Shown here piece by piece: positions 1 through 64,000 of a stretch of DNA of 64,000 nucleotides. The translations under genes were made by a program, and so were the position numbers. The stretch is taken from the NCBI GenBank assembly GCA_045612345.1, contig JAZKYV010000040.1, positions 13,749 through 77,748 on the forward strand, written 5' to 3'. Below the pieces are notes generated by a model. It was not told where the DNA came from, did no database searches, and worked only from the letters and a program-made list of their open reading frames with translations. Position 1 is the first letter of the stretch, and every line of letters begins with the position of its first letter. The stretch is from Bacteroidales bacterium. Lineage in GTDB: Bacteria; Bacteroidota; Bacteroidia; Bacteroidales; F082.

Positions 1-131
1 AATTGCTCAATAATGAAGAAGAACGTAAACGACGCATAACATCAAGCATGGAATACGTTCAAAAATATAAAGGAACAAACATTGCTAATGCCGTCATTGA
101 AGTTTATAAGAAGTTGAAAACTGAAAATTGA
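1..131 (+). CDS. 3' end of a CDS entering from upstream (C-terminal fragment, glycosyltransferase-like tail)
   Basis: The frame is open from the window edge (phase of nt 3) and reads ...NIANAVIEVYKKLKTEN*, with TGA at 129-131. The product guess rests only on a GT4-like ...EVYKKL C-terminal pattern. The last codons lie inside a heptad repeat array. Confidence 0.35.
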   Translation, partial: LLNNEEERKRRITSSMEYVQKYKGTNIANAVIEVYKKLKTEN

Positions 132-182
132 AAATTGAAAGTTAGCACGACTTCCAATTTTCCATTTTCAACTTTCAATTTT
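114..182. repeat. Inverted pair of tandem 7-bp word arrays (YTGAAAR)x4 / (TTYCAAY)x4, an imperfect hairpin
   Basis: Read directly: ttgaaaa ctgaaaa ttgaaaa ttgaaag, spacer ttagcacgac, then ttccaat tttccat tttcaac tttcaat. It overlaps the stop codon of the upstream partial CDS. Confidence 0.85.
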
Positions 183-187
183 AAACT

Positions 188-219
188 AAAAAAAGAGCTG
201 CTTTAAAGCAGCTCTTTTT
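188..219. terminator. Bidirectional rho-independent terminator
   Basis: Perfect palindrome GAGCTGCTTT/AAAGCAGCTC (195-214) with an A-run on one side and a T-run on the other, between convergent genes. Confidence 0.8.
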
Positions 220-220
220 A

Positions 221-245
221 CTTAGTGTCTTAGAGTCTTGGTGAC
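221..245. repeat. Tandem 8-bp word array (CTTRGWGW)x3, reverse complement of the GACACCRA family
   Basis: cttagtgt cttagagt cttggtga c. It ends 1 nt before the stop codon (246-248) of the minus-strand T9SS protein gene. Confidence 0.8.
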
Positions 246-2792
246 TTATTTCTTTACAATCTTAACCATTGTCTCATCAACGCTGATGAAATACATACCT
301 GCGTTAAGGTTTGAGATGTTGATTGTGTTGATGCCTTCGCTGATGTTTTGTTGTGAAAGCATTTGACCGTTGACAGAATAAATCTTGACAACTGCGTCTT
401 TTGCACTTTCTATTGTAACGAAATCTTTAGCAGGATTTGGATACATAGTGAAAACTACTTCATTGTTTTCTGCTACAGATACTGTGAGTGTTGCAGTAGC
501 AGTTGCTTTTTCTGATTCGCCGTCTTCATAAACAGCTGTTACAGCGTAGTTATATATACCTGATTCCAAGTCTTCGTCAACGTATGATGTTTTTGCTGTA
601 TTGCCGATCAAAGCATCATTTCTGTAGATATTGTATTTTGTTGGTTCTGCATTGAATGGAGCATTCCATGTCAATTCAATATCATTATCGCTAACTACTA
701 TTGCTTCAAGATTTGATACAGGTGTGAATTGGTCTGCAAGTTGGTAATATTTTGCAGAAGCCTTGCTGCCCATAGCGATATCTGTATAAACGACACATGG
801 AGATTCTTTGTGTAATGTCATTGCCATGTAAGTGTCTGTACTTGATTCTGTGAAAGCTCTTTGACCGACATAAGACCATTCTGTTCCGTTATATTTCATC
901 ACAGAAACTTTGTCTCCGAAGCTGCCGTCAGCGTAAGCCACATAGAAGTTATTTTCGCTGTCTACAGCAACGTCGATGCCTTTAACTGTACCGTCTGCTA
1001 TGTTGTCGCCTAACATTTCCCAGTCAGCGCCGTTGTGACGATAAACTGCTAATTGTTCAGTACCTTTTACAACATAAGCGAGGTAGATGTTACCGTTAGC
1101 GTCGATTGCTACGTCTTGACAGTTTTTAGCGATGAAGTTTTCTTCAGATACTGGAGCGTTGCCTATTGTCAACCAGAGTTCGCCTACGAGTTTAGAGACG
1201 TACATCTTGTTGCCAGCGTAGAAGTCAACCCATGATACATAAGGAACGCCTTTGCTGTCGAGAGCCAATCTTGACCATGAGCCACCGCCTGAAGTGATGT
1301 AGCTGCCCATTGTCTCCCAGTTGCCGTTTTTATATCTGTTCAAGTAGTAACGGTTGTTTTCACCAGCATCGTTAAATGCTACATAAACGCTGTTTTGTGC
1401 GTCAACAGCAATCTTTGGAACTGAACCGATCTTACCGATGTTGCTAACTTCTGACCATTCGTCATTAGCATATTTCATGACTTTAATCAAGTTGTTTGAC
1501 TTAAGGTTATATGTTACATATACACCGTCAGTACCAGCTGCGATGCTACCATCGTAACCCATTTCATCCATGATTATTGCTAACTTCTTCCATGTCTTGT
1601 TTTTATCATATCTGTAAAGGGTAGGGAAACCTGATTCATATAAGAATGTGTAGATATCACCATTGTAAGAACATGTTCCGAAGATGAAGCCGTAGCCTAC
1701 TTGTGTGAAAGCGCGTTCGCCTAATGTTTCCCAGCTTGCGTTCAAAGCGTCTTTAACAGTGATTGTGAATTCTTGGTAAGTTGCATCTGCGCCATCGCTG
1801 ACTTTCAATACTACTACATATTCGCCTGCTTGTGCTGGAACGCCAGAAAGTTTTGCTGACTTACGATCAATTTGTTTTAATGTCAACCATTCTGGTTTTT
1901 GTTCTACGCTTACGACAACATCTCTATTATCTGTATCGTGGAAGTATACATCATAGATATATTCTGTACCAGCTGGGACGTCTAAAACAGGAACTGAAGT
2001 GAATTTTGGAGCAGCGTTTGTTTTGCCGTTAGCATAAGCGCTTATGCCAGCATTGTCAACAGTGCCGTTTTCATTTAACACGATACCAACGACTCTGATA
2101 TAGTTGTGGTCATAAGCTTCTGGCAAATAATATGTAAATGTCTGAGCGAATGACTGACCTTTTGCAAGTGTCATTGGGAAACCTGTTTCGCCTTCATAAG
2201 GAGAGAGAAGCTGACGAGCTACGTGGTCGTAAGCAATTCTATAAGCAGGAACTGGGTTTGGAAGATTTTCAAAACCACCTACAGGGTAGTAGTAGTTTGA
2301 ATATTGGTTTGCTTGGTTATATTGAGAAGTTGTACCAGAGACAGCGTCTTCGCAAACAACGCCGCCAACTGTGTATGTGCCTTCCATATTTTCAAGAGCT
2401 GTGACTGTGACAATGGCTGTCAACAAACGTGTAGCTTCTTCGAATTGTGTTGTCACGACAACGCTTGCTTTTGGAGCATAGTTCATTTCATCCTGAACAG
2501 CAGCAAACCATTCGTCTGTGTTCTTACCAGTGAAACGACGACCGATGTTTGCTGATGGAGCTGAAGTGAGCTTTGCTTTTTCAAAGTAATCTTCGCATGC
2601 CATTACGTCGTTGGTATGTATTGCTATCGCAATAACATTGTCATAAGTATGCACCAATGAATCGATGTAGTAAATACCAGTAGGGCAATAGCTGCACCAT
2701 GTTCCGGTAACCTCTTCAAGAAGCACATTCTTTTGCGCTGTCAAAATGTTCAAAGACAACATTGCGCAAATAACAAGTAATAATTTCTTCAT
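246..2792 (-). CDS. T9SS-sorted multidomain surface protein with Omp28/thioredoxin-like N-domain
   Basis: 848 aa with a signal peptide (MKKLLLVICAMLSLNILTAQ). The N-domain has a CxxC (WCSYCP), followed by an Ig/He_PIG-like segment. There are repeated W-x-x-hG propeller-like units (NDEWSEVSNIG, KNGNWETMGSY, NGADWEMLGDN, NGTEWSYVGQ) and an FN3-like segment. The C-terminal T9SS sorting domain reads MYPNPAKDFV...GMYFISV...KIVKK. Confidence 0.8.
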   Translation of the reverse strand: MKKLLLVICAMLSLNILTAQKNVLLEEVTGTWCSYCPTGIYYIDSLVHTYDNVIAIAIHTNDVMACEDYFEKAKLTSAPSANIGRRFTGKNTDEWFAAVQDEMNYAPKASVVVTTQFEEATRLLTAIVTVTALENMEGTYTVGGVVCEDAVSGTTSQYNQANQYSNYYYPVGGFENLPNPVPAYRIAYDHVARQLLSPYEGETGFPMTLAKGQSFAQTFTYYLPEAYDHNYIRVVGIVLNENGTVDNAGISAYANGKTNAAPKFTSVPVLDVPAGTEYIYDVYFHDTDNRDVVVSVEQKPEWLTLKQIDRKSAKLSGVPAQAGEYVVVLKVSDGADATYQEFTITVKDALNASWETLGERAFTQVGYGFIFGTCSYNGDIYTFLYESGFPTLYRYDKNKTWKKLAIIMDEMGYDGSIAAGTDGVYVTYNLKSNNLIKVMKYANDEWSEVSNIGKIGSVPKIAVDAQNSVYVAFNDAGENNRYYLNRYKNGNWETMGSYITSGGGSWSRLALDSKGVPYVSWVDFYAGNKMYVSKLVGELWLTIGNAPVSEENFIAKNCQDVAIDANGNIYLAYVVKGTEQLAVYRHNGADWEMLGDNIADGTVKGIDVAVDSENNFYVAYADGSFGDKVSVMKYNGTEWSYVGQRAFTESSTDTYMAMTLHKESPCVVYTDIAMGSKASAKYYQLADQFTPVSNLEAIVVSDNDIELTWNAPFNAEPTKYNIYRNDALIGNTAKTSYVDEDLESGIYNYAVTAVYEDGESEKATATATLTVSVAENNEVVFTMYPNPAKDFVTIESAKDAVVKIYSVNGQMLSQQNISEGINTINISNLNAGMYFISVDETMVKIVKK

Positions 2793-2839
2793 AACTTTTT
2801 TGTTGATTTAATTAAGGGCACAAAGATAAAAAAAGTCTT

Positions 2840-4582
2840 TTAATAAACTTTCAATTTATCACCAGTTTGTTCTATGATTGCTCTATAATATTCATCGCTG
2901 AATTTAGGTTGTTCAACCTTTGGAGCATAGAACTTGTGGCTTTTTGGTGTTGCTTGAGCTGTCTTGACGTTGAAGTCCATATATTTTACAAATAAATATT
3001 TATAGAACTCTCTCCAGTCTGCAACCAATCTTTCAGCTTCTGTGCATGAGAATTTAGTGAGGAACTTAACAGCTTCTGCTGGATTTTCATTATACAATCT
3101 AGCTGCTTGTTCGTCGATGCGAGCTACTTCTTTAGCCCAGCCTTTTTCATAAGCTGCTTGGCGTTCAGCGATTTCTGGTTGGATGTAACGATATTTTGTA
3201 TAAGCCCAGTTTGTAACTTGGTTGAATGCCCAGAATGCTGATGTCTCTGAGAATTCCATGATGCTGCCGTTGCCAACACTGTATGCCTTAGGTGTTTCTG
3301 TCATACATGTGTACATTGGGCAATATACTGTGCTTGCTGCATCGTCAACGCCGAACCAGATGATACCGCCGATTTCAGCGATTGTGTTAGGACGACATTG
3401 TGCTACAAATGAGAAAGCTGTCTGTTGTGTTGCTGTTGCACGTTCGTGAACATATTCAACGCCGTCAACTTCCCAGCCCATTGGACGTGGTCTGTAAGGA
3501 CAACCGAATGGACCAGCGCCGATGTCTTGAGTCATGTCGAGTTCTGTTCCTTCAAGGTGGTCACGCATAAATGCCATAACATCTAAAAGGCTGACTTTTT
3601 CTGTTGGCTTAACCCAGAGAGGCATTCTGTTTGTTGGGAAGTTCTCAGGTGTTTGTGGCTGACCGCTTACATAAGGTTTTGCGCGGTTGATGTTTCTACC
3701 TGTTGCATAATCCCAGTATTGATCCATGCCGTCAACGATTTGGTTAAACATAGCCCAAACACGGATTTCACAAGCGCGAGCGCCGCTGAAGTCTACTGGT
3801 GCATAAACGTCTGAGAATGAGAATTTCTCATCTGGACCTGCGTATAAATTATTTTTCTTAGCGAATGAGATAACGTCAGCTGCGTAAACACAGTCGATGT
3901 TTTGATTCTTCAAAAGCTTGTCGATGTTCTTTGAAGTGATACTGTTTTTGTTTTGCTTGTTAGCTAATGGGAAAGTGGTAATACGAGCTTGGTTAGCGTG
4001 AGCTGAAACATAGCCGTCTGGCACACGGAGAGCTACCCAAACAGCGCCTGTCTCTTGACCTTTACCGATGAGTTCCATGATCCATACTTCGTTAGGGTCA
4101 ACGATAGAGAATGATTCGCCGTCGCTGATATAACCATAGTTAGCAACTAACTCAGCCATGACCTTGATAGCTTCACGAGCTGTCTTAGCACGTTGTAATG
4201 TGATGTAAATCAAGCTGCCGTAATCGATCAAACCATTAGGATTGCCTAAGTTTGGAAGTCCGCCGTAAGTTGTTTCTGCAATAGCGAGCTGCCATTCATT
4301 CATATTACCTACAACATTGTAAGTGTGAGCAACTTCTGGGATGCTGCCGAGATATCTTCCTGAGTCCCAATCGACGATTTGTCTCATTGTGCCTTCTGGA
4401 TAGTCAGCTGCAGGGAAATGATATAACTCGCCGTAAAGAACGTGAGAGTCTGCTGCGTAAGAAACCATAGATGTTCCGTCAACAGAAGCTCCCGGAGTGA
4501 TTAAGAAATTTGTACATGCCATAGCTGGTCTCACGAATGAAACTAAGCAGATAGCAACTAATAAAGTCAATACTCTTTTCAT
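2840..4582 (-). CDS. Peptidase family C69 dipeptidase (secreted)
   Basis: 580 aa. The signal peptide ends directly before a Cys nucleophile (PAMA|CTNFLITPGASVDGTSM), the Ntn-hydrolase signature of C69 dipeptidases. Confidence 0.8.
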   Translation of the reverse strand: MKRVLTLLVAICLVSFVRPAMACTNFLITPGASVDGTSMVSYAADSHVLYGELYHFPAADYPEGTMRQIVDWDSGRYLGSIPEVAHTYNVVGNMNEWQLAIAETTYGGLPNLGNPNGLIDYGSLIYITLQRAKTAREAIKVMAELVANYGYISDGESFSIVDPNEVWIMELIGKGQETGAVWVALRVPDGYVSAHANQARITTFPLANKQNKNSITSKNIDKLLKNQNIDCVYAADVISFAKKNNLYAGPDEKFSFSDVYAPVDFSGARACEIRVWAMFNQIVDGMDQYWDYATGRNINRAKPYVSGQPQTPENFPTNRMPLWVKPTEKVSLLDVMAFMRDHLEGTELDMTQDIGAGPFGCPYRPRPMGWEVDGVEYVHERATATQQTAFSFVAQCRPNTIAEIGGIIWFGVDDAASTVYCPMYTCMTETPKAYSVGNGSIMEFSETSAFWAFNQVTNWAYTKYRYIQPEIAERQAAYEKGWAKEVARIDEQAARLYNENPAEAVKFLTKFSCTEAERLVADWREFYKYLFVKYMDFNVKTAQATPKSHKFYAPKVEQPKFSDEYYRAIIEQTGDKLKVY

Positions 4583-4612
4583 ATCAAATAATTTAAAGTG
4601 TTAATAATCAAT

Positions 4613-5539
4613 TTATAATATTTCTCTAATTTGTCTTTCGTCAATTTCTAGCTGTCTCTTCAGTTCCTCGAGTCCATTGAATTTACGTTCGTCTCTAATC
4701 CTTTTCACGAAACGTATCTTGAGATCTTTTTCGTATATATCTCCATCAAAATCAAAGATATGTACTTCTATGCACTCTTCATCGCCAGCGTTGATAGTTG
4801 GTTTTTTTCCTATATATGTCATTGACTTATAAACCTGACCTTGCAAATCGACATAAGTGGCATAAACGCCAGGCATCTCTATCAAGCGGTATTCTTTCTC
4901 AACATCAAGATTAGCGGTACGATAGCCCAATTCTCTTCCTATCTTATTTCCGGAAACGACTTTTCCGACATACGAATATTGATAGCCGAGGAGCATGTTG
5001 GCATGTTCCACGTCGCCGCGTTGTAAAGAGATTCTAATCTTGGTAGAGCTAACAGCGATATTTTCAACATCGTGAGCCTCAATACGCTGTACCTCGAAAT
5101 TATATTGTTTTGCCAAGTCTTGCAACAAACCGAAATCGCCGGTTCTGTTCTTTCCGAAATGATGGTCATAACCGATGACGATCTTGGCTGGATTTATTGT
5201 TTCTATCACATAATCACGGATGAAGACGTCGGAAGGGACACGTGAAAACTCCTTGGTGAAATTCACAATGATAAGATTATCGATGCCAATATCTTCAAGA
5301 TGTTTTATCTTATCTTCTTGAGTAGTGATGAAGCGCAAGTTAGCGCTGTTGATATTGAGAACTTGTCGAGGATGTGGATAGAAAGTAATCACAACCGTCT
5401 CACCGCCAATCGCTTTCGCAGCATTCACCATATCGGACAGTATGGCACGATGTCCTTGATGCACGCCGTCGAAAGTACCAATTGTGACTATTGCATTAGG
5501 CACTTTTACAAAATCGGTGAAATTGTGATATATTTTCAT
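4613..5539 (-). CDS. ribF: Bifunctional riboflavin kinase / FAD synthetase
   Basis: 308 aa with a nucleotidyltransferase N-domain (GTFDGVHQGH) and a riboflavin kinase C-domain (IEVHIFDFDGDIY). The start overlaps the asd stop by 4 nt. Confidence 0.9.
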   Translation of the reverse strand: MKIYHNFTDFVKVPNAIVTIGTFDGVHQGHRAILSDMVNAAKAIGGETVVITFYPHPRQVLNINSANLRFITTQEDKIKHLEDIGIDNLIIVNFTKEFSRVPSDVFIRDYVIETINPAKIVIGYDHHFGKNRTGDFGLLQDLAKQYNFEVQRIEAHDVENIAVSSTKIRISLQRGDVEHANMLLGYQYSYVGKVVSGNKIGRELGYRTANLDVEKEYRLIEMPGVYATYVDLQGQVYKSMTYIGKKPTINAGDEECIEVHIFDFDGDIYEKDLKIRFVKRIRDERKFNGLEELKRQLEIDERQIREIL

Positions 5540-6525
5540 AAGTTAAAATTCTCGATTATATATTTTGCAATCTGCACTGCGTTTGTGGCCGCGCCTTTTC
5601 TGATATTGTCTGAAACCAACCAGATATTCAATCCTTTATCTATGCTGAAGTCGCGACGGATTCTACCTACGAAGACATCGTCTTTATCGTAAGCCATCAC
5701 TGGAGTAGGGTAGACATTCTCACTTGGATTGTCATAAAGCGTTACGCCTGGAGATGCAGACAAGATATTTCTAACTTCGTCTAAATCAAAGTCTTGTTCA
5801 AACTCGATATTGATGCTTTCAGAGTGACCTCCATAAACAGGCACGCGCACCACTGTAGCAGTGACAGCGATGTCAGAGTGCAAGATTTTATTTGTCTCGA
5901 AGACAAGTTTTTCTTCTTCAGCGGTATAGCCATTTTCCAAGAAATTACCACCGTGAGGAATCACATTCTCGTGAATCTGAGTAGGATAAGCAGGATTATC
6001 GCAGACTTCGCCCTTTTGTTCAAGAGCCAACTGGTTAAGACCCTTCTGTCCGCTTCCGCTCACTGACTGGTAAGTGGAAATCACCAGACGCTTGGCATTG
6101 TATCTCTTATGCAATGGAGCCAATGCCATCAACATACATATTGTAGTACAATTAGGATTTGCAATGATGTGGTTGTCAACACTGATGTCGGAGGCATTGA
6201 TTTCTGGCACTACGAGCGGCACGTTTTTGTCCTTACGCCATGCAGAGCTGTTATCGATGACGTATGTGCCGACCGCTGCGAATTTCTCGGCATACTTTAG
6301 CGAGACCTCTGCGCCTGCCGAAAAAATCGCGATGTCTGGTCGAGCTTCAACGGCCTGATCCATCGAGATCAATGTTAACTCCTTATCTTTATATGTGACT
6401 TTCTTTCCTATAGACTTATCTGATGCTGCAACTATGATCTCGTCAATCTGCAAATTTTGTTCAGCCAAAACCTGTAACATTTTCTGACCGACTAAACCTG
6501 TAGCTCCTATAACAGCGACTTTCAT
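5536..6525 (-). CDS. asd: Aspartate-semialdehyde dehydrogenase
   Basis: 329 aa with a Rossmann N-terminus (MKVAVIGATGLVGQ) and the active-site region IIANPNCTTI. Confidence 0.9.
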   Translation of the reverse strand: MKVAVIGATGLVGQKMLQVLAEQNLQIDEIIVAASDKSIGKKVTYKDKELTLISMDQAVEARPDIAIFSAGAEVSLKYAEKFAAVGTYVIDNSSAWRKDKNVPLVVPEINASDISVDNHIIANPNCTTICMLMALAPLHKRYNAKRLVISTYQSVSGSGQKGLNQLALEQKGEVCDNPAYPTQIHENVIPHGGNFLENGYTAEEEKLVFETNKILHSDIAVTATVVRVPVYGGHSESINIEFEQDFDLDEVRNILSASPGVTLYDNPSENVYPTPVMAYDKDDVFVGRIRRDFSIDKGLNIWLVSDNIRKGAATNAVQIAKYIIENFNL

Positions 6526-6713
6526 TTCTTAATAGATATTAATAAATAATGACCTTTTTTAGCTTATTTCGACCTCATTTTTAACACTTTTTAACACAAA
6601 AGTTAAAGTTAGTTAAAAATCAGTGCCTTATTAAAAAAAAGATATACTTTTACACGCAAAAATACGAATTTATTAGAAACCTTAAACGTACAAAATCGAA
6701 AAACCATAAAACT

Positions 6714-8438
6714 ATGAAACATATATTTATTTCATTGTTAATTATGATGTGTGCGCTGTATAATCACGCACAAATCATTCACGAAAACGAGGTCGTAATA
6801 AACGAAATCATGGCCGATCCAAGTCCGAGCGTCGCGCTTCCGGAATGGGAATACATCGAACTATATAATGCTTCCGAATCAGCAATAAATATCAAGAATT
6901 GGAAAATAATAATCGGGAAGAAAGAACTGCCGTTCAATGAGGATCTCATAATACAATCTGACGAATATCTCATCCTTTGCCATAATGACGCCCTCGATGA
7001 ACTGTCATCTTTCGGCGACTGTCACGGTTTCTCTTCTTTTCAGATAACGAACTCCGGAAGCAACATCACTTTGGTGGATGAAAATGAAAATCTCATCTCT
7101 ACCGTAAACTTCAACATCTCATGGCATTCAACGGCTTATAAAAAAGACGGCGGCTGGTCGCTGGAACAGATCGACGCCTTCAATCCATGTGCCGGGAAAA
7201 GCAACTGGGGCAGCTGCATCAACAAAAACGGAAGCACTCCTGGAGCAAAGAATTCAATCATAAACTCCAATGTCATCGTTCCCAAACTCGACCATATAAA
7301 TCCTAGTTCGTCTAATGAAATAGAGGTGTTCTTCAATCAGAATATGAATCTGAAAGACCTACAAAATATTGATAACTACATTATTAAAGAATTGAATCTA
7401 TATCCTGAAAAAGCAGAGACCACACAATATAAAAACGATTACGTCAAGCTAACTTTCGATTACATTTTCGAAGAAGATAAATTATACACACTCAATATCA
7501 ATAATGTGACAAACTGCAAAGACATTCCTCCAGAAAAAGAAATCGAAATCATGTTCGGGATGCCGTCAGAGGTAAGTCACAACGACATCATCATCAACGA
7601 AATATTATTCAACCCAATATATCCAGGAGTAGACTATCTGGAACTTTACAATCGTTCCGACAAAGTCATCGACTTAAAGGAAATAATGTTCGGAACCATA
7701 AAAGAGACTTTCCCGAATCATGCCGACACCACGCTTAAAGAGATATGTTCTGAAAGCCGAATCATGCTTCCTCATTCTTATATATTGATTTCTTCAGACA
7801 AAGAAATCGTCAGATATCAGTATGATGTTGAGGAAGACAACAACTTTCTTGATGTGGAGTCGTTTCCATCATTGACCAATGAAGAAGGTCATGTCATAAT
7901 ATGCGACAAAGGAAGAACTAAAATCGACGAGATGAAATATTCCGACAAGATGCATTACGATTTATTGTCTATAACACAAGGCGTTGCATTGGAACGCATC
8001 TCTACGGAAAATCCGTCACTCGATGAAAACAACTGGCATTCTGCTTCTTTTAACTTCAATTACGGAACGCCTGGATATAGAAACTCTATGGCAAAAGATG
8101 ATATTGCAAATAGTAATGAAAATGAAAACGAAATTAAAATCATACCGGAAATCTTCTCTCCTGACGGCGACGCCAAGGATGACATCTGCGGCGTTTACTA
8201 TAATCTTGACGATAACGGATATACTTTAAACATCAAGATTTTCAACTCTGACGGACTACTTATAAGGAATTTATTCAATAACAATCTCGTCAGCAAAGAA
8301 GGTGTCGTTTATTGGGATGGCAGCGATGACAACAATCGCTGCATCTCATCCGGAATCTATATCGTACAAACGGAAACCTTCGACTTGAACGGGAATGTGA
8401 AAAGAAGCAGAAATGTAGTGGTAGTAGCAAGAAATTAA
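6714..8438 (+). CDS. Lamin-tail-domain (LTD) protein with gliding-motility/T9SS type-B-like C-terminal domain
   Basis: 574 aa with a signal peptide and two LTD-like modules (VVINEIMADPSP...WEYIELYN and IIINEILFNP...DYLELYN). The C-terminus reads FSPDGDAKDD...IFNSDGLLIRNL...GIYIVQ. Confidence 0.65.
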   Translation: MKHIFISLLIMMCALYNHAQIIHENEVVINEIMADPSPSVALPEWEYIELYNASESAINIKNWKIIIGKKELPFNEDLIIQSDEYLILCHNDALDELSSFGDCHGFSSFQITNSGSNITLVDENENLISTVNFNISWHSTAYKKDGGWSLEQIDAFNPCAGKSNWGSCINKNGSTPGAKNSIINSNVIVPKLDHINPSSSNEIEVFFNQNMNLKDLQNIDNYIIKELNLYPEKAETTQYKNDYVKLTFDYIFEEDKLYTLNINNVTNCKDIPPEKEIEIMFGMPSEVSHNDIIINEILFNPIYPGVDYLELYNRSDKVIDLKEIMFGTIKETFPNHADTTLKEICSESRIMLPHSYILISSDKEIVRYQYDVEEDNNFLDVESFPSLTNEEGHVIICDKGRTKIDEMKYSDKMHYDLLSITQGVALERISTENPSLDENNWHSASFNFNYGTPGYRNSMAKDDIANSNENENEIKIIPEIFSPDGDAKDDICGVYYNLDDNGYTLNIKIFNSDGLLIRNLFNNNLVSKEGVVYWDGSDDNNRCISSGIYIVQTETFDLNGNVKRSRNVVVVARN

Positions 8439-8447
8439 ACATTAAAA

Positions 8448-8490
8448 TCTCAAAATTTTTGAGGTTCTGAGTTTCTGAATTTCTGAATCT
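8448..8490. repeat. Tandem 7-8-bp word array (TTYTGAR), reverse complement of the YTCARAA family
   Basis: tctcaaaatttttgagg ttctgag tttctgaa tttctgaa tc. It fills the gap after the LTD gene stop and encodes the last ~13 codons of the minus-strand DUF1893-like ORF. Confidence 0.8.
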
Positions 8491-8884
8491 TTAAAAATGC
8501 TCCTTGAGGATCGTCAATATCAATACAAAGCGTTTCCATCGGGCATAAGCCATCGCCTTTTCTGTTGATGATTCTATCTACGATTTTATCGTATGAGATT
8601 TTAATATTATGATTTTCAAATACAACAACAGCAGGTTTGCTGATGGTAGGAGTATATACTTCCTTGACGCCTGCGTAGACCATAAGCAAAGCAGCAGCTT
8701 TACCTATTACTTTATCAGCCACAATAGCACCTTGCAGCTGCGATGCGTCTTCGTTAAGAAGTTTTAATAATGGAGCAACGCCCCTGTCATTTGAAACTAT
8801 AACAGAGGCGTCACTTTTATATATCACTATAGTGTGATTTTCCTTTAATAAAATATCTTTTAAATCTTCAATATGCATAATCAT
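8450..8884 (-). CDS. DUF1893 (TM1506-like) domain protein
   Basis: A glycine-rich core (DKVIGKAAALLMVYAGVKEVY) is typical of DUF1893. I place the start at the ATG at 8882-8884 (MIMHIEDL). The longer track ORF start (8932) is encoded by repeat arrays. The C-terminal KIQKFRNSEPQKF is also repeat-encoded. Confidence 0.55.
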   Translation of the reverse strand: MIMHIEDLKDILLKENHTIVIYKSDASVIVSNDRGVAPLLKLLNEDASQLQGAIVADKVIGKAAALLMVYAGVKEVYTPTISKPAVVVFENHNIKISYDKIVDRIINRKGDGLCPMETLCIDIDDPQGAFLKIQKFRNSEPQKF

Positions 8885-8887
8885 GGT

Positions 8888-8947
8888 CAACAGACTACGG
8901 ACAACAGTCAACAGATTTTGTTCAGAGTTCAACGTTCAATGTTCAAC
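8888..8947. repeat. Two abutting heptad arrays: (CAGACTA/CGGACAA family) then (GTTCARN family)
   Basis: caacagactacggacaacagtcaacagat (8888-8916), then gttcagagttcaacgttcaatgttcaac (8920-8947). It lies between two co-oriented genes and contains the stop codon of ORF 8929-9432. Confidence 0.85.
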
Positions 8948-9432
8948 AAAAAATATGTTCCAAACAATTGCAATAACATTCCAGGAACACCGATTCTAAA
9001 GTCTTGAACAGCAAGGTAAAATGATGATGTAATAGCCCATTCTGCCAATGTACCGATACATTGGTATGCCAAAACAACGATTAAAAGATTTATTATTGAA
9101 ACCTTATGTGTCTTGCTTGCAATGAAAGATGCAGCCAATGCCAAGACCACTGATTTTATCAATATTGCAGGAAGGACAGCGAGAGCTGGCATCCCGAATA
9201 AGATAGAGTTTATCACCGGCGACAAGACCGCTGTCATCAAACCGACTTTCGCACCATATTTATAAGATGCTATTAAAGTGAAGAAATAAATTGGCAAGAA
9301 GATTCTGCCACCGTTAGGAATCAGATGGCACAGTTGAGGCAGCAAGATATTGCCAACAACAAATAAAAAGACAAACAGATAAGTCTTTAACTCATTTAAT
9401 CCGTAGTTATAAATCTTTATTTCTCTTTCCAT
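8929..9432 (-). CDS. Small polytopic membrane protein (ECF-transporter S-component-like)
   Basis: 167 aa with about 5-6 hydrophobic helices. Size and topology resemble ECF S components or ThiW-type carriers, but I recognised no specific motif. The start is 1 nt from the upstream gene stop. Confidence 0.4.
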   Translation of the reverse strand: MEREIKIYNYGLNELKTYLFVFLFVVGNILLPQLCHLIPNGGRIFLPIYFFTLIASYKYGAKVGLMTAVLSPVINSILFGMPALAVLPAILIKSVVLALAASFIASKTHKVSIINLLIVVLAYQCIGTLAEWAITSSFYLAVQDFRIGVPGMLLQLFGTYFLLNIER

Positions 9433-9433
9433 A

Positions 9434-10429
9434 TCACTTCAAATAATTTTCAACAAATATTCTCAAATCGTTTCCGTTCAAGTTTTTAGCAACAATATTT
9501 CCGTCAATGTCGAGCAAGACGTTTTGAGGAATCCAGGCGACGCCATATTCTTTAGCAGCGCTGCAGTCCCAGCCTTTCAATTCAGAAACATGGTTTTTCC
9601 ATGACAACTTATCATCGGCAATCGCTTTTGTCCAAGCAGCCTTGTCTGTATCCAACGACACGCTTATGACATCAAATCCTTTGTCTTTGAAATCATTATA
9701 AACAGCAACGACATTAGGATTCTCGACGCGACAGTCAGGGCACCATGCAGCCCAGAAGTCAATCATAAGAAGTTCATTGTCTCCAACAAGATCTGACAAT
9801 GAAACCTCTTGACCGTCAACATTATTCATTGTGAAATCAATGTAAGGCTGACCGACATCAGTGCGTTCAAGGAAGCTTATATATTCATTAAGCTTAGCGG
9901 TATAAGATGTTGCTGCATCGTTAAAATATGACATAATATTTCTCAATTCATCTAGATTGAAAAGCCATTTGTAACGATATACGACATAAGGTGCCAGATC
10001 TTTTTCCGGGTGGTTTTCAACGATTTCTATTACCAATATTTTCTTGGCATTATCATCAGCTTGAGCAAAAGAGCTGTTGAAGTCATTGAGCAGCTCTTGT
10101 GTTTCAGAAGCTGTCACGTTGATCTTATTATAATTGTTGAAATCACCTTTAATGATAACATCTTCATTATCTGCGAAGAAAGGCAAGGCGCGACGCCAAC
10201 CTTTAATAAAGAGATGATAAGCATTCTTATCATCTTTCTTGACATCAAAGTGCGCCTTATTATCTTTTATCAATACTGAATCAATATTAACAAATTCATT
10301 ATCAATTATCTTCTGGAGATAAACTATTTTACCGTTAGCATTAGTCATTTCAACATCAATATTGAATGTATTCTTATTACATGCAAATAATGTTAAAATT
10401 ATGATAGAAGAAATTATAAGTCTTTTCAT
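9434..10429 (-). CDS. TlpA-family thiol:disulfide oxidoreductase lipoprotein (DUF4369-like N-domain)
   Basis: 331 aa with a lipoprotein signal (LTLFAC) and a thioredoxin-fold C-domain containing WAAWCPDCR. Confidence 0.8.
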   Translation of the reverse strand: MKRLIISSIIILTLFACNKNTFNIDVEMTNANGKIVYLQKIIDNEFVNIDSVLIKDNKAHFDVKKDDKNAYHLFIKGWRRALPFFADNEDVIIKGDFNNYNKINVTASETQELLNDFNSSFAQADDNAKKILVIEIVENHPEKDLAPYVVYRYKWLFNLDELRNIMSYFNDAATSYTAKLNEYISFLERTDVGQPYIDFTMNNVDGQEVSLSDLVGDNELLMIDFWAAWCPDCRVENPNVVAVYNDFKDKGFDVISVSLDTDKAAWTKAIADDKLSWKNHVSELKGWDCSAAKEYGVAWIPQNVLLDIDGNIVAKNLNGNDLRIFVENYLK

Positions 10430-10455
10430 GTTAATATTTTTTCAGATAAACAAAT

Positions 10456-11553
10456 TTACTTAAGAATTTCCTCAACTTTCTTTCTTAAATCTTCGCCTCT
10501 TAAGTTTTTAGCGATGATGAAACCTTCTGCATCGATCAAGATATTGCTTGGTATTGAAGATACTGCATAATCTTGAGCGGCTTCGTTGTTCCAATATTTG
10601 AGGTCTGAAACGTTATGCCAGATAAGTCCGTCAGCTTCAATAGCTTTAATCCAGTTTTCTTTTTTCATATCCAAAGAAACGCCGAGAACATCGAAACCTT
10701 TTTCATGATATTCTTTGTAAACAGCAACGACATTTGGATTTTCAGCGCGGCAAGGACCACACCATGAAGCCCAAAAATCAACTAACAAAAGCTTTGATTT
10801 TCCTACGAGTTCTGACAATGACAAGAATGTTCCTTCTGGTGTCTCTTGTGTGAAATCGAGATAAGGCTGGCCAACGCTAACACGTTTAAGCTTTAAGATA
10901 TACTCATTCAAAAGCTTTGCGAATTCATTGTCTTGAGCAATATTGAAATGATTAACAAAATCTTCGAGTTCATAGAGTTCGTAGCTCAAACGATTGTTAT
11001 ATAATATATAAGGTGATACAAAGCTGCTGTAGTTCTTAGCAATAAAAAGATTTCTGTAAGCAGCTTGATTCTTTTCAACTTGATCATATTCATCATAGAT
11101 CTTTGCCATAGCAGCTTCATCGTTTTCTTGAGCTGCTATCTCGTAATTATTTCCTAACTCTCTGAGTTGGTTATAGAATTTTCTATTTTCAGCATCAAAT
11201 TCATTAACAAGTTGTTGTGCGTATGATGCTGTTACCTGAATACTTGCATTATCTTTAACATCACCAACAATTGTAACGTCGTTGTTTTCGCTGAAGAAAC
11301 CTATAGGATATCTTACCTTTTCTACCTTTATTGAATAATATGTTGTTGGATTACCTTCTTCAACAGTAAAATTCACAACATTATTTTGCATTACGACAGA
11401 ATCTATAACTGTTGATTTTTTGTCAACGAATTTTTGCAAATAAACCATTTTTCCTTCTGCATTTTGCAATTCAACCTTAACATTAAATGAAGGTTTGCTA
11501 CATGCTACTAATGCAAATAATGCAACGACTGATGTCAATAATCTGATTTTCAT
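10456..11553 (-). CDS. TlpA-family thiol:disulfide oxidoreductase lipoprotein (paralog)
   Basis: 365 aa with a lipoprotein signal (FALVAC) and WASWCGPCR. It has the same architecture as the adjacent gene. Confidence 0.8.
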   Translation of the reverse strand: MKIRLLTSVVALFALVACSKPSFNVKVELQNAEGKMVYLQKFVDKKSTVIDSVVMQNNVVNFTVEEGNPTTYYSIKVEKVRYPIGFFSENNDVTIVGDVKDNASIQVTASYAQQLVNEFDAENRKFYNQLRELGNNYEIAAQENDEAAMAKIYDEYDQVEKNQAAYRNLFIAKNYSSFVSPYILYNNRLSYELYELEDFVNHFNIAQDNEFAKLLNEYILKLKRVSVGQPYLDFTQETPEGTFLSLSELVGKSKLLLVDFWASWCGPCRAENPNVVAVYKEYHEKGFDVLGVSLDMKKENWIKAIEADGLIWHNVSDLKYWNNEAAQDYAVSSIPSNILIDAEGFIIAKNLRGEDLRKKVEEILK

Positions 11554-11565
11554 AACAATATAATT

Positions 11566-12087
11566 TTATAATGATTTCTTTTTAGTCTTCTTGAATAATA
11601 AAAGTATAATGAATATTAACATTAAAGAGCTGAATACGCTCAATAATGTCTCCAATAATACCACACCGATAAGTTTAAAGCTGAAGGCTTCCAGCATAAA
11701 CAACACTAGATTATGAACCATAAGCAATAAGAATGAATACACTAGGAACCTGCTGACTCCCATATTATTAAGCGATGGTTCATCATTTTCGTTTATGTCT
11801 TTTCTTCTTGTCATTCCATTTATCACCAAAGGACGGACGAAAGCCATGAAGACAGTTGCCGCGGCATTAAGTCCTGGCGTTCCATTGAACAAATCGACTG
11901 CAAGACCCATGAAAAATCCTGCAAAAAGAAGACGCCAATTTGGAATGTTAAATGGCAGAAGAAGAATATACAAAATGTAAACGTGAGGATGTATATAATA
12001 ACCAAGACGAATATTATCTATCACCAATACCTGCAAAAGAAGCAAGCCAATGAATCTTAAAAAGTTTATTATCAGCCTATTATTCAT
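11566..12087 (-). CDS. mreD: Rod shape-determining protein MreD
   Basis: 173-aa polytopic membrane protein immediately downstream of mreC (4-nt gap). Confidence 0.7.
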   Translation of the reverse strand: MNNRLIINFLRFIGLLLLQVLVIDNIRLGYYIHPHVYILYILLLPFNIPNWRLLFAGFFMGLAVDLFNGTPGLNAAATVFMAFVRPLVINGMTRRKDINENDEPSLNNMGVSRFLVYSFLLLMVHNLVLFMLEAFSFKLIGVVLLETLLSVFSSLMLIFIILLLFKKTKKKSL

Positions 12088-12091
12088 TTTA

Positions 12092-12898
12092 TCATTGGTT
12101 TAAGGTTAGTGAATCTATTTCAGCTTGGTGTAAGTTTTCGATAACAAAAACATGACGTAAAGTGCTGAAGTTTGTTGAAAAACGGATCTTAGCTGAGTTA
12201 AAATCCTTGGAGTCAGACTCAAGCATTTCCTCAATAGTTCCGATCATGATGTCTGCCGGATAAATATTAGAGAAACCACTTGTCACCAAAGTGTCTCCTT
12301 TTTCAAGGTTCAAATGCAAAGGAATATCATTTACAGTTCCGAAACGATAGTTACGATTGCCCCAAGTCACATTTGCTATATGCTGATTATCTGTAAATCT
12401 GGCACTTACTACAGTATAAGGATGCAACATGCTTATCACAGATGCATAATGATCCGTCACGTTGACGACTTTTCCAACCACACCTTTCTCACAAATGACA
12501 CCCATATCTTTTTCTATACCATCTCTTCTTCCTTTATCTATAAGCAAATAATTATTAACATTATAAACACTATTGTCAATAACCTTGGCTGGGATAAAGT
12601 GAAATTCGAAAGAAGACGAATCTATCAAAACAGAATTATCAGAATTACCATTATACAACTGACTCATCAGTAAAGCGTTATGCTCCACCATCAGCTGGTT
12701 TTCTTCTTTCAAGGAAAAGTAGTTGGTACAATTGGTTTTGGTTTTAAAGAACCTGCCAGATATGGCGTTACCTACCTTTGTTAACTTACGTTTCTGATAT
12801 GGAAGATTGTTTACCAACATTATGATACACAATACTTCCAATATCAAAAACAGTAGGATGTTATTATATTTTTTTAAAAAATTTAATAAACTATACAT
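12092..12898 (-). CDS. mreC: Rod shape-determining protein MreC
   Basis: 268 aa with an N-terminal TM helix and a beta-rich periplasmic domain (GVVGKVVNVTDHYASV, VTSGFSNIYPADIMIG). It lies between mreB and mreD. Confidence 0.8.
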   Translation of the reverse strand: MYSLLNFLKKYNNILLFLILEVLCIIMLVNNLPYQKRKLTKVGNAISGRFFKTKTNCTNYFSLKEENQLMVEHNALLMSQLYNGNSDNSVLIDSSSFEFHFIPAKVIDNSVYNVNNYLLIDKGRRDGIEKDMGVICEKGVVGKVVNVTDHYASVISMLHPYTVVSARFTDNQHIANVTWGNRNYRFGTVNDIPLHLNLEKGDTLVTSGFSNIYPADIMIGTIEEMLESDSKDFNSAKIRFSTNFSTLRHVFVIENLHQAEIDSLTLNQ

Positions 12899-12912
12899 GA
12901 CGTCAATCCAGA

Positions 12913-13935
12913 TTACTTAATCAGGAATGGGAATTTGTCAAAGTTTTTAAGAGCGATACCTGTACCGCGAGCCACAGCTCTCAATGGGTCGTCAGCAACG
13001 TGGATAGGCAACTTTGTCTTAGCATGCAAACGTTTGTCGAGACCGCGCAACAAAGCACCGCCACCTGTGAGATAGATACCTGTGCGATAGATATCCGCTG
13101 CCAATTCTGGAGGAGTCTGTTCCAATGCGTTGAGCACAGCTGTCTCAATCTTAGAGATGCTCTTATCCAAGCAATATGCTATTTCTGAATAGTTTACCTT
13201 TATTTCCTTTGGAATACCTGTCAAAAGGTCTCTACCATGAACTGCGTATTCATCTGGTGGATTGTCGAGTTCTGTCAAGGCTGAACCTACTTCAATCTTA
13301 ATCATTTCTGCTGTTCTCTCACCGATGTACATATTATGCTGTTTACGCATATATTCAACGATTTCAGCTGTGAAGTCATCACCAGCAGTACGGATTGACT
13401 TGTTATTTACGATACCGCCGAGAGCTATGACAGCGATTTCACTTGTACCGCCGCCGATGTCAACGATCATATTACCCATTGGTTCAAGAACGTCGATGCC
13501 GATACCGATAGCAGCTGCCATTGGTTCATGGATAAGACGAACTTCCTTAGCGCCAGCTTGTTCTGCTGAATCCTTAACAGCTCTCTCTTCAACTTCTGTG
13601 ATACCTGATGGAATACAGATAACCATTTTCAATGCTGGAGGGAAGATGCTGTTATGGAAGTTGATCATCTTGATCATATCTCTAAGCATATATTCAGCTG
13701 CTTGGAAGTCAGCGATAACACCATCACGCAAAGGACGGATAGTCTTGATGTTTTCGTGTGTCTTTCCATGCATCATCATAGCGCGTTTACCGACAGCCAT
13801 GATTTTCTGAGTGTCTCTTTCTATCGCGACAATAGAAGGCTCGTCAACAACCACCTTATCATTATAGATAATGATGGTGTTGGCTGTACCTAAGTCTATC
13901 GCTAATTCTTTATTGAAAAATGAAAACAATCCCAT
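12913..13935 (-). CDS. mreB: Rod shape-determining protein MreB
   Basis: 340 aa with actin-fold motifs (AIDLGTANT, VDIGGGTSEIAVI, YLTGGGALLRGLD). Confidence 0.95.
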   Translation of the reverse strand: MGLFSFFNKELAIDLGTANTIIIYNDKVVVDEPSIVAIERDTQKIMAVGKRAMMMHGKTHENIKTIRPLRDGVIADFQAAEYMLRDMIKMINFHNSIFPPALKMVICIPSGITEVEERAVKDSAEQAGAKEVRLIHEPMAAAIGIGIDVLEPMGNMIVDIGGGTSEIAVIALGGIVNNKSIRTAGDDFTAEIVEYMRKQHNMYIGERTAEMIKIEVGSALTELDNPPDEYAVHGRDLLTGIPKEIKVNYSEIAYCLDKSISKIETAVLNALEQTPPELAADIYRTGIYLTGGGALLRGLDKRLHAKTKLPIHVADDPLRAVARGTGIALKNFDKFPFLIK

Positions 13936-13950
13936 TTTGACAATCTTTTA

Positions 13951-15468
13951 TTAATGTTTGAAATGACGATATCCTGTGAATACCATTGCCATATCGTTAG
14001 CATTGCAATAGTCGATAGAATCTTGGTCTTTAATAGAACCACCAGGTTGGATAACTGTTGTAACGCCTGCATTATGTGCTATTTCAACACAGTCAGCAAA
14101 TGGGAAGAAAGCGTCAGATGCCATAACAGCGCCGTTGAGGTCGAAGTCGAATGACTGAGCTTTTTCAATAGCTTGTCTCAAAGCGTCAACGCGTGATGTT
14201 TGACCGATACCTGAAGCATATAATTGCTTGTTCTTTGCCAAAACGATAGCGTTTGAACGGCTGTGTTTAACGATCTTGTTTGCAAAGATTAAGTCTTCAA
14301 TTTCTTGAGCTTCAATGTTTTTGTTTGTAACAGCTTTGAAGTCTTCAATAGTTTCTGTATGAAGGTCACGATCTTGAGCCAAGATGCCGTTAAGAGCTGA
14401 TTTATATACTGTTTTTGGGAAATCGTTTGATTTGAGTTTCAAGACGATTCTGTTTTTCTTTGCGAAGAGGATATCCAAAACGCCTTCGTTGTAGTCAGGA
14501 GCTACGATAACTTCGAAGAACATCTTGTTAATTTCGTTAGCTGTCTCAACGTCAATAGCCTTGTTGCTTACGAATACACCGCCGAATGCTGAAACAGGGT
14601 CACCTGCCAATGCTGCTTGATAAGCTTCTGCAATTGTTGGGCGTGATGCGATGCCGCAAGGATTGTTGTGTTTCAAGATTGCGAATGTTGGTTCGTCGAA
14701 TTCGCGGATAAGATTAAGACCAGCTTCTAAGTCTAACAAGTTGTTATATGATAAATCTTTACCGTGAAGTTTTTCAAAAACATCATCGAGTTTGCCGTAG
14801 AAAACAGCTTTTTGATGAGGGTTTTCACCATAGCGCAATTCGCTGCGATTGTCGATATGGATGTTCAAGTCTTTAGCTTCGTCATCTTTTGCGAACCAGT
14901 CGTAGATCATGCCGTCGTAGTGAGAACTTGTTGCGAAAGCATATTTTGCGAAACGTTTACGATCTTCGAGGCTTGTGCAGCCGTTTTGAGCTTTGTAGAG
15001 CTCCATGAATTCGAGGTAATATTTTGAATCTGGAACGATAACGACTTCGTTGAAGTTCTTGCCGCCAGCACGAATCAATGAGATACCGCCTATATCGATC
15101 TTTTCGATGATCTTAGCAGGATCGTCTGTTGACTTCACTGTTTCTTCAAAAGGATAGAGGTCAACGATAACGAGGTCGAAAGCTGGAATTTCATATTGCT
15201 TCATTTCCTCAACGTCCTTCTCATTTTGCAAACGGCCTAAGATACCGCCGAACACTTTTGGGTGCAAAGTCTTCACGCGACCGCCGAGAATTGAAGGATA
15301 TGATGTGAGTGATTCTATAGTCTTAACAGAATCATCAAGTTCTTTAATGAAATCGTATGTTCCGCCAGTAGCATAAATTTGAACATCTTGCTCTTTCAAC
15401 AAAGCAACAATCTTATCTAAATTAGTCTTGTAAAAGACTGATATTAAGCAGGTTTTAATCTTTTTCAA
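13951..15468 (-). CDS. purH: Bifunctional AICAR transformylase / IMP cyclohydrolase
   Basis: 505 aa with an MGS-like N-domain (LISVFYKTNL...ATGGT) and an AICARFT domain (GGVFVSN, QPGGSIKD, C-terminal TGYRHFKH). The start appears to be TTG at 15466-15468. Confidence 0.93.
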   Translation of the reverse strand: MKKIKTCLISVFYKTNLDKIVALLKEQDVQIYATGGTYDFIKELDDSVKTIESLTSYPSILGGRVKTLHPKVFGGILGRLQNEKDVEEMKQYEIPAFDLVIVDLYPFEETVKSTDDPAKIIEKIDIGGISLIRAGGKNFNEVVIVPDSKYYLEFMELYKAQNGCTSLEDRKRFAKYAFATSSHYDGMIYDWFAKDDEAKDLNIHIDNRSELRYGENPHQKAVFYGKLDDVFEKLHGKDLSYNNLLDLEAGLNLIREFDEPTFAILKHNNPCGIASRPTIAEAYQAALAGDPVSAFGGVFVSNKAIDVETANEINKMFFEVIVAPDYNEGVLDILFAKKNRIVLKLKSNDFPKTVYKSALNGILAQDRDLHTETIEDFKAVTNKNIEAQEIEDLIFANKIVKHSRSNAIVLAKNKQLYASGIGQTSRVDALRQAIEKAQSFDFDLNGAVMASDAFFPFADCVEIAHNAGVTTVIQPGGSIKDQDSIDYCNANDMAMVFTGYRHFKH

Positions 15469-15649
15469 GGGACACGAATTTTAAGGTTAAACATATTTGC
15501 AATATTAAGAAATATATATCATTTAGAAAAGTGTTTTTGAGATTTTTTTCAAAAAAAATCAAAGTTTTCCGCTCTATCTTTGCTCGCTCCGTTTCACTTC
15601 GCTCACAAAGGATGCCGCTCCAATCCCTAACGCAGCACCGCTATTATAA

Positions 15650-15735
15650 AAATTCAGAATCTCAAAATACCAAAACCCAAAAATTTTGAGATTCTGAGTT
15701 TTTGAAGTTTTGAGGTTTTGAACTTCTGAGATTTT
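15650..15735. repeat. Octad word arrays (YTCARAAN)x4 / (TTYTGARN)x6 in inverted orientation
   Basis: Perfect 15-bp inverted repeat TCAGAATCTCAAAAT (15654-15668) / ATTTTGAGATTCTGA (15683-15697) with a 14-nt loop. The right arm continues as ttttgaag ttttgagg ttttgaac ttctgaga. Confidence 0.85.
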
Positions 15736-15837
15736 AAAATGCTGAATATTAAACATTTATTTTTTTTGATTTTTTTAACAAAAAAACTTGTTTATCGGAT
15801 TTATTTGTTGTACTTTTACAAGTCAAATTTTTTTAAT

Positions 15838-17625
15838 GTGGAAACTCGTTGGATAATAAATAATAATATTGATAAACAAATCGTTAACGATTTATCTATT
15901 GCATTGGGCATAGATGAAAATCTTGCGACTTTGCTTGTCCAACGTGGCATTACAAATTATGACGAAGCAAAAGATTTCTTCCGACCTTCTTTAACACATC
16001 TTCACGATCCATTCTTGATGAAAGATATGGATAAAGCCGTTGAACGTGTAAAGAAAGCTTATGAAAACGGAGAGAAAATCTTGATATACGGCGACTATGA
16101 CGTAGATGGCACAACAGCCGTCGCATTGATTTACACTTACCTCAAGAACTTCATCAGCAAGAAAAAGATTGAGTTCTACATTCCAGACAGATACGATGAG
16201 GGTTATGGCATATCTTATAAAGGTATTGACTACGCCGCTGAAAACGGATTCAGTCTCGTCATTGTCTTGGACTGCGGCATCAAAGCTGTCGATAAAATCG
16301 AATACGCAAATGAACGTAACATCGATTTCATTATCTGCGACCACCATCGTCCTGGAGACGAAATTCCTAATGCAGTAGCCGTATTGGATTCAAAGCGTCC
16401 AGATTGTCAATATCCTTATAAAGAATTATCAGGCTGCGGCGTTGGCTTCAAACTCATAACAGCATTGTCAATGAGCTTGAATCGCCCTATCGAAGAAGTA
16501 TATGAACTTCTCGATTTAGTTGCAGTAAGTATCGCTGCCGATATAGTTCCTATCACTGGTGAAAACAGAGTCTTGGCTTATTACGGACTTCTGCTCATCA
16601 ACAAAAATCCTAGACCAGGATTGGAAGCCGTGCTCGGTCACGCTAACGTACATAGAGTTGAAGAAGAACCTTCAGCAAATTCAGAACAACCTCAAAACGT
16701 ACTTAACAAGGAAGTGACAGTCAGCGACCTGGTCTTCATGATCGGACCTCGTATCAATGCTGCAGGTCGACTTGAAAAAGCCAGCGACTCAGTAAGATTG
16801 CTCATCGCTGAGAGAAAAGAACATGCTGAAAAATTGGCTTCGTCAATCAATGACTTGAACGTAAGACGTCGCGAATTCGACAACAAAATAACAGAAGAAG
16901 CTCTCTTGATGATTCAACAAAACGAGAGACTCCTTAACGCGAAAAGCACAGTTATCTTTAACGAAAACTGGCATAAAGGCGTTATCGGTATCGTAGCATC
17001 AAGACTTACAGATAGTTACTATAGACCTACTATAGTACTCACAAGATCCAACAACCTTATCACAGGTTCTGCTCGTTCTATAAAGAACTTCGATATTTAT
17101 GACGCTATCGACCATTGTTCTGACTTGTTAGAACACTTCGGCGGTCATAAATACGCAGCAGGATTGTCATTAAAACCAGAAAACCTCGCAGAATTTGCTC
17201 GTAGATTTGAAGAATACGTGGCAAATAATATCGATAACGAAGAACTTATTCCAGAACTTAATGTCGACCTCGAAATAAACTTCTCCGACATAACACCGAA
17301 ATTCGTCAGAGTATTGAAACAATTCGCTCCTTTCGGTCCTGGTAATATGGCTCCTGTATTCCTTTCTAAAAACGTAATCGACACTGGCTCTTCACGACCT
17401 GTCGGCGGACAAGAAAAGAAGCATCTTAAATTGTCGATGACTCAAAAACAAGACAATAACACTGTCTTGCCTGGTATAGCTTTCCAAAAAGGTTCAGATT
17501 ATCAAAGAGTTAATTCTAAAGAACCTTTCTCTATATGCTACTGCATAGAGAAAAACTTCTGGCAAGGAAAGACAAATCTTCAACTTAACGTCAAAGACAT
17601 TAAATTCGAGAATATCGAGGAATAA
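15838..17625 (+). CDS. recJ: Single-stranded-DNA-specific exonuclease RecJ
   Basis: DHH-family motifs are present (YGDYDVDGTT, ICDHHRP, FGGHKYAAG). I place the start at the in-frame GTG at 15838 (VETRWII...). The track's upstream extension is AT-rich junk. Confidence 0.88.
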   Translation: METRWIINNNIDKQIVNDLSIALGIDENLATLLVQRGITNYDEAKDFFRPSLTHLHDPFLMKDMDKAVERVKKAYENGEKILIYGDYDVDGTTAVALIYTYLKNFISKKKIEFYIPDRYDEGYGISYKGIDYAAENGFSLVIVLDCGIKAVDKIEYANERNIDFIICDHHRPGDEIPNAVAVLDSKRPDCQYPYKELSGCGVGFKLITALSMSLNRPIEEVYELLDLVAVSIAADIVPITGENRVLAYYGLLLINKNPRPGLEAVLGHANVHRVEEEPSANSEQPQNVLNKEVTVSDLVFMIGPRINAAGRLEKASDSVRLLIAERKEHAEKLASSINDLNVRRREFDNKITEEALLMIQQNERLLNAKSTVIFNENWHKGVIGIVASRLTDSYYRPTIVLTRSNNLITGSARSIKNFDIYDAIDHCSDLLEHFGGHKYAAGLSLKPENLAEFARRFEEYVANNIDNEELIPELNVDLEINFSDITPKFVRVLKQFAPFGPGNMAPVFLSKNVIDTGSSRPVGGQEKKHLKLSMTQKQDNNTVLPGIAFQKGSDYQRVNSKEPFSICYCIEKNFWQGKTNLQLNVKDIKFENIEE

Positions 17626-17649
17626 CACTGATATTATTGAAAACTAAAT

Positions 17650-17690
17650 AAAAAAAACGCCGTAACACTTCTGTATTATGGCGTTTTTTA
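17650..17690. terminator. Bidirectional rho-independent terminator
   Basis: Stem AACGCCGTAA / TTATGGCGTT (one G:T) flanked by an A-run and a T-run, between convergent recJ and the LysE-like gene. Confidence 0.75.
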
Positions 17691-17696
17691 TTTCTG

Positions 17697-18368
17697 CTAA
17701 AATGATATTGGGAAAAATATTACCCTTACTGCGATAAATAATCCAAATAACATCAATATTATTCCTATTATTTGGTTCATTATTTTCATCATCTTTTCAG
17801 TGAAAAATCTCTTTAAAGAGTATGCCCCTGCAGCTTTCAAAATATCAAAAAACAAAACAGTAGCAAAAACTCCAATAAAGAAAATAATCATAGAATATCT
17901 GTTGCCTCCGAAATTACTTGAAGCCGTTGCAACGCAAGTAATCCAAAATATCCAGACAAAAGGATTGAAAATATTGATGATAAAGCCTTTTGTGATATAA
18001 ACATACCATTTAGGCTTGTCGATGAATTTCTCATTCATTTTCTCAATCTTCTGATTGTTGTTCTCACTGATATGGATGATTTTCTCAGGAGAAAGAAGGA
18101 AAGTATATATTCCGAATATAATAAGGATAATACCTGCACTTATACCTGAATATATAATGTTTTCTTTATCAGCAATATTAAACTGAACATTGGTCATCAT
18201 CATCAATGCAACGACCATGATGTCATTTAAAATGATTCCCAAGTCGAGGAACATAGCAGCTTTGAAGCCTCTGCTGATGCTCGTCTGTATCAAAGTAAAA
18301 AATGAAGGTCCGAATCCCATTATCAATGCGAGAGACAGACCTATTATTACACCTTCTAGAAATATCAT
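17697..18368 (-). CDS. LysE-family translocator-like membrane protein
   Basis: 223 aa and polytopic, with N-terminus GVIIGLSLALIMGFGPSFF typical of LysE/RhtB exporters. It overlaps the upstream GH3 gene by 4 nt. Confidence 0.55.
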   Translation of the reverse strand: MIFLEGVIIGLSLALIMGFGPSFFTLIQTSISRGFKAAMFLDLGIILNDIMVVALMMMTNVQFNIADKENIIYSGISAGIILIIFGIYTFLLSPEKIIHISENNNQKIEKMNEKFIDKPKWYVYITKGFIINIFNPFVWIFWITCVATASSNFGGNRYSMIIFFIGVFATVLFFDILKAAGAYSLKRFFTEKMMKIMNQIIGIILMLFGLFIAVRVIFFPISF

Positions 18369-19912
18369 CTTTCAGTGTTTAAAGAAGTTATAAACTGCTT
18401 CCAGTCTTCGTATCTTTTACCTTTCAAGACACGTGGGAATTTTGTCGCACCGCCAATTTTTCCTGTCTTTTCCATAAAGTCATAGAAAACATGTGTCGGC
18501 AAGACATCTATATATAAGTTTCTCAGAGCTTCTTCTCTTTCAACGCGATAGTCATCGTTCAACACTTTCAGATGCTCATCGATTTTTTTGATGGCTAACT
18601 CTTTATCAATTGGTTCGTCGCATGCCAAGTACCAATGATGTGAGAATGTGCTGTCTTCACGGAAACCAGCGACTGTAAACTCGTTGATATCAACTTTCAA
18701 TTCGTTTGATATATTTTCAACAGCTTGATTCATATTATCTTGTGAAAGATGTTCACCAACCAAGCTTAAAAATTGCTTTGTTCTTCCGCTTATGGTGATT
18801 TCACATTTTTCTTTATTGACAAATTTTACGACATCACCGATAAGATATCTCCATGTTCCAGCATTTGTAGATAACAAGATTGCATAATCGACACCTTCTT
18901 CAACTTCTGTGATATTAAGAGCTGTACAATTTTGTTTTATATTGCCGTCTTCATCAAAATTGTTTTCGTTGAATGGAACGAATTCATAATAAATTCCATT
19001 ATCAACAACAAGTTGCATGATACGTTTGTTAAGATCAACTTGATATGCTATATAACCTTCTGATGCCAAATAACTTTCGCTATATACCACAGGCTTTCCG
19101 AAAAGTTTTTCGAAACTCTTTTCATATGGAGCGAAAGCAACGCCGCTATGAACATAAACCGACAATGAAGGCCATAAGTCGTGGATTGTGTTTAAGTTAT
19201 ATTCTTTTATGATTCTTTCCAAAAGAATTTGCACCCAAGAAGGAACGCCAACGAGAACACCTATATCCCAAGAAGGTGCTTTCTTCACCATCTCATCGAG
19301 CTTGGTATTCCAATCTGTTGTTCTGGAGATTTTTCTTCCTGGCTTATAGAAATATTCGAACCAGAAAGGAAGTTTGGCTGCAGTAATACCTGACAAATCG
19401 CCAGAATAATATGTGCCGTTATATTGAAGATGTGTACTTCCGCCAATCATCAAGAAGCCTTTTTCATAGAAATCAGAAGGGAAATCATATTTCGTAGCAG
19501 CCAGAATCTGTTGGATACTTGCCTTCTTGATAGAAGATAACATGTTATTGGTGATAGGAATAAACTTACTTGATGCTTCAGATGTTCCTGAACTCAAAGC
19601 GAAATATTTTACCTTTCCTGGCCATGTAACATAGGTCTCTCCATTCAAAGCACGGAACCACCAATTTTTATACATGGAGTTGTAATCAAAGATAGGAACG
19701 TTTTCTTTATAAGTTTTAAGAATATCATCAGATTTCAAAATTTCTTCAAATTTATAATTCTGACCAAAAGCAGTATTTGATGCCTTTTTAAGTAATTTAA
19801 CCAATTCCTTTGTTTGAGCTTTAACTGGATTTAATCTCTTCTTTTTCATATCAATAGGAATATTACCTACTGAATATATGGTCTTCATTAATGTTCCAAA
19901 AATCTTTGACAT
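18365..19912 (-). CDS. GH3 (auxin-responsive promoter) family acyl-adenylate-forming enzyme homolog
   Basis: 515 aa with FALSSGTSEASSKFIP (GH3/ANL P-loop-like motif), YLASEGYIAYQ, and GRTKQFLSLVGEHL. Confidence 0.75.
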   Translation of the reverse strand: MSKIFGTLMKTIYSVGNIPIDMKKKRLNPVKAQTKELVKLLKKASNTAFGQNYKFEEILKSDDILKTYKENVPIFDYNSMYKNWWFRALNGETYVTWPGKVKYFALSSGTSEASSKFIPITNNMLSSIKKASIQQILAATKYDFPSDFYEKGFLMIGGSTHLQYNGTYYSGDLSGITAAKLPFWFEYFYKPGRKISRTTDWNTKLDEMVKKAPSWDIGVLVGVPSWVQILLERIIKEYNLNTIHDLWPSLSVYVHSGVAFAPYEKSFEKLFGKPVVYSESYLASEGYIAYQVDLNKRIMQLVVDNGIYYEFVPFNENNFDEDGNIKQNCTALNITEVEEGVDYAILLSTNAGTWRYLIGDVVKFVNKEKCEITISGRTKQFLSLVGEHLSQDNMNQAVENISNELKVDINEFTVAGFREDSTFSHHWYLACDEPIDKELAIKKIDEHLKVLNDDYRVEREEALRNLYIDVLPTHVFYDFMEKTGKIGGATKFPRVLKGKRYEDWKQFITSLNTER

Positions 19913-19984
19913 ATTTTTATATTTTATTTCACAAAAATAAGAAAAAAAATTTTTCTGATATTTATATTACATTTAAAAAAATAT

Positions 19985-19992
19985 TACTTTTG
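19985..19992 (+). promoter_or_regulatory. Bacteroidota -7 promoter motif TAnnTTTG (TACTTTTG)
   Basis: Exact match, 34 nt upstream of the ATG at 20026. Confidence 0.45.
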
Positions 19993-20025
19993 TGTCATAG
20001 TATTAACCAAAAAAAATAAAAAATC

Positions 20026-20484
20026 ATGAAAAAATTTTTATTATCATTAGTAGCTATTTGCTTTTTAGGTTTAGGAGTTCAAGCTCAAGAAATGAGCAAA
20101 GGTCAATTAGTTGGTAGTGCACGTTTAGGTTTAGGCGGTGGTGGCTTCCCAATCGCTGTTTCAGCTGACTATGGTATTGTTGGAAATCTCATTAATAATA
20201 ACGATGCTATTTCTGTTGGTGGTCAAGTTGGTATGTTTATTTGGAACGATGGTTATGAAAGCCATATTAACCTTACTTTAACAGCAAGAGGTAACTTCCA
20301 CTATCAATTCATTGATAACTTGGATACTTATGCAGGTCTTCAAATTGGTCTCCACACAGCAGGTCTTGGCTTCGGCTTCGATTTAGGTGCTCGTTACTAC
20401 TTCAACGATAAATTCGCTGCAAATCTCGAATTTGGTGGTTGTGGTTTCACAGGTGTTTCAGCTGGTATCTCAATGAAACTCTAA
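20026..20484 (+). CDS. Small outer-membrane beta-barrel protein
   Basis: 152 aa with a signal peptide, alternating Gly/aromatic beta-strand pattern, and a C-terminal hydrophobic strand (GISMKL). Confidence 0.5.
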   Translation: MKKFLLSLVAICFLGLGVQAQEMSKGQLVGSARLGLGGGGFPIAVSADYGIVGNLINNNDAISVGGQVGMFIWNDGYESHINLTLTARGNFHYQFIDNLDTYAGLQIGLHTAGLGFGFDLGARYYFNDKFAANLEFGGCGFTGVSAGISMKL

Positions 20485-20506
20485 GAATTTAAAAAACAAT
20501 CCAAAT

Positions 20507-20547
20507 AAAAAAAAATACCGATTTCATAACGAAGTCGGTATTTTTTT
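20507..20547 (+). terminator. Rho-independent terminator
   Basis: Stem ATACCGATTTC / GAAGTCGGTAT followed by T7, and preceded by an A-run. Confidence 0.75.
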
Positions 20548-20574
20548 ATGACTATATCCAAAAATTGTAAATCA

Positions 20575-20609
20575 TAAATAAAAGAGATGCCACAAAAGTA
20601 ACATCTCTA
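20575..20609 (-). terminator. Probable rho-independent terminator (minus strand)
   Basis: Stem AGAGATG / CATCTCT with a T-rich tail on the minus strand, just downstream of the nitroreductase stop. Confidence 0.45.
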
Positions 20610-20629
20610 ATTATAGACTTTGAGACTTA

Positions 20630-21277
20630 TTATTCGACAAATCTTATCTTTTCTTTAACTCTTGACTTAACTTGAGGTGTCTCGTCTGGATAACCAAAAC
20701 CTATCACCATTAAAGGCTCATAACCTTCAGAGAAAGACAATTTTTCAAGATATGGCTTTGCTTCTTCTGATTTCAAAAAACCTACAGGAGCCATTTGTAT
20801 ACAACTTCCTATTCCGTAAGCCCAAGCTGCGTTAACCATATTGCCTGCCAAAAGTCCGCAATCCACCTGTGAACACATTCCTGGTTCCATTGCAATGAAT
20901 ACTACAGTCGGAGCGTTGCGAAACATATTTCTGAATTTAGGATCTTTCTTTGGATATCTTGGATTATCTTCATCCATACCAGCAAGATAAACATCCGTCA
21001 TTCCATTAAGAATCTCAGGATTGTCGACGATTCTGATTTCCCAAGGCTGTTTGTTCATACCGTTAGGAGCATGTATGCCACATTCCAGAATGACATCCAT
21101 TATCTCACGTGGAACAACCTCATCCTTATAAGCACGAACGCTGCGACGAGTCATCAGATTGTCAACTATTATCTGCTCTTTTTTAAAACTTTCTTCATTG
21201 TTTTTCTTAGGTTCTGCACAACTCATAATGAAAAGAGCTAAAGCTGATAAGCAAAATAACTTCCAACCTTTATTCAT
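20630..21277 (-). CDS. Nitroreductase-family protein with lipoprotein signal
   Basis: 215 aa with a signal peptide and Cys (LFIMSC), RRSVRAY near the N-terminus, and a nitroreductase-fold core. Confidence 0.72.
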   Translation of the reverse strand: MNKGWKLFCLSALALFIMSCAEPKKNNEESFKKEQIIVDNLMTRRSVRAYKDEVVPREIMDVILECGIHAPNGMNKQPWEIRIVDNPEILNGMTDVYLAGMDEDNPRYPKKDPKFRNMFRNAPTVVFIAMEPGMCSQVDCGLLAGNMVNAAWAYGIGSCIQMAPVGFLKSEEAKPYLEKLSFSEGYEPLMVIGFGYPDETPQVKSRVKEKIRFVE

Positions 21278-21280
21278 GAC

Positions 21281-21511
21281 TTATTTCTTGTATTCTAATT
21301 CGTATAAATCATGTAATTCTTGGTGAGACATTTTCATGATTTCTTTATAATCCATTTGTTTTGTCAATAACAACCATTCAAAAAATTCATCTAAAAATGA
21401 TTCAATACCCGCTGCATGAGCTTTGTGATAATACAAACTTAATTTCTTTTCAGCTTTGATATCATCATAACCTTCTTGTTGTTGTTTAAGTAATTCAATT
21501 AAGTTTTCCAT
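21281..21511 (-). CDS. Hypothetical small helical protein
   Basis: 76-aa ORF, 3 nt upstream of the nitroreductase gene on the same strand. No motif recognised. Confidence 0.4.
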   Translation of the reverse strand: MENLIELLKQQQEGYDDIKAEKKLSLYYHKAHAAGIESFLDEFFEWLLLTKQMDYKEIMKMSHQELHDLYELEYKK

Positions 21512-21633
21512 AGCGCATATTTTTTAAGGGTTAATAATTATGTTAATAGAGGACAAATATAAGAATTTAGATTGTTTTTGTCAATACCTTGTTAATATTT
21601 TATCATATAGTTTTTAACCTTCAAAGTTAAACA

Positions 21634-22107
21634 CTAAACATGATGATAAGGTTCACCTTTTATAATAGTAAAAGCGCGATAAAGCTGTTCAACAAAAATC
21701 AGACGTATCATCTGATGAGAGAATGTCATTTCTGAAAGGCTGATCTTGAATTTCGCCTTGTCATAAACATCTTTTGAAAAACCATAAGGACCGCCAACAA
21801 CGAAAACTATTCTTTTACTGCCGGCATTCATCTGTTTTTCTATCCATTGTGAAAACATCACCGAAGTGAAAGTCTTGCCTTTTTCATCTAATAAAATAAG
21901 ATCATCACCTGGATTAAGCTGCGATAAAATCAAATCGCCTTCTGCTTTTTTCTGCTGCTCTTCCGTTAAAGTCTTCCTGTTCTTTATGTCAGGAATAACC
22001 TTCATTTCAAAAGGAATATAATGTTCTAACCTTTTGATATATTTACCGATACCTGTCTCTAAATAACTTTCGTCGGTTTTGCCTATGACTACAAATAAAA
22101 TCTTCAT
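21634..22107 (-). CDS. rlmH: 23S rRNA (pseudouridine1915-N3)-methyltransferase RlmH
   Basis: 157 aa of SPOUT family: MKILFVVIGKT..., VFVVGGPYGF, LSEMTFSHQMIRLIFVEQLYRAF. Confidence 0.9.
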   Translation of the reverse strand: MKILFVVIGKTDESYLETGIGKYIKRLEHYIPFEMKVIPDIKNRKTLTEEQQKKAEGDLILSQLNPGDDLILLDEKGKTFTSVMFSQWIEKQMNAGSKRIVFVVGGPYGFSKDVYDKAKFKISLSEMTFSHQMIRLIFVEQLYRAFTIIKGEPYHHV

Positions 22108-22116
22108 ACTTTTTTA

Positions 22117-22154
22117 AGACAACAGACTACGGACAACATCAACAGACATTGTCC
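22117..22154. repeat. Heptad word array of the CAGACTA/CGGACAA family
   Basis: agacaacagactacggacaacatcaacagacattgtcc. It shares a 19-bp identical core, CAACAGACTACGGACAACA (22120-22138), with 8888-8906. Confidence 0.85.
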
Positions 22155-22196
22155 ATATTAATTTATGAGCAAAGATAATAAAGAATTTACAATTAA

Positions 22197-22267
22197 AACT
22201 CAGAAATTCAGAACTTAAGAAACTTAAAAAAATTTGAGATTTTGATGTTTTTAAATTCTGAATTTTT
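22197..22267. repeat. Inverted octad arrays (YTCAGAAN / TTAAGAAA) and (TTTGAKRT / TCTGAATT)
   Basis: aactcagaaattcagaacttaagaaactt, then an A-run, then tttgagattttgatgtttttaaattctgaattttt. Confidence 0.8.
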
Positions 22268-22280
22268 ATAATAAATTTTA

Positions 22281-22288
22281 TAATTTTG
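22281..22288 (+). promoter_or_regulatory. Bacteroidota -7 promoter motif TAnnTTTG (TAATTTTG)
   Basis: Exact match, 28 nt upstream of the ATG at 22316. This argues against the track's TTG start at 22286. Confidence 0.4.
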
Positions 22289-22315
22289 AAGAAAAATAAG
22301 ATAAAGGTTAATATA

Positions 22316-23491
22316 ATGGAAATCAATGTTTTTCTTAATAAAATAAAGCAAGATTTTATTGAAAGTTGTAATTTGTATCACAGCAATCAAATTGGAAATA
22401 CTATCACTATATATAAAGAAGGTGAAGAATTTCCAGACTTGGATGAGTTCCAACTTGCTATTATAGGTGTTGAAGAAGAACGTAATTCCTTTGACAACAA
22501 AGGTTGTAAAGATGCTCCTAACGCAATAAGGAAATCATTATATCAGCTTTTTAATCATTGGGGTGATTTGAAAATCATCGACTTAGGAAATATCAAAACA
22601 GGTTTTGATATAGAAGACACTTATTTTGCTCTCAATAAGGTTTTCTCAATATTGATGAGATATCGTATTGTACCTATTATATTAGGTGGCAGTCAAGACC
22701 TCACTTATCCAATTTACCAGGTTTATGAAAATACAGGCAAACTGGTGAATATCACTTCTATAGATTCACGTTTCGATATTGGTCAAGATGATGAAGAATT
22801 AAATTCAAATTCTTATTTAAGTCATATCATTTTACATCAGCCTAGTTTCCTTTTCAATTATACAAACATTGGTTATCAAAGTTATTATGTTGATAATCAA
22901 AGTGTAGAACTTATGAAAAATCTTCTTTTCGATGTTCATAGAATTGGAAATATAAAGGCTAATGTTGAAGTCACAGAGCCATTATTACGTAATGCTGATA
23001 TTATTACTGTAGACACTTCTGCATTTTGCGCTGCCGATGCTCCTGGCGTGAAATATAATTCTCCAAACGGTTTCTCTTCAGAAGACGGCTGCAAGATGAC
23101 ACGTTACGCCGGCTTGAATCCAAAACTGACTTCAATAGGTTTCTTTGAATATAATCCTGCTTATGATATTAATAACATAACAGCCAATACATTAGCACAA
23201 ATGATTTGGTATTTCATAGAAGGATTCAGCTTGCGTATCAACGATTTTCCAACATATAACAGCAAGGATTTCAAACGTTACATCGTTAAGTTGGATGATT
23301 TCAACGAAGAAATCATTTTCCTTTGTCATAAGGTCAGCGGAAAATGGTGGATGGACTTGTCATTCAAGAGCAAGGACAGAGAAAAATATGAACGTCACCA
23401 TTACATTCCATGCTCGAGAGAAGATTACGACCTGACAATGGAAAATGAATTGCCAGATAAATGGTGGCAGTTTTATCAAAAACTCATGTAG
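22316..23491 (+). CDS. Arginase/formimidoylglutamase-fold family protein (divergent metal-site motifs)
   Basis: Ureohydrolase-like motif positions are LGGSQD (canonical GGDHS), SIDSRFD, and TVDTSAFCAADAPGV. The start is taken at the ATG at 22316. Confidence 0.55.
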   Translation: MEINVFLNKIKQDFIESCNLYHSNQIGNTITIYKEGEEFPDLDEFQLAIIGVEEERNSFDNKGCKDAPNAIRKSLYQLFNHWGDLKIIDLGNIKTGFDIEDTYFALNKVFSILMRYRIVPIILGGSQDLTYPIYQVYENTGKLVNITSIDSRFDIGQDDEELNSNSYLSHIILHQPSFLFNYTNIGYQSYYVDNQSVELMKNLLFDVHRIGNIKANVEVTEPLLRNADIITVDTSAFCAADAPGVKYNSPNGFSSEDGCKMTRYAGLNPKLTSIGFFEYNPAYDINNITANTLAQMIWYFIEGFSLRINDFPTYNSKDFKRYIVKLDDFNEEIIFLCHKVSGKWWMDLSFKSKDREKYERHHYIPCSREDYDLTMENELPDKWWQFYQKLM

Positions 23492-23505
23492 TAAATTGAA
23501 AACTT

Positions 23506-24105
23506 TCAAATTGTCCTATCTGGGTTATTATTAATGAAGGTGAGCCAGCTGGATTTTGATGATGATTTTTTAGCTTTAGGAATTTTGACAGTCTTTGTTT
23601 CATCAGTATCGCTGACGATATTTAATGAACGTTGGAAATAGTGGCATACTGCAGCTGCTGTGGCATCAGTCGCGTCCAAGAAATCAGGCAGATGGTCAAA
23701 CTTAATGATTTTCTGTAACATAATCGCTACTTGTTCCTTCGACGCTGCTCCATTGCCTGTTATCGACTGTTTTATCTTACGAGGAGAATATTCGAAAATC
23801 GGAATGTCTCTATATAAAGCAGCTGCCATCGCAACTCCTTGTGCTCTGCCAAGCTTCAACATAGACTGGACATTCTTTCCGTAAAATGGAGCTTCAATGG
23901 CTAATTCATCAGGATGATATTCATCTATTATCTCAAGAACTCTCTCAAAAATTTTCTTTAATTTCAAAGCTTGATTATCATATTGCTTCAATTTCAACAC
24001 TCCCATCCTCAATAATGAAAGCTGTTTGTCTTTCTGCAAGATCAAACTGTAACCCATTATCAAAGTTCCTGGGTCAATGCCTAATATTATCCTTTCCTTA
24101 ACCAA
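23506..24105 (-). CDS. ruvC: Crossover junction endodeoxyribonuclease RuvC
   Basis: 199 aa with [13 protein letters not shown] and [10 protein letters not shown], an RNase H-fold RuvC, plus a basic C-terminal tail. Confidence 0.88.
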
Positions 24106-24128
24106 TTTTTTTTTATTTTTGTAGAGTT

Positions 24129-25118
24129 ATGAATAACAAAGCAAAAATAAAAAAAATCACAGAAATAATGGTTAAAATAGTAATCGTACTATTAGGCATC
24201 TGGATTTTATACAAAAAGCTATTTCATAACCAAAACATCTCACAGCTTCTGATTGACATAGAATCATCAATCAAGACAACAAAAAACCTCATTCTTATAT
24301 TAGCAGCATTATTATTAGTTCCTCTTAATATTTATTTAGAAGGAATTAAATGGAAAATGCAACTTAAACCTATCGAAAATATAAATATCTGGAAATCATT
24401 TCTTTCAATTTTTACAGGAATAACTTCAGGAATGTTTTTTCCAAACAGAATGGGAAATTTTCTAGGAAGAATATTTATGTTGGAAAAAGGCGACAGGATA
24501 AAAGCCGCCATGGTTACAATAGTCGGAGGCATGGCACAAATGATAGCTACAGTAAGCCTCGGATTGATAGCAGCTATATTTTTTGTTAATAAAAATTTAG
24601 TGTTATTAACAATAGCAGCTGTTTTAATTATAGGAATATTATTAATAATGTATTTCAACATACATATCTTAAAATATTTTCAGTTTTTGATTCCTAAAAA
24701 ATTTAAAGAAAAGACCAAAGAATATTTTGAGGTATTTTCATTCTATAATAAAACAGAACTGTTAAAAATTTTAACAATATCATTTTTAAGATACTTTCTT
24801 TACACATTCCAATTTGTGCTTTTGATATGGTCCTTCGACGTGCCGCTGACATATTTCAAAGCAATGATACCAATTTCAGCAACATATATATTGATGATGA
24901 TAATACCATTTATCACAATAACAGAAATAGCAGTCAGAGGATCCGTAAGCATTTTAGTTTTTGAAAAATGGTTAATTATCAATAATATAAGTAGTTCATA
25001 CGGAATGATGGTATTTTCAGCAAGTTCATTATTATGGATTTTTAATATAGCGATTCCATCTATTATCGGACTGTTTTTAACATATCGATTTAAATTTTTC
25101 AGGAAAAATGAATTTTGA
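24129..25118 (+). CDS. Flippase-like membrane protein (LPG-synthase TM / UPF0104 family)
   Basis: 329 aa with about 8 TM helices. It overlaps the downstream GT2 gene by 11 nt. The true start may be the internal Met at 24168. Confidence 0.5.
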   Translation: MNNKAKIKKITEIMVKIVIVLLGIWILYKKLFHNQNISQLLIDIESSIKTTKNLILILAALLLVPLNIYLEGIKWKMQLKPIENINIWKSFLSIFTGITSGMFFPNRMGNFLGRIFMLEKGDRIKAAMVTIVGGMAQMIATVSLGLIAAIFFVNKNLVLLTIAAVLIIGILLIMYFNIHILKYFQFLIPKKFKEKTKEYFEVFSFYNKTELLKILTISFLRYFLYTFQFVLLIWSFDVPLTYFKAMIPISATYILMMIIPFITITEIAVRGSVSILVFEKWLIINNISSSYGMMVFSASSLLWIFNIAIPSIIGLFLTYRFKFFRKNEF

Positions 25119-26238
25119 ACTGCTTCAAATATTATTAAATATAGTATTGATAATAAGTGCTTTATATCTTATTTGTATAGTTGCATTTACTTACGGACTA
25201 TATAATTTAAAAGAAAGATTTTTTGCCTTCAATAAAAAAAGCGATGTTAAAGTATCAGTCCTGATTGCAGCACGCAATGAAGAAAAAAATATCGAAAGAT
25301 TATTAAAATCACTTTATAATCAATCATTTGAAAAAGAATTATTTGAAGTAATAATAATTGATGATCATTCAAATGACAACACATTTTCTATAATAGAGAA
25401 CTTCTCAAAAACATATAAAGATTTTAACTTAAAAATTTTTAAAGCTGATAATGAAGGAAAGAAACTAGCCATTTCACAGGCTTTGCATTTAGCTGAAAAT
25501 GAATTGGTTTTAGTCACAGATGCTGATTGTGTCTTAAAATCCACATGGATTGAAAGCATCGTTGATTTCTATAAAAGAGAAAACTGCAAGATGATATTAG
25601 CTCCTGTTTTATTATCTCCGGCTGAGACATTTTTCGAAAAGATTCAGGTTTTAGAGCATTTGAGTTTGATAGGCAGCACTGCTGGATCAGCAGAAATAGG
25701 TTTTCCTGTGATGTGTAACGGAGCAAATATGGCTTACGAAAGAGCTGCTGCTTTAGAATGTGAAAAATTCAGAAAAGATTTCAACATAGCATCAGGAGAC
25801 GATATGTTTTTAATGGAACAATTCTCTAAAAATTACGGTCTTAAAAACGTCAGATTCCTGTTAAGCAAATCAGCTATCGTAGAGACTAAGACATGCAAAA
25901 ACATTTCCGAATTTTTCCGTCAGAGGAGAAGATGGGTTTCAAAAACGAAATCATATACCAGCTGGAAAATAATAGCTACTGCCTTGGTGGTTTTCTTTTT
26001 CAATTTAAGCATTGTTTCGCTGTTTGTAAGCGCCTTTTTCATCCCAGCCTTGTGGAGCATCTATTTTCTGTTAACAATCCTTAAATTCTTTATAGATTAT
26101 CCTCTTTTGAAAAACATAACCTCATTCATGAATCAAGGTAGTCTTTTAAGATGGACATTGCCACTTGAATTCATATATCCGTTTTATGTTGTCATTACAG
26201 CAATCAGCGGAATGTTGGTAAACGTTAAATGGAAGTAG
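25108..26238 (+). CDS. Family 2 glycosyltransferase with C-terminal TM helices
   Basis: 376 aa with VSVLIAARNEE, IIIDDHSND, and VTDADC (DxD), plus a QRRRW-type motif (RQRRRWVSK) typical of processive GT2 enzymes. Confidence 0.75.
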   Translation: MNFELLQILLNIVLIISALYLICIVAFTYGLYNLKERFFAFNKKSDVKVSVLIAARNEEKNIERLLKSLYNQSFEKELFEVIIIDDHSNDNTFSIIENFSKTYKDFNLKIFKADNEGKKLAISQALHLAENELVLVTDADCVLKSTWIESIVDFYKRENCKMILAPVLLSPAETFFEKIQVLEHLSLIGSTAGSAEIGFPVMCNGANMAYERAAALECEKFRKDFNIASGDDMFLMEQFSKNYGLKNVRFLLSKSAIVETKTCKNISEFFRQRRRWVSKTKSYTSWKIIATALVVFFFNLSIVSLFVSAFFIPALWSIYFLLTILKFFIDYPLLKNITSFMNQGSLLRWTLPLEFIYPFYVVITAISGMLVNVKWK

Positions 26239-26242
26239 CAGT

Positions 26243-26332
26243 ATCTTGAACTCAGAACCTTGAATCTTGAACACTGAACCTATTAGTTCAAAGTTCAAAG
26301 TTCAGAGTTCAGAGCTCAAAGCTCAGAGTTCT
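26243..26332. repeat. Gene-less hairpin built from heptad arrays: (CTTGAAY/CTCAGAAC)x5, loop, (GYTCARA)x6
   Basis: cttgaac tcagaac cttgaat cttgaac actgaac c, tatta, then gttcaaa gttcaaa gttcaga gttcaga gctcaaa gctcaga gttc. It starts 5 nt after the GT2 stop codon. Confidence 0.88.
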
Positions 26333-26339
26333 TAACAAA

Positions 26340-26742
26340 ACTTACTCTATTATTCTTTTTAAATATTTTTAAAATTAAAAATTAATATGAAAAATTGAGT
26401 GAATGAGTAAATGTTGATAACTTCTTAATGAATTAAAAATCAAAAAAATAACCCTATTTTTTATTGTTGATAACTCTGTTAAAATGTGTTAACAAACAAC
26501 GATAAATATTGTTCAAAACCCACAAATGTTTATTTGTTAAAAAGTTTTTAAATAATTTTAACAAGTTTTAAAGTTATTAACAATGTAAATGTTGATAACT
26601 TTTATTGTATTGATTAGTAGTGAGATACAAATTCAACAAATATTAGATTTTTTTTTGTAAAATATTCATAATTAGTGAGAAAAATAATATTTAGTCATGG
26701 AAATATTTTTTAACTTTGTGGAAATTTATCAACAATTGTAAT
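26340..26742. other. Very AT-rich non-coding region with four exact TGTTGATAA/TTATCAACA boxes
   Basis: The boxes are at 26412-26420, 26465-26473 and 26590-26598 (TGTTGATAA), and 26726-26734 (TTATCAACA). A 17-bp string, GTAAATGTTGATAACTT, is shared by boxes 1 and 3. Further TTAACAA-type half matches occur. A nearly pure A/T stretch lies at 26345-26395. Confidence 0.6.
26711..26718 (+). promoter_or_regulatory. Bacteroidota -7 promoter motif TAnnTTTG (TAACTTTG)
   Basis: Exact match, 25 nt upstream of the rpiB ATG at 26743. Confidence 0.45.
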
Positions 26743-27180
26743 ATGAAAAGATTAATTCCTATAGCTTGCGATCATGGTGGATTTGCCATGAAGCAATATA
26801 TCATTGAAAGACTGATAGAAAACGGTTACGAAGTTAAAGATTACGGTACATTTTCAGAAGAAAGTGTAGATTATCCTGATTACATCCATCCATTGGCACA
26901 GGATATTCAAGACGGAGTTTATCCACTTGGTATCATTTTATGCGGAAGTGGCAACGGTGCACAAATGACAGCTAACAAACATCCTAATGTTAGAGCTGCT
27001 CTTTGCTGGAATGTTGAATTAGGAAAATTGGCTCGTCAGCACAATGACGCTAACATTTTAACACTTCCTGGTCGTTTCATTTCAAACGAATTAGGTTGGG
27101 AAATAGCTCAAGCTTATTTGACAACTGATTTCGAAGGCGGAAGACACGCTAATAGAGTTGCTAAAATTAACCTTAAATAA
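26743..27180 (+). CDS. rpiB: Ribose-5-phosphate isomerase B
   Basis: IACDHGGFAMK and ILCGSGNGAQMTANKH are RpiB/LacAB family motifs. The start is taken at MKRLIP. Confidence 0.9.
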   Translation: MKRLIPIACDHGGFAMKQYIIERLIENGYEVKDYGTFSEESVDYPDYIHPLAQDIQDGVYPLGIILCGSGNGAQMTANKHPNVRAALCWNVELGKLARQHNDANILTLPGRFISNELGWEIAQAYLTTDFEGGRHANRVAKINLK

Positions 27181-27189
27181 TATAGGTAC

Positions 27190-28566
27190 ATGAATGATAA
27201 AGGAATGATCTTTAACCAGAATGCAAGAAGAATTGCTTTCGACGATGAACATTATGAAAAAATGATGTCTCGTTACGATTCTTTTATGCAGAATGTTAAA
27301 GATCGTTCCAATTATTATTCAAATATAGATTTAGAAAAACAGAGAGCTTTTAACATAAGAAGCAAGGCTTTTAAAAAATTAGATAAGCTATTAGTCGATT
27401 TTGATACAAATTTTGTCAAAAACGGAGGTAACTTATTGTGGGCTAACGATTCAGACGAAGCCAGAAAAATGATTTATGATATTCTTAATCAGAATAGAGT
27501 AAAGAAAATCGTCAAGACAAAGAGTTCTACAATAGAAGAAATAGGGCTGATATCTTATCTTGAAATGAAAAAGATAAAAGTCGTTGAGACTAATATCGGT
27601 GATTTCGTATGCAGTGCCTTTAATGAGACTCCTTATAATTTCAAGTCATCGGCAGCTCATAAAACAACAGAGGAAATCGCTGATTTGTATTCTAGTAAAT
27701 TCGGCATCAAAGAAGGCTGCAATGCAAGACAGCTCACCGCTTTTACCAAAAACACTCTAAAAAAAGACATCTACAATCCGGAAGCTCTTATAACAGGTGC
27801 CAACTTTTTAGTATCTAATACTGGTACTGTAGTGTTGACTGAAAACGAAGGAAATATTTTAAAGTCAAGCGCTTTTGCACCGATACATATAATAGTTGCC
27901 GGCATCGACAAAATGATTACCTCCATGGACGAGTTGGGTGTGTTATTGCCTTTATCGTCTTTATATGATTCAAATAACAATTTATCTTCTTTATATTCTT
28001 TTGTCAACAAGCCATTGACTAATGATGGTGAGGTTCAAAAATTGTATCTTATATTACTTAATAACAATAGAACCAATATCTTATCAAAAGACAAACAAAG
28101 AAATATACTTTCTTGTATACAATGCGGTGCTTGTTTGCAAGTATGCCCTATCTATAATACTGTTGGTGGTCATACATACGAAGAATATAATCCTGGACCT
28201 GTCTGTTCAATTTCTTTACCTTTATTAAAAAACATAGAAGATACATCACATTTTTGTTCTTTATGTACGCTATGTGGCAGATGCTCAGAAGTTTGTCCTG
28301 TTAATATTCCTTTAAAAGATTTATTTATAGAAAACAGAAAAGATCTTATAAAAGCAGATAAATCTTTGGTTGGAGAAAAGAATTTTTTCAATGCTATAAT
28401 GAAAAAAATGACTAGCAGAAAAAATCTTGACAAACATAGCAGTAACTTGAAAGATATGGAATTAAGTTTTCATATAAAGAAAAAATGGGGATCAAAAAGA
28501 GAATTACCAAAATTTGCAAAGGAATCTTTTTCTCAGTATTGGAAAAACATTAATAATAACAAATAA
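27190..28566 (+). CDS. LUD-domain iron-sulfur protein (LutB-like)
   Basis: 458 aa with two 4Fe-4S ferredoxin-type motifs (CIQCGACLQVCP, CSLCGRCSEVCP) and a LUD/DUF162-like region. No lutA or lutC is adjacent. Confidence 0.62.
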   Translation: MNDKGMIFNQNARRIAFDDEHYEKMMSRYDSFMQNVKDRSNYYSNIDLEKQRAFNIRSKAFKKLDKLLVDFDTNFVKNGGNLLWANDSDEARKMIYDILNQNRVKKIVKTKSSTIEEIGLISYLEMKKIKVVETNIGDFVCSAFNETPYNFKSSAAHKTTEEIADLYSSKFGIKEGCNARQLTAFTKNTLKKDIYNPEALITGANFLVSNTGTVVLTENEGNILKSSAFAPIHIIVAGIDKMITSMDELGVLLPLSSLYDSNNNLSSLYSFVNKPLTNDGEVQKLYLILLNNNRTNILSKDKQRNILSCIQCGACLQVCPIYNTVGGHTYEEYNPGPVCSISLPLLKNIEDTSHFCSLCTLCGRCSEVCPVNIPLKDLFIENRKDLIKADKSLVGEKNFFNAIMKKMTSRKNLDKHSSNLKDMELSFHIKKKWGSKRELPKFAKESFSQYWKNINNNK

Positions 28567-28567
28567 A

Positions 28568-30088
28568 ATGAAGAAAACTATTTTACTTTTATTAGCATTA
28601 TGCATTACATCAATGATGTTTGCAGATAATTTTGTAATGGTCAAAGTTAAAGATCAACAAAATTTAAGAGAATTATTTAACAGCAAAGACATTAACATTC
28701 ATTATTATAATGATAATTTTGTACTTGCTACAGCTGAAGATCTTAATGATAATATGATTTTGTTAGATGATAAATCATTTGAAGACAATGATTTATATTT
28801 CATAGTTTATTGTGAAAAAGAAAATCAACAAAGCTATATTGAAAGAGAAAACGTAGAAGTTTTATTCAGCAATGAAGATTTGTTAATTGTAAAGCCTTTA
28901 GGTGAAAATTTGAATCCTGCTAAAAATGACGGTATGGTCGCCATTTCAAACCAAACTGCAAGATTAGCTCAAGCACACCGTGATTTTCCTACAGTAACAG
29001 AAGAAAATCAAGCTATTAGAGATTTGATGAATGAAGTTGACATCGAAAACTTAACAATTACAGTTCAACATTTACAAGATTACGAAAGAAGATACTATAA
29101 TTCAACAGAAGCATATGCAGCTGGAGAATGGATCTATGAACAATTTGAAAATTTAGGATTAGATGTTGAAGAGTTTGAATTCAAATATGGTGTAAACGAA
29201 TCATCACCAAACATCATCGCTACACAATGGGGAGCAAAATATCCAGATCAATATGTAGTTTGCGGAAGCCACTATGATTCATACAGTCACTCAGGTATGT
29301 GTCCAGGCGCTGACGACAATGCAACAGGTGTAGCAACAGTTTTAGAGACAGCAAGAATCTTATCTCAATACACTTTTGATTATTCAATTATCTATTGTTC
29401 ATTCTCAGCTGAAGAACAAGGTTTGGTTGGAAGTGCTGCATACGCAAAATTCTGTGCAGACATGGGTTATGAAATAATTGGTTATTTCAATAACGATATG
29501 AACGGATATTTACAAGAAGGCAGTGAAATTCATATCGACTTGATCTATCCAGACAATGTTGCAGCTATCGGTGACTATTATACAAGTTTAGCTGGTGTTT
29601 ATTTCCCAGAAATGCAAGTACGCCATGTAACTTTCAAATCAGGCGACAGCGACCATACATCATTCAATAATAATGGTTTCATGGGTATTTATCCTTTCGA
29701 AGATAATGAATATCATAGTCCATATATCCACACAGGCAATGATGTTATCGGAGCAAGTGTCAACTCATTCGAACAATCAGAACGTTTCACACACATGAAC
29801 ATCGCTTGTGTTGCAACATTAGCTAATTTGTCATCAGAAGGTGTTATGGAAAATGAATATAACAATGTTACTATCTTCCCAAATCCTGCTAAGACAGCAT
29901 TGACATTAAGAGCAGAAACAGCAGGTGTAAAAGAAGTTAAGATTATCAATTCATTAGGCCAAATCGTCAAGGAATTTTCATTTGAAACAACAACTACTGT
30001 AGACATTAAAGATTTAAACAATGGTGTTTACTTTGTTAAGATATTAGGTGACAATGTCATAACAAAGAAAATAGTTGTAAGAAATTAA
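28568..30088 (+). CDS. M28-family aminopeptidase with T9SS C-terminal sorting domain
   Basis: Signal peptide at MKKTILLL. M28 motifs are present (VVCGSHYDS, PGADDNATG, FSAEEQGLVGS, DSDHTSF). The CTD reads IFPNPAKTALTL...GVYFVKI...KIVVRN. Confidence 0.82.
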   Translation: MKKTILLLLALCITSMMFADNFVMVKVKDQQNLRELFNSKDINIHYYNDNFVLATAEDLNDNMILLDDKSFEDNDLYFIVYCEKENQQSYIERENVEVLFSNEDLLIVKPLGENLNPAKNDGMVAISNQTARLAQAHRDFPTVTEENQAIRDLMNEVDIENLTITVQHLQDYERRYYNSTEAYAAGEWIYEQFENLGLDVEEFEFKYGVNESSPNIIATQWGAKYPDQYVVCGSHYDSYSHSGMCPGADDNATGVATVLETARILSQYTFDYSIIYCSFSAEEQGLVGSAAYAKFCADMGYEIIGYFNNDMNGYLQEGSEIHIDLIYPDNVAAIGDYYTSLAGVYFPEMQVRHVTFKSGDSDHTSFNNNGFMGIYPFEDNEYHSPYIHTGNDVIGASVNSFEQSERFTHMNIACVATLANLSSEGVMENEYNNVTIFPNPAKTALTLRAETAGVKEVKIINSLGQIVKEFSFETTTTVDIKDLNNGVYFVKILGDNVITKKIVVRN

Positions 30089-30115
30089 TGATTGAAATAA
30101 CCAAACTATAGAATC

Positions 30116-32710
30116 ATGAAAAAATTATCATTGTTAATTCTCTCTTTATTTATGATATTATCTGTACAGGCACAGACTGTCATAACAAAGGATTTCAACA
30201 ATTATGAAGAAGATGCCATTTTAAATGGTCAGGATAATTGGGTTGCTAGAGCACATAGCGCAGGCGGCGGACAATTTAAAGTAGAGTATTTAGGTGGCGG
30301 CGGCGAGACATCTCCAGATGAATCTTTAGCTGTTTTCTTTGATAATGCTAACACTAATTACGGAGAAGTTGCAACACACAAGTCAACTCCGGATTTCCAA
30401 TTTGATTTTTCACAAGGCGGAACTATTGAGATAGAATTAGACGTCATGCGTAACTGGTGGGGAACAGTCTTTGGCGTTGGTTATGATGCTGACGGAGACG
30501 GCGTTGTTTTGCCTCCAATGAATTATGAGACAACACAGCCTAATCCAAACTTGTCAAGTAAAGATGGCGGTATCTATTTCACAACAACAGGTCATTCAAC
30601 TACTGATAACAGATTTGTCAATGGTATTGTATTGCCAGACAATAAATTAGCAGTCGACTTTAAATACGAACATGGAGGATGGACACGCTGGAAAATCATG
30701 ATTGACCTTGAAGCTAATGACAAAGAAGGTAGTGTTACATTATTTTCTGACTATGGATGTACAGGTGAATTTCAGCCAGTTCCAGAAATCCAAGGTATCA
30801 ATGCAGGTTTGAAGCCAGGTTCAGGCGATCGTTTCGATCCAGCTATGTGGGACGGTATCTTTTTCTTGAACAGTTCACATGCTGGCTACGATAACTTATT
30901 GGTTCGTCATATTCCAGCAGGTTTGGCATCACAGTTCATCGAATTCCCAATGATTTCAGACCAATTGATTTCAGCAGCTCCTATTGAATTGAACGCTACT
31001 GCAACATCAGGTCTTCCTGTCTCTTTTGAACTTCTAAGCGGTCCTGCTACATTAGAAGGCAACATCCTTACCATCACAGGCGAAGAAGGTGTCGTTAAGG
31101 TGAAGGCTGTACAAAACGGCGACAGTGAATGGCAAGCAGCTCCTTCTGTTACACGCACATTCGAAGTTATCGACCCTAGCAATTATACTCCAGAAATAAC
31201 AATACGTCGTCCATACGAAGGAACAATGGTTTATGTCAGCGACCTCGAATCACCTATTATGATAGTATTGAGCGCTTATGTTGAACATGGCGACGCTATC
31301 AAATTCGAGTCAGTGACATGCGACATCGATGGTGAAGTTGTTGAATTGATGACATCTTATCCTGATGATCCAGAAAACGGATATTGGTACACACAATGGA
31401 CTCCTACAAAATACGGCACTTTCAACATGACTGCTAATATCAAGCAATCAGGTGGAAAAGTCACAAGCGTTTCTAACACTTTTGAAGTGACAAATGAGTT
31501 CGATAACATCAGCGTTACAGCTTTTGATGGTGACCTTGTCATCACTCCACAAAACCAATATAACAACAAGGATTATGCTTTTCCAACACACGTCAATGCA
31601 TTTAACAAGATTGACTTGATCTATAATCACAACTGTGCTGGAACTTGCGATCCATACGACAGAGTCGGTTATTGCCGTGTGAAAAACTATCGCGGTGAAT
31701 GGGTTGAGCTTTATCGTTATGTGACACCATTCGGCGGTGAATGTGATGATAAGATGGACGTAACAGACTATACATCATTGCTCCAAGGTCTCGTTGAGTT
31801 TGAACTTTACTTCCAGACATGGGATGGTCAAGGTTATAATCCAACAGCTATCTTTGACATGACTAAAGGAAAACCAGAATATAAATATGTCAACGTCAAT
31901 GAGATATGGTATGGTATTTTCGACTTTGGTGATTACAGAAACAGACAGCCTATTCCAACAAGATTCTATACTTTCGATGAAAATGTTGAAAAAGCTAACT
32001 TGAAGGTTACCACAACAGGTCACAACTGGAGCAGCGGTAATAACGGAGCTTACAACACAGGAAACGCTGCTGAGTTCTATGATGGTACTCATAACATCAT
32101 TATCAACGATCAGAAGACTTACGAACAACATTTATGGAGAACATGTAACCCTAACCCAGCAGGCTGCCAGCCACAAGCAGGTACTTGGACTTACAACCGT
32201 TCAGGATGGTGCCCAGGCTCTTTGGCAATGGTTTGGGACTATAGTCTCGATGAATATATCAAAGGTTCTAAAGTTAAGTTGTTCTACGAATTAGATCCAT
32301 CATACATTGATGAATGTCATCCAAATTATCCTGACTGCGTCAATGGACAAAACAACTGTCCTAACTGTTCGGCAGCAGATAACCCAATCTTAAGAGTGTC
32401 AGGTCAGGTTGTTACATATAGCAATGAGATAACTTCTATTTACGCACTCTCAGGTGTTGGTGTTAAAGAACTTCAAGCTCCTTTTGAAGTAGGATTATAT
32501 CCAAACCCAGCGACAGACGTCTTGAGATTGACAACAGATTACGACAAAGGAAAAGTTTGTGTACATATCGTTAATATGCAAGGACAAGAAGTCCGTAACT
32601 TCGTCTTCGAAGGAAGTACAACGATAGATATTTCAGACTTCGCTCCTGGAATGTATTTCGTTAACGTAATCGGAGGACAATTAGTTACAAAGAAACTTAT
32701 CGTTAAATAA
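30116..32710 (+). CDS. PNGase F-family peptide-N-glycosidase, long form with ~450-aa N-terminal extension and T9SS CTD
   Basis: 864 aa. The C-terminal half aligns by eye with Elizabethkingia PNGase F: CDPYDRV vs CDEWDRY, GEWVELYRYVTPF vs GEWYEIGRFITPY, DVTDYTSLLQG vs DVTDFKSLLSG, GKPEYKY vs GTPDYKY, AAEF..THNIIIN vs CAEWCFRTHTIAIN, NRSGWCPG vs DRAGWCPG. The T9SS tail reads LYPNPATDVL...GMYFVNV...KLIVK. Confidence 0.82.
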   Translation: MKKLSLLILSLFMILSVQAQTVITKDFNNYEEDAILNGQDNWVARAHSAGGGQFKVEYLGGGGETSPDESLAVFFDNANTNYGEVATHKSTPDFQFDFSQGGTIEIELDVMRNWWGTVFGVGYDADGDGVVLPPMNYETTQPNPNLSSKDGGIYFTTTGHSTTDNRFVNGIVLPDNKLAVDFKYEHGGWTRWKIMIDLEANDKEGSVTLFSDYGCTGEFQPVPEIQGINAGLKPGSGDRFDPAMWDGIFFLNSSHAGYDNLLVRHIPAGLASQFIEFPMISDQLISAAPIELNATATSGLPVSFELLSGPATLEGNILTITGEEGVVKVKAVQNGDSEWQAAPSVTRTFEVIDPSNYTPEITIRRPYEGTMVYVSDLESPIMIVLSAYVEHGDAIKFESVTCDIDGEVVELMTSYPDDPENGYWYTQWTPTKYGTFNMTANIKQSGGKVTSVSNTFEVTNEFDNISVTAFDGDLVITPQNQYNNKDYAFPTHVNAFNKIDLIYNHNCAGTCDPYDRVGYCRVKNYRGEWVELYRYVTPFGGECDDKMDVTDYTSLLQGLVEFELYFQTWDGQGYNPTAIFDMTKGKPEYKYVNVNEIWYGIFDFGDYRNRQPIPTRFYTFDENVEKANLKVTTTGHNWSSGNNGAYNTGNAAEFYDGTHNIIINDQKTYEQHLWRTCNPNPAGCQPQAGTWTYNRSGWCPGSLAMVWDYSLDEYIKGSKVKLFYELDPSYIDECHPNYPDCVNGQNNCPNCSAADNPILRVSGQVVTYSNEITSIYALSGVGVKELQAPFEVGLYPNPATDVLRLTTDYDKGKVCVHIVNMQGQEVRNFVFEGSTTIDISDFAPGMYFVNVIGGQLVTKKLIVK

Positions 32711-32822
32711 AAATTCAGAATTTCAAAATATCAGAAATTCAGAAAAATTTAAAACCCCTATAAGTTTAACTTATGGGGGTTCTTTATTTTGAGGTTTTGA
32801 GATTTTGAATTTCTGATATTTT
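32711..32822. repeat. Octad word arrays flanking a terminator; perfect 17-bp inverted repeat
   Basis: AAAATATCAGAAATTCA at 32725-32741 and its exact reverse complement at 32806-32822. Both arms are made of YTCARAAW / WTTYTGAR words. The terminator hairpin lies between them. Confidence 0.88.
32751..32790. terminator. Rho-independent terminator nested inside the inverted arrays
   Basis: Stem ACCCCTATAAG / CTTATGGGGGT with a T-rich tail, and an A-run on the other side. It lies between convergent genes. Confidence 0.75.
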
Positions 32823-32828
32823 AACTAA

Positions 32829-33350
32829 TTATTTTCTGTCGAAGAAAACGCTTTTTCCACTGACTGAGAGTGGGAGAGCGAGTACCATGCTGCATTCTGG
32901 CATTAGGTTGAGTTGGAGGGCTGCCTGACCTGCTGAGAACATCACGCGGCTGTCTATTCTGAAGTCGGCTGCTAATGATGCAGCGGAGCCTATTGCGATG
33001 CCGAGGTCGTTGGCGTTGAAGAAGCAAGGCACGTTTTTAGGTTTTTCGCCGCAAGTTTTGAAGCCGCATGCTGCGCAGTTCAATCCGAGAGGACTTATCT
33101 TCATACCGAACAAAATGACAGCGCCGCTGTTCAGGATGTTTGCAGCGTCGCGGTTAAAGAATTCCAGATTATGTTCAATAGCGATTTCTTTCATCTTGTC
33201 AGACAATGCTATGATAGTGTCGTCGGTCGCCACTGCGAGCACGAGGTTATCTGTTCCTCTGGCCTTCGGTGCGGTGCGAGCAGCTGCCATCAATTTATTA
33301 GCAATATCTTTGATATTTTCGTTGCGGATGTCTTCTTCAAAAGTTATCAT
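32829..33350 (-). CDS. DUF2148 (ferredoxin-like, Cys-cluster) domain protein
   Basis: 173 aa with the LNCAACGFKTCGE cysteine motif characteristic of DUF2148. Confidence 0.62.
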   Translation of the reverse strand: MITFEEDIRNENIKDIANKLMAAARTAPKARGTDNLVLAVATDDTIIALSDKMKEIAIEHNLEFFNRDAANILNSGAVILFGMKISPLGLNCAACGFKTCGEKPKNVPCFFNANDLGIAIGSAASLAADFRIDSRVMFSAGQAALQLNLMPECSMVLALPLSVSGKSVFFDRK

Positions 33351-33460
33351 GATGATTTAATTTTTAAGTTTAATGAAAGACAAAATTAAGGAAAAAAAGT
33401 TTAGGAAATAACACCTTCTATTTACTAATTCTTATTAACATTTCTCAGAGAAATATTTAT

Positions 33461-33468
33461 TATCTTTG
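33461..33468 (+). promoter_or_regulatory. Bacteroidota -7 promoter motif TAnnTTTG (TATCTTTG)
   Basis: Exact match, 36 nt upstream of the metG ATG. Confidence 0.5.
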
Positions 33469-33503
33469 CACCTTAATTAATATATCATAAAACATTACAG
33501 ACA

Positions 33504-35564
33504 ATGGAAAATAACGACAAACATTTCAAACGTTACACGGTAACGACAGCATTACCTTACGCTAATGGTCCAGTGCATATCGGTCACTTGGCAGGCGTAT
33601 ATATCCCAGCCGATACTTACGTTCGTTATCTACGAATGAAAGGCGAAGAGGTTTTGTTTGTCGGCGGCTCCGATGAACACGGCGTGCCTATCACTATCAA
33701 AGCTGAAAAAGAAGGCTGCACTCCACAAGATATCGTCGATAGATACCACAATATAATCAAAGATTCTTTCGAAAAACTCGGCATTAGCTACGACATCTAT
33801 TCTCGTACAAGCTCAAAGACTCACCATGAGACAGCAGCTGCTTTCTTCAAGAAACTCTACGAAGACGGCAAATTCATCGAAAGAGAATCAGAACAATTCT
33901 TTGATCCAGAACGTAACAAATTCTTGTCAGACCGTTACATCATCGGTACTTGCCCTAAATGTGGCAACGACCACGCTTACGGCGACCAATGTGAGAAATG
34001 CGGTTCTTCAATGAGTCCTGATGAACTCATCAATCCTCACTCAGCTCTCAGCGGCGCTGAACTCGTAAAGAAATCAACAAAACACTGGTATCTTCCTTTA
34101 GACCAATACGAACAATGGCTCCGCGAATGGATTATCGAAGGTCATAAAGAATGGAAACCTAATGTATACGGACAAGTAAAGAGCTGGTTGGATAACGGCT
34201 TGCAACCACGCGCTGTTACCCGCGACCTCGACTGGGGCGTTCCTGTTCCTGTTGAAGAAGCTGACGGCAAAGTGCTTTACGTTTGGTTCGATGCTCCTAT
34301 CGGCTACATCTCAAACACAATAGAACACTGCGCTGAAAAAGGCACTGACTGGAAAAAATGGTGGAAAGACGAAGATACAAAACTCGTTCACTTCATCGGT
34401 AAAGACAACATCGTTTTCCACTGCATCATATTCCCTTGCATGTTGAAAGCTTACGGTGATTATATCGTTCCAGAAAACGTTCCAGCTAACGAATTCTTGA
34501 ACCTCGAAAACGATAAGATTTCAACATCACGTAACTGGGCTGTTTGGTTACACGAATATCTCGAAGAGTTCCCTGGCAAACAAGACGTCCTTCGTTATGT
34601 TTTGACAGCTAACGCTCCTGAGACAAAAGACAATAACTTCACTTGGAAAGATTATCAAGATAGAAACAATAACGAGTTACTTGCTATCTTCGGCAACTTC
34701 GTAAATCGTACATTGGTTCTTACACATAAATATTTCGAAGGTAAGGTTCCAGCTATGATTAACCTTAATGAAAAAGATCAGGCTGCTATCGAAGAAATGA
34801 ATCAATATCCAGACAAGATCGCTAACCTACTCGATAACTATAAATTCCGTGAAGGCTTGTCAGAATTGATGAACTTGGCTCGTCTTGGTAACCGTTACCT
34901 CACAGAAAACGAACCTTGGAAACAATTCAAGACAGATCCAGAAAGAGTCAAGACAGTTCTCGCAGTTTCATTGCAAATCGTTGCTAAACTCGCTATCTTG
35001 TCAGAACCATTCTTGCCATTCTCAGCTAAGAAGTTACAATCAATGATTGGTTTGGAAGTAAGCAGCTGGAATCAAGCTAAGGAAACAATCTTATTGAACG
35101 AAAACGCTACTATCGGCGAAGTCGAATTGTTATTCACAAAAGTCGAAGACGAGACAGTGGCAGCTCAAGTCAATAAGTTGGAAGAGACAAAGAAACAAAA
35201 TGAACTCAACGCATGGGCTCCAAATCCAATCAAACCTAACACCAACATCGATGAATTTGGTAAGATGGATATCAGAGTCGGTACTGTTTTAGAATGCGTT
35301 AAAGTTCCAAAAGCAGATAAGTTATTACAATTCTTGATCGACGACGGTATGAACAAACGTACTATCGTTTCAGGAATCGCTAAATATTATCCAAATCCTG
35401 AAGAATTAGTTGGCAAGCAAGTATGCTTCATCGCTAACTTCGAGCCTCGTAAATTGAAAGGCATCGTCAGCGAAGGCATGATTTTGTCAGCTGAAGACAA
35501 AGACGGAAGATTGGTTGTTATGTCACCAAGTCAACCTGTTGCTCCAGGAAGCAGTGTTGGATAA
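33504..35564 (+). CDS. metG: Methionine--tRNA ligase (with C-terminal tRNA-binding/EMAP domain)
   Basis: 686 aa with HIGH ([14 protein letters not shown]), a Zn knuckle ([18 protein letters not shown]), KMSKS-equivalent KISTSRN, and a C-terminal DIRVGTV...[10 protein letters not shown] domain. Confidence 0.95.
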
Positions 35565-35588
35565 AAAGACACCAAGTCTCTGTGACTT
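35565..35588. repeat. Short array of the GACACCRA family filling the whole metG/yraN convergent spacer
   Basis: aaagacaccaagtctctgtgactt. The first 13 nt (AAAAGACACCAAG, counting the last A of the metG stop) also occur downstream of radA at 49781-49793. Confidence 0.6.
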
Positions 35589-35955
35589 ATTTAAGAGAAG
35601 GATAGAATGCATCTTCAATGTGTTCTATCCTTTTTTCATTATTTCTGTCGATGACGATTGCGATGATGTCGAATCTTACATCGTTGTCGTATTGATAGCG
35701 ATTGACGTATGAATTTGCAGCCCAGATGAGATGTCGTTGTTTATAGACATCGACAGTCGCTTCAGGTTCGACGAGGCAGGTGCTGTGTCGCGTTTTCACT
35801 TCTACGAAGACGATGGTGTTACCGTCTTTTGCGATGATGTCGACTTCTTTGTGGCCGCATGACCAATTCTTTTCTAAGATCTGATAATTACGCTCCAGAA
35901 GATACTCCAAAGCGATTTGTTCGCCTAAGGCGCCAATTTCATTGTGTTTTGCCAT
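35587..35955 (-). CDS. yraN: YraN-family (UPF0102) endonuclease-like protein
   Basis: 122 aa with GEQIALEYL, EVDIIA, IVFVEVKTR, a PD-(D/E)xK-like core. Confidence 0.8.
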   Translation of the reverse strand: MAKHNEIGALGEQIALEYLLERNYQILEKNWSCGHKEVDIIAKDGNTIVFVEVKTRHSTCLVEPEATVDVYKQRHLIWAANSYVNRYQYDNDVRFDIIAIVIDRNNEKRIEHIEDAFYPSLK

Positions 35956-35975
35956 AATTTTTTTGGTTTAAGGTT
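35952..35975. repeat. 24-bp perfect direct repeat, copy 1 (CCATAATTTTTTTGGTTTAAGGTT)
   Basis: Covers the yraN start codon and leader. An identical copy lies at 36370-36393. Confidence 0.9.
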
Positions 35976-35982
35976 TAATAAA

Positions 35983-36012
35983 AGACTACAGACTATGGAC
36001 TACAGACTACGG
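35983..36012. repeat. Heptad array (AGACTAY/GGACTAC)x4
   Basis: agactac agactat ggactac agactac gg. It is inverted relative to 36416-36443, with a 12-bp perfect complementary core (GGACTACAGACT). Confidence 0.88.
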
Positions 36013-36022
36013 TTAGAGTGTT

Positions 36023-36373
36023 TTAATTATTTTTTAGAAATTCTCTTAACTTATAGATTTGTTTGGATATAACTGACAATTTTGATTGTAGTTCTTGTCG
36101 TTTTTCTGTACTGCAATAATTTAAATCTTCACAAAGGTAAAGCATACTTTTGACTTCTGCGCAACTTCCATAAGATATGTTGAGATAACGAATGTAAGTT
36201 TTATCAGAACCACTTTCTGAACCTTCAGCAATGTTGTTCATAATAGACAAAGAAGCTCTTTGTATTTGATCACGGAAACCATAATCATTACAAGTATACA
36301 TTACTTCATAAATGGCTTTGACAAATAATCTAGAGTCTTGCCATACTCTTAAATTTTCAAGATTTCTTTCCAT
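36023..36373 (-). CDS. Four-helix-bundle protein, 23S rRNA-intervening-sequence / DGR-Avd family (copy 1)
   Basis: 116 aa with the family signature DQIQRASLSIMNNIAEGSESGS...YL.IS.GS..E. Confidence 0.85.
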   Translation of the reverse strand: MERNLENLRVWQDSRLFVKAIYEVMYTCNDYGFRDQIQRASLSIMNNIAEGSESGSDKTYIRYLNISYGSCAEVKSMLYLCEDLNYCSTEKRQELQSKLSVISKQIYKLREFLKNN

Positions 36374-36393
36374 AATTTTTTTGGTTTAAGGTT
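36370..36393. repeat. 24-bp perfect direct repeat, copy 2
   Basis: Covers the four-helix-bundle ORF start codon and leader, 418 bp from copy 1. Confidence 0.9.
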
Positions 36394-36408
36394 ATTATTA
36401 TGATTGAT

Positions 36409-37002
36409 TTAATCTGAAGTCCGAGGTCCGAAGTCTGTAGTCCTTCTTTCCACTAACTCGCAAATAATATGTCCTATCATAATGTGGCTTTCTTGTATGC
36501 GTGGGGTGTCGGTGGAAGGAACGTTAAGTAATATTCCGCCGAAGTCTTTCATCATTCCACCCGTTGCTCCGGTGAGCGAGATGATGTTGACGCCGAGTTC
36601 TTCACATGTTTTATAAGCTTCTATTATGTTACGGCTGTTACCGCTTGTCGATATTCCAACGAGCACGTCGCCTTTTTTTGCTGACGCTCTCATGATTCTG
36701 CTATAAACCATGTCGTAGCCGTAGTCGTTGCTGACGGCTGTCATGTAAGAAGAGTTGCAATGCAGGGCTTCTGCGTTGAGCGGATCGCGATCCAGATAAA
36801 AGCGGCCGCTGAGTTCCGCAGCGAGATGCTGTGCGTCGGCAGCGCTGCCGCCATTGCCGCAGAAATGAATCTTGCCGCCATTACGCAGACTCTCTACGAT
36901 GAGATTGACAGCGTCTTCAATAGACTGCATCAGTTTCTCATCAGATAAGATTTTGCTTTTTACCTCAATGCTTTGCTCTATGGACTCTTTTATTCTGTTC
37001 AT
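36409..37002 (-). CDS. gmhA: D-sedoheptulose-7-phosphate isomerase (SIS domain)
   Basis: 197 aa, collinear with E. coli GmhA (FCGNGGSAADAQHLAAEL, GISTSGNS, RIQESHI). The last ~12 codons (RRTTDFGPRTSD) are encoded by the heptad array. Confidence 0.85.
   Translation of the reverse strand: MNRIKESIEQSIEVKSKILSDEKLMQSIEDAVNLIVESLRNGGKIHFCGNGGSAADAQHLAAELSGRFYLDRDPLNAEALHCNSSYMTAVSNDYGYDMVYSRIMRASAKKGDVLVGISTSGNSRNIIEAYKTCEELGVNIISLTGATGGMMKDFGGILLNVPSTDTPRIQESHIMIGHIICELVERRTTDFGPRTSD
36416..36443. repeat. Heptad array (GRAGTCY/GTAGTCC)x4
   Basis: gaagtcc gaggtcc gaagtct gtagtcc. It lies inside the 3' end of gmhA. Confidence 0.88.
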
Positions 37003-37157
37003 GACTTTATGATTTGCTTATTGCAAAGTTACCTATAATTTATTGAAATGAGAGGTTTTTTTCAGGATTTTTTTATTCATAATATATCTGAAGACGCATC
37101 AACATTTTTTGATTTTTTAGGTATTGTTGATACGTCTCTACAAAATCCTTTTTTGTG

Positions 37158-37165
37158 TATATTTG
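37158..37165 (+). promoter_or_regulatory. Bacteroidota -7 promoter motif TAnnTTTG (TATATTTG)
   Basis: Exact match, 33 nt upstream of the ATG at 37198. Confidence 0.5.
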
Positions 37166-37197
37166 CACAAATTGAAAACAATCAAATTTTTATCAAT

Positions 37198-39357
37198 ATG
37201 AAAAAACTCCTTTTATCATTATTTATCGTGATGTCGGTTTTTATGAATGTAAGAGCCGATGAGGGAATGTGGATTCCAATGTTGTTGCAAAACAACGAAC
37301 AAGAGATGCAGGAGATGGGTATGAACATCACCGTTGAAGACATCTATTCAATCAACAATAGCAGTATGAAAGACGCTGTCGTCTTGTTCGGCGGCGGATG
37401 TACAGGCGAAATCGTAAGTAACCAAGGTCTTCTCTTCACTAACCATCACTGCGGCTTCGACTGGATTCAATATCACAGCACAGTGGAACACGACTATCTC
37501 ACCGATGGTTTCTGGGCTATGAGCTTCGAAGAAGAACTTCCATGTCCTGGCTTGACAGCTGTCATGTTAAAGAAAATGGAAGACGTTACAGACAGAGTTC
37601 TCGAAGGTGTTGAAAAAAGCACAACAGTAGAAGAAAGAGCTGAGATTATTGCAAATAACATCGCAAGAATAAAAGAAGAAACAGCTGCAACTACAGATTA
37701 CGAACTTGAGATAAAGTCTTTCTATCACGGAAATCAATATTATATGATCTATAATGAGGTGTTCAAAGACGTCCGTATGGTTGGTACACCTCCTTCAAAC
37801 ATCGGCAAGTTCGGCGGCGACACCGACAACTGGGTATGGCCTCGTCACACTGGCGACTTCTCAATCTTCCGTATCTATGTGTCACCAGAAGGCAAAGCCG
37901 TTGAATATAGCGAAGACAACGTTCCTTACAAACCAGCTTATCATTTCCCAATCTCATTGAAAGGCGTTGAAGAAGGCGACTTCACATTCGTATTCGGCTA
38001 TCCAGCTCGCACTAACGAATATCTCCCTTCAGTGGCTGTCGACCAAGAAGCTAACGTCATCTATCCTGTCAGCGTTGACCTCCGCGGCAAGATCCTCGAC
38101 ATCTACAACAAACATCAAGAAAAAGATCCTAAAGTTAGAATCCAATATGCTTCAAAACATGCACACCTCGGCAATGGCTGGAAAAAATGGATGGGCGTGA
38201 TAGAAGGTATCAACAACTTCAAAGGCGTTGAAAAGAAATATGCTTTCGACAAGGCATTTACAAAATGGGCTAACTATAGCCGTTCAAGAGGCGCTTACCT
38301 CGAACTTATCAAAGATTTCGAAAGAGTTTATGCTGAATACGAACCATATCGTTTGGCAACAACATATCTCTCAGAGACAGCTCTTAAAATTGAAGTCGTG
38401 ACATTTGCTGCTAACTTCAACAAACTCGCTCAAGTGACAAAAGACACTCCTCAAGAAGAAATCGACGCTCTCATCGCTGCAGCAAGAGAAGAAGCTAAGG
38501 TGTTCTTCAAGGATTATTATCAGCCAATAGATAGAGAAGTAGCTGCTATGGTGCTTCAAGAATATATCGACAACCAGCCAGCTGACTTCCGTCCAGAGCT
38601 TCTCAACACTATCGTTGAAAAATATGCTGACGTTCAGGCTTACGTCGATGAGTTGTTCGCTAAGACAATGTTCGCTTCAGAAGAAAACGTCAATAAGTTG
38701 TTAGACGAATTCAAGGCTTCAAAGGCAAAGAAAATCGCTAAAGACCCAGCTCTTATGGCATATAACAACGTTATGGATTTCTACTTAGGAAACGTAAGAC
38801 CAAAAGTAGCTGAGATAAGCGGTCAGATAAGCGAATTGCAAAGAATATTCATGCGCGGACAAATGGAGTTCCATGCAGAACAGAATCCTGATAAGATGAT
38901 GTATCCTGACGCTAACTTCTCATTACGCGTTACATACGGTAAAGTAGGTGGTTTCTCACCAAGAGACGCTGTTCGTTATAAACATTACACAACATTAGAC
39001 GGTATCATGCAAAAGGAAAATCCTGCAATCTATGACTATGTTGTTACAGACCGTTTACGCGAGCTTTACGAAACAAAAGACTATGGTCGTTATGCAGATA
39101 AGGACGGCAGCATGCACGTTGCTTTCATCGCTGGCAACCACACAACAGGCGGCAACTCAGGCAGTCCTATCTTAAACGCTGACGGTCACCTCCTCGGTCT
39201 CAACTTCGACCGTACATGGGAAGGAACAATGAGCGACTTGATCTACGATCCATCAATCTGTAAGAATATTTCAGTCGACGTTCGTTATGTCTTATTCATC
39301 ATCGACAAATACGCTGGCGCAACAAGATTGATCGACGAAATGACAATTGTTGAGTGA
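37198..39357 (+). CDS. S46-family dipeptidyl-peptidase (DPP7/DPP11-like)
   Basis: Signal peptide, then ADEGMWIP (the canonical S46 N-terminus). Catalytic-triad contexts are TNHHCG, the D region, and TTGGNSGSPILN. The start is taken at MKKLLLSL. Confidence 0.87.
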   Translation: MKKLLLSLFIVMSVFMNVRADEGMWIPMLLQNNEQEMQEMGMNITVEDIYSINNSSMKDAVVLFGGGCTGEIVSNQGLLFTNHHCGFDWIQYHSTVEHDYLTDGFWAMSFEEELPCPGLTAVMLKKMEDVTDRVLEGVEKSTTVEERAEIIANNIARIKEETAATTDYELEIKSFYHGNQYYMIYNEVFKDVRMVGTPPSNIGKFGGDTDNWVWPRHTGDFSIFRIYVSPEGKAVEYSEDNVPYKPAYHFPISLKGVEEGDFTFVFGYPARTNEYLPSVAVDQEANVIYPVSVDLRGKILDIYNKHQEKDPKVRIQYASKHAHLGNGWKKWMGVIEGINNFKGVEKKYAFDKAFTKWANYSRSRGAYLELIKDFERVYAEYEPYRLATTYLSETALKIEVVTFAANFNKLAQVTKDTPQEEIDALIAAAREEAKVFFKDYYQPIDREVAAMVLQEYIDNQPADFRPELLNTIVEKYADVQAYVDELFAKTMFASEENVNKLLDEFKASKAKKIAKDPALMAYNNVMDFYLGNVRPKVAEISGQISELQRIFMRGQMEFHAEQNPDKMMYPDANFSLRVTYGKVGGFSPRDAVRYKHYTTLDGIMQKENPAIYDYVVTDRLRELYETKDYGRYADKDGSMHVAFIAGNHTTGGNSGSPILNADGHLLGLNFDRTWEGTMSDLIYDPSICKNISVDVRYVLFIIDKYAGATRLIDEMTIVE

Positions 39358-39365
39358 TTTTGTAG

Positions 39366-39405
39366 AATCTCAGAAATTCAAAAATTCAAAACCTCAGAAT
39401 TTCGG
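39366..39405. repeat. Solo octad array (YTCARAAW)x4
   Basis: aatctcagaa attcaaaa attcaaaa cctcagaa tttcgg. It begins 9 nt after the S46 peptidase stop. Confidence 0.8.
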
Positions 39406-39465
39406 TATAATTGCCAAAAATGGTTGGTGAAATTCTTGTAAAACAATGTATATCAATTTAATTAA

Positions 39466-39506
39466 GTAACTTTGATGAAAACAGTTTTCATCAAAGTTAT
39501 TTTTTA
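39466..39506 (+). terminator. Rho-independent terminator
   Basis: Perfect 15-bp stem AACTTTGATGAAAAC / GTTTTCATCAAAGTT followed by ATTTTTT. Confidence 0.7.
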
Positions 39507-39658
39507 TGTCAAAATTATAGCCCTGTAAGGGCGACAGATTATAGGCAGGTATGGAGAACGAAGTTCGGAATGCTTGTAAAGAATTGTTGTATGATAATCC
39601 CAAAGTGCCGTAGGTACGACAGAAGGACAAATAGCGCCAATAATATCTTTTTCATAGT

Positions 39659-40432
39659 TTATTTATTTGGAGTTGTATAATAGAAAGAATGGTATATTTC
39701 TTTGTCTTTATATATTACACGTTTAGACGGATAGCCATCTTCATCTATCTCAATCCCATAAGCTTCATTTTGGGGTATATTTTTCCAAAACGGAGTTAAA
39801 AGCGGATCTCTTATTTCGAATGCAATTTCACTAGATAAATAGAATGGGAGTGTGTAATGCGGATGTATATAATCAGAAAATTCCTCATATATGCGATTTC
39901 CCCATTTTATAACATTATCTCCATCCCATTCAAATGTATCTTGAACAAAACCATTGGAGTTTATTCTTTTTACCAATTTTCCATCATCATTGTAAACATA
40001 TTCTTCAATATTAAGCAATTCTCCATATCCATATCCATATATTTTTTTAATTCCGTTATCAGTTAAATGAATTGTCATTTTATCATAAAACAACTCCCAT
40101 ATCGGATAGCTAAAAAAACCATCATAAGGCACGATAGACAATGCTACGACTATGCTATCTTCATTGTAGTAAGTAAAATCATAATTGACATAATCTCCAT
40201 TACCGGTACCATACTTCACATTTTTTATCTGAGAGCAGTCTTCATTCCAGTCAATTGAAAGTATTACTTTTTCAGGATCGTCATTCAATAATTGTTTGGT
40301 AAGATACTTTCTTACCAAAGGTGTTTCGGGCAATGTGTCATTATTGTCGTCTTCGCCGCCTATCGGGTCCGGCTTACATGCTATCATCAAGACTGATAAC
40401 AAGAGAATCAAAGGGAATAATGTTTTTTTCAT
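39659..40432 (-). CDS. Hypothetical lipoprotein (last gene of the SusC/SusD/PNGase string)
   Basis: 257 aa with a lipoprotein signal (SVLMIAC), rich in Y/D/N/G beta-type repeats. No family recognised. Confidence 0.5.
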   Translation of the reverse strand: MKKTLFPLILLLSVLMIACKPDPIGGEDDNNDTLPETPLVRKYLTKQLLNDDPEKVILSIDWNEDCSQIKNVKYGTGNGDYVNYDFTYYNEDSIVVALSIVPYDGFFSYPIWELFYDKMTIHLTDNGIKKIYGYGYGELLNIEEYVYNDDGKLVKRINSNGFVQDTFEWDGDNVIKWGNRIYEEFSDYIHPHYTLPFYLSSEIAFEIRDPLLTPFWKNIPQNEAYGIEIDEDGYPSKRVIYKDKEIYHSFYYTTPNK

Positions 40433-40470
40433 AGTTTATTTTTTTAAAAGTCAACAAGATAATGGTGCCT

Positions 40471-40509
40471 GAGCCTGTCGAAGACACGACTCGGCGCTTC
40501 GACAAGCTC
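40471..40509. repeat. GC-rich REP-like palindrome
   Basis: GAGCCTGTCGAAG (40471-40483) / CTTCGACAAGCTC (40497-40509), a 13-bp stem with one mismatch and a 13-nt loop. It is followed by agttcaaagttcaac words (40522-40539). Confidence 0.75.
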
Positions 40510-40650
40510 AGCGACCAACTTAGTTCAAAGTTCAACAGCTTTAATTTTTATTGCAAATGTACGTTATGAAAAAAACAATGTCAAGTGGAAAATAATCAAC
40601 CAAAATGAGTTAATTTATTGATAATGTGTTGTAGGGTGTGTTTTGCTAAA

Positions 40651-40683
40651 TAAAAAAACCGTCACTTCGTATGAAGCAACGGC
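40651..40683 (-). terminator. Rho-independent terminator (minus strand)
   Basis: The minus strand reads CCGTTGCTTC-ata-CGAAGTGACGG followed by T7, downstream of the PNGase F paralog. Confidence 0.65.
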
Positions 40684-40686
40684 TTT

Positions 40687-40732
40687 AATTATGAATTATG
40701 CATTAAGCATTATGAATTATCTAATGATTATC
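40687..40732. repeat. Heptad array (ATTATGM/ATTAAGC)x5-6 overlapping a stop codon
   Basis: aattatg aattatg cattaag cattatg aattatc taatgat tatc. It contains the stop (40717-40719) and the last codons of the PNGase F paralog. Confidence 0.75.
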
Positions 40733-43266
40733 TTCTTAGTCTGCATTGTGTTTCCTAAGACCTTGACGAAGTAGACTCCGCTTGAGAGGTCTGAAACGTC
40801 GATGCTTCTGCTTCCATCGAATGTGAATCTTCTTACTTCCTGACCTTGAGCATTTATGATGAGTACGCTTAACTTGCCGTGTTCATAATCTGAAGAGAAG
40901 TTAAGAGTTGACTTTGCTGGGTTAGGGAAGATGTCAACGTTGAATGTTTCTTTTTCAACTAAAGCAGGAACGTCTGTTAAGATCTCGATAGTGTTACTTA
41001 AAGAAACGACTTTGCCTGATACTCTTAAGACAGGATTGTCAGGAGCGTCGCATTTTTCACATGTATAACCGTCAACGCAGTTAGGGTGGTTTGGATGACA
41101 TTCATCGACGTATGATGGGTCGAATTCGTAGAATAAGTCAGCATAACCGGTTGTGATATATTCTGTCAAGTCGAAGTCCCAAACCATAGCGATGCTACCT
41201 GGGCACCATCCTGAACGGTTGTAAGTCCAAGTACCTGCTTGTGGCTGGCAGCCTGCTGGGTTAGGATTACATGTTCTCCATAAGTGTTGTTCGTAAGCTT
41301 TCTCGCCGTTGATGTTGATGTTATGAGTTGCATCGTAGAACTCAGCAGCATTGCCTGTATTGTGTGTGCCGTTTGCGCCGCTGCTCCAGTTGTGACCTGT
41401 TGTAGTGAGTTTCAATCTTGCAGCTTCTGTATTAGGTGTGAAGAAGTATTTTACCTTTGGAACAGGTTGTTGGTTCTTATAGTCACCGAATGAGAAGATG
41501 TCGAACCATAATTCTTCAACGTTAGCGTAGTCATATTCAGGAGTTCCTTTAGTCATGTTGAATGTAAGAGTTGGGCAGTAGCCTTCGCCATTCCATGATT
41601 CGAAATAGAGTTCGAATTCAACGAGACCTTGGAGTACAGATGTATAGTCAGTTACGTCAACGTTGTCTTCGCATTCACCGCCGAATGGAGTTGTGTAACG
41701 GAAGAGTTCCATCCATTCACCACGGTAGTTTCTTACCTTAACGCCACCAACGCGGTCGTAGTCGTCGCATTTGCTGTTGATACAGTTGTGGTCGTAGTGA
41801 GCGTTGATCTTATTGAAAGCGCCTACGTGTGTTGGCATTACGTAATTGCCTTTTGCAGAGTGGATCTGAGGAGTACATTTAAGGTCACCGTCGAAAGTAA
41901 CGACGTCGAGGTCTTCATATTCGTTTGTGATGGTGAATGTAGAAGACTTTTCTGTTACGTTGCCACCTGTTGTTGTGACAGCTACTGTCATATTATGTTC
42001 ACCGTATGATGAAGGTGTCCAGTAGCAATAGTAATAACCGTTTTCTGGGTCGTTAGGATATATTGTTGCCAAAGCCATTGCTTCGCCGTTGATTGTACAT
42101 GTTACTTCTTCGAAGTGAAGAGCGTCGGCATGTTCAACTTGGAGGCTTGTGCTTATTACGATAGCCTTTAATTCTGGAAGATAAACTGTTGTCTCGTTAT
42201 AAGGACGACGGATTGTGATGTCTGTTGGGTAGGCTGTGTGGTCGATAACTTCGAAAGTCTTCACTACGTCAGGAGCTGCGAGCCATTCATCGTTACCGGC
42301 TTGAGTAGCTTTGACAGAAACCTTGCCAGTCTCGCCTGTGAGAGTAAGGATGTTGCCGTCTAATGTAGCAGGACCACTGATGAGTTCGAAAGAAACAGGA
42401 AGACCTGATGTTGTTGTAGCTTCCAATGTATAAGGAGGGTTTATTGTCAGCTGTTTTGGGATATCAGGCATATTGATATATTGCATATTGCCTTCTGGCA
42501 TCTGGCGTACCAAGAAGTTGTCGAACCCGCCTGTACCGCCTTGGCAGTGATAGAAGACAGCGTCCCATACTTTATAGTCGCGTCTGTCGCCAGAACCTGG
42601 AGTCATGCCCATATTGAGTTCTGTAGCGTCTGCGAGCTGTTGCCATTCGCTCCAGTTTGTGCCGTCGAAGTCTTTAACGAAGACTGTCAAAGAACCTTCG
42701 CCGTCGTAAGCTGAGAAGTCGAAAGACATTTTATATCTTGCCCATCCTTCTTGTCTGTAGTTTTTAACAACGATATCTTTACCGTTAGGAAGTACGATGT
42801 TAGGATGTTTGTCGTTGCCAGAACCAGCTACGCGGAGATAAACGCCGCCGTCGCCGTCTGTCATGCCTTGAAGAACGTGGCCGTCGCCGTCAGCGTCGAA
42901 GCCAACGCCAGCGTAGTTGCCCCACCATGCTGAGTAGAGGTCGAATTCAAGGTCGATGATGCCGCCGTTCTTGAAGTTGAAGGCGAAGTTTTCTGAAGCT
43001 TTACGTGTTGCTGTTCTACCAACACCAGCGCCGCCGTAAGGATAGAAAACTGCTACTGATTCGTCTGGTGACAATAAACCGTCAGCGGTATAGTCGACGT
43101 CGAAGTCTTGTGATGTACCTGCTGTCTGGTAATGTGTAACCCAATTGTCTTGTCCGTTAAGACATTGTGTTCCTTGTTTATAATCATTGAAATCGATGAT
43201 GTATTCTTCTTGCGCGAAAGCTGTCAAGCACAACATCAAGGAAAGTGTCAAAAATAATTTTTTCAT
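40717..43266 (-). CDS. PNGase F-family peptide-N-glycosidase, long form with T9SS CTD (paralog 2)
   Basis: 849 aa, collinear with 30116-32710, with the same PNGase F motifs (CDDYDRV, GEWMELFRYTTPF, DVTDYTSVLQG, GTPEYDY, AAEFYDATHNININ, NRSGWCPG). The T9SS tail reads IFPNPAKSTL...GVYFVKV...KIIIR. Confidence 0.82.
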   Translation of the reverse strand: MKKLFLTLSLMLCLTAFAQEEYIIDFNDYKQGTQCLNGQDNWVTHYQTAGTSQDFDVDYTADGLLSPDESVAVFYPYGGAGVGRTATRKASENFAFNFKNGGIIDLEFDLYSAWWGNYAGVGFDADGDGHVLQGMTDGDGGVYLRVAGSGNDKHPNIVLPNGKDIVVKNYRQEGWARYKMSFDFSAYDGEGSLTVFVKDFDGTNWSEWQQLADATELNMGMTPGSGDRRDYKVWDAVFYHCQGGTGGFDNFLVRQMPEGNMQYINMPDIPKQLTINPPYTLEATTTSGLPVSFELISGPATLDGNILTLTGETGKVSVKATQAGNDEWLAAPDVVKTFEVIDHTAYPTDITIRRPYNETTVYLPELKAIVISTSLQVEHADALHFEEVTCTINGEAMALATIYPNDPENGYYYCYWTPSSYGEHNMTVAVTTTGGNVTEKSSTFTITNEYEDLDVVTFDGDLKCTPQIHSAKGNYVMPTHVGAFNKINAHYDHNCINSKCDDYDRVGGVKVRNYRGEWMELFRYTTPFGGECEDNVDVTDYTSVLQGLVEFELYFESWNGEGYCPTLTFNMTKGTPEYDYANVEELWFDIFSFGDYKNQQPVPKVKYFFTPNTEAARLKLTTTGHNWSSGANGTHNTGNAAEFYDATHNININGEKAYEQHLWRTCNPNPAGCQPQAGTWTYNRSGWCPGSIAMVWDFDLTEYITTGYADLFYEFDPSYVDECHPNHPNCVDGYTCEKCDAPDNPVLRVSGKVVSLSNTIEILTDVPALVEKETFNVDIFPNPAKSTLNFSSDYEHGKLSVLIINAQGQEVRRFTFDGSRSIDVSDLSSGVYFVKVLGNTMQTKKIIIR

Positions 43267-43290
43267 ATAAGTATAAAATTTAATAAGTTA

Positions 43291-45018
43291 TTAATCTTGC
43301 ATCCACCAAACTTTGATTTCTCTTGTGTCACCACCCATCTTCGCGACTTGTTCTTGATAGTTTTCAGAGTTGTAAGTGACTTCTGATTGTGGATAAGGCA
43401 ATCTGTTTGTTACAAGTTTCTTATGGTCTATTGTAGTAGGTGTTGAAGCGTTGGCGCCTTTAGTACGACGAGCGAGGTTCCATGCTTCGTTAGCTTGACG
43501 GAAGAGATCTAACCAACGTTGTTGATAGATTACCTCTAAGTAAGCTTCTTCGTTATATGCGAATTCTGTGTTGTAGTAAATCATCTCGTTCATGATATTT
43601 GATGCATAAGCAGAAGAGATTGAGTACAAGTCGCCGTTATCCAATATTGTCTGTAAGTCTTTGTAGATGTATTTATATGTAGCGTCAGTGCCATAGATAG
43701 GAAGTTGTAACCAGAAGTTGAAAGAGTATTCGATACCTTTTCTGAGGTGTTCTTCTGTTGCCATTCCGAGGCCGCCTGGTGTTATGCCTCTTGCTGTCAA
43801 TTCAGCTTTGATGAAGCTTACTTCAGCTGGGCTTATCATCATTTGTGGTACGAAGACGTGGTCGCGGACGAGGTAGAAGTTGAATGGAGAATAGAGGCAA
43901 GCAGGGCCTTTGAAAGCGTAGTTCTTATCTCTTGTTGAAGAGTAAGGTGTACCGCCTTCTGTTGGTGTGCTGGCGTCTCTCATCTGAGGGAATGCTCTCC
44001 ATGCGCCTTCTGGATATTCAGCAGTCTTGTTGTTTGTGTCGAAGAAGATGTAGACTCTTGGGTCGAAGATTGTATTGTCAGGAGTGCCATTTGTTTTTGA
44101 CATCTGTGCGAATACTGTCTCACCCATTCTTAAGTTTTTATGTTCACGGAAAGCCCATCCTTCATCGCCGAATGTGTTGCCTAAATATTGTGGCCATAAT
44201 GCGAATGCGCCGTTGCCGCTGTAATAATAGTCATCAACGACAGGCTTGTTGATAGCTTCTTTCAAGATAGGGCCAGCGAATTCTGTGTCTTTGTCATACA
44301 TTCTCAATCCGTGACGTAAGATCAATGAGTTGGCAATCTTAGCCCATTTGTAATAGTCGTTGTGATACATCACGTCGTATGAACCTAAAGAATAATAAGT
44401 GTTGCCTAAAGATGTCTGGGCTTTTCCGTTGCTTAAGACGTTTCTTGCCCATACGAGTTCTTCCAATAATGTCTTGTAGATAGACTCTTGGCTATCGTAT
44501 TTTGGTTTTCTGTTTTCTACTGTGTTATACCAGATGTAACCGGCTTCTGAGTAAGGGATGTCGCCGAACATATCTGTGACTTTGAAAGTCTTGAAAGCCT
44601 CGACTACTATGAGCTGAGCTCTTACCTTATCATCGATTTCGTTATCTTGTGATGACTCGCACATCTCGTCTAAACGTCTGTCTATGTCGTGGATGTTAGC
44701 GAGAGCGAGGTAGTAGTTGTTCCAAACAGCGTCGACACCGATGTTGGTGTTACCCCATGCTTCTGATGTCAAAGCACCGAGTTCTGACTCAGGGTAGAAC
44801 AATTCGTTCCATAAGTAGAACTGTTCGTTGCCGTTCCAAGTGAGGCTGCTGATGACGCCGTTGAAGAGAGGGCCTATATCGGTACCTGTTGGGCTCATTG
44901 GGTTTTTATTCATTTCCTCGAAGCCTTTGGTACATGAACCGAAAGCGAGAGCTATGACAGCTGTTGAGGCCAATAATATATTTTTGATATTCTTTTTCAT
45001 ATTTCTTTTCTCCTTCAT
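43291..45018 (-). CDS. SusD/RagB-family nutrient-binding outer-membrane lipoprotein
   Basis: 575 aa with a lipoprotein signal (ALAFGSC). It lies immediately downstream of the SusC-like gene and has helical TPR-like composition. The start could be the second Met (45000). Confidence 0.78.
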   Translation of the reverse strand: MKEKRNMKKNIKNILLASTAVIALAFGSCTKGFEEMNKNPMSPTGTDIGPLFNGVISSLTWNGNEQFYLWNELFYPESELGALTSEAWGNTNIGVDAVWNNYYLALANIHDIDRRLDEMCESSQDNEIDDKVRAQLIVVEAFKTFKVTDMFGDIPYSEAGYIWYNTVENRKPKYDSQESIYKTLLEELVWARNVLSNGKAQTSLGNTYYSLGSYDVMYHNDYYKWAKIANSLILRHGLRMYDKDTEFAGPILKEAINKPVVDDYYYSGNGAFALWPQYLGNTFGDEGWAFREHKNLRMGETVFAQMSKTNGTPDNTIFDPRVYIFFDTNNKTAEYPEGAWRAFPQMRDASTPTEGGTPYSSTRDKNYAFKGPACLYSPFNFYLVRDHVFVPQMMISPAEVSFIKAELTARGITPGGLGMATEEHLRKGIEYSFNFWLQLPIYGTDATYKYIYKDLQTILDNGDLYSISSAYASNIMNEMIYYNTEFAYNEEAYLEVIYQQRWLDLFRQANEAWNLARRTKGANASTPTTIDHKKLVTNRLPYPQSEVTYNSENYQEQVAKMGGDTREIKVWWMQD

Positions 45019-45023
45019 TTTAA

Positions 45024-48000
45024 TTAAAGACCGAATCTAAGTGATACGATAAATGAACGTGTCATAGGGAATGAACCATATTCAAGACCTTGAGCGTTAC
45101 CTGTACCTAAAGTACCTTCTGGGTTGATGTTGTCAGGTAATGACTTGTAGATGTAGAACAAGTCGCGGCCTGTGATTGAGAGAGAAGCGTTTTGGAACAC
45201 TTTGAGTTTTTCAAGGACTCTGTTAGGGAAGTTGTAGCTCAATGTGATTTCGCGCATCTTGATCCATGTGTTGTCTACGATACCTGGAGTTGTGAGGTAG
45301 TTGCCCCATCCGCCGAAGTTAGGCATGTATTTGTAGTAGTAGTGTACTACTTGTTCGTTTTCTGTTACTTCGCCTGTTTCTGGGTCTACTATAACGCCAG
45401 GCAATACGACGCCGTAGTTGCCTAAGAAGTTGCCTTCTGCGTCGTAGAGTGGGAGACCGTTACCTTCGCGTTCGTATAATGTCTCATTGCTTTGACCTGT
45501 CTGCATTGCGATGACGTAAGAACCGCAGTAGATTTCGCCGCCGAGTTTAGCGTCGATCAAGGCATATACAGATAAGTTCTTGTAGTTATATTTGAGGTTG
45601 ATACCGCCTGTCACTGCTGGAGCGCAGTTGCCTACAGGAACGCGTTGGTTTGTCTTGAGATATTCTGTACCTTCTGCGTTGAGAACAGGACGCATGTTGC
45701 CGTTAGCATCTTCTGCATAGACATAATCCCAACCGTAGATCGTACCGTATTCTTCGCCTTCTTGAACAGCGATGGCAGGACCGTTGTCGCCCCATACTTC
45801 AGACAAGATGTACATATCGGCACCGCCTAAGTCAACGATGCGGTTGGTGTTTCTTGCGATGTTGAGACCTACTTGCATATAGCTGTCTGCTTTTTGGAAT
45901 ACGTTATAGTTCATGATGGCTTCGATACCTTTGTTGGTAACGATACCAGTGTTGATACGAGCGCTGCTAGAACCAGATGACACCGCCATTGGAGAAGCGA
46001 GGATCTGATCCCATGAGTAGATGTCGTAATATGTGAAGTCCATATTGAACTTATCCCATAAGCCGAGGTCAAGACCGATTTCGAAAGAACGTTGACGTTG
46101 TGGTTTCAATTGGATTGGTGGCACCTGAGTTGGAAGTGTTGTTGCCAACTGACCGCCGAATGAACCTGTGTTGTATGTGAAGTCTAACTGATATGGGTTG
46201 TCGTCGCTAGCTGTTGTAGCAGCAGAACCTCTTACTTTCAAGAAGCTGACAGGACCCCAGTTGATCTTGAAGGCTTCAGTAGCGATGAAGCTTAATGTTG
46301 CTGATGGATAGAAGTAGCTGTTGTTATCCATTGGCAATGTTGAAGACCAGTCGTTTCTACCTGTGAAGTCCATGAAGAGGTAGTTCTTGTAAGAGATGTT
46401 CAAGAAACCGTATAATGAGTTGACTTGTTTTTCGTAGCGTGACTCGCCTGGGAGCATGTTTGTTGTAAGAGGGTTAGAACCACCGCTTAAGTAGTTGTTG
46501 AAAGTATATAAATCCTCGTAAGCCCATGTTCCTGTGCCAGCCCATAAGCCGTAGGTGTTTCTGTAATAACGTTCACCACCTAATGAGAGACGTACGTTAA
46601 ACAAAGAACCGAAGATATAATCTTTATGTGCTGTGAAGAGGAAGTCTGCATCGAGAGTATAGTCTCTTGTCATGTTTTGTTTGTAGTAGCCGCCTGTCAT
46701 ACCGTCGACTGCAGTAGGTTTGTTCTTTGTCTCGTATTGATCCAAGCTGAAGTCGACAGCTGCTTTACCAGCGAATGTCAACCAGTCGGTGATGTCGTAT
46801 GTGAGACGGAGGGAACCGTAAGCCTTGTCGCGGTCGAGGGTTGTGTTGTTGTTATAGAAACTCCAGAATGTATTGGCGTTGATGTATTGGAATGGGTAGT
46901 TGCCCCATTCTGTCATTGTGCCGTCTTCTTGTTCGTATGTTGTTGACTCGATGCCTTGCCAGCTTCTTGGCCAGCTGTAGAGAAGGCCTTTGTTGAAGTT
47001 GCTGTATGACTCGCCGAGGACTGGAGAGTTAAGACGATGGAAGTCGAAGTATGTGAAAGAGACGTCGGCTTTGATTTTTTCAGAGATGTTTAACAAAGAA
47101 CCGACGTTGAATGTAGTCTGACGGAGGTTACAGTTGTCGATGATAGCGTCTGAACGGTCGTCGGTGACAGAGACTCTCACTGAACCGAAGTCGCCTGCGT
47201 TTTGGAAGGAGACGTTGTTGGTGAATGAGTGGGCGTTTTTGTACAACATGCTGAGGTTGTTAGGTTGTGGAGAATAGTTTCTCAAGAGGCTATCCCACCA
47301 GATCATTTCTGTTCCGTCCATGACAGGACCCCATGACACAGCACCGCCGTAGTATCCGAAGGTTGTGTTTGTTGGCTCGCCTTCAGGTCCGTTGTCTGAG
47401 TTGTAGTTGCCGTTATAGACGTAGTTGCCGTTTTCGTCTTGTGTCAAAGTTGGTGTTTGGAATGACACAGGGCCGCCGGCGCCGTATTTGTTTTGAACGT
47501 CACGGTAACCGTAAGGGTTGGTCAACTTGTATGTTGATGAGAAGTTGATGCCGAGACCTTGTTGTTTCTTACCTTTTTTGGTTGTGATGAGGATCACGCC
47601 GTTACCGCCTCGTGAGCCGTAGAGAGCTGCTGCGGTAGGTCCTTTCAAGATGTTAAGGTCTTCGATATCTTCTTGGTTGATATTGTTAAGAGCTGTACCC
47701 CAGTCTTGTCCGCCGTCCCATCCTGTGACGCCGCCTTCGTTGGTCATAGGGACACCGTCGACGACGATGAGTGGCTGGTTGTCACCGAAGATGCTGTTGT
47801 TACCACGGATGACGATACGGGATGAACCGCCTGCGACACCGTCGCCAGTGATGATCTGGACACCGGCAGCACGACCGCTCAATGAGTTGATGACGTTGTC
47901 GCTACCAGAACGTGTCAAGTCTTCACCGCTGATGTCTTCAGTGGCATAACCCAACTCTCTTTTTTGACGTTTGATACCTAAAGCTGTGATAACGACATTA

Positions 48001-48305
48001 TCCAACAACATGGCGTCGGTCTTCATCACAACGTCGATTTTGTTTTTTCCATTGACAGGGATCTCTTGTGTCTGATATCCCACGTATGAAAACTGTAATG
48101 TGTCTTTGCTGCCAACGCTGATGGAATAGTCGCCGTCGATGCCGGTGACTTCTCCTCTTGTGGTGCCTTTGACTACGATAGTTACACCAGGTAATCCCCA
48201 TCCGTCTTCTGCTGAGGTGACGATACCTGTGACATTAATTTCCTGCGCATCAAGGCTTATGCCGAGTGCAAGAAAGATAATTAAGAAAAAGTAAAACTTC
48301 CTCAT
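45024..48305 (-). CDS. SusC/RagA-family TonB-dependent outer-membrane transporter
   Basis: 1093 aa with a carboxypeptidase-regulatory-like N-domain (VTGIVTSAEDGWGLPGVTIVVKGT), a plug (ITALGIKRQKRELGYA...LSGRAAGV), and a C-terminal barrel ending in ...SLRFGL. Confidence 0.9.
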   Translation of the reverse strand: MRKFYFFLIIFLALGISLDAQEINVTGIVTSAEDGWGLPGVTIVVKGTTRGEVTGIDGDYSISVGSKDTLQFSYVGYQTQEIPVNGKNKIDVVMKTDAMLLDNVVITALGIKRQKRELGYATEDISGEDLTRSGSDNVINSLSGRAAGVQIITGDGVAGGSSRIVIRGNNSIFGDNQPLIVVDGVPMTNEGGVTGWDGGQDWGTALNNINQEDIEDLNILKGPTAAALYGSRGGNGVILITTKKGKKQQGLGINFSSTYKLTNPYGYRDVQNKYGAGGPVSFQTPTLTQDENGNYVYNGNYNSDNGPEGEPTNTTFGYYGGAVSWGPVMDGTEMIWWDSLLRNYSPQPNNLSMLYKNAHSFTNNVSFQNAGDFGSVRVSVTDDRSDAIIDNCNLRQTTFNVGSLLNISEKIKADVSFTYFDFHRLNSPVLGESYSNFNKGLLYSWPRSWQGIESTTYEQEDGTMTEWGNYPFQYINANTFWSFYNNNTTLDRDKAYGSLRLTYDITDWLTFAGKAAVDFSLDQYETKNKPTAVDGMTGGYYKQNMTRDYTLDADFLFTAHKDYIFGSLFNVRLSLGGERYYRNTYGLWAGTGTWAYEDLYTFNNYLSGGSNPLTTNMLPGESRYEKQVNSLYGFLNISYKNYLFMDFTGRNDWSSTLPMDNNSYFYPSATLSFIATEAFKINWGPVSFLKVRGSAATTASDDNPYQLDFTYNTGSFGGQLATTLPTQVPPIQLKPQRQRSFEIGLDLGLWDKFNMDFTYYDIYSWDQILASPMAVSSGSSSARINTGIVTNKGIEAIMNYNVFQKADSYMQVGLNIARNTNRIVDLGGADMYILSEVWGDNGPAIAVQEGEEYGTIYGWDYVYAEDANGNMRPVLNAEGTEYLKTNQRVPVGNCAPAVTGGINLKYNYKNLSVYALIDAKLGGEIYCGSYVIAMQTGQSNETLYEREGNGLPLYDAEGNFLGNYGVVLPGVIVDPETGEVTENEQVVHYYYKYMPNFGGWGNYLTTPGIVDNTWIKMREITLSYNFPNRVLEKLKVFQNASLSITGRDLFYIYKSLPDNINPEGTLGTGNAQGLEYGSFPMTRSFIVSLRFGL

Positions 48306-48341
48306 ATTAAAACATTTTAAATTTTTTCAAAAAAAGTCCTA

Positions 48342-48349
48342 CAAAATTA
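48342..48349 (-). promoter_or_regulatory. Bacteroidota -7 promoter motif TAnnTTTG (TAATTTTG on minus strand)
   Basis: Exact match, 37 nt upstream of the susC-like start codon. Confidence 0.45.
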
Positions 48350-48384
48350 TAATAAATAATAATATAAGTCAATTAAGTTTTTCT

Positions 48385-48392
48385 TATTTTTG
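48385..48392 (+). promoter_or_regulatory. Bacteroidota -7 promoter motif TAnnTTTG (TATTTTTG)
   Basis: Exact match, 23 nt upstream of the radA ATG. Confidence 0.45.
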
Positions 48393-48414
48393 TCTAAAAA
48401 TAAAATCAATTATT

Positions 48415-49782
48415 ATGGCAAAAATTAAGACTGTTTTTTATTGTAAGGAGTGTGGTAATGAGTCACCTAAGTGGATCGGTCATTGCCCTGGCTGTGGAGC
48501 GTGGAATAGTTATGTGGAAGAAAGCGTTGCTGTTGGAAAAGATAACAAGTCTGCCAAGAATTCTTTTTTGCCAGAGATGAAATCCAAGCCTGTTCCTGTC
48601 TTGGAGATAAGCGCGGCCAAAGAGGCTCGCATCGATATGGGATGCGAGGAACTCAACCGCGTTTTGGGTGGCGGTCTCGTCTCTGGTTCTCTCATATTGC
48701 TAGGCGGCGAACCTGGAATAGGAAAATCGACGCTTTTGCTGCAAGTGGCTCTTAACCTTAAAGATAAGAAAATACTTTATGTATCTGGCGAAGAGAGCGC
48801 ACAACAGATCAAGATGCGCGCTGAGCGTATAGGTGTGCGTAACGAGAGCTGCCTCATCCTGACCGAGACAAATACTACAGACATCACGAAACATATCGAA
48901 GAGACAAAGCCAGACATCGTTGTCATCGACTCAATACAGACTCTCGAGTCGGCGGCAGTCGACTCAACGGCGGGCAGCATAAGTCAGATTCGTGAGACTG
49001 CCGCCGAGATGAACAAGGTGGCGAAATCTCTTCACATCCCGACATTCCTCATAGGTCATATCACCAAAGACGGCAGCATCGCCGGACCTAAAATCTTAGA
49101 ACATATAGTCGATACCGTGATACAATTCGAGGGCGACCGCCACTATGGTTTCCGCGTCCTTCGCACCATAAAAAACCGCTTCGGTTCTTCTTCAGAACTA
49201 GGTATCTTCGAGATGAATGCCAATGGTTTACGTGAGGTGTCAAACCCAAGTGAGATCTTGTTGTCGCAACGTGACGAGAACGTCAGCGGCATCAGCATCG
49301 CTGCCACTCTCGAAGGGCTGCGTCCTATGATGATAGAGACTCAGGCTCTGGTCAGCACTGCTGCTTATGGCACGCCTCAACGTAGCTGCACCGGCTTCGA
49401 CACTCGCCGCCTTAATATGCTGCTCGCGGTGCTGGAGAAAAGGGCAGGATTCCGCCTCTCTACCAAAGACGTCTTCCTCAACATAGCGGGAGGATTGCGC
49501 GTTGATGATCCTGCTATCGACCTTGCTGTGGTAGCAGCGATTTTATCATCGAACGAAGATGTGGAGATAAGTAACAGATATGCCTTCGCAGCAGAGGTGG
49601 GACTCTCCGGCGAGATACGCTCGGTCAACAGGATAGAAGCCCGCATCGCCGAAGCCGACAAACTCGGAATGGAAAAGATATTTGTGTCGAAATACAACTG
49701 CAGAGGCCTCGACACCTCCAAATTCAATGTTGAGGTAGTACCGTTGGCGACGATAGGAAATTTGTTTAAAGAGTTGTTTTAA
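48415..49782 (+). CDS. radA: DNA repair protein RadA
   Basis: 455 aa with a Zn finger (CKECGNESPKWIGHCPGCGAWN), Walker A (GGEPGIGKST), KNRFG, and a Lon-like C-domain. Confidence 0.95.
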   Translation: MAKIKTVFYCKECGNESPKWIGHCPGCGAWNSYVEESVAVGKDNKSAKNSFLPEMKSKPVPVLEISAAKEARIDMGCEELNRVLGGGLVSGSLILLGGEPGIGKSTLLLQVALNLKDKKILYVSGEESAQQIKMRAERIGVRNESCLILTETNTTDITKHIEETKPDIVVIDSIQTLESAAVDSTAGSISQIRETAAEMNKVAKSLHIPTFLIGHITKDGSIAGPKILEHIVDTVIQFEGDRHYGFRVLRTIKNRFGSSSELGIFEMNANGLREVSNPSEILLSQRDENVSGISIAATLEGLRPMMIETQALVSTAAYGTPQRSCTGFDTRRLNMLLAVLEKRAGFRLSTKDVFLNIAGGLRVDDPAIDLAVVAAILSSNEDVEISNRYAFAAEVGLSGEIRSVNRIEARIAEADKLGMEKIFVSKYNCRGLDTSKFNVEVVPLATIGNLFKELF

Positions 49783-49810
49783 AAGACACCAAGACACCGA
49801 GACACCGAGA
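49783..49810. repeat. Octad array (GACACCRA)x3
   Basis: aagacacc aagacacc gagacacc gaga, starting 1 nt after the radA stop. It is inverted relative to 50222-50256, with a 13-bp perfect complementary core (CCAAGACACCGAG). Confidence 0.88.
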
Positions 49811-49840
49811 TTTATATTTATTAACTAAAAGTCAAAAATT

Positions 49841-50200
49841 ATGAAGCGCACAATAGAAAATTTATACATTTGGCAAGAGTCAAGAAGCGTAGTAAATGAT
49901 ATCTACACATTGATGAAAGATTGTAGAGATTTTGGTTTTAAGGACCAAATTCAAAGAGCATCTATAAGTATTATGAATAATATTGCAGAAGGAACAGAAT
50001 CAGGATCTGATGCGAAGTATATAAACTTTCTGAATATTTCAAGAGGCAGTTGCTCCGAAGTGCATTCAATGTTATACCTATGTGAAGATTTTAAAATATG
50101 TTCACAGGAAGAAAGAATTAAGATTCAGAATAAAATAAAACTATTGTCAATAGGGATAGTAAACTTAATCAATTATATTTCAAATAACAAGAAGCATTAA
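49841..50200 (+). CDS. Four-helix-bundle protein, 23S rRNA-IVS / DGR-Avd family (copy 2)
   Basis: 119 aa with DQIQRASISIMNNIAEGTESGS...FLNISRGSCSEV. It is roughly 55-60 percent identical by eye to copy 1. Confidence 0.85.
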   Translation: MKRTIENLYIWQESRSVVNDIYTLMKDCRDFGFKDQIQRASISIMNNIAEGTESGSDAKYINFLNISRGSCSEVHSMLYLCEDFKICSQEERIKIQNKIKLLSIGIVNLINYISNNKKH

Positions 50201-50215
50201 TCAGGTTACTTAAAC

Positions 50216-51142
50216 TCAATTCTCGGTGTCTTGGAGTCTAAGTGACTTGGTGACTCTAAAAAACCATACTACCAAAAACGACATTCCCCATCGTGAAAGC
50301 AGCATCCAGAGGTATGCTCCGCCGGCTGCAGTGAACAATAAAAGATCTTCTAAGTTGCTGTGTGATATCCCTATATGCATATTTAGAAGGTCGTTTTCTT
50401 CTTTGGTGGTTTCGCCTTTTTCTGCTTCTTCTATCATAATGCCTGCGCCGTAAGCCAGTCCCAAGGTGTTGGATACTAACCATAAGAAAGCGCATTTCGG
50501 TGATAGACCGAAAAATATCATCACTGGCTTTAAGAATCTTGAGATGTATTGTATTATGCCGAACTCGGTTAATATCTTTTGTAACAATGTCAAGAGATAT
50601 ACCAACAAGGCCATCGTGAGTATGTTCTTCGTTGTTCTGAAAGCCCATTGCTTTAACATCACTGCAAATGTCAGATTGTCTTGTATGGAACTTTCAATGG
50701 CTTGGTTTTCAAAGCCTCCAGGCATGATTTTGTTTAAGACCCATCCTAATATGAATGCTGATAATGTTCTTACTATAACAATCTTGATTACAGAAGAACC
50801 TGTCTTATGCTGAACGGCTGTCTCTACGATCATATTATGCGAACAAAGCACCATGACGGATAATATCGTCGCGGCTCTTGTGCTGAGTTCTAATGTCGTC
50901 ATCACGGCGATGGCGGAATAGCAGTTGACGAAATATCCTGATACATAAGCGAGCGCTGCTTCACCAGGAAGTCCGAAGTGTGAGAAGATAGGAGTGAGCC
51001 AATATGAAATCCATTCTATGATTCCGAAATATTGTAATAATAATATCACAAATGATAGAGAGACCATTATCTTGGTCAGCCACCAGATGGTTTTTAATGC
51101 GCTCGGTCTGGCGCTTTTGATGCAATTTGTAAATCGTGACAT
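50216..51142 (-). CDS. Nucleoside-recognition (Gate) domain-like polytopic membrane protein
   Basis: 308 aa with about 8 TM helices. The family call is tentative. The last ~12 codons (VTKSLRLQDTEN) are encoded by the octad array. Confidence 0.45.
   Translation of the reverse strand: MSRFTNCIKSARPSALKTIWWLTKIMVSLSFVILLLQYFGIIEWISYWLTPIFSHFGLPGEAALAYVSGYFVNCYSAIAVMTTLELSTRAATILSVMVLCSHNMIVETAVQHKTGSSVIKIVIVRTLSAFILGWVLNKIMPGGFENQAIESSIQDNLTFAVMLKQWAFRTTKNILTMALLVYLLTLLQKILTEFGIIQYISRFLKPVMIFFGLSPKCAFLWLVSNTLGLAYGAGIMIEEAEKGETTKEENDLLNMHIGISHSNLEDLLLFTAAGGAYLWMLLSRWGMSFLVVWFFRVTKSLRLQDTEN
50222..50256. repeat. Octad array (CTYGGWGW)x4, reverse complement of GACACCRA
   Basis: ctcggtgt cttggagt ctaagtga cttggtga ctc. 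Confidence 0.88.
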
Positions 51143-51148
51143 TTTTGA

Positions 51149-51787
51149 TTATAAACGACCTGTTATCTTGAAACTGATTATTAGATTCGGAACTTCTGTT
51201 GTTAGATATTGTGTTGAGATATAGGCTCCTGCACTGTAATTATACAACTCTCTTGTGTTGTTTGTGCAGTTGCTCATTCCATACATAACTTCAACGCCAT
51301 AAGACAGTTTTTTGTGTGAGAGACCGATTTCTGGAGCGAAATACAAACCTTTGTTATAACTAGATCTCGTCACTACGCTGTATGTGTTTTCTACTGTGTA
51401 AGAATATTCTATCACCGCCTTTTTAAAAGGGCATATATATCCTGCGCTGATACTGTAATATGGAATTACTTTGCTTTCTTTTTTTGTAATATTGCCTCTG
51501 ATATTCATGAATATAGGTATCTCTAGGGAGAAGTCATTGCCTTTGTTGTCAAGAGGTATTCCAAAATTATCATCGTTTAATATGTGGTTGACATAACAGA
51601 ATCCAAGACCGCCGCCGATGGAAAAATGATCGTTTTTAAAATTGCTGTAAATTCCTTTCAATGATATTGCCATTTCCATTGATTTTGTTGCACCGGCAGA
51701 AACTTCAAGATATCCGCGATTGTTTTGCGCAAATGAAATATTTGCAATCATGAACAATGGAAGTAAAAGAGAAAGTAGTTTTTTCAT
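51149..51787 (-). CDS. Outer-membrane beta-barrel protein (porin-like, hypothetical)
   Basis: 212 aa with a signal peptide (MIANISFAQ) and an alternating aromatic/Gly strand pattern. Confidence 0.5.
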   Translation of the reverse strand: MKKLLSLLLPLFMIANISFAQNNRGYLEVSAGATKSMEMAISLKGIYSNFKNDHFSIGGGLGFCYVNHILNDDNFGIPLDNKGNDFSLEIPIFMNIRGNITKKESKVIPYYSISAGYICPFKKAVIEYSYTVENTYSVVTRSSYNKGLYFAPEIGLSHKKLSYGVEVMYGMSNCTNNTRELYNYSAGAYISTQYLTTEVPNLIISFKITGRL

Positions 51788-51795
51788 GTCTCATA

Positions 51796-51841
51796 TTTTT
51801 AATTAGCAAACATAATGATTTTTAATTAGCAAACATAATGA
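51796..51841. repeat. Perfect 23-bp tandem duplication (TTTTTAATTAGCAAACATAATGA x2)
   Basis: Copies at 51796-51818 and 51819-51841. On the minus strand each carries TATGTTTG (51807-51814 and 51830-51837), a TAnnTTTG -7 motif upstream of the gene starting at 51787. Confidence 0.9.
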
Positions 51842-51988
51842 AAAATAAAATATGCGACAATAGTGAATTTGATGTTAAATGTTAAAATTTTTAGGGAAAA
51901 TTTCTTAATTTTTATTCACAATTGATTGATTTTTAATGAATAAAAATTTTTTTTCAAAAAAATGTCGAATTTACATTTTTTATTGTAG

Positions 51989-51996
51989 TAATTTTG
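51989..51996 (+). promoter_or_regulatory. Bacteroidota -7 promoter motif TAnnTTTG (TAATTTTG)
   Basis: Exact match, 59 nt upstream of the topA ATG at 52055. Confidence 0.5.
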
Positions 51997-52054
51997 CACG
52001 CGAGAAACGTTATTGTTTCATCACGTTTTTTTTGAAATCAAACACATTATATAT

Positions 52055-54373
52055 ATGGTAAAAAACTTAGTAATTGTCGAGTCTCCTGCCAAGGCTAAAA
52101 CTATAGAAGGTTTTTTGGGTAAGGATTACGTGGTGAAGTCGAGCTATGGTCATGTGAGAGACTTGAACAAATCGAATTTGAGTTTGGACATGAACGCCGG
52201 TTTCCAACCTTTATATGAGATTCCGGAAGATAAGAAATCATTAGTAGCAGAATTGAAGAAAATAGCCGAGGACGCCGAAATGGTGTGGCTCGCATCCGAT
52301 GAGGACCGCGAAGGAGAATCAATTTCGTGGCATCTTTTCGAGACATTAGGTCTTAAAGACGAGAAATATCGTCGTATCGTTTTCCATGAGATCACCAAGA
52401 CAGCCATCGCTCATGCTATCGACAACCCTCGTAAGATTGACATGGACTTGGTTTCAGCTCAACAGGCACGCCGTGTCCTTGACCGCGTTGTTGGTTATGA
52501 GTTGTCACCTCTTCTCTGGAAAAAAGTGAAACCATCACTTTCTGCAGGTCGTGTACAGTCAGTAGTCGTTCGTCTCATCGTTGAATGTGAAGAAGAGATC
52601 AAGAACTTCAAACAGACAAGCGCATTCCGCGTGACAGCGATATTCACTTTCACTATCGACAATCGCGAATATTCTCTTTCTGCTGAACTTCCATATCGTT
52701 TTGAGACAGAAGAAGAAGCACATGCATTCTTGCAAAACTGCAAAGATGCATCATATAAAATTAAAGCTGTTGAAAAGAAACCTATTTCAAAATTGCCAGC
52801 ACCTCCATTCACAACATCAACATTACAACAGGAGGCAGGCCGTAAGTTAGGCTTCTCTGTCAGCAACACAATGCGAATCGCACAACAGCTCTATGAGTCA
52901 GGAAAGATCACTTACATGCGTACCGACTCTGTTAACTTGTCGCAGTTCGCTCTTATGTCAGCGAAAAAAGAAATCGAGAATCTCTACGGAACAGAATATG
53001 TTAAAAACCGTCAGTTCTCAACAAAATCAAAAGGCGCGCAAGAAGCTCACGAAGCTATCCGTCCAACATATCTCGACCAACAAACCATCAAGGGAACCGC
53101 TGACGAACGTAAGCTCTATGAACTTATCTGGAAACGTACCATCGCTTCTCAAATGGCAGAGGCTCAGATAGAAAAGACCAACGTCAACATAGAGATATCT
53201 AATTCAGACAAAGAATTCACAGCAAGTGGAGAAGTCGTTTTATTCGATGGCTTCTTGAAGGTATATACTGAAAGCAGCAACGAAGAACAAGGCGAAACAA
53301 GCAATGGAATGTTACCTCCTCTCGTAGTAGGTCAAGTTCTTGACTTAGAAAAGATGGAAGCACAACAACGCTTCACTCGTCATACTCCTCGCTACACAGA
53401 GTCTAGCCTCGTTAAGAAAATGGAAGAGCTCGGTATCGGACGTCCTTCAACATACGCTCCAACAATCTCTACTATTCAAAAGAGAGGTTATGTTGAAAAG
53501 AAAGATATCCAAGGCGAAGTTCGTAACTATAAAGTCTTGACTCTCAAGAAAAATAAGATTACAGAAAAGATTGGAAAAGAAAATATAGGAAACGAAAAAG
53601 GCAAACTCGTTCCAACAGACATCGGCGTATTGGTAAACAGATTCTTGTTGCAGTATTTCGATAATATCATCGACTATAACTTCACTGCTAATGTTGAAAA
53701 AGAATTCGACAAGATTGCTGAAGGCGAATGCAAATGGAACAGCATGATCAGCGATTTCTATAAAGATTTCCATAAGCAAATCGAAGATACATCAGACAAC
53801 TCAGGTAAGTTCAGCGGCGAGAAATTCCTCGGCGTCGACCCTGCTTCAGGTCTTAACGTATATGTTAAGATCGGTCGCTTCGGTCCTGTAGCTCAAATCG
53901 GTGACACCGACTCAGAAGATAAGCCTAAGTTCGCTGGTCTTAACAAAAATCAAAGTATCGAGACAATCACTTTGGAAGAGGTCCTCGCTTTATTCGCGTT
54001 CCCTCGTATCCTCGGTGAATATGAAGGTGCAGAGATTCAAGTGGCTATCGGTCGCTTCGGTCCTTATATCAAACATAATAACGTATTCTACGGCTTGACA
54101 AAACTCGATGATCCAGCAATGGTTTCTTACGATAGAGCTATCGAAATCATAGAGTCAAAACGCAAGGCTGACATGGATAATGTAGTATCTACATATCCAG
54201 AAAACGAAGACTTGAAAGTGTTGAAAGGCCGTTTCGGAATTTATATCAGTCTGAACAAACAAAACTATAAGATTCCAAAGACATACGATGCAACAAACTT
54301 GACATATCAAGATTGTATGGATATCATTAACGATCCAAATAACGCCTCAAAGAAAAGAGGAAAGAAAAGTTGA
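52055..54373 (+). CDS. topA: DNA topoisomerase I
   Basis: Toprim N-terminus LVIVESPAKAKTIEGFLG, DEDREGE, and active-site region ITYMRTDS. The start is taken at MVKNLVIV. Confidence 0.95.
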   Translation: MVKNLVIVESPAKAKTIEGFLGKDYVVKSSYGHVRDLNKSNLSLDMNAGFQPLYEIPEDKKSLVAELKKIAEDAEMVWLASDEDREGESISWHLFETLGLKDEKYRRIVFHEITKTAIAHAIDNPRKIDMDLVSAQQARRVLDRVVGYELSPLLWKKVKPSLSAGRVQSVVVRLIVECEEEIKNFKQTSAFRVTAIFTFTIDNREYSLSAELPYRFETEEEAHAFLQNCKDASYKIKAVEKKPISKLPAPPFTTSTLQQEAGRKLGFSVSNTMRIAQQLYESGKITYMRTDSVNLSQFALMSAKKEIENLYGTEYVKNRQFSTKSKGAQEAHEAIRPTYLDQQTIKGTADERKLYELIWKRTIASQMAEAQIEKTNVNIEISNSDKEFTASGEVVLFDGFLKVYTESSNEEQGETSNGMLPPLVVGQVLDLEKMEAQQRFTRHTPRYTESSLVKKMEELGIGRPSTYAPTISTIQKRGYVEKKDIQGEVRNYKVLTLKKNKITEKIGKENIGNEKGKLVPTDIGVLVNRFLLQYFDNIIDYNFTANVEKEFDKIAEGECKWNSMISDFYKDFHKQIEDTSDNSGKFSGEKFLGVDPASGLNVYVKIGRFGPVAQIGDTDSEDKPKFAGLNKNQSIETITLEEVLALFAFPRILGEYEGAEIQVAIGRFGPYIKHNNVFYGLTKLDDPAMVSYDRAIEIIESKRKADMDNVVSTYPENEDLKVLKGRFGIYISLNKQNYKIPKTYDATNLTYQDCMDIINDPNNASKKRGKKS

Positions 54374-54375
54374 TT

Positions 54376-54410
54376 AGACTTTGAACCTTGACTTTGAACC
54401 TTGAACTTTT
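54376..54410. repeat. Heptad array (CTTTGAA/CCTTGAM)x5
   Basis: agactttgaaccttgactttgaaccttgaactttt, starting 3 nt after the topA stop. It is inverted relative to 54827-54892. Confidence 0.85.
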
Positions 54411-54413
54411 AAT

Positions 54414-54446
54414 AATACCTCGGGATTTTCCGGGGTATTTTTTATA
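54414..54446 (+). terminator. Rho-independent terminator
   Basis: Stem ATACCTCGG / CCGGGGTAT (one mismatch) followed by T6. Confidence 0.7.
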
Positions 54447-54475
54447 TCAAAATTTATAACCTTAAAAATTACAAC

Positions 54476-54826
54476 ATGAGAAATTTTAGAGAATATGACA
54501 TTTGGAAAGATTCGATGATCATTACCAAAGATGTTTATTTATATACAAAAGAGTTTCCAAAACAAGATGCCATTATAAATCAAATGCAAAGGGCTGCAAT
54601 TTCTATCCCGTCTAATATTGCAGAAGGTTCATCGAGAAAGTCTTCTGTTGAATTTGCTAGATATATAGAAATAGCATTGGGTTCAGCATACGAGTTAGAG
54701 ACACAAATAGAATTGTCTTTTCTTCTTCATTACATAAATAATGATATTTATAAAAAATTAATATCAAATGTTTGTAGTGTTGAAAAACGAATGTCAAAAT
54801 TTATATCAACATTAAGAGAAAAATAG
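54476..54826 (+). CDS. Four-helix-bundle protein, 23S rRNA-IVS / DGR-Avd family (copy 3, divergent)
   Basis: 116 aa with NQMQRAAISIPSNIAEGSSR...YIEIALGSAYELETQ. Confidence 0.8.
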   Translation: MRNFREYDIWKDSMIITKDVYLYTKEFPKQDAIINQMQRAAISIPSNIAEGSSRKSSVEFARYIEIALGSAYELETQIELSFLLHYINNDIYKKLISNVCSVEKRMSKFISTLREK

Positions 54827-54892
54827 CTCAAAGTTCAGAGCTCAAAGTTCAAAGCTTAAAGTTCAGAGCTCAAAGTTCAAAGTTCAGAGTCC
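54827..54892. repeat. Heptad array (GYTCARA/GCTTAAA)x9
   Basis: ctcaaa gttcaga gctcaaa gttcaaa gcttaaa gttcaga gctcaaa gttcaaa gttcaga gtcc. It fills exactly the gap between the 4HB stop (54826) and the polA stop (54893). Confidence 0.9.
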
Positions 54893-57583
54893 TTAGTGCG
54901 CTTCCAGCCAATTGGTTCCTGTGTTGAGATTAACTTCAATAGGAACATTGAGTGGGAGCGCATTTGTCATTTTATCTTTGACGAGTTCGCTCAATATATC
55001 GAGTTCTTCTTTATGGACGTCGAAGACCAATTCGTCGTGTACCTGTAATATCATCTTGGATTTCAGATCTCTTGCTTTCATCTCGTTGTAGATGTTGGTC
55101 ATCGCTATTTTTATCATATCGGCTGAGCTGCCTTGTATTGGCGCATTGATGGCGTTTCTCTCTGCGAAGTTCCTTACTACGCTGTTGCCGGAGTTGATGT
55201 CGCGGAGATAACGACGGCGTCCTAACATAGTTTCAACATATCCGTATTGTTTCGCGAAATCGACTTGCTTGTCGATATATTCTTGAATGCCGATATATTC
55301 TTTGAAATAATTCTTTATTATCTCTGAGGCCTCGCTTCTTGATATCTTTAATCTTTCTGCCAATCCGAATGCCGACATTCCGTAAATGATGCCGAAGTTG
55401 ACAGCTTTGGCGTTGCGACGCATTTCGCTGGTGACGTCTTTTATGTCAACGCCATAGACGCGAGCTGCTGTGTCAGCGTGAATGTCAAGCCCCTCACGGA
55501 AGGCAGACTGCATGGCTTGGTCGCCGCTGAGATGAGCGATGATTCTTAACTCAATCTGCGAATAATCCGCTGCGAGCAGTATGTGGTTTTCGTCACGTGG
55601 AACGAAGGCCTTTCTGATCTCACGGCCTTTGTCGGTACGAACCGGTATGTTCTGGAGGTTAGGGTTGTTGGAACTCAATCGACCTGTGGCTGTAACGGCC
55701 TGGTTGAATGAAGTGTGAATGAGACCATCGTAAGGGCTTACCAATGAAGGCAAGGCATCGACATAAGTCGATTTGAGTTTTGTCAGAGAACGATAGTCGA
55801 GAATATGTTGTACTATAGGGTTTTCGTTTATGATCTTTTGGAGGACATCTTCGCCTGTAGGATACTGGCCTGTCTTTGTTTTCTTGGCAGGCGCCTTTAT
55901 CTGCAGCTTGTCAAAAAGAATCTCGCCCAATTGTTTTGGTGATCCAATGTTGAAAGTCGTGCCAGCGATTTCATAGATGCTGTTTTCTATATCAGCAATC
56001 TCTTTGGCTTGTTCCTCGCTGATCTGTTTCAGTCCGTTGATGTCTATCTTGACGCCGTTGGATTCCATCTTGGCAAGGACTCTTACCAATGGCATCTCGA
56101 TGTCGTGGAAAAGGCTTTCTAAATCATTTTCAGATAATAAGTCCTTGAACTTATCGTAAAGCTGCCATCTGATGTCGGTATTGTCTGTGGCGTAAATGTC
56201 GTTGAGATAATCGAGACTATGATTCAATTCCGGCTCAATGAGATAGTGAGCTATCATGCAGTCCCATAACTTATTGTTGATCTCAAAACCATATTTTGCA
56301 AGAATTGAGATGTCGGTCTTGATGTTATGGCCTATTATCGTTTTCTCATTGTCGTTGAAGATGCAAGAGAATTTTGTTAATAAGTCTTTGCATTTCTCGT
56401 CATCGACAGGAAGTTCTATCTTGTAAATGTCGTTAGGGTTGACGGCAAAAGTCATTTCTCTTGTCTCGATATGGAAAGAGAATTCATTGCAGCTCTTGAG
56501 ATTGTCAATAAGTTCATTGATTTGAGAATCATCTTTAACGATGATGAACTCACGAGTTTTAACAATGTTGGTAGCAGGTTCTTCATCGAAGCCGCCGAAA
56601 AGATCAAGCTGGCTGTTGGCTGCTGGCTGTTGGGTATTAGCCATCGGCTTTTGGCTTTTAGCTACTGGTTGTTGGTTATTGGTTGAAGTCTGTTGTCTGT
56701 TGTCTGTTGTCCGTTGACTCTTAAACCTCGCAAGGAATGTTCTGAATTCCAGTTCTTCGAATAATTCGGTGAGGCGATCCATATCAGGGTCTTTGACTTT
56801 CAGCTGTTCTTCATCGAAATCGACAGGTACGTTGGTGTCTATTGTCGCGAGTTTTTTAGACATAAGACCTTGTTGTGCGAAGTTGATGACGTTCTCTCGC
56901 ATTTTGCCTTTTAGTTTATCGGCATTTGCGATGAGGTTTTCAACGGAGTCGAATTCAGCTATGAGTTTGGAAGCGTTTTTCTCCCCGATGCCAGGGATGC
57001 CAGGGATGTTATCGGAAGCGTCGCCCCATAGTCCGAGTATGTCGATGACTTGTTCAGGGCGGGCAATGCTGTATCTCTCGCATACTTCTGCAGGTCCGAG
57101 GACTTTTGCAGGCTCGCCGCCTTTTGCAGGTTTATAGATGAATATGTTTTCACTTACGAGCTGCCCGAAGTCTTTGTCGGGAGTCATCATAAATGTGGTG
57201 AAGCCTTCTTTTTCAGCTTTCTTGGATAGCGTTCCTATTATGTCATCGGCTTCATAGCCTTCGCGTTCGAAGATAGGAATGTTAAAAGCTTTTATGATTT
57301 CCTTTATGTAAGGGACAGAAGCCTTGATGTCAGGAGGTGTCTCTTCTCGGTTGGCCTTATAAGCGGAGAAGTCGTCGGTGCGGAGGGTAGGAGCGCCGAG
57401 GTCGAAGGCAATGCCTATATGGGTGGGTTTTTCGTTTTTAAGCACTTCATATAAAGTGTTCAGAAAACCCATAATGGCAGAAGTGTTCAAGCCTTTTGAG
57501 TTGATTCTTGGGTTTTTATTTAAAGCAAAATAGGCCCTATATATAAGTGCGTAAGCGTCGAGAAAGAATACCTTTTTCATCAT
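54893..57583 (-). CDS. polA: DNA polymerase I
   Basis: 896 aa with a 5' nuclease domain (FLDAYALIYRAYF, GIPGIGEKNA), a 3'-5' exo-like domain, and pol motifs (LLAADYSQIELR, RRNAKAVNFGIIYG, QVHDELVFD). It contains an in-frame repeat-derived linker. Confidence 0.95.
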   Translation of the reverse strand: MMKKVFFLDAYALIYRAYFALNKNPRINSKGLNTSAIMGFLNTLYEVLKNEKPTHIGIAFDLGAPTLRTDDFSAYKANREETPPDIKASVPYIKEIIKAFNIPIFEREGYEADDIIGTLSKKAEKEGFTTFMMTPDKDFGQLVSENIFIYKPAKGGEPAKVLGPAEVCERYSIARPEQVIDILGLWGDASDNIPGIPGIGEKNASKLIAEFDSVENLIANADKLKGKMRENVINFAQQGLMSKKLATIDTNVPVDFDEEQLKVKDPDMDRLTELFEELEFRTFLARFKSQRTTDNRQQTSTNNQQPVAKSQKPMANTQQPAANSQLDLFGGFDEEPATNIVKTREFIIVKDDSQINELIDNLKSCNEFSFHIETREMTFAVNPNDIYKIELPVDDEKCKDLLTKFSCIFNDNEKTIIGHNIKTDISILAKYGFEINNKLWDCMIAHYLIEPELNHSLDYLNDIYATDNTDIRWQLYDKFKDLLSENDLESLFHDIEMPLVRVLAKMESNGVKIDINGLKQISEEQAKEIADIENSIYEIAGTTFNIGSPKQLGEILFDKLQIKAPAKKTKTGQYPTGEDVLQKIINENPIVQHILDYRSLTKLKSTYVDALPSLVSPYDGLIHTSFNQAVTATGRLSSNNPNLQNIPVRTDKGREIRKAFVPRDENHILLAADYSQIELRIIAHLSGDQAMQSAFREGLDIHADTAARVYGVDIKDVTSEMRRNAKAVNFGIIYGMSAFGLAERLKISRSEASEIIKNYFKEYIGIQEYIDKQVDFAKQYGYVETMLGRRRYLRDINSGNSVVRNFAERNAINAPIQGSSADMIKIAMTNIYNEMKARDLKSKMILQVHDELVFDVHKEELDILSELVKDKMTNALPLNVPIEVNLNTGTNWLEAH
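56609..56720. repeat. Intragenic heptad array, 16 units (112 bp), inside polA
   Basis: ctggctg ttggctg ctggctg ttgggta ttagcca tcggctt ttggctt ttagcta ctggttg ttggtta ttggttg aagtctg ttgtctg ttgtctg ttgtccg ttgactc. On the coding strand this gives the 7-aa-periodic QRTTDNR QQTSTNN QQPVAKS QKPMANT QQPAANS. Confidence 0.88.
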
Positions 57584-57722
57584 TTTTTATTTTTAGTAAA
57601 AGTAGAAAAAAAATGCGTAAGGAGGTAAATAAAAATGAAATTTTAAATAATTGATAATCAAGTTTGATTTTTTTAGAGAGTCAAAATGTTCAAAAAAAGT
57701 GCTGTGATTCAAAAAAAAGGTT

Positions 57723-57730
57723 TAACTTTG
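57723..57730 (+). promoter_or_regulatory. Bacteroidota -7 promoter motif TAnnTTTG (TAACTTTG)
   Basis: Exact match, 56 nt upstream of the acpP ATG. Confidence 0.5.
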
Positions 57731-57785
57731 CAACAAAGTTTTTTTTCTTGAGCAGAAAATATTATTAACTTAAATTTTTAAAATC

Positions 57786-58022
57786 ATGGCAGACGTTAAA
57801 GAAAAAGTTGTGTCAATCATCGTTGATAAATTAGGTGTTAATCCTGAAGACGTAGTAGAAACAGCAAGTTTCACAAATGATTTAGGTGCTGATTCACTTG
57901 ACACAGTTGAGTTAATCATGGAATTTGAAAAAGAATTTAATGTTACAATTCCAGACGATCAAGCAGAGAAGATCTCTACAGTGGGTGACGCTTTGAAATA
58001 TATTGAAGAAAATATTGACTAA
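57786..58022 (+). CDS. acpP: Acyl carrier protein
   Basis: 78 aa with the phosphopantetheine site [13 protein letters not shown]. Confidence 0.95.
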
Positions 58023-58036
58023 TTAAGCAATAATAT

Positions 58037-59290
58037 ATGGAATTAAGACGTGTAGTTATTACTGGATTAGGAGCTATCACGCCGATAGGTAATACAGTTT
58101 CAGAATTTTGGGATGCATTATGTAAAGGTGTTAATGGCGCAGGTCCTATAACACGTTTTGATTCTTCAAAGTTTAAAACTCGCATAGCTTGTGAGGTCAA
58201 GAATTACGATTCACTTCAATTCTTTGATCGTAAAGAAGCAAGAAAATTGGATTTGTATGCTCAGTTTGCAATCATTGCATCTGACGAAGCAATCCGAGAT
58301 TCACAAATTACCAAAGACAATACTGACTTTAATGAGGTCGGTGTTGTCTTTAGTTCTGGTATAGGTGGCATAAATAGCTTCTATGAAGAGATAATGTCTC
58401 ATGCTGCCGGAGATGGAACTCCTCGTTTCAACCCATTCATTATCCCTAAATTATTACCAGACTTAGCAGGCGGACATATTTCAATCAGACATGGTTTCTT
58501 GGGACCTAACTATTCTACTGTATCAGCATGTGCTTCATCAGCAAATGCTATAGCAGAAGGTTTCAATTATATCCGTTACGGTATGTTCCCTGTAATTGTT
58601 GTCGGCGGTTCAGAAGCTGCTGTTTCTGTTCCTGCAATGGCTGGCTTTGAATCAATGCATGCCATGACAACACGCAATGATGATCCTATGACAGCTTCTC
58701 GTCCTTTTGATAAAGACCGCGATGGTTTCCTTATGGGTGAGGGTTGCGGCTGTCTCGTATTGGAAGATCTTGAACATGCTCTTGCACGCGGAGCCAAGAT
58801 TTATGGCGAAGTGGTCGGTTGTGGCTTGTCAAGCGATGCATATCATATCACAGCTCCACATCCTGAAGGAAAAGGCGCTATGTTATGTATGGAACGCGCT
58901 ATTAAATCAGCAGGCTTGAAACCTACCGACATCGACCATATCAATACACACGGAACATCAACACCAGCAGGTGACTCTTCAGAAGCATTGGCGATAAGCA
59001 AGCTGTTCGGAGAACATGTCGCTAACATGCCTATCAACTCTATCAAGTCAATGACAGGACATTTGCTCGGTGGTTCTAGCGCTATTGAATCAATAGCAAC
59101 AGTGTTGTCATTACGTGATGGTATAATACCTCCGACAATCAATCACTTTAATGATGACCCAGCAATAGATTCTAATCTCGATATTGTTTATTGGGAAGCC
59201 CGTAAGAAAGATATGACATACGCCTTGAGCAACGCTTTTGGCTTCGGCGGTCATAATGCAAGTGTAATATTTAAGAAATATCAACAATAA
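58037..59290 (+). CDS. fabF: Beta-ketoacyl-ACP synthase II
   Basis: 417 aa with RRVVITGLG, active-site Cys context VSACASS, HGTSTP, and NAFGFGGHNAS. Confidence 0.95.
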   Translation: MELRRVVITGLGAITPIGNTVSEFWDALCKGVNGAGPITRFDSSKFKTRIACEVKNYDSLQFFDRKEARKLDLYAQFAIIASDEAIRDSQITKDNTDFNEVGVVFSSGIGGINSFYEEIMSHAAGDGTPRFNPFIIPKLLPDLAGGHISIRHGFLGPNYSTVSACASSANAIAEGFNYIRYGMFPVIVVGGSEAAVSVPAMAGFESMHAMTTRNDDPMTASRPFDKDRDGFLMGEGCGCLVLEDLEHALARGAKIYGEVVGCGLSSDAYHITAPHPEGKGAMLCMERAIKSAGLKPTDIDHINTHGTSTPAGDSSEALAISKLFGEHVANMPINSIKSMTGHLLGGSSAIESIATVLSLRDGIIPPTINHFNDDPAIDSNLDIVYWEARKKDMTYALSNAFGFGGHNASVIFKKYQQ

Positions 59291-59298
59291 TTTAGGCC

Positions 59299-60030
59299 TT
59301 GTCTTTACTCACATTCTTTAGATATAGAAATAAGTCTGATAGAGCATTGGCAAGTTCTATCCATAATATCTTTGGCTTTTATCCTAAAAATATAGAATTG
59401 TATAAATTGGCTTTCACTCATAAGTCAATGTCTATAAAAAATAGTGGATATAGCATTAGCAATGAACGCCTTGAGTTCCTTGGTGACGCTGTGTTGAGCA
59501 CTATCGTAGCTCAGTTCTTATTTAAGAAATATCCGACACGACAAGAAGGCTTCATGACAGAGATGCGCTCTAAAATCGTAAGTCGCGCTTCCTTGAATAA
59601 GCTGTCCCAGAAATTCGGTTTCGAAAATCTGATCAATTACGCAAGATCTAACGAACAAGGTAAATCTAAATCAATGGGCGGTAATGCTTTCGAGGCTTTC
59701 ACCGGCGCTTTGTTCCTAGATTATGGCTACGAATACGCATATAAGATAATGGTGAACCGTGTCATAAGAATGCATATCGATCTTGAAGAACTTGAGAAGA
59801 ACGAGACTAACTATAAAAGCAAGCTTCTTGAATGGGCGCAGAGACAGAAACGTCGCGTGGTGTTTAATCAAGTGGCTGTTAAAGGCGCCGGTTACGACCG
59901 ACTATATCATATTCAAGTCACTATCGATGATGAAGAATATGGCAAGGCTGCAGACCATTCTATAAAAGGAGCAGAACAGCTTGCAGCAGAGAAGACCTGG
60001 TTAATGATGAACGAACAGAACTCTCAATGA
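59299..60030 (+). CDS. rnc: Ribonuclease III
   Basis: RNase III signature NERLEFLGDAVL and a C-terminal dsRBD (YKSKLLEWAQ...GAEQLAAEK). The start is apparently TTG at 59299, because an in-frame TAG at 59293 precludes an upstream start. Confidence 0.88.
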   Translation: MSLLTFFRYRNKSDRALASSIHNIFGFYPKNIELYKLAFTHKSMSIKNSGYSISNERLEFLGDAVLSTIVAQFLFKKYPTRQEGFMTEMRSKIVSRASLNKLSQKFGFENLINYARSNEQGKSKSMGGNAFEAFTGALFLDYGYEYAYKIMVNRVIRMHIDLEELEKNETNYKSKLLEWAQRQKRRVVFNQVAVKGAGYDRLYHIQVTIDDEEYGKAADHSIKGAEQLAAEKTWLMMNEQNSQ

Positions 60031-60485
60031 AGAAAAAAACAAAATTCGTTGTGGAACCTTTTGATGATATCAGAATAATTGGTATCAATACAGGGATGCT
60101 TGATTATCAGCTGGCCTGGAATATAAATAAAGCATTGAAAATAGATCTTGCAAAGTATAAGGATATCCCTTCTGAGGATGACGATTTATTCTCTTTTTAT
60201 CTTTATGATGCTGGAGAGAACTCGAATGCTTTCAACCTTGTAGCTTTGTCTAATGAAGATACCAGATGGGTGTCGTTTTCTCCGCAGACAGATTATCTTT
60301 TCATCGTTAGAAATTATATCAAAGACTCAGATTTTCAATCTTTATTAATGAAGATAAAGGCGATACCAAAGGTTATTTATGCCTATGTCGTAGATCTTGG
60401 GAAGAATTCAAAGATTGACACTATCCTTGAGGACATAGAACTGCATGAGATGAATATCGTTGATGAGATGAATAAAAGATATTAA
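60027..60485 (+). CDS. IPExxxVDY-family protein (Bacteroidota, rnc-linked)
   Basis: 152 aa overlapping the rnc stop by 4 nt. The N-terminal FDDIRIIGINTGMLDYQLAWNINKAL and internal SPQTDYLFIV match my recollection of this family's pattern. Confidence 0.55.
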   Translation: MKKKTKFVVEPFDDIRIIGINTGMLDYQLAWNINKALKIDLAKYKDIPSEDDDLFSFYLYDAGENSNAFNLVALSNEDTRWVSFSPQTDYLFIVRNYIKDSDFQSLLMKIKAIPKVIYAYVVDLGKNSKIDTILEDIELHEMNIVDEMNKRY

Positions 60486-60520
60486 AAAACGTCACATTCT
60501 GAGAAAGTGACGTTTTTTTT
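60484..60520. terminator. Bidirectional rho-independent terminator
   Basis: AAAAAACGTCAC, loop, GTGACGTTTTTTTT, between convergent genes. Confidence 0.8.
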
Positions 60521-60523
60521 GTT

Positions 60524-60557
60524 CAATGGCCAACGGCCAATAGCCTTTAGCCAATTA
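60524..60557. repeat. Heptad array (CAAYRGC)x4-5 overlapping the pheS stop
   Basis: caatggc caacggc caatagc ctttagc caatta. The stop codon (60555-60557) lies in the last unit. Confidence 0.8.
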
Positions 60558-61568
60558 TGCTTGTTCAAACTGTTTCAAGAATCTTACATCGTTTTCGAAG
60601 TAAAGACGTAAGTCGTTGACTTGATATTTCAACATGGCGATACGTTCAACACCCATACCGAAAGCGAAGCCTGTATATACTTCAGGGTCGATGTTACATG
60701 CTTTCAAGATGTTAGGGTCGCAGATGCCGCAGCCTAAGATTTCCAACCAGCCTGTGTGTTTACAGATGTTACAGCCTTTTCCGCCGCAGATGTTACATGA
60801 GATGTCCATTTCTGCAGAAGTCTCTGTAAATGGGAAATAAGAAGGACGGAAACGAACCTTTGTCTCTTCGCCGAAATATTCTTTCACGAAGTGGAATAAT
60901 GTCTGTTTCAAGTCGGCAAAAGAAACGTCTTTGTCGATGTAAAGACCTTCTATCTGGTGGAAGATGCAGTGAGCGCGAGCTGAGATAGCTTCGTTACGGA
61001 ACACTCTGCCAGGAGCGATGATGCGGATAGGAGGCTGTCCTTGTTCCATAGCGCGTACCTGAACGCTTGAAGTGTGAGTTCTCAACAATACATCTGGATC
61101 TTTGCTGATGAAGAATGTGTCTTGCATATCGCGAGCAGGATGGTCAGGAGGGAAGTTCAATGCTGTGAAGCAGTGGAAGTCGTCTTCGATCTCAGGACCT
61201 TCGCTGATGACAAAACCCAATCGCTCAAATATGTTGTTGATTTCTTCTCTTACGATTGACAATGGGTGACGAGCACCTTTCATTGCATCTACAGGGAGAG
61301 ACAAATCTTGGTCGTTTGTAGCGACGTTTTGTGTCTCGAATTGTTGCATCTGTTCGTCAAAGATTTCTTGAGCTCTGTTTTTTAACTCGTTAAGTTTTAT
61401 ACCGAGCTCTTTGCGCATTTCCGGAGCCACTTGTTTGAAATCGGCAAACAATGCAGGAATAGCACCTTTCTTACTGATATAAGCAACTCTGAAGTTTTCT
61501 AAAGCTTCTTTGCTTTCTGCTTTAAAAGAGTTAATCTCTCCTAATATCTGAGCTATTTTATCTATCAT
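60555..61568 (-). CDS. pheS: Phenylalanine--tRNA ligase alpha subunit
   Basis: 337 aa with class II motifs (HPLSIV, RTHTSSVQVR, FRPSYFPFTETSAE, GFAFGMGVERIAM). Confidence 0.95.
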   Translation of the reverse strand: MIDKIAQILGEINSFKAESKEALENFRVAYISKKGAIPALFADFKQVAPEMRKELGIKLNELKNRAQEIFDEQMQQFETQNVATNDQDLSLPVDAMKGARHPLSIVREEINNIFERLGFVISEGPEIEDDFHCFTALNFPPDHPARDMQDTFFISKDPDVLLRTHTSSVQVRAMEQGQPPIRIIAPGRVFRNEAISARAHCIFHQIEGLYIDKDVSFADLKQTLFHFVKEYFGEETKVRFRPSYFPFTETSAEMDISCNICGGKGCNICKHTGWLEILGCGICDPNILKACNIDPEVYTGFAFGMGVERIAMLKYQVNDLRLYFENDVRFLKQFEQA

Positions 61569-61581
61569 TTTATTTACTTTT

Positions 61582-61650
61582 AGTCAACAGACAACGGACA
61601 ACGGACAACACTCAAAAGTCATTGTCAATTGTTAATTGTCAATTGTTAAT
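61582..61650. repeat. Heptad arrays (RGACAAC)x4 then (GTYAATT)x4, partly self-complementary
   Basis: agtcaac agacaac ggacaac ggacaac actcaaa agtcatt gtcaatt gttaatt gtcaatt gttaat. It fills the pheS-start / PPIase-stop spacer. Confidence 0.85.
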
Positions 61651-61652
61651 TT

Positions 61653-62276
61653 TTATTTTAAAATTTCAATTGTCATTGTTACGGCTTCAACAGGAACATC
61701 CATATAACCTGTCTTTACCTTAGCGATTTTGTCGATGATTTCGAGACCTTCAACAACTTCACCGAATACTGTATATTCGCCGTCCAAGTGTGGAGTGCCG
61801 CCAACTGTTGTATAAGCTTCGATTTGTTCTTGTGTGAAAGTCAAGCCCATACGTTGTTGATACATTTGGATGTGAGCATCTGTTAACACTTGACCTTGAA
61901 CGATGTAGAATTGGCATCCGCTAGAAGCTTTTTTAGGGTTGACATGGTCTCCTTGACGAGCTGCAGCCAGAGCGCCTTTTTTGTGGATGTGGTTCGCGCG
62001 GAATTCAGCTGGGATTGTATAACCTGGATCAACGCTACCGTCTTGGTTGTGGCCGCCTTGAATCATGAAGTTATTGATAACACGGTGGAATGGTGAATTG
62101 TTGTACCAACCTTCGTTAATAAGCTTTATGAAATTATCTCTATGTAATGGAGTGTCGTTGTATAACTTAACAGTGATGTCACCTAATGAAGTCTTGATCA
62201 AGACTAATGTTTCTTTTTCTTGTGCTTGTGTTGTCATGCCTAATAATATACAAATGATTAAACAAATTTTTTTCAT
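61653..62276 (-). CDS. Cyclophilin-type peptidyl-prolyl cis-trans isomerase (secreted)
   Basis: 207 aa with a signal peptide, FHRVINNFMIQGG, and SGCQFYIV. Confidence 0.9.
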   Translation of the reverse strand: MKKICLIICILLGMTTQAQEKETLVLIKTSLGDITVKLYNDTPLHRDNFIKLINEGWYNNSPFHRVINNFMIQGGHNQDGSVDPGYTIPAEFRANHIHKKGALAAARQGDHVNPKKASSGCQFYIVQGQVLTDAHIQMYQQRMGLTFTQEQIEAYTTVGGTPHLDGEYTVFGEVVEGLEIIDKIAKVKTGYMDVPVEAVTMTIEILK

Positions 62277-62278
62277 AA

Positions 62279-63598
62279 TTAATCGTTTATCTGTGAATAA
62301 ATAATTTCTAATTTGACTCTGCTTGTTGTGTCTTGGCTGTCAGGACCGTGGAAGATCCAGCGTTTTGCGTTGTTGGCTCCTGAATAAGTGTAAACGAATA
62401 ATCCGTAGTTTTCTGCATCAGGACCGGCAAGGACTAAATCTTGTACGTATTCTGAGATTCTGAACCATACTTGATCAGTTTTTGGATCATACATTCCGTT
62501 GTAGTATGCTGTTCCAACCAATTGGTCTGGCAAGATGCTATAAGAACCATCTTCCTTGGCTTTCACTACAACGAGCTGAGCTGGTTGAGAGAAAATCAGT
62601 GTGTCGTTATCAACGCCGTTTATCATTCCGTTAGCTCCTGTCATGATAAGTTTTGCCTCGTTGATAAGAACGTTGGTGTTCATATCTTTTGCCCATTGTG
62701 TTATGTTAGGGAATGTCAATCTTGATCTTACGCCTGCTGTCGACTGAACATACAGATATTGGCTGTTTGTTGTATCGTCGAAAACTATTGGAGCTTGGGC
62801 TGTTGTATAATCGTGATCGAAGTGGTTGAAGCGTATGTATTTGTCGCTTACGTTGAAGTCATAGAATGTAGTATCGTTGTCGCTATGGTAATAGATTCTT
62901 AAGTAAGATTTAGTGTTGAGCAGGTTGAAGTAACAAATAGATCCGGTTCCACTTACAGGTTCGCAAGAGACGTACAAACCATTGAAATAGTTCATGAATG
63001 CAGTGTTTGATGCGAACTGGCTTCCGTTGCTGATGAATTTTTCGCCGAGTGCATTGTCGATAGGAATTCTTACAACAGCAGTTGTGAGAGAGTCATCGTC
63101 GATGTTGCCGCGAGTTCTAGGTCTTGGCAAGAATGTATAGTTGGCTAGTTCTTCGCCATGTGCAAATGAAGTGTTTGAATAATATGTCATTGAATCTCCA
63201 GACATGCTTTCTGCAACTTCATATACTTTCAATGTCAACGGTGTCAATGTGTCGCCGTAGTATCCTGAGTATATCATTTGCAAGACGATAGAGTCGGTTG
63301 TTGCGCCCTCGTCCCATTTGATGCTGTTGCTGGTGAGACCTAATTGTGTGTAGAAACTCAAGTTAGAGTTGCCGAAGATAGGGTCGTTAAGGTCACCGAC
63401 TAACGAAAGTGATGATGCTTTTGTGCTGAGCGAGTCGATATGTTCTGTTTCTGCGACGATGTCATGCTTGCCGGAGAAAGCAACTTTGATGAAACTGCTG
63501 TTAGGTTGTAAGGAGCTGCCGATGTCTGGCAACTTCTTGCAAGAAGCAAAAGCTATAAGCGCTACAAAGAGTGTTAATAAAAGATGTTTTGTTTTCAA
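62279..63598 (-). CDS. DUF4270-like lipoprotein
   Basis: 439 aa with a lipoprotein signal (LIAFASC). Its position directly downstream of the glycogen-synthase-like gene is the usual DUF4270 context in Bacteroidota. The family call is from context and composition. Confidence 0.5.
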   Translation of the reverse strand: MKTKHLLLTLFVALIAFASCKKLPDIGSSLQPNSSFIKVAFSGKHDIVAETEHIDSLSTKASSLSLVGDLNDPIFGNSNLSFYTQLGLTSNSIKWDEGATTDSIVLQMIYSGYYGDTLTPLTLKVYEVAESMSGDSMTYYSNTSFAHGEELANYTFLPRPRTRGNIDDDSLTTAVVRIPIDNALGEKFISNGSQFASNTAFMNYFNGLYVSCEPVSGTGSICYFNLLNTKSYLRIYYHSDNDTTFYDFNVSDKYIRFNHFDHDYTTAQAPIVFDDTTNSQYLYVQSTAGVRSRLTFPNITQWAKDMNTNVLINEAKLIMTGANGMINGVDNDTLIFSQPAQLVVVKAKEDGSYSILPDQLVGTAYYNGMYDPKTDQVWFRISEYVQDLVLAGPDAENYGLFVYTYSGANNAKRWIFHGPDSQDTTSRVKLEIIYSQIND

Positions 63599-63609
63599 GG
63601 TAATACTTA

Positions 63610-64000
63610 TTAGAGATTATCGTAAAAATCGTTATAAGCATCAACGTAAGTTTCTGGAGAATGGTATTCGAGAATAGGCTTTTTCAATGATTTTGCATAT
63701 TCTTCGAGTTCAGGGTTGATTTTTTCGCTACCGAAGATGATGCCGTCAGAGAAATCCAACGCTGTTTTCATAAGATTTACATAGTTGGTGTCTTTGAGGA
63801 ATTTCACATCTTTAGGCGCTATTCCTTGAAGCTTCATTTTCTTGTCGAAGCCATTGCGGAATGTTTCTGTGAAGTCGTCGTCATAGATTGAGAAGACCAC
63901 CTTTGACTCGCTGAAGAGAGGGTTGTCTTTGAAGACTTTCTTGATGTATATCGGGATGAGAGCCGACATCCAGCCGTGACAGTGGATGATGTCAGGAGGC
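63610..64000 (-). CDS. Glycogen/starch synthase-like glycosyltransferase (5' part outside window)
   Basis: The frame stays open to the window edge. The translated edge reads PPDIIHCHGWMSALIPIYIKK, the GT5 HxHDW-type motif. Confidence 0.7.
   Translation of the reverse strand, partial: PPDIIHCHGWMSALIPIYIKKVFKDNPLFSESKVVFSIYDDDFTETFRNGFDKKMKLQGIAPKDVKFLKDTNYVNLMKTALDFSDGIIFGSEKINPELEEYAKSLKKPILEYHSPETYVDAYNDFYDNL

Follow-up and report, generated by a model that had tools for sequence, protein, structure and literature searches.

The hairpin at positions 26,243–26,332 of a 64,000-nucleotide (64-kb) stretch of gut Bacteroidales DNA, hereafter the window, is probably an ORF-less member of a class of IVS-like inverted repeats built from tandem short words and akin to the STRR of cyanobacteria; we hold this reading with slightly better than even confidence. 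The full-length form of the class would be a cassette in which a PF05635 four-helix-bundle gene is enclosed by two inverted arrays of 7–9-nt words. In architecture it would match the S23p-containing intervening sequences (IVS) found in 23S rRNA, with the difference that it follows immediately on the stop codons of ordinary genes.

The focal hairpin starts 4 nt after the TAG of a GT2 gene (25108–26238). Its earlier description, made from the sequence alone, matches what we found, namely five plus six heptads around a 5-nt loop, with no ORF:

26243..26280, + strand: 5' arm, five CTTGAAC-type heptads, in order ATCTTGAAC, TCAGAAC, CTTGAAT, CTTGAAC, ACTGAAC and a final C (sequence; MFE stem)
26281..26285, + strand: apical loop TATTA (sequence; MFE fold)
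26286..26332, + strand: 3' arm, 6.7 GYTCARA heptads, in order GTTCAAA, GTTCAAA, GTTCAGA, GTTCAGA, GCTCAAA, GCTCAGA and GTTCT (TRF period 7, score 59; fold z about −5)

The fold had a z of −5.07 on the + strand and −5.04 on the − strand, and none of 200 shuffles folded as well. Both strands were equally stable, so that the fold shows no strand preference. An exact look-up of the GT2 protein beside the hairpin returned no match, and those of acpP and rpiB gave matches.

Could the hairpins serve as intrinsic (bidirectional) transcription terminators, one of the roles proposed for them in the sequence-only reading? They lie past stop codons, often between convergent genes, and in some cases their stems are strong. 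However, the GC-rich stem followed by a U-tract that marks an intrinsic terminator is lacking in the focal hairpin, which is directly followed on its 3' side by TTAACAAAAC, and a scan of 25900–26800 found no terminator-like match. Furthermore, the stems are rich in A and T, each word contains a mismatch, and canonical GC-rich terminators with a T-run stand beside or inside several arrays (at ~190–218, within 32711–32822, at 54417–54443 and at ~60486–60520). With no U-tract in the focal hairpin and separate canonical terminators near the arrays, the terminator role was not borne out, and we regard it as highly improbable.

With TRF, the window yielded 26 distinct arrays with a period of 7 or 8; when its dinucleotides were shuffled block-wise 30 times, the mean number was 4.6 and the maximum 8. 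Of the 26 arrays, 17 had period 7 and 9 had period 8, against 1.9 and 2.8 in the shuffles. The TRF arrays with a score of at least 30 overlapped 17 of the 21 intervals that had been picked out by the sequence-only reading, and the other four (22117–22154, 35565–35588, 50222–50256 and 60524–60557) are weak and visible by eye. With rotation and strand ignored, 22 word pairs lay at a distance of at most 1, compared with 7.8 expected (maximum 15) over 300 randomisations. The word families in the window are TTGAAAA, AAATTCAG, GACAACA/GACTAC, AAGACACC and GTTCAAA. The word-sharing test thus upholds the proposal of a dispersed family of gene-end repeat structures made from a few word families, and the shuffle controls for array count and for shared words place the arrays beyond low complexity. 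No known RNA families, tRNAs or rRNA were found in the window. The arrays outside cassettes are as follows:

114..182, unstranded: ORF-less hairpin of TTGAAAA/TTTTCAA words (fold z −6.8; alignment)
221..245, unstranded: one-armed array of CTTAGAGT, of the AAGACACC family, adjoining the stop codon of gene 246–2792(−) (TRF)
8448..8490, unstranded: one-armed octad array over the 3' end of a DUF1893 gene (TRF; fold)
8888..8947, unstranded: two neighbouring arrays, CAACAGA and GTTCAAC, with no significant hairpin (TRF; z −1.5)
15650..15735, unstranded: ORF-less hairpin of AAATTCAG/ATTTTGAG octads in the divergent promoter region upstream of recJ (z −6.4)
22117..22154, unstranded: GACAACA/GACTACG words 10 nt upstream of the rlmH start codon (sequence context)
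22197..22267, unstranded: hairpin without an ORF, built of octad-family words and lying in a divergent region (z −3.1)
32711..32822, unstranded: octad arms around a canonical GC-rich terminator stem (z −8.2)
35565..35588, unstranded: one-word remnant at the metG/yraN site (comparison with L100)
39366..39405, unstranded: one-armed octad array past the stop codon of a peptidase S46 gene (TRF; fold)
40687..40732, unstranded: AATTATG array over the 3' end of gene 40717–43266(−) (TRF)
56609..56720, − strand: in-frame heptad arrays forming the polA interdomain linker (TRF; hypervariable among strains)
60524..60557, unstranded: CAATGGC-type array with a terminator on one side and the pheS stop codon on the other (strain comparison)
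61582..61650, unstranded: weak hairpin with a GACAACG arm and an ATTGTCA/ATTGTTA arm (z −2.8)

The arrays had been described as hairpins, and this held for about six sets, which fold clearly beyond shuffles (114–182, 15650–15735, 22197–22267, 26243–26332, 32711–32822 and 61582–61650; z −2.8 to −8.2). The remaining sets are one-armed, with z of about −1 to −1.5 at 8445–8493, 8885–8950, 35562–35591, 39362–39408 and 60520–60560. Similarly, it had been claimed that almost every array stands at a stop codon; about 16 of 20 do, whereas three lie in divergent 5'/5' regions (15650–15735, 22117–22154 and 22197–22267) and one lies inside polA. Arrays were present in 8 of 10 convergent intergenic regions, one of which is spanned from stop codon to stop codon by the element at 32711–32822, and in 8 of 17 co-directional and 2 of 10 divergent ones. 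The one-armed arrays, the in-frame polA arrays and the promoter-region arrays indicate that a hairpin is not a requirement for the existence of an array.

Could the arrays then be neutral or selfish minisatellites, that is, slippage repeats of 7–8 nt that occur wherever they are tolerated, with hairpins arising accidentally from palindromic seeds and no tie to PF05635? Among the long simple repeats of prokaryotes, heptamers occur most often (Mrazek 2007, as cited in PMC4679880). One-armed arrays do occur, other arrays run in frame through the polA linker and the C-terminal codons of several genes, near-identical strains differ in copy number by whole words, and there is neither a strand preference nor a G-U signature, all of which fits such repeats. 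The points that speak against this reading come from the PF05635 loci and the strain comparison described below.

The arrays had also been likened to REP/BIME-type elements, which would be moved in trans by a RAYT (IS200/IS605-like TnpA) encoded elsewhere. REP/BIME elements are marked by a conserved imperfect palindrome of ~20–40 nt, near-identical repeats, a 5' GTAG-type motif and a cognate RAYT. The hairpins here resemble them in being dispersed, multi-copy, extragenic palindromes biased to gene 3' ends and possible stabilisers of mRNA 3' ends, and GTAG occurs within some words. However, they share no common palindromic unit; they consist of tandem 7–8-nt words of variable number, the word families are mutually unrelated, and the changes between strains are step-wise and in situ, with whole words changed in place. 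Pfam scans of the ORFs and the gene tables agree with the earlier observation that the window holds no transposase or RAYT, and none was found in ~40 kb of additional syntenic DNA of relatives. Kinship with REP/BIME was not borne out, there being no conserved palindromic unit and no RAYT in the window or in that syntenic DNA, and we consider such an origin extremely improbable.

Three array pairs in the window are inverted arms around PF05635/TIGR02436 genes (S23p/Avd-like), an arrangement that the sequence-only reading had overlooked. The bracketing pairs are 49783–49810/50222–50256, 54376–54410/54827–54892 and 36416–36443/35983–36012, and the cassettes are made up as follows:

49783..49810, + strand: cassette 1 left arm of AAGACACC words, beginning at the base after the radA stop codon (z 7.9)
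49841..50200, + strand: cassette 1 gene, PF05635/TIGR02436 (profile matches)
50222..50256, + strand: cassette 1 right arm, in which the words are of the GGTGTCTT type and run over the 3' end of Gate-domain gene 50216–51142(−)
54376..54410, + strand: cassette 2 left arm, adjoining the topA stop codon (arm alignment z 9.1)
54417..54443, + strand: canonical terminator-like stem-loop with T-run, between the cassette 2 left arm and gene (read from the sequence)
54476..54826, + strand: cassette 2 gene, PF05635/TIGR02436 four-helix bundle (Pfam 1.8e-30; TIGR02436; PDB 2GSC 3.5e-19)
54827..54892, + strand: cassette 2 right arm of nine GTTCAAA/GCTCAGA words, filling the whole gap up to the polA stop codon
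36416..36443, − strand: cassette 3 upstream arm of GGACTAC/GGACTTC words, encoding the final residues of the SIS-domain gene 36409–37002(−) (z 6.1)
36023..36373, − strand: cassette 3 gene, PF05635/TIGR02436 (TIGR02436)
35983..36012, − strand: cassette 3 downstream arm of GTAGTCT words in gene sense, just upstream of the yraN start codon

When the flanks of 49 genes were compared for inverted complementarity, the three PF05635 genes ranked first to third (z 9.1, 7.9 and 6.1). The TIGR02436 scores of the cassette genes were 98–104 bits against a cut-off of 24, and the PF05635 scores of cassettes 1 and 2 were 101.8 and 105.8 bits against a cut-off of 33.8; the assignment of cassette 3 is based on TIGR02436 together with precomputed Pfam hits to its L091 and L098 orthologues. 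All three cassettes show two features of an S23p-type IVS, a PF05635 ORF and enclosing inverted repeats, and the focal hairpin, which is ORF-less, has the TTGAAC/GTTCAA word family in common with the arms of cassette 2. PADLOC found no defence-system match for the PF05635 genes, and no near-identical cassette copies were found in the genome sequence examined. The window also carries rnc, the gene for RNase III, at 59299–60030.

To see the same arrangement on a larger scale, we turn to 77 PF05635 loci from many phyla, obtained by a scan of a genome collection. Arrays of period 6–10 occurred at 7.66 per kb within 100 nt of the PF05635 ORF, compared with 0.5–0.8 per kb farther out, an enrichment of ~12-fold; periods of 7 (58 arrays), 8 (48) and 9 (18) were found. 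The arrays flanked the gene on both sides at 43 loci, on one side at 23 and on neither at 11. Local alignment of one flank with the reverse complement of the other gave inverted-complementary flanks above every shuffle at 62 of the 77 loci, and z exceeded 5 at 51; the pattern held both in Bacteroidota (22 of 32 with z > 5) and in other phyla (30 of 45). This alignment replaced the RNA duplex energy of the 150-nt flanks, a test that was dropped with overlapping ranges (−65 kcal/mol versus −48 kcal/mol when shuffled). Some IMG/VR viral contigs (L101, L102, L111, L112 and L114) show the same cassette pattern.

The arms typically contain 3–6 words of 7–9 nt. The words vary from locus to locus, yet those upstream of the gene and those downstream are reverse complements of each other. 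In 30 of the 51 strong cassettes, the stop codon of a same-strand ORF lies upstream, at most 15 nt from the outer edge of the left arm. On the sense strand of the gene, the 5' arm is purine-rich at 45 of 57 loci (p = 2e-6), a bias that indicates a strand-specific constraint. Arm mismatches in the 51 cassettes showed no sense-strand excess of G-U (54 sense, 78 antisense and 169 transversions). This result and the focal fold, which forms on both strands, give no sign of selection on the stem at the RNA level. None of the 20 PF05635 loci tested lies in rRNA. Co-orientation with neighbouring genes was set aside as evidence, its value (60 of 75 upstream; 80–83%) being near the usual bacterial baseline.

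These loci weigh against the minisatellite reading, in that arrays at most 100 nt from PF05635 are ~12-fold denser than those at the other gene ends of the same loci in many phyla, that the arms remain complementary despite the word differences between loci and alleles, and that they are asymmetric in purines relative to the gene. In addition, entire hairpins are found again at unrelated loci. We consequently rate neutral or selfish slippage as a somewhat unlikely explanation of the set.

Alternatively, the words might be candidate periodic protein sites, one for each subunit of a PF05635 ring or for some other word-specific factor, which would regulate translation, processing or packaging. 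PF05635 homologues are pentameric four-helix-bundle rings (2GSC match; PMC4990558), the usual arm has 3–6 words, and work on Nostoc has postulated a factor that binds heptamers (bioRxiv 10.1101/2022.06.06.494920). Word families are also specific to a genome and common to cassette arms and solo arrays: arrays elsewhere in a locus shared cassette-arm words in 19% of comparisons, versus 3.4% across loci. On the other hand, the words are not conserved with the protein, since cassette-2-like proteins of Flavobacteriia are flanked by CAATCCAA words and not by TTGAAC; these related proteins with other words also led us to reject a universal protein-to-word code. Enrichment of k-mers across loci gave weak cores such as AGTC, TCAA and AAGT. 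At a single site, moreover, arms can be as short as 2 words or as long as 16, and we think the periodic-site reading distinctly unlikely.

Comparison of sister strains bore out the presence/absence and copy-number polymorphism that had been proposed for close strains. A given site may be without an element or may carry a stem of one word, a hairpin of several words or a complete cassette, and arm length differs between strains in whole words. The focal site is empty in L092, where a degenerate apex is kept, and holds arrays of different sizes in nine other contigs. Alleles of cassette 1 are 72–97% identical among sister strains, compared with 98–99.9% for the flanking proteins. In the two radA/Gate alleles that are 72% identical, the words of both arms have changed in parallel (AAGACACC/GGTGTCTT versus GAGTCAAT/ATTGACTC). 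The radA/Gate cassette is absent in L082, whose neighbouring proteins are 98.9% (radA), 96.5% (topA) and 90.6% (fabF) identical to those of the window, and the site is also empty in L089. The topA/polA cassette is present in the window, L086 and L090, with right arms of 9, ~10 and ~16 words; the same site holds a one-word hairpin with identical flanks in L084 and a TTGAAAA hairpin in L081 and L085. Cassette 3 is present in L091 and L098 and absent in L092, L093 and L100. At the metG/yraN site, L100 has a 4+4-word AAGWCACC hairpin, of which the window keeps one word. A TGAGC-family hairpin replaces the element at 61582–61650 in L084, and the array at 60524–60557 has 0, 2 or 4 words among sister strains. 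A 24-nt leader repeat precedes PF05635 and yraN, also in strains without the cassette.

Entire hairpins turn up again at loci that are otherwise unrelated. The hairpin at 114–182 is 85% identical over 65 nt to that of L085 at the topA/polA site, where L081 likewise carries such a hairpin; however, no convincing target-site duplication, which together with terminal inverted repeats and near-identical copies marks a MITE, was seen when filled and empty junctions were compared.

Could the gene-end hairpins have come first and served as landing pads, with PF05635 genes entering their loops and the focal hairpin being an unoccupied target? The unoccupied topA/polA site of L084 has a one-word stem between identical flanks, and the degenerate apex at the L092 focal site can be read in the same way. 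Left arms start at or inside the last codons of the upstream gene, cassette 2 and the element at 32711–32822 each enclose a terminator stem, and rRNA helices 25 and 45 likewise carry IVSs at their tips. On the other hand, PF05635 is found downstream of radA even in the distant Ignavibacteriaceae (L025), an adjacency that suggests that the empty radA/Gate sites of L082 and L089 are losses. The frameshifted cassette genes of L083 and L087 are decaying in place, and we know of no insertion mechanism or enzyme for PF05635. Prior landing pads are thus, in our judgement, unlikely.

We return to the reading of the focal hairpin as an ORF-less, IVS-like element and its relation to known systems. ORF-less IVS exist (Salmonella-type), and the ORF-less hairpins here parallel them. 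The cassettes resemble the 23S rRNA IVS of Leptospira and Coxiella (PMC4990558) in having a PF05635-family ORF within terminal inverted repeats that form a long stem, in their sporadic distribution, in suspected horizontal transfer and in the absence of a transposase. In the Coxiella IVS, the S23p ORF is accompanied by a terminal inverted repeat of 28 bp, which RNase III cuts (PMC4990558). In contrast, the elements here lie past the stop codons of protein genes and not in helices 25 or 45, and their arms consist of short words in tandem, the number of which varies. Avd of diversity-generating systems (DGR; PMC10053308) is related to PF05635 in fold and family and is a pentameric nucleic-acid-binding barrel. 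However, no reverse transcriptase or template/variable repeat pair lies beside the PF05635 genes here, and tandem-word arms are not a DGR feature.

The earlier notion that the arrays are built unlike anything known does not stand, because tandem heptamer arrays, some of them hairpin-forming, are already known as cyanobacterial STRR, with the canonical words CCCCAGT, TTGGTCA and CAACAGT. STRR on both arms can extend a stem, as in helix P12 of RNase P RNA. To our knowledge, they are restricted to heterocystous cyanobacteria, in which the heptamer arrays were reportedly described by Mazel in 1990 and by Vioque in 1997 (the latter title cited in PMC2858038). STRR and the arrays here are alike in their tandem 7-nt words, in the few families per genome, in their mostly intergenic location near gene starts or ends and in their variable copy number, and the window indeed contains multi-copy head-to-tail arrays of 7-nt (also 8-nt) words from a few reused families. 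One of these, ATTTTGAR/TTGAAAA, resembles the TTTTGAA repeats of Nostoc (bioRxiv 10.1101/2022.06.06.494920). The host, however, is a gut Bacteroidales and not a heterocystous cyanobacterium, as its T9SS and SusC/D genes and its closest contigs, which are Bacteroidales MAGs, show; a cyanobacterial origin was rejected, as there are no HIP1 (GCGATCGC) sites. Furthermore, only CAACAGA/CAACAGT-like words overlap the canonical STRR set, octamers are as common here as heptamers, and many arrays form inverted arms. Heptamer repeats have been reported in some Bacteroidetes (PMC4679880), and long simple sequence repeats of heptamers in prokaryotes more generally (Mrazek 2007 and MacGregor 2015, as cited in PMC4679880). 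Our search of the open-access literature for PF05635, TIGR02436, S23p, STRR and heptamers returned no description of tandem-word arms around PF05635 genes.

How might such elements arise and persist? We infer that a short palindrome at the end of a gene is the core from which the arms originate, and that they would lengthen or shorten through replication slippage in word-sized steps. The ORF-less hairpins would then be cassettes that have lost their former cargo, or arms that were never loaded. Once the upstream gene has been transcribed, the arms could pair in its RNA into a long imperfect stem that would mark and protect the 3' end of the host mRNA. In a cassette, the stem would also delimit the PF05635 mRNA and would plausibly be cut by RNase III. 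The hairpins would accordingly have a role in RNA processing or stabilisation. Among the roles suggested earlier, that of an RNase III substrate gains some indirect support, as the arms bracket PF05635 in the way that the IVS repeats bracket the S23p ORF.

A broader generalisation, which we offer tentatively as possible rather than probable, is that the tandem-word hairpins, the PF05635 cassettes, the rRNA IVS (both S23p-containing and ORF-less) and STRR are a single element found across phyla. Such an element would consist of a PF05635 gene or its remnant within self-renewing, word-built inverted arms and would lodge at the tips of stem-loops in transcribed DNA. Hosts would tolerate it, since the arms would enable its removal from the RNA by processing, and the reader of the periodic words may be the pentameric PF05635 ring.

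The arrays alter the C-termini of proteins and a linker in polA, they are probably a cause of breaks in assemblies, and they may be mistaken for CRISPR-like repeats; for gut Bacteroidales, they are very fast strain markers. The origin of bacterial rRNA IVS and of the S23p ORF has been a puzzle since about 1990 (PMC4990558), and so has the generation and maintenance of the heptamer arrays of cyanobacteria, Beggiatoaceae and some Bacteroidetes (PMC4679880). Our data tie the two puzzles together, with PF05635 in word-built arms, ORF-less hairpins in the same genome and natural strain variation that displays every intermediate state. The shared architecture of the arms may thus link the hairpins at gene ends to the intervening sequences of rRNA.

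The hairpin at 26243-26332 starts 4 nt after the TAG stop codon of a family-2 glycosyltransferase (GT2) gene (25108-26238), and marks the left edge of an AT-rich spacer, 504 nt long, that precedes rpiB. Its words, loop and arms can be read in the sequence much as the sequence-only reading had described them:

5' arm, from 26243: ATCTTGAAC TCAGAAC CTTGAAT CTTGAAC ACTGAAC C
Loop: TATTA
3' arm, to 26332: GTTCAAA GTTCAAA GTTCAGA GTTCAGA GCTCAAA GCTCAGA GTTCT

The predicted RNA fold had an energy of -32.9 kcal/mol on the + strand (z against shuffles, -5.07) and -37.6 kcal/mol on the - strand (z -5.04), with 0 of 200 shuffles as good in either case. The sequence and the z scores of about -5 on both strands therefore indicate that the object is real and has no strand preference. 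The proposal that it acts as a terminator was not borne out, as the hairpin has no U-tract and a consensus scan revealed no terminator-like site there. The spacer that it opens also holds five copies of a DnaA-box-like motif, TGTTGATAAC, within 320 nt (26400-26740; exact at 26412, 26465 and 26590, one mismatch at 26573(-) and 26725(-)), which are kept in sister strains. The cumulative GC skew reaches its minimum at ~20-24 kb, and gene orientation shifts from mostly - to mostly + near this spacer, which may be the replication origin.

Across the window, TRF detected 26 separate arrays with a 7- or 8-nt period, compared with a mean of 4.6 and a maximum of 8 in block-wise dinucleotide shuffles; other periods were not enriched to the same degree. 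These arrays overlapped 17 of the 21 intervals recognized by eye, the other four being short or degenerate yet visible. When consensus words were compared regardless of rotation and strand, 22 pairs between loci lay at a distance of ≤1 versus 7.8 expected (maximum 15 in 300 randomisations), which confirms that a few word families are reused; by eye, these are TTGAAAA, AAATTCAG/ATTTTGAG, GACAACA/GACTACG/AGACTAC, AAGACACC and GTTCAAA. The equation of arrays with hairpins held for about six sets (114-182, 15650-15735, 22197-22267, 26243-26332, 32711-32822 and 61582-61650; z -2.8 to -8.2) and failed for five further sets tested by folding, which are one-armed (z about -1). Similarly, arrays occupied 8/10 convergent, 8/17 co-directional and 2/10 divergent intergenic regions; therefore, the proposed bias towards gene ends is genuine without being absolute. 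The divergent intergenic region at 51795-51841 holds a perfect tandem duplication of 23 nt (ATTTTTAATTAGCAAACATAATG x2), which bears no relation to the 7/8-nt families. Words of the GTCTGTT/GTTGTCC/GTAGTCT type at 8888-8915, 22117-22154, 35983-36012 and 61582-61610 are always in sense orientation, 4-30 nt upstream of start codons (8884, 22107, 35955 and 61568), as they are before yraN in the sister contig L092, and may reflect an orientation rule or a leader role.

Arrays also extend into coding sequence. The block at 56609-56720 lies in frame in polA (54893-57583, - strand), departing from the stop-codon rule, and its 7-nt words, three of which give seven residues, form the linker between the 5'-3' and 3'-5' exonuclease domains. 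The linker varies by strain in sequence and length (DNA polymerase I, 881-903 aa), and that of sister contig L084 contains GTTCAAAG-type words. Array words also supply the last codons of genes for SIS-domain (36409-36443), Gate-domain (50216-50256), DUF1893 (8450-8490) and N-glycanase-like T9SS (40717-40732) proteins, which therefore have strain-specific C-terminal tails; the SIS-domain C-terminus indeed varies between strains.

To which known class do these arrays belong? Short tandemly repeated repetitive (STRR) elements are heptamer arrays of heterocystous cyanobacteria, reportedly described by Vioque in 1997 in a paper whose title PMC2858038 cites. The window arrays are like them in build and working, and they resemble the Nostoc TTTTGAA repeats. 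They are also similar to the heptamer repeats that PMC4679880 describes for Beggiatoaceae, cyanobacteria and five Bacteroidetes. Membership of the REP/BIME or terminator classes was rejected, and the earlier REP/BIME analogy fell with it, because defining features were absent; MITE membership is unlikely, as filled and empty junctions compared between strains showed no target-site duplication. As had been noted, the 64-kb window encodes no transposase or RAYT gene. We conclude that the hairpin family is a variant of known STRR-like arrays. The host is a gut or rumen Bacteroidales; T9SS sorting domains and SusC/D genes are present, and the contigs nearest to the window are Bacteroidales MAGs and animal-gut metagenomes.

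Furthermore, we observed that three small genes, overlooked in the sequence-only reading, are each enclosed by two of the arrays in inverted orientation. They belong to PF05635/TIGR02436, the '23S rRNA intervening-sequence protein' (S23p, an Avd-like four-helix bundle; PDB relatives 2GSC and 2RLD), and each forms a cassette with its arms:

49841-50200 (+), cassette 1 gene; arms 49783-49810 (AAGACACC words) and 50222-50256 (GGTGTCTT-type words)
54476-54826 (+), cassette 2 gene; arms 54376-54410 (GACTTTGAACC words) and 54827-54892 (GTTCAAAG/GCTCAGAG words)
36023-36373 (-), cassette 3 gene; arms 36416-36443 (GGACTAC words) and 35983-36012 (GTAGTCT words)

When all 49 window genes were ranked by how far their 120-nt flanks are inverted-complementary, the genes of cassette 2 (z 9.1), cassette 1 (z 7.9) and cassette 3 (z 6.1) took the top three places, and the cassette 2 arms share a word family with the focal hairpin. 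The PF05635 gene of cassette 3 and yraN have one 24-nt leader in common (AACCTTAAACCAAAAAAATTATGG, read in the gene's sense; 36374-36397 and 35956-35979, respectively), and cassette-less strains have a single copy, before yraN. Either a duplicated junction or a shared translation leader could explain it.

Using an alignment of the three proteins as the query and one genome per species, we collected 80 PF05635 loci, 77 of them usable, from Bacteroidota, Marinimicrobia, Patescibacteria, Ignavibacteria, Nitrospirota, Chloroflexota, Desulfobacterota, Gammaproteobacteria and others. At the 77 loci, the density of period 6-10 arrays was 7.66 per kb up to 100 nt from the ORF compared with 0.5-0.8 per kb at 100-2600 nt, with periods of 7 (58 arrays), 8 (48) and 9 (18). 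Arrays were found on both sides in 43 loci, on one side in 23 and on neither in 11. In 62/77 loci, the upstream flank aligned with the reverse-complemented downstream flank more closely than in any shuffle (z > 5 in 51), and the pattern was equally strong within Bacteroidota and beyond. The word is locus-specific, yet upstream and downstream words are reverse complements of each other, as in these pairs:

ACAAGACC/TCTTGTGG
AGTCAAA/GACTTTA
GGCGGAAG/CCTTCCGC
AAAGAAA/TTCTTTA

In 30 of the 51 strong cassettes, an upstream ORF on the same strand had its stop codon ≤15 nt from the outer edge of the left arm. Words were common to cassette arms and other arrays in 19% of same-locus comparisons versus 3.4% across loci. 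Several IMG/VR viral contigs have the same arrangement, one of which (L111) carries GTAGTCT words like cassette 3. None of the 20 loci tested had an rRNA gene context. We found no paper in the open-access literature tying PF05635 genes to tandem-word arms; in a CRISPR survey, only a figure legend names '23S rRNA IVP' as one of the domains associated with CRISPR modules.

Exact-protein look-ups with acpP and rpiB yielded 20 syntenic sister contigs with neighbouring proteins 85-99.9% identical to those of the window; contigs at 98-99.9% were taken as the same species. Between radA and the Gate-domain gene, most contigs carry a cassette, which is absent in L082 (junction GTTTTAA-AGACTC-TAAAAAACC) and L089. 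Cassette genes can decay in place: in two independent contigs, L083 (2862-3268) and L087 (2856-3262), the gene is frameshifted into ORFs of 62 + 72 aa while the tandem-word arms are still present. Within one species, the cassette has two alleles with 72% protein identity, at 98-99.9% identity for radA, topA and fabF, and the words have shifted in parallel on both arms (AAGACACC/GGTGTCTT versus GAGTCAAT/ATTGACTC). Thus, inverted arms remain complementary as words change. Word number is 4, 5 or 8 by strain, and in the second allele and in L088, the last codons and stop codon of radA are the first array word. PF05635 lies directly downstream of radA in the window (48415-50200), in L008, in L010 and in an Ignavibacteriaceae genome (L025). 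Its recurrence in Bacteroidales and Ignavibacteriaceae speaks for a linkage that is old, or for a preferred site; because L010 and L025 share it, this gene order suggests that the linkage is old and that the empty sites are losses.

Sites interconvert among empty, one-word stem, multi-word hairpin and cassette forms. Between topA and polA, a cassette is found in the window, L086 and L090, and its right arm counts 9, about 10 and about 16 words, respectively. In L084, a one-word hairpin (GACTTTGAAC-TTTGA-GTTCAAAGGTC) takes its place, the flanks being identical; an ORF-less hairpin of TTGAAAA words occupies the site in L081 and L085, and other contigs have unrelated genes and no arrays. The focal site has no array in L092, just a degenerate apex-like 25 nt; six contigs have long arrays of drifting words (CTGACAC, CAGAACT, CTGATAG, CTGAAAG) that run into a TTTTCAA arm at the end, no two alike in copy number, and three have arrays in complementary orientation only. 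Between the SIS gene and yraN, a cassette is found in the window, L091 and L098, and different hairpins in L092, L093 and L100. At metG/yraN, window 35565-35588 is the one-word form of a 4+4-word hairpin in L100, and the pheS 3' end has 0, 2 or 4 words by strain. Arrays are hypervariable in whole-word steps, and the presence/absence polymorphism suggested as a check was found. Dispersal, too, went beyond what the window could reveal: the L085 hairpin at topA/polA, an unrelated locus, matches the window hairpin at 117-180 with 85% identity over 65 nt, and a TGAGC-family hairpin is seen in L084 and L093 at two distinct sites. Cassette arms and ORF-less hairpins draw on the same word families. 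Some sister strains (L091 and L093, 1890-4322; L099, 275-1438) carry a DNA methylase and an NgoFVII-like restriction enzyme between the SIS-domain and peptidase S46 genes, an insertion missing from the window.

We propose that the arms begin at gene ends as short palindromic cores, often over the last codons, and lengthen as 7-8-nt units slip during replication. The paired arms would form a long imperfect stem in the upstream gene's transcript, and in cassettes this stem would surround the entire PF05635 message. The focal hairpin would be an ORF-less form of the same element, either a decayed cassette or bare arms, and any role it has would be that of a 3'-end stem for the GT2 transcript.

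Could the arrays function through RNA only? Several facts count against this: the focal hairpin folds equally on both strands, arm mismatches show no sense-strand G-U excess (54 vs 78, with 169 transversions), and one-armed and in-frame arrays occur. On the other hand, in 45/57 loci the sense strand of the gene has a purine-rich 5' arm (p = 2e-6; GC skew +0.37), which shows that orientation relative to transcription matters, although the purine-rich coding end that seeds the arm could just have passed this asymmetry on.

S23p-containing intervening sequences (IVS) of 23S rRNA have 28-bp terminal repeats at which RNase III cuts (PMC4990558). Cassettes are like them in ORF family and terminal inverted repeats but differ in location, and a stem around the PF05635 message would have the IVS geometry. 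Through this parallel, the earlier idea that the arrays may be RNase III substrates survives; this genome encodes RNase III at 59299-60030. The link between PF05635 cassettes and tandem-word arms across phyla is the part that deserves follow-up.

Follow-up and report, generated by a model that had tools for sequence, protein, structure and literature searches.

A four-helix-bundle gene between inverted heptad arrays at a Bacteroidales gmhA-yraN junction, and the same anatomy across its family

We analysed a stretch of Bacteroidales DNA of 64,000 nucleotides, hereafter the window, in which a small gene of the four-helix-bundle (4HB) family PF05635/TIGR02436 lies between gmhA and yraN. The gene is enclosed by inverted arrays of short words, an anatomy that holds for the whole 4HB family and for the intervening sequence (IVS) of the Coxiella 23S rRNA. 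Among close relatives, the gmhA-yraN junction either has the cassette or lacks it, as one discrete unit, and recent exchange has carried it between genomes that are much more diverged in the flanking genes. The ORF and its arm words have been inherited and moved together, across loci and phyla. We incline, with some reserve, to read it as a gene cassette of the IVS type within a protein-coding operon, that is, a promoter-less 4HB module in the loop of a hairpin whose arms are inverted arrays of about four to five short words.

Anatomy of the locus and of the window

The features at the junction are as follows, with the evidence in brackets.

36409-37002, minus strand: gmhA, SIS-domain phosphoheptose isomerase, upstream and in the same orientation (Pfam SIS_2, E 8.8e-30)
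36416-36445, minus strand: 5' arm, about four heptad words, sense AAGGACTACAGACTTCGGACCTCGGACTTC (TRF, inverted repeat)
36394-36415, minus strand: spacer from the 5' arm to the leader, AGATTAAATCAATCATAATAAT (sequence read)
36370-36393, minus strand: 24-mer copy 1, A-rich leader and ATGG of the 4HB gene, sense AACCTTAAACCAAAAAAATTATGG (exact repeat)
36023-36373, minus strand: 4HB gene, 116 aa (PF05635/TIGR02436)
35981-36012, minus strand: 3' arm, four heptad words complementary to the 5' arm, sense CCGTAGTCTGTAGTCCATAGTCTGTAGTCTTT (TRF, inverted repeat)
35976-36393, minus strand: exchanged module of about 418 bp, comprising leader, ORF, 3' arm and a 7-nt spacer (divergence, dS)
35952-35975, minus strand: 24-mer copy 2, leader and ATGG of yraN (exact repeat)
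35587-35955, minus strand: yraN (UPF0102), downstream and in the same orientation (Pfam UPF0102, E 3.6e-26)

A sequence-only reading had assigned the ORF at 36023-36373(-) to the 4HB family by its NIAEG signature. Both profiles agreed well above their cut-offs (PF05635: E 1.7e-32, 112.2 bits, cut-off 33.8; TIGR02436: 103.8 bits, cut-off 24). The protein contains DQIQRASLSIMNNIAEG, and the family motif Q-x-x-R-A-x-x-S-I-x-x-N-I-A-E-G is present as QIQRASLSIMNNIAEG. Residues S43, N47, I48, A49, E50 and G51 were invariant across 26 diverse family members. The dN/dS ratio was 0.04-0.11, which shows that purifying selection maintains the protein. An AF2 model, built from an alignment of the three 4HB sequences of the window, had a pLDDT of 93.8 and helices at 2-24, 31-53, 57-83 and 89-115. 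Its Foldseek matches included the solved homologues 2GSC (TM 0.85) and 2RLD (TM 0.82), which have five chains each in the PDB table. The PF05635 family comprises 26,220 clusters at 50% identity, and only 15 plasmids carried a homologue.

The 24-mer CCATAATTTTTTTGGTTTAAGGTT occurred exactly twice, at 35952 and 36370. Both copies end in CAT, the ATG of a start codon, so that the direct repeat noticed earlier over the yraN and 4HB starts is indeed exact, with a spacing of 418 bp. No match was found in 100 shuffles, even with three mismatches allowed. At 85% identity the repeat is 39 nt long, and no other long direct repeat was present in 35500-37100. TRF reported arrays of period 7 and 4.0 copies at 35983-36010 (unit AGACTAC) and 36416-36443. 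The inverted heptad arrays that had been described are therefore both real, although the consensus GRAGTCY given for the second is merely approximate, its units being GAAGTCC, GAGGTCC, GAAGTCT and GTAGTCC. The inverted repeat between the arms covers 28 nt at 79% complementarity and 16 nt at 94%. The 12-bp complementary core said to be common to the two arrays was recovered as the perfect 12-mer GGACTACAGACT on opposite strands; when one mismatch was allowed, three matches were found vs 0.12 expected.

The 5' array also encodes the last ~12 codons of gmhA (36409-36445), and the gmhA ORF had 197 aa in the window vs 189-193 aa in ORF-less relatives. This arm varied among strains and was replaced in two loci, L081 and L089. 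It may be partly a native array of the gmhA tail.

The neighbours at the locus are an S46 peptidase gene, gmhA, yraN and metG (MetRS). Rfam found no rRNA and no other family in the window, which, together with the gene calls, bears out the placement of the 4HB gene between yraN and gmhA, away from rRNA. The predicted rnc gene at 59299-60030(+), outside the cassette, was likewise confirmed (TIGR02191, 178.4 bits, cut-off 166); its product, RNase III, is the host enzyme that would be expected to cleave long perfect stems of RNA. In a sigma-70/terminator scan, which does not model Bacteroidota promoters, promoter-like sites were no commoner than in shuffles, and no terminator-like hairpin was found inside the gmhA-yraN cassette.

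The window holds two further cassettes, compared here with the gmhA-yraN protein (copy 1).

49783-50256, plus strand: second cassette, with ORF 49841-50200 (119 aa, 59% identical to copy 1)
54374-54892, plus strand: third cassette, with ORF 54476-54826 (116 aa, 30% identical to copy 1)

The 5' arm of the second cassette, (AAGACACC)x3.5 at 49783-49811, follows immediately after the radA stop, and its 3' arm (50221-50256) overlaps the end of a convergent gene. The third cassette has its 5' arm (54374-54409) immediately after the topA stop and its 3' arm (54827-54892) adjoining the polA stop, with a terminator-like hairpin at 54416-54445. The arm duplexes were calculated at -37.3 and -33.8 kcal/mol, respectively. 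Thus, inverted word arrays surround 3/3 PF05635 genes of the window, and the words differ from gene to gene. Judged from their sequences (30-59% identity, unlike arms), the three cassettes are old paralogues and not products of recent transposition. Word-array hairpins with no ORF were seen at five places in the window, which also contains many arrays of period 7-8. In exact-protein look-ups, yraN and 4HB copy 2 had no match, and 4HB copy 3 matched short contigs only, in the same context.

Presence, absence and exchange

In loci L183, L191-L193 and L196, the junction ran from gmhA through a heptad array of one direction only and a lone leader, AACTTTAAACCAAAAAAATTTATGG, to yraN, with no 4HB ORF. 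The single leader of the ORF-less relatives was near-identical to 24-mer copy 2 and stood at its position. The empty site that the insertion idea called for does exist in relatives: it has a single leader and no ORF, and not both 24-mers with both arrays. Some of the ORF-less gmhA-yraN alleles keep word arrays or array hairpins, and others have unrelated small hairpins. The polymorphism was also found within a species, between L097 and L100-102, whose flanks are 98.4-99.5% identical. In L098 the assembly has an N-gap at the arrays.

Among strains carrying the module, pairwise divergence was at most 1.2% over 36381-35983 vs 5-12% in the flanks. This tract of near-identity spans from one 24-mer to the other, with copy 1 as the left border and copy 2 as the right border, and has the 3' arm inside. 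The dS of the module was 0.03 vs 0.43-0.62 in the flanking genes, which implies a recent exchange of the module. The proposal that a module of ~418 bp was inserted or recombined at the yraN leader is thus supported by the 24-mer-bounded tract and by the low dS. In L081 and L089, the module was intact and the matching 5' arm was missing.

Related cassettes were found at unrelated loci, and different cassettes were found in one slot; close cassette pairs were mostly syntenic. The cassette of L001, whose protein has 78-80% aa identity to copy 1, lies at rfbA-rfbB. Its words are AGACAAC/GTTGTCT, compared with AGACTAC/GTAGTCT in the window, a compensatory change. Protein identity correlated with the number of shared arm 6-mers (Mantel 0/500), and some cross-phylum groups had both the protein and the arm words in common. 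The ORFs of related cassettes in L001 and L097 are preceded by leaders similar to 24-mer copy 1. When direct repeats of a leader or start codon were sought throughout the family, palindromic word arrays were all that was found. The 24-mer duplication is therefore peculiar to the gmhA-yraN locus and not a hallmark of the family.

Word arrays around other 4HB genes and around GxxExxY genes

For the inverted-repeat score, the two flanks of each gene were aligned locally under strict settings, one of them as its reverse complement. Scores of at least 12 were obtained for 61/82 homologues from many phyla, compared with 9/571 offset windows and 18/294 other genes; at a score of at least 14, the counts were 50/82 homologues vs 1/571 offset windows. 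The enrichment is thus 74% of homologues vs 1.6-6% of controls, and the expectation that 4HB genes lie near inverted arrays more often than by chance was borne out beyond the window as well as within it. RNAduplex energies, computed for flanks of 150 nt, gave no such distinction between cassettes and controls, as this measure mainly reflects GC content and long, loose pairing. Words in the family had periods of 7, 8 or 9 nt, and the median number of copies per arm was 4.6. An annotated 4HB gene of Nostoc edaphicum, for example, lies between (TAGGGAG)x7 and (TCCCTAC)x4.5, and Calothrix genes are similar in anatomy. None of 80 sampled family loci was in rRNA. About one fifth of the cassettes were antisense to their neighbours, as in Nostoc nrdAB, and therefore sense-strand read-through is not universal. 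The 5' arm was the purine-rich one in the sense strand in 37 vs 8 cassettes.

Similarly, genes of the unrelated GxxExxY family, which is assigned to a nuclease superfamily (PD-(D/E)XK), had inverted arrays in 39/60 loci vs 1/171 controls. Their arm words were 9-10 nt long and conserved (GAACGCGGAT-like), whereas the 4HB words were 7-8 nt long and diverse. Here too the 5' arm was purine-rich in the sense strand (25 vs 0). Each cargo family thus has words of its own length and sequence, which makes it probable that the oligomeric gene product recognises the arms of its own cassette; such binding might serve autoregulation, protection or mobility.

In the literature outside subscription journals, no report was found that connects genes of PF05635, TIGR02436 or GxxExxY located outside rRNA with inverted arrays at their flanks. 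To that extent, non-rRNA IVS-like cassettes are, as the sequence-only reading had supposed, a class without a prior description.

Possible mechanisms and related systems

The closest known counterparts are the ORF-bearing IVSs of 23S rRNA, which are scattered, horizontally acquired and ~0.43-0.46 kb long (PMC4990558). They are known in Coxiella burnetii and Leptospira (PMC4990558, and Ralph & McClelland 1993 cited therein). The IVS of Coxiella burnetii has an S23p (PF05635) ORF and a stem of 28-bp terminal inverted repeats that RNase III cuts in vitro, and its 5' arm contains two to three copies of GACAGAT, the number being strain-variable (PMC4990558). Similarly, the window cassette has a PF05635 ORF in the loop of a long inverted-repeat stem, and the tandem heptamers of the Coxiella 5' arm have their counterpart in its four heptads per arm. 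It differs in lying between protein-coding genes and not in 23S helix 9, 25 or 45; all of its 80 sampled relatives likewise lie outside rRNA. In addition, its excision is not needed for host RNA function, and RNase III cutting, demonstrated for the rRNA elements alone, is a prediction for the window cassette.

In the IVS-type reading, the 418-bp module of leader, ORF and 3' arm would have entered at the yraN leader by Campbell-type or short-homology recombination, which would have duplicated the 24-mer. The gmhA, 4HB and yraN genes would be carried on one transcript, in which the arms would pair to form an imperfect stem of ~25 bp. The suggested pairing of the flanks in a read-through transcript was reproduced in silico: in the predicted fold of a 521-nt transcript the arms were paired in both the MFE and the centroid structure (z = -2.9), and the arm duplex was calculated at -39.5 kcal/mol. 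The host RNase III might then cut this stem, by analogy with the Coxiella rRNA IVS. The cut would release a 4HB message with paired ends and split off the host messages, so that operons could tolerate an insertion just as rRNA does. Several observations stand against the IVS-type reading. The arms are only 79% complementary over 28 nt, and L081 and L089 are without a matching 5' arm. Array hairpins without an ORF and antisense cassettes also exist, the 24-mer duplication is unique to this locus, and the cassette has no recombinase gene beside it.

We also surveyed mismatches between the arms in the sense RNA and found no excess of G·U, either in the 4HB cassettes (90 G·U vs 122 A·C) or in the GxxExxY cassettes (45 G·U vs 57 A·C). 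Complementarity therefore appears to be maintained on the DNA, or through copying, and not by RNA-level selection. This result also fits a DNA-level mobile element, whose arms would be terminal inverted repeats in which sites bound by the cargo protein stand in tandem. The arms would serve synapsis, excision or homing, with the 4HB pentamer or the GxxExxY PD-(D/E)XK nuclease as the candidate cargo, and the RNA stem and its cutting by RNase III would be by-products. The cargo-specific words, their covariation with protein identity and the occurrence of related cassettes at unrelated loci all agree with such an element, as do the median of 4.6 words per arm beside the five chains of 2GSC and 2RLD and the place of GxxExxY within a nuclease superfamily. 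However, no target-site duplication or clean excision footprint was found, and occupied and ORF-less alleles differ over the whole spacer. The 4HB fold has no known catalytic motif, the window copies are old paralogues with arms that all differ, and most close pairs are syntenic. We regard a DNA-level element as unlikely, if still a serious contender.

The purifying selection on the protein and its mostly syntenic inheritance could also indicate a resident, domesticated gene with an autoregulatory RNA operator. The protein would bind the word arrays of its own mRNA, the stem would control translation or stability, and the exchange would be ordinary homologous recombination. The purine-rich 5' arms point in this direction in both families. 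In addition, the words resemble Shine-Dalgarno sites (AAGG, GAGG) in phyla that use such sites, and in the DGR ribonucleoprotein 8UB7 the Avd fold serves as a scaffold that binds RNA. However, the exchanged tract has sharp edges that coincide with the cassette ends, without decay into the flanking genes, and unrelated occupants are found in the same slot. In Coxiella and Leptospira the cassettes are in rRNA, where an mRNA operator makes little sense. An autoregulatory operator is therefore improbable.

Tandem heptamer arrays have been described before, namely GGGAATC in Xanthomonas (70-75 inverted pairs), STRR in Nostoc/Calothrix and TAACTGA in Beggiatoaceae (PMC4692102, PMC4679880). They are intergenic, often located at gene starts or stops, often in convergent pairs, strain-variable in length and transcribed (PMC4692102, PMC4679880). 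At a distance of 6 nt downstream of bccP, an array of the GGGAATC type runs into the start of XCC0516, the gene of PDB 2GSC (PMC4692102, PMC4679880). The known arrays thus share with the window cassette the tandem 7-nt intergenic words, and one of them adjoins a homologue of the window protein; they differ in having been described as simple-sequence or G-quadruplex repeats, unlinked to an enclosed gene family or to IVSs. As heptamer repeats are over-represented in many bacteria (PMC4692102, PMC4679880), the arrays and hairpins might be common spacers or terminators, with small ORFs between them by chance. The richness of the window in period 7-8 arrays, its five ORF-less array hairpins and the persistence of arrays in ORF-less gmhA-yraN alleles are in line with this. 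Such a coincidence is, however, very improbable, and is contradicted by the control-based enrichment and by the covariation of words and proteins: the arms of each ORF match each other and not the other arrays of the same genome, and the arm words follow the protein lineage across phyla.

Bacteroidales are rich in invertons, and a short segment between inverted repeats could be an invertible, phase-variable one flipped by a site-specific recombinase. This is scarcely credible here: the order gmhA-4HB-yraN had one orientation in all places among the matches listed (23 contigs with the identical protein), no promoter was apparent inside and no recombinase gene adjoined the cassette.

Kinship with Avd, the accessory protein of diversity-generating retroelements (DGRs), had also been suggested. 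It stood for the fold (TM 0.79-0.80 to 4DWL and 8UB7, each protomer being a four-helix bundle) and not for the sequence, as identity was 7% and the family profile, which reaches 2GSC and 2RLD, did not match 4DWL at E <= 1. The Avd-like fold, the pentameric state of the solved relatives beside the nucleic-acid-binding role of Avd, and the grouping of the 4HB and Avd families in CDD (PMC10053308) notwithstanding, the chance that the cassette is a remnant or component of a DGR is close to negligible, since no reverse transcriptase and no template/variable repeat pair lay near it and no 4HB homologue was found in 50,697 phage records.

Other small mobile elements were compared as well. A MITE or TIR transposon was rejected because occupied and ORF-less alleles have no common short target-site duplication and the window copies are 30-59% identical. 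REPIN-RAYT systems have a Y1 transposase, the RAYT, and a single REP sequence for the entire genome; an example is present at L053:4625-5539. The likeness is a single small gene between inverted short repeats, with gene-less hairpins scattered intergenically, whereas each 4HB cassette has its own words, tandem-array arms and a cargo without a known catalytic fold. The Correia/NEMIS elements of Neisseria are small inverted-repeat elements, co-transcribed with their neighbours, and their RNA hairpins are RNase III substrates. They have no ORF, plain terminal inverted repeats, a TA target duplication and hundreds of near-identical copies, unlike the 4HB cassettes with their ORF and word-array ends. 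Integron cassettes are promoter-less single-gene modules in a fixed slot, with an imperfect inverted-repeat site and a presumed circular intermediate; attC is at one end only, and an integrase and attI are required. The arms at both ends of the 4HB cassette, in place of a single attC, led us to reject this identity. No integrase or attI was seen for the 4HB cassettes, and their slots are ordinary intergenic spacers chromosome-wide. Among the Pfam-annotated genes within ~3 kb in related contigs, there was no integrase or site-specific recombinase.

A wider generalisation is possible, though on balance we doubt it. PF05635 and, independently, GxxExxY might be the cargo of a ubiquitous, unnamed class of cassettes, each product recognising its own arm words, that settle in spacers, in operons and now and then in rRNA. 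In that case the 23S IVS would represent an uncommon, rRNA-borne form, and ORF-less derivatives would be the source of much of the excess of heptamer arrays and hairpins. If true, this would make one testable problem out of three puzzles: what the 23S rRNA intervening sequences are and where they come from, a question that dates from 1990; the role of the large orphan family PF05635, whose structures are solved; and the excess of heptamer repeat arrays in bacteria. If RNase III cuts the cassettes from transcripts, a gene would have a general way to inhabit operons, cas loci and rRNA harmlessly. Should the proteins indeed read the arrays of their own cassettes, they would amount to a family of programmable modules for protein-nucleic acid recognition. 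On the practical side, the arrays alter the C-termini of neighbouring proteins such as GmhA. They also break assemblies, as at the gap in L098, and may be mistaken for CRISPR-like repeats.

The cassette between gmhA and yraN

The heptad arrays, the 24-bp direct repeat and the four-helix-bundle (4HB) ORF reported by the sequence-only reading were all confirmed. The 24-mer was absent from shuffled sequence, the 12-bp complementary core of the arms had 3 matches against 0.12 expected, and the ORF belongs clearly to PF05635/TIGR02436. The right-hand array was also present, but the consensus proposed for it, GRAGTCY, proved only approximate. In sense reading, the locus has the following order:

36409-37002, minus strand: gmhA, first in reading order
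after gmhA, minus strand: heptad array AAGGACTACAGACTTCGGACCTCGGACTTC
between this array and the leader of the 4HB ORF: 22-nt spacer
directly before the 4HB ORF, minus strand: leader AACCTTAAACCAAAAAAATT + ATGG
36023-36373, minus strand: 4HB ORF, 116 codons
after the 4HB ORF, minus strand: complementary array CCGTAGTCTGTAGTCCATAGTCTGTAGTCT
between the complementary array and the second 24-mer: 7-nt spacer
35587-35955, minus strand: yraN, whose leader and start are the second 24-base copy

No rRNA was found in the window, which carries the RNase III gene rnc at 59299-60030. A scan not tuned for Bacteroidota revealed neither promoter nor terminator signals between gmhA and yraN. The AF2 model of the 4HB protein has four helices (pLDDT 93.8) and superposes on XCC0516 (2GSC, TM 0.85) and BT_0352 (2RLD, TM 0.82), followed by Avd of diversity-generating retroelements at 7% identity. 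With dN/dS values of 0.04-0.11, the protein is under purifying selection. The right-hand array also codes for the C-terminal tail of GmhA. This array-encoded C-terminus (36409-36445 in the window; contigs L183-L198) varies among strains in sequence and length (189-198 aa), so a housekeeping enzyme has its tail rewritten as the array turns over.

Querying the 64 kb by tblastn with the 4HB protein revealed two further family members (49841-50200 and 54476-54826), both flanked by inverted short-word arrays:

49783-50256: second cassette, words AAGACACC, starting directly at the radA stop codon
54374-54892: third cassette, words TTGAACY/AAAGTTC, starting directly at the topA stop codon

Both terminate at or inside the end of a convergent gene, and the third has a terminator-like hairpin (54416-54445) between its 5′ arm and ORF. 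The arm duplexes of the three window cassettes have energies of -34 to -40 kcal/mol. The words differ each time while complementarity stays, which points to a structure or a copying process rather than a shared sequence motif.

Insertion and exchange of the module

Four lines of evidence showed that the cassette is an inserted, exchangeable unit. Sites without the ORF were found in the same species complex (L183, L191-L193 and L196; yraN protein 92-95% and flanking DNA 83-91% identical). At these sites, gmhA (189-193 aa) is followed by a heptad array running in one direction only (GAACTTT/GAACTAA), then by one leader, AACTTTAAACCAAAAAAATTTATGG, and yraN. At other ORF-less alleles there is an enlarged direct array, a hairpin built from arrays of other words, or only a 3′ arm, identical to the one in the L001 cassette. 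In a second lineage, the cassette is present in L097 and L099 and absent in L100-L102, with flanking genes 98.4-99.5% identical; thus, it is polymorphic within a species. A sister contig, L098, has a scaffold gap (N run, 2386-2484) exactly at the gmhA-yraN spacer; such elements break assemblies.

Among contigs with an identical 4HB protein, gmhA differs by 8% on average (maximum 13.7%) and yraN by 6.5%, compared with 0.11% for the 4HB ORF, and the tract of low divergence stretches between the two 24-mers. Between the window and L082, L084 or L087, dS is 0.55-0.62 for gmhA, 0.43-0.56 for yraN and 0.03 for the 4HB gene. Choosing contigs on an identical protein does not explain this lack of synonymous changes. 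The module is younger than its surroundings. In L081 and L089 it is present from 24-mer to 24-mer without the matching 5′ arm, the outcome expected from insertion at the leader. The ORF-less single-leader sites, the low dS and the 24-mer boundaries bear out the earlier proposal of a cassette outside rRNA, resembling intervening sequences (IVSs) of 23S rRNA, that entered the locus at the yraN leader by insertion or exchange.

ORF and arms move as a unit, including across phyla. Locus L001, between rfbA and rfbB, encodes a 4HB protein 78-80% identical to ours, with a related leader and the words AGACAAC/GTTGTCT instead of AGACTAC/GTAGTCT, a compensated change. Protein identity predicted the 6-mers shared by arms in the same sense (Mantel, 0/500). 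One word group, ATAAAGTT, is shared together with the protein by Saccharibacteria, Gammaproteobacteria and Ignavibacteria, and another, AAGGTTC, by Gallionella, Syntrophaceae and a deltaproteobacterium. Slots are also reused: in the Bacteroidales MAG L008, RadA and the downstream protein are 96-98% identical to those of window 48415-51142, whereas the 4HB protein in the same slot is only 71% identical to the second window copy and has different arm words, implying replacement in a fixed slot.

Leaders like the 24-mer occur in the L001 and L097 cassettes and before native yraN at ORF-less sites. The exact duplication including ATGG was confined to this lineage, and a family-wide search for comparable leader duplications found nothing. 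In the simplest reading, the cassette leader would recombine with the similar yraN leader, by Campbell-type integration of a one-leader circle or by short-homology recombination. This would duplicate the site, and could also delete the module.

Inverted arms across the family and around a second cargo

We surveyed 80 loci encoding 4HB relatives, one genome per species, from phyla including Bacteroidota, Patescibacteria, Chloroflexota, Pseudomonadota, Desulfobacterota, Nitrospirota and Campylobacterota. For each ORF, the 150-nt upstream flank was aligned with the reverse complement of the 150-nt downstream flank. Scores of at least 12 were obtained for 61/82 4HB ORFs and of at least 14 for 50/82, compared with 9/571 and 1/571 offset window pairs and 18/294 and 10/294 other genes at the same loci. 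In the arms, words of 7, 8 or 9 nt are repeated in tandem (median 4.6 copies per arm); on the sense strand, 37 cassettes have a purine-rich 5′ arm and 8 a pyrimidine-rich one. The upstream neighbor is co-oriented in 67/82 cases, and its stop precedes the 4HB start at a median distance of 63 nt. This anatomy is the rule in a family comprising about 26,000 clusters at 50% identity. All 80 loci lay outside rRNA genes, so the PF05635 family name (S23p) is misleading and the rRNA-borne members are the exception.

The strongest matches among the controls were GxxExxY proteins (TIGR04256, PD-(D/E)XK superfamily). Inverted arrays scoring at least 12 flanked them in 39/60 non-identical metagenome loci, compared with 1/171 controls. 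Their words are of 9-10 nt, of type GAACGCGGAT or GACGCAAAT, with a purine-rich 5′ arm:

L006:4864-5262, L054:4596-4997 and L103-L182: GxxExxY genes, with inverted 9-10-nt word arrays in 39/60 loci

Two unrelated small proteins with the same design implied a class of element rather than a quirk of one family. Two GxxExxY loci have a 4HB cassette no more than 1.5 kb away. Also among the control matches was a RAYT-like (IS200-type) gene with inverted REP-like flanks (L053:4625-5539), a known analogue of a gene between inverted repeats.

The 23S IVS of Coxiella burnetii, a 428-nt element with an S23p ORF, has the same anatomy as our cassette; its 5′ arm includes AGAAGA and, after it, two or three GACAGAT heptamers in tandem, the number varying between strains (PMC4990558). 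In Xanthomonas, a GGGAATC-type heptamer array lies 6 nt after bccP and overlaps the annotated start of XCC0516 (Rehm et al., supplementary tables), the crystallised homologue of the 4HB protein. Rehm et al. treated these repeats as G-quadruplex motifs, with no connection to the XCC0516 gene. Elsewhere in the literature, PF05635 genes are noted within cas loci, with flanking arrays unmentioned. On Nostoc edaphicum plasmid pNe_5, a "four helix bundle protein" gene between nrdB and nrdA follows (TAGGGAG)x7 and precedes (TCCCTAC)x4.5; it is antisense (L203, NZ_CP054697.1 259376-259744). Its perfect heptamer arms suggest that cyanobacterial STRR-type heptamers may be the same phenomenon. A Calothrix plasmid carries an "S23 ribosomal protein" gene flanked by TTAGCTG and AGCTAAA arrays. 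The anatomy links rRNA IVSs, the orphan S23p family and bacterial heptamer arrays. A full-text literature search found no description of the association between 4HB genes and inverted arrays, and the family-wide result is new as far as we could find.

Possible roles of the arms and other word arrays

Long, nearly perfect RNA stems are substrates of RNase III. In the predicted fold of the 521-nt sense transcript, the arms are paired in both MFE and centroid structures (z = -2.9). As the stem of the Coxiella element was shown to be such a substrate (PMC4990558) and the enzyme is encoded here, we favor an RNase III step, which would excise the cassette RNA from a gmhA-4HB-yraN transcript.

Three observations run against this model or are not explained by it: G·U mismatches do not outnumber A·C in the arms (90 vs 122 for 4HB, 45 vs 57 for GxxExxY), word length is specific to the cargo, and GxxExxY words are conserved across environments. 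These patterns point to complementarity being maintained in the DNA itself, with the encoded protein as the probable reader of the words. Arms hold about 4-5 words, and the solved homologues 2GSC and 2RLD have five chains each; an appealing possibility is that the 4HB protein binds its own arms.

Word arrays also occur in the window without a 4HB ORF:

112-187, 15648-15745, 22196-22265, 26247-26331, 32711-32822: ORF-less inverted word-array hairpins, loops 5-40 nt
8454-8488, 8888-8947, 39370-39391, 40687-40720, 61585-61673: solo word arrays

The hairpin at 32711-32822, between convergent genes, encloses a GC-rich terminator-like hairpin. At 56610-56716, a heptad array (21-nt period) within the polA reading frame codes for a Q/T/N-rich linker (...QQTSTNNQQPVAKSQKPMANTQQPAANSQ...); thus, word arrays have entered coding sequence too, keeping its frame. 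A small palindromic element with conserved ends AGACGYRTCAA...TTGAYRCGTCTCTAC looks like a separate MITE-like family:

37093-37141 in the window; about 2925-3000 in L081 and L089; about 2390-2450 in L101 and L102: palindromic element

Its window copy sits between gmhA and an S46 peptidase gene; copies in other strains are located between gmhA and the leader of the cassette, or within gmhA-yraN spacers that lack the ORF.

Follow-up and report, generated by a model that had tools for sequence, protein, structure and literature searches.

Proteins of the PF05635/TIGR02436 family have been known since 1993 from intervening sequences (IVSs) of rRNA, and the same fold was later found in Avd, the cofactor of diversity-generating retroelements (DGRs). 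To our knowledge, the stand-alone members of the family are still without an assigned function. Another kind of element is represented by the Rickettsia palindromic elements, REP/REPIN sequences and MITEs, which are short hairpin-forming repeats spread over many intergenic sites. In such palindromic selfish repeats, the sequence is conserved within each family and a transposase is known or suspected (RAYT for REPINs); the Rickettsia palindromic elements are also found in frame within coding genes. The IVS of Coxiella measures 428-444 nt, has a 28-bp terminal stem and is cut by RNase III (PMC4990558). Avd has been linked to the PF05635 family (PMC10053308), and all five protomers of the Avd pentamer contact an 11-bp RNA stem-loop (bioRxiv 10.1101/2023.10.23.563531).

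We analysed a stretch of Bacteroidales DNA of 64,000 nucleotides (hereafter, the window) carrying three cassettes with a four-helix-bundle (4HB) gene of this family. Cassette 2 is a unit made of an arm, a leader, a gene for a 119-aa Avd/S23p-like 4HB protein and a second arm. Its neighbours encode a SusC-like receptor, RadA, a nucleoside-recognition membrane protein (PF07670 Gate), an unannotated 212-aa protein and TopA. The radA gene (455 aa, 48415-49782, plus strand) is intact and its stop codon (49780-49782) abuts the left (5′) arm. This arm, A AGACACCA AGACACCG AGACACCG AGA (49783-49810), is an array of period 8 with 3.5 copies, (AGACACCR)x3.5, and 95% matches. It is followed on the plus strand by an A-rich leader (49811-49840) with a TTAAC motif also present in other cassettes, and by the 4HB gene (49841-50200; PF05635 23S_rRNA_IVP/TIGR02436). 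Then come a 3′ spacer (50201-50220), missing from strains L161-L170, and the right (3′) arm, TCTCGGTG TCTTGGAG TCTAAGTG ACTTGGTG ACTC (50221-50256), which is degenerate and complementary to the left array. The Gate gene (308 aa) occupies 50216-51142 on the minus strand, with its stop codon (50216-50218) in the 3′ spacer. An earlier note on this DNA had placed an ORF with flanking arrays at the radA site, and both are found there, the right array spanning 50221-50256; neither the resemblance of the protein to 23S rRNA IVS proteins and Avd nor the insertion polymorphism described below figured in that note.

Cassette 2 shares several features with the rRNA IVSs of Leptospira, Coxiella burnetii and others. 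Both contain a PF05635 ORF in sense to host transcription, enclosed by terminal inverted repeats with a stem of about 28 bp. Both are AT-rich with respect to the genome, patchily distributed and horizontally acquired, and their sizes are close (about 464 nt here, 428-444 nt in Coxiella; PMC4990558). Cassette 2 has the terminal repeats, the long stem, the S23p ORF and the length of roughly 0.4-0.8 kb by which an IVS is recognised. It differs from the rRNA IVSs in its position, where the 3′ ends of two protein-coding genes overlap, instead of in helix 25 or 45 of 23S rRNA. Rfam returned no match to rRNA or to any other family in the window, which rules out a known RNA family or an rRNA context. 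Moreover, the arms of cassette 2 are tandem words of 7-9 nt in variable copy number, one of them supplies codons to a neighbouring gene, and RNase III cleavage, reported for Coxiella, would apply to cassette 2 by analogy. On balance, we lean with moderate confidence towards cassette 2 being a selfish S23p-type cassette of the 23S rRNA IVS kind, sited between protein-coding genes.

The family assignment is clear. The ORF matched PF05635 with an E-value of 3e-29 (101.8 bits, cut-off 33.8) and TIGR02436 with an E-value of 3e-28 (98.3 bits, cut-off 24). The family motif is GxxRxxxSxxxNxxE (PMC3936711). In the cassette-2 protein, QIQRASISIMNNIAEG supplies R39, S43, N47 and E50, all invariant in alignments A1 and A2, and Q stands in place of the leading G. 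The AF2 monomer model (pLDDT 95.6) is predicted to form an up-down four-helix bundle with helices 2-24, 31-53, 57-83 and 89-118. The nearest structures were those of XCC0516 (2GSC), BT_0352 (2RLD) and Avd (4DWL). XCC0516 and BT_0352, both from structural genomics, are the closest, with TM scores of 0.80-0.85 (rmsd 1.5 Å for 2GSC against the model; Foldseek) and profile E-values of 1e-24 and 3e-11, respectively; the crystals of each contain five chains. Avd (4DWL, 8UB7) folds into the same four-helix bundle (TM 0.77/0.84, rmsd 2.0 Å with 4DWL), but its sequence is only 10% identical to that of the cassette-2 protein and its genes have no reported word-repeat arms. The genes scanned around the three cassettes gave no match to a reverse transcriptase, and a DGR context was rejected on this ground; the search for repeats covered 49700-50350. 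PADLOC and PHROGs gave no match for any of the three 4HB proteins of the window, and a defence-system or phage protein was thus discarded. As the earlier note had proposed, this ORF and that of cassette 1 (36023-36373) are diverged paralogs: the proteins are 58.6% identical and synonymous sites are saturated. The 4HB ORF is under purifying selection (dN/dS 0.05-0.15). A single-sequence search retrieved 7,477 clusters of the family at 50% identity.

As an inverted repeat, the two arms extend over 38 nt at 76% identity, with a core of 19 nt at 95%, in agreement with the earlier description of complementary tandem-word arrays. A perfectly complementary core does exist, though it is 14 nt long, CCAAGACACCGAGA / TCTCGGTGTCTTGG, and not 13. 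Folded alone, the arms (28 + 36 nt) gave -35.8 kcal/mol (z = -6.9), a value equalled by none of 200 shuffles, and the stem closes in the full 501-nt fold as well. Arrays of period 7 or 8 filled 24 rows in the window, where third-order Markov nulls predict 0.45. Together, shuffles and Markov nulls rule out chance repeats. The words were said to be unrelated between cassettes; this does not hold, since an AGAC core is common to the words of cassettes 1 and 2 and, across species, the words of the radA site have a common RAG+5 skeleton. Family-wide, words are made of an AAAGT-like core and a variable part, and polarity is fixed, the 5′ arm being A/G-rich and the 3′ arm T/C-rich. The words number from 3 to more than 14 per arm, and the two arms hold unequal numbers of them. 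On the sense strand, G-U pairs were weakly enriched over A-C mismatches (126 vs 80 overall, 27 vs 18 by cassette), and the largest class of mismatches between arms was of the transversion type. This weak wobble asymmetry was not retained as proof of a sense-strand RNA duplex, nor of selection for one.

The right arm was proposed to have been absorbed into the 3′ end of the Gate gene, and the comparison with relatives bears this out. Read on the minus strand, the right arm encodes the tail (R)VTKSLRLQDTE, so that the Gate protein ends in ...FFRVTKSLRLQDTEN; the codon for the final N (50219-50221) lies across the arm's inner edge. The tail at empty sites is VFKTTP and orthologs have many differing arm-encoded tails; here, about five native last codons were replaced by 12 arm-encoded ones. 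In some relatives, it is the last 3-8 codons of radA that are replaced by the arm. Strains with identical ORFs differ by word indels, and because of these indels the Gate protein has 299, 303, 307 or 313 aa.

At the radA/Gate junction, the cassette is present in 15 loci. In L069 and L008 the junction is empty: no array whatever is seen, and radA and the Gate gene share 17 nt. A 25-nt footprint is found in L010 and a decayed copy in L025. Alignment with the empty site of L069 (...GAGTTGTTTTGAAA^ACTCTAAAAAACC) shows that about 464 nt (about 49787-50250) are inserted exactly at the radA/Gate overlap of cassette-free relatives. No target-site duplication longer than 1 nt was seen in this comparison of insert and empty site. 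In other species the words at this site are GAGTCTAT, GAGTTGCT or GAGATGCT, consistent with the earlier view that the flanks conserve structure and not sequence. In L001, the arms consist of words other than those of cassette 2 of the window, and the 4HB gene (dN 0.21, dS 1.5) is far more distant than radA (dS 0.19) or the Gate gene (dS 0.30). This gap between 4HB and flanks rules out vertical divergence in situ as the origin of the differing words. In two species (L003 and L074), the ORF is inverted between the arms, which remain with the flanking genes. Outermost words at the radA site are common to different cassette types. In the hb2 clade, AGAC-type words accompany the ORF at the radA, ArsP/Dcu and SIS/YraN sites. 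Overall, arms and ORF are inherited together, the word type following the ORF lineage and not the site. Whole words are gained and lost, so that the arms change more quickly than the ORF, and between closely related species cassettes have been lost, inverted or exchanged in place for other types.

The other two cassettes of the window have the same layout. Cassette 1 (35978-36443, minus strand) has arms of AGACTAC-type 7/8-nt words at about 35981-36010 and 36411-36443, one of which encodes the tail of a SIS-domain gene (36409-37002). Cassette 3 (54376-54892, plus strand; ORF 54476-54826), which the earlier note leaves unmentioned, lies in the topA/polA convergent gap between arms of TTGAACY / AAGTTCA words (54377-54409 and 54825-54892). 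Its dS values of 0.24-0.29, compared with 0.76-1.64 for the flanks, date the cassette as younger than its flanks. Such arms are not exclusive to 4HB cassettes. Many ORF-less hairpins with a similar word type occur at gene 3′ ends in the window and in related genomes; in the window, at least five of them and several unpaired arrays stand beside the three cassettes. In L001 and L002, the closest relatives, the topA/polA site has a minimal hairpin of cassette-3 words and no ORF. In L121, word hairpins of the same word family as the locus's own 4HB cassette lie in frame inside coding genes. A solo array, CTTAGTGTCTTAGAGTCTTGGTGACTTA (221-248), at the 3′ end of gene 246-2792 (minus strand), is identical to the right arm of cassette 2 at 22 of 28 positions, counted by eye, and is probably what remains of a cassette of that type. 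The loops of word hairpins are bimodal in size, either 9-105 nt or about 400 nt. One array pair only, at L020:20452-20897, encloses non-4HB sequence in a loop of about 400 nt, and is the sole exception to the rule that every such pair is a 4HB cassette.

These features extend to the whole family. The earlier note had proposed to compare left and right arms over many loci, and this test favours its reading: in 48 of 73 independent cassettes (66%), the match of each arm with its own partner exceeded the 95th percentile of cross-pairs. Arm periods were 7, 8 or 9 only. The more alike the proteins, the more alike are the arms (Mantel r 0.34, reached in 0 of 500 permutations). Within the same loci, arrays reach 39-48 per 10 kb beside 4HB ORFs, compared with 4.3 elsewhere, and this excess of about ten times holds across phyla. 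The 4HB gene is co-oriented with its upstream neighbour at 53 of 57 loci and with its downstream neighbour at 54 of 60; family-wide, insertion thus occurs in the sense orientation among co-directional genes. In the literature searched, we found no description of tandem-word arms around the PF05635 family, which does not prove novelty.

Since ORF-less hairpins are many, and include one with cassette-3 words at topA/polA in relatives, the arms could be a host feature. The word hairpin would then be a lineage-specific bidirectional terminator or an RNA-stabilising hairpin, grown by slippage and lying outside the mobile unit, and the 4HB gene would land separately in its loop, as IVSs do in rRNA hairpin loops. 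We regard this as possible, if on the doubtful side. ORF-less hairpins indeed outnumber the cassettes of the window and hug stop codons, and nearly every relative has a word hairpin or a canonical terminator at topA/polA, the ORF-less hairpin of L001 and L002 included. The A/G-rich 5′ and T/C-rich 3′ polarity is as expected for bidirectional terminators, and the outermost words common to cassette types at the radA site also fit. However, the empty sites of L069 and L008 are without any array, the word type follows the 4HB lineage across sites, as in the hb2 clade, the similarity of arms correlates with protein identity, and arrays are concentrated beside 4HB ORFs across phyla. Finally, intrinsic termination is impossible for a stem closing a 390-nt loop.

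The presence/absence polymorphism and precise boundaries might suggest a transposable element, in which the arms would be DNA-level terminal inverted repeats of an autonomous cassette, the ORF-less hairpins would be MITE-like, and movement would be due to an enzyme encoded elsewhere or to the 4HB protein itself as a DNA-binding mobility factor. The bimodal loops, the in-frame hairpins of L121 and the solo copy of a cassette-2 arm at 221-248 point in the same direction, and 24 of 65 far arrays (5 of 38 without L119/L121; about one expected) have their best match in the arms of the same locus. An old proposal by Ralph and McClelland, quoted in PMC4990558, cast the IVS ORF as a mobility component. 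We nevertheless find this origin improbable. The duplication is at most 1 nt, and the genes next to the three cassettes include no mobility enzyme, whether transposase, integrase or reverse transcriptase, so that the locus does not classify as a transposon or MITE, though a transposase may lie elsewhere in the genome. No catalytic motif is known in the 119-aa helical bundle. Since the cassettes of a single genome carry differing words, one trans-acting enzyme could not recognise the ends of all of them. Close homologs (94-97% identity) are every one at the same site, which means that no recent transposition is seen. The ORF-less hairpins resemble palindromic selfish repeats in being short and spread over many intergenic sites, and those of L121 resemble Rickettsia palindromic elements in their in-frame insertion in genes; here, though, the hairpins are site-variable tandem words and the associated gene encodes a helical bundle. 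A further proposal, which we hold very improbable, is that the 4HB pentamer is a TRAP-like regulator binding RNA words, with autoregulation through its own arms and control of hairpin-bearing genes. Each cassette of the window does have an ORF-less array of the same or similar words (221-248, 26260-26335, 8888-8915/61585-61609), words combine a conserved core with a variable part, and Avd meets RNA by repeated identical contacts from different protomers. Against this, the topA/polA hairpin of relatives differs from the type of the radA/Gate cassette of the same locus, and the variable, unequal arm copy numbers are at odds with a fixed pentamer footprint.

If, as we favour, cassette 2 is a selfish IVS-like unit, a mechanism can be proposed by analogy with the rRNA IVSs. 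The 4HB gene would lack a promoter of its own and be transcribed by read-through from radA. No canonical terminator was found in the radA/Gate gap, and the one sigma-70-type promoter-like match (49791-49818, 9/12) was no better than in shuffled sequences, the scan using a sigma-70 consensus that does not cover Bacteroidota promoters; the gap thus holds no convincing candidate for either signal. In the read-through transcript, the arms would pair into a duplex of about 30 bp closing the 390-nt loop. RNase III would probably cut this duplex, as in rRNA IVSs, which would release the 4HB mRNA and uncouple it from the messages of the host. A pentameric state, as in XCC0516 and Avd, is probable for the protein, which may bind arm RNA, the 7-9-nt words conceivably serving as equivalent contacts for several protomers. 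Arm complementarity would be kept by slippage and template switching between arms. Because outermost words are common to cassette types, replacement probably occurs through recombination inside the arms or hairpin. On the other side, the stem is equally stable on either strand, and the S23p protein of the Coxiella IVS is reported as probably not made in vivo (PMC4990558).

An unlikely but broader idea is that PF05635 genes and their word arms form a distinct, widespread class of self-propagating hairpin elements, in which the pentamer recognises its own words, about one per protomer, driving arm processing, maintenance or spread. If so, this class would include full cassettes and derived ORF-less hairpins, also those inserted in frame into genes, and the classical rRNA IVSs would be members that chanced into rRNA. 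Overall, complementary arrays of 7-9-nt words, sense insertion, polymorphic cassettes and ORF-less hairpins are the genomic signature of the PF05635 family. This signature yields hypotheses on RNase III processing, word-specific pentamer binding and cassette exchange at hairpins. Arm words read as codons give the genes beside cassettes C-terminal tails that are hypervariable and of uneven length, which accounts for the annotation problem posed by these tails. In this Bacteroidales lineage, gene ends are thus remodelled within very short evolutionary time.

The earlier note had described a four-helix-bundle (4HB) ORF enclosed by complementary word arms after radA. At this junction, radA (48415-49782, plus strand) stops with TAA at 49780-49782 and is directly followed by the left arm, A AGACACCA AGACACCG AGACACCG AGA (49783-49810), to which Tandem Repeats Finder assigns a period of 8, 3.5 copies and 95% matches. 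An A-rich leader of 30 nt separates this arm from the 119-aa 4HB ORF (49841-50200, plus strand). The right arm, TCTCGGTG TCTTGGAG TCTAAGTG ACTTGGTG ACTC (50221-50256), lies 20 nt past the ORF, within the convergent gene (50216-51142, minus strand) for a PF07670 "Gate" nucleoside-recognition membrane protein. It encodes the Gate C-terminal codons (R)VTKSLRLQDTEN, except the final N codon at the inner edge of the arm. The two arms are reverse complements over 38 nt at 76%, the match rising to 95% over a core of 19 nt and being perfect over 14 nt. Folding of the arms alone gave -35.8 kcal/mol for the plus strand (z -6.9) and -35.4 kcal/mol for the minus strand (z -6.6), a stability equalled by 0/200 shuffles, and the same stem closed a 501-nt fold on both strands. 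Arrays, ORF and fold are all present, and the observation is therefore confirmed. The interior of this cassette (cassette 2) has a G+C content of 28% as compared to 38.7% for the window. No canonical terminator was found in the radA/Gate gap; its single sigma-70-type promoter-like match is at chance level, the sigma-70 consensus not covering Bacteroidota promoters.

The 4HB protein of cassette 2 matches PF05635 (23S rRNA intervening-sequence protein, E 3e-29) and TIGR02436 (four helix bundle protein, E 3e-28), and carries the family motif RxxxSxxxNxxE. Its AlphaFold model (27 sequences) consists of four long helices with a pLDDT of 95.6. The top structural matches are XCC0516 (2GSC, TM 0.80-0.85, rmsd 1.5 A) and BT_0352 (2RLD). 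Next in rank are the Bordetella-phage DGR protein Avd (4DWL, TM 0.77/0.84) and Avd as present in structures of the DGR ribonucleoprotein (8UB7, 8UBE). By sequence, motif and fold, the protein belongs to the PF05635/TIGR02436 family, which comprises 7,477 clusters at 50% identity (E <= 1e-3). PADLOC and PHROGs returned no match for it. Three 4HB genes occur in the window, each within inverted arms of tandem words: that of cassette 2, that of cassette 1 at the SIS/YraN site (36023-36373, minus strand) and that of cassette 3 in the topA/polA gap (54476-54826, plus strand). Two perfect copies of a 24-nt direct repeat, CCATAATTTTTTTGGTTTAAGGTT, lie over gene starts: one over that of the cassette 1 4HB gene (36370-36393), the other (35952-35975) over that of UPF0102/YraN (35587-35955), the next host gene downstream. 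The leader and ATG(G) of the cassette thus recur without change at the host YraN gene.

Relatives were collected by a Gate-protein scan with one genome per species, giving 80 loci (L-numbers) from Bacteroidales MAGs of herbivore guts, some named Candidatus Limimorpha or Lentimicrobiaceae. Junction states were scored where radA and Gate are convergent neighbours, and the site is polymorphic for the insertion. A 4HB cassette is present at 15 loci. Empty junctions are found in L069 and L008, with overlap of radA and Gate, and in L017, with a 21-nt gap; L010 shows an arm-like footprint of 25 nt and L025 a decayed remnant enclosed by arms. As compared to the empty site of L069 (...GAGTTGTTTTGAAA^ACTCTAAAAAACC; Gate C-terminus VFKTTP), the window carries about 464 extra nt at the caret, with a duplication of at most 1 nt. 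The 120 closest Gate orthologs are near-identical through ...VWFFR and then diverge, with tails including VFKTAP, VYKSMSQ, VTKTLSHRVTK, VTEMLRC and ISMMMTR, which are arm words in translation or read-through into radA. In L005, L006, L007 and L009 (~8585-10900), the locus is rearranged, Gate being on the same strand directly downstream of radA and not convergent; the tails are different again (IAMMVSR, ISMMMTR).

Cassettes at this site carry the words AGACACCR or RAGTCACC (window, L003, L026), GAGTCTAT/AAGTCAAT (L001, L004, L012, L016, L018, L020), GAGTTGCT/AAGTTACT (L002, L011, L013, L014, L024) or GAGATGCT (L015, L074), with one 4HB clade per word type. Between the window and its closest relative, L001, dS is 0.19 for radA and 0.30 for Gate, whereas the 4HB genes have a dS of 1.5 (dN 0.21). 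Because the 4HB value is far above those of the flanks, divergence in place is ruled out, and the cassette was replaced. Different cassette types have outermost words in common, GAGTCTAT beside radA and CTTAGTGA/CTTGGTGA beside Gate, which suggests replacement within pre-existing arms; the shared outer words are most simply read as the result of exchange by recombination inside the arms. In L003 and L074, the ORF is flipped while each arm is still beside its own flanking gene. Word turnover is fast: in strains with an identical 4HB protein, the arms differ by whole words, and Gate lengths therefore vary (299, 303, 307 or 313 aa). The 4HB gene itself is under purifying selection, with a dN/dS of 0.05-0.15 within and between cassette types, and on this ground appears functional; L002 has a truncated copy.

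Metagenomes were scanned with eight aligned 4HB proteins, yielding 80 loci of soil, sediment and gut origin (35-73% identity). The 70 loci with long enough flanks and the three window cassettes made a set of 73 independent cassettes. Arm pairing across 4HB loci, which the earlier note had proposed to check, was borne out: in 48 of the 73, the match between the upstream flank and the reverse-complemented downstream flank of the same cassette exceeded the 95th percentile for mismatched pairs. Arm periods were only 7, 8 and 9 (15, 10 and 6 arms), and both arms were equal in period in 12 of 13 cases. Words vary among cassettes, e.g. GGTCTAAG, GGTGGAAA, GCAGAAG, GTTCAAG, GGTCCAAG, TAGTGCT and AAGTTTAT. 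Arms and ORFs are co-inherited, similar arms being found in 100% of pairs at >90% protein identity, 40% at 70-80% and 1-3% at <60% (Mantel r 0.34; 0/500 permutations as high); the words track the ORF lineage and not the genomic site. AGAC-type words occur at three sites of the cassette 2 4HB lineage (hb2 clade): cassette 1, P0159 in an ArsP_2/DcuA_DcuB gap, and cassette 2, to whose 4HB protein those of the former two are 59% and 78% identical, respectively. Therefore, to call the words of cassettes 1 and 2 unrelated was an overstatement. In L177-L182, a P0159-type cassette (78% identical to cassette 2) in the ArsP_2/DcuA_DcuB convergent gap has 3-6 AAGACNAC words depending on the strain, and the length of the upstream permease (407 to 422 aa) changes with word number. 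Read inward, 28-39% of arm words contain AAAG/AAGT/AGTT as compared to 5% of shuffled words, and 2-3% the reverse complements. Of 43 cassettes, 34 have a 5' arm rich in purines (p = 2e-4). The 4HB gene has the orientation of its upstream neighbour in 53/57 loci and of its downstream neighbour in 54/60, and is thus inserted sense-wise within gene strings. Overall, the word-arm architecture is a hallmark of the family.

Cassette 3 is absent from the two closest relatives. Between the window and L014/L007, dS is 0.24-0.29 for its 4HB gene and 0.76-1.64 for the ends of topA and polA on either side. The cassette is younger than its flanks, a pattern consistent with its arrival at this site by horizontal movement or by gene conversion. 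A canonical terminator-like hairpin (54417-54447; ACCTCGGGATTTTCCGGGGT then a T run) follows its left arm and precedes the 4HB ORF; expression of this copy may therefore depend on a separate promoter. Nearby, a 7-nt periodic array within the polA coding region (56610-56716; ~14 copies, 70% matches) encodes a Q/P/A/N-rich low-complexity linker, and the divergent region that separates gene 51149-51787 (minus strand) from topA contains a perfect 23-nt tandem duplication (51795-51841; ATTTTTAATTAGCAAACATAATG x2).

The main rival explanation is that the arms are an independent host feature, word hairpins, and not part of the element. Period-7/8 arrays are ~50x Markov nulls in the window, and most adjoin or overlap gene 3' ends. 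ORF-less hairpins of 7-8-nt tandem words, mostly at gene 3' ends, are found at 112-187, 22196-22265, 26260-26335, 32711-32822 (whose loop contains a canonical terminator hairpin) and 61585-61655. At the topA/polA junction, most relatives have a word hairpin (families including TTGAAC, AAGACTAC, TCTAAAG, TTGAAAA and TTGAGAA), in one a canonical terminator takes its place, and in three the gap is occupied by other genes. Such hairpins also share their words with cassettes: that of 26260-26335 and the minimal ORF-less hairpin of the closest relatives at topA/polA are made of cassette 3 words, and the AAGACTAC hairpin of L003 and L016 is made of those of P0159. Arrays reach 39-48 per 10 kb beside 4HB ORFs in the metagenome loci as compared to 4.3 elsewhere and a random expectation of ~0.07. 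In L121, hairpins of the GAACNTA / TTGAAC family, the same as in the arms of the local 4HB gene (2048-2413), lie in frame within a UDP-glucose-dehydrogenase-like ORF (149-1930) and a DegT-like ORF (2554-3852), encoding stretches such as NLEPRTLNIE. Complementary array pairs have loops of 9-105 nt or of 390-460 nt, the latter containing a 4HB ORF with one exception. The ORF-less hairpins may be relics or landing pads, or else a feature of the host in its own right.

In the exception (L020, 20452-20897), the pair surrounds ~390 nt that hold no 4HB ORF, but a terminator-like hairpin and possibly a structured RNA. A solo array at 221-248, CTTAGTGTCTTAGAGTCTTGGTGACTTA, ~79% identical to the cassette 2 right arm, overlaps the stop of a T9SS sorting-domain gene (246-2792, minus strand) and may be the relic of a cassette of that type. 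The DUF1893 (PF08973) gene (8453-8881, minus strand) has word arrays at both ends (8454-8488, 8888-8947), which are not mutually complementary.

The genes flanking the cassettes include neither a mobility enzyme nor a reverse transcriptase, and no target duplication was detected. Judged by these neighbouring genes, cassette 2 is not a DGR, and with no transposase among them and at most 1 nt of target duplication it differs from transposons. It has ORF family, size and terminal stem in common with the intervening sequences (IVSs) of 23S rRNA but lies outside rRNA, their defining location. 23S_rRNA_IVP genes were earlier found wedged between cas genes (PMC3936711), which fits promiscuous insertion within operons. 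S23p-encoding IVSs have a 28-bp terminal stem cut by RNase III (PMC4990558), and in the Avd pentamer, the same residues of different protomers hold an 11-bp RNA stem-loop (bioRxiv 10.1101/2023.10.23.563531). By analogy with these two characterised relatives, cassette 2 would be read through from radA and the arms would pair in the transcript as a duplex of ~30 bp. RNase III would probably cut this duplex, freeing the 4HB message, and the 4HB protein would probably bind the repeated-word structure. Among arm mismatches, G-U exceeds A-C (126 vs 80 overall, 27 vs 18 by cassette) and the largest class is transversion-type; evidence for RNA-level constraint on the arms is weak. Our confidence is high for a mobile IVS-type cassette and moderate to low for the processing and binding parts; the whole proposal, with read-through, RNase III cleavage and protein binding, we rate slightly above even.

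A full-text literature search of a limited collection returned no description of tandem-word arms, site polymorphism or ORF-less word hairpins. The interest of the finding lies in the family-wide rule, not in cassette 2 alone.
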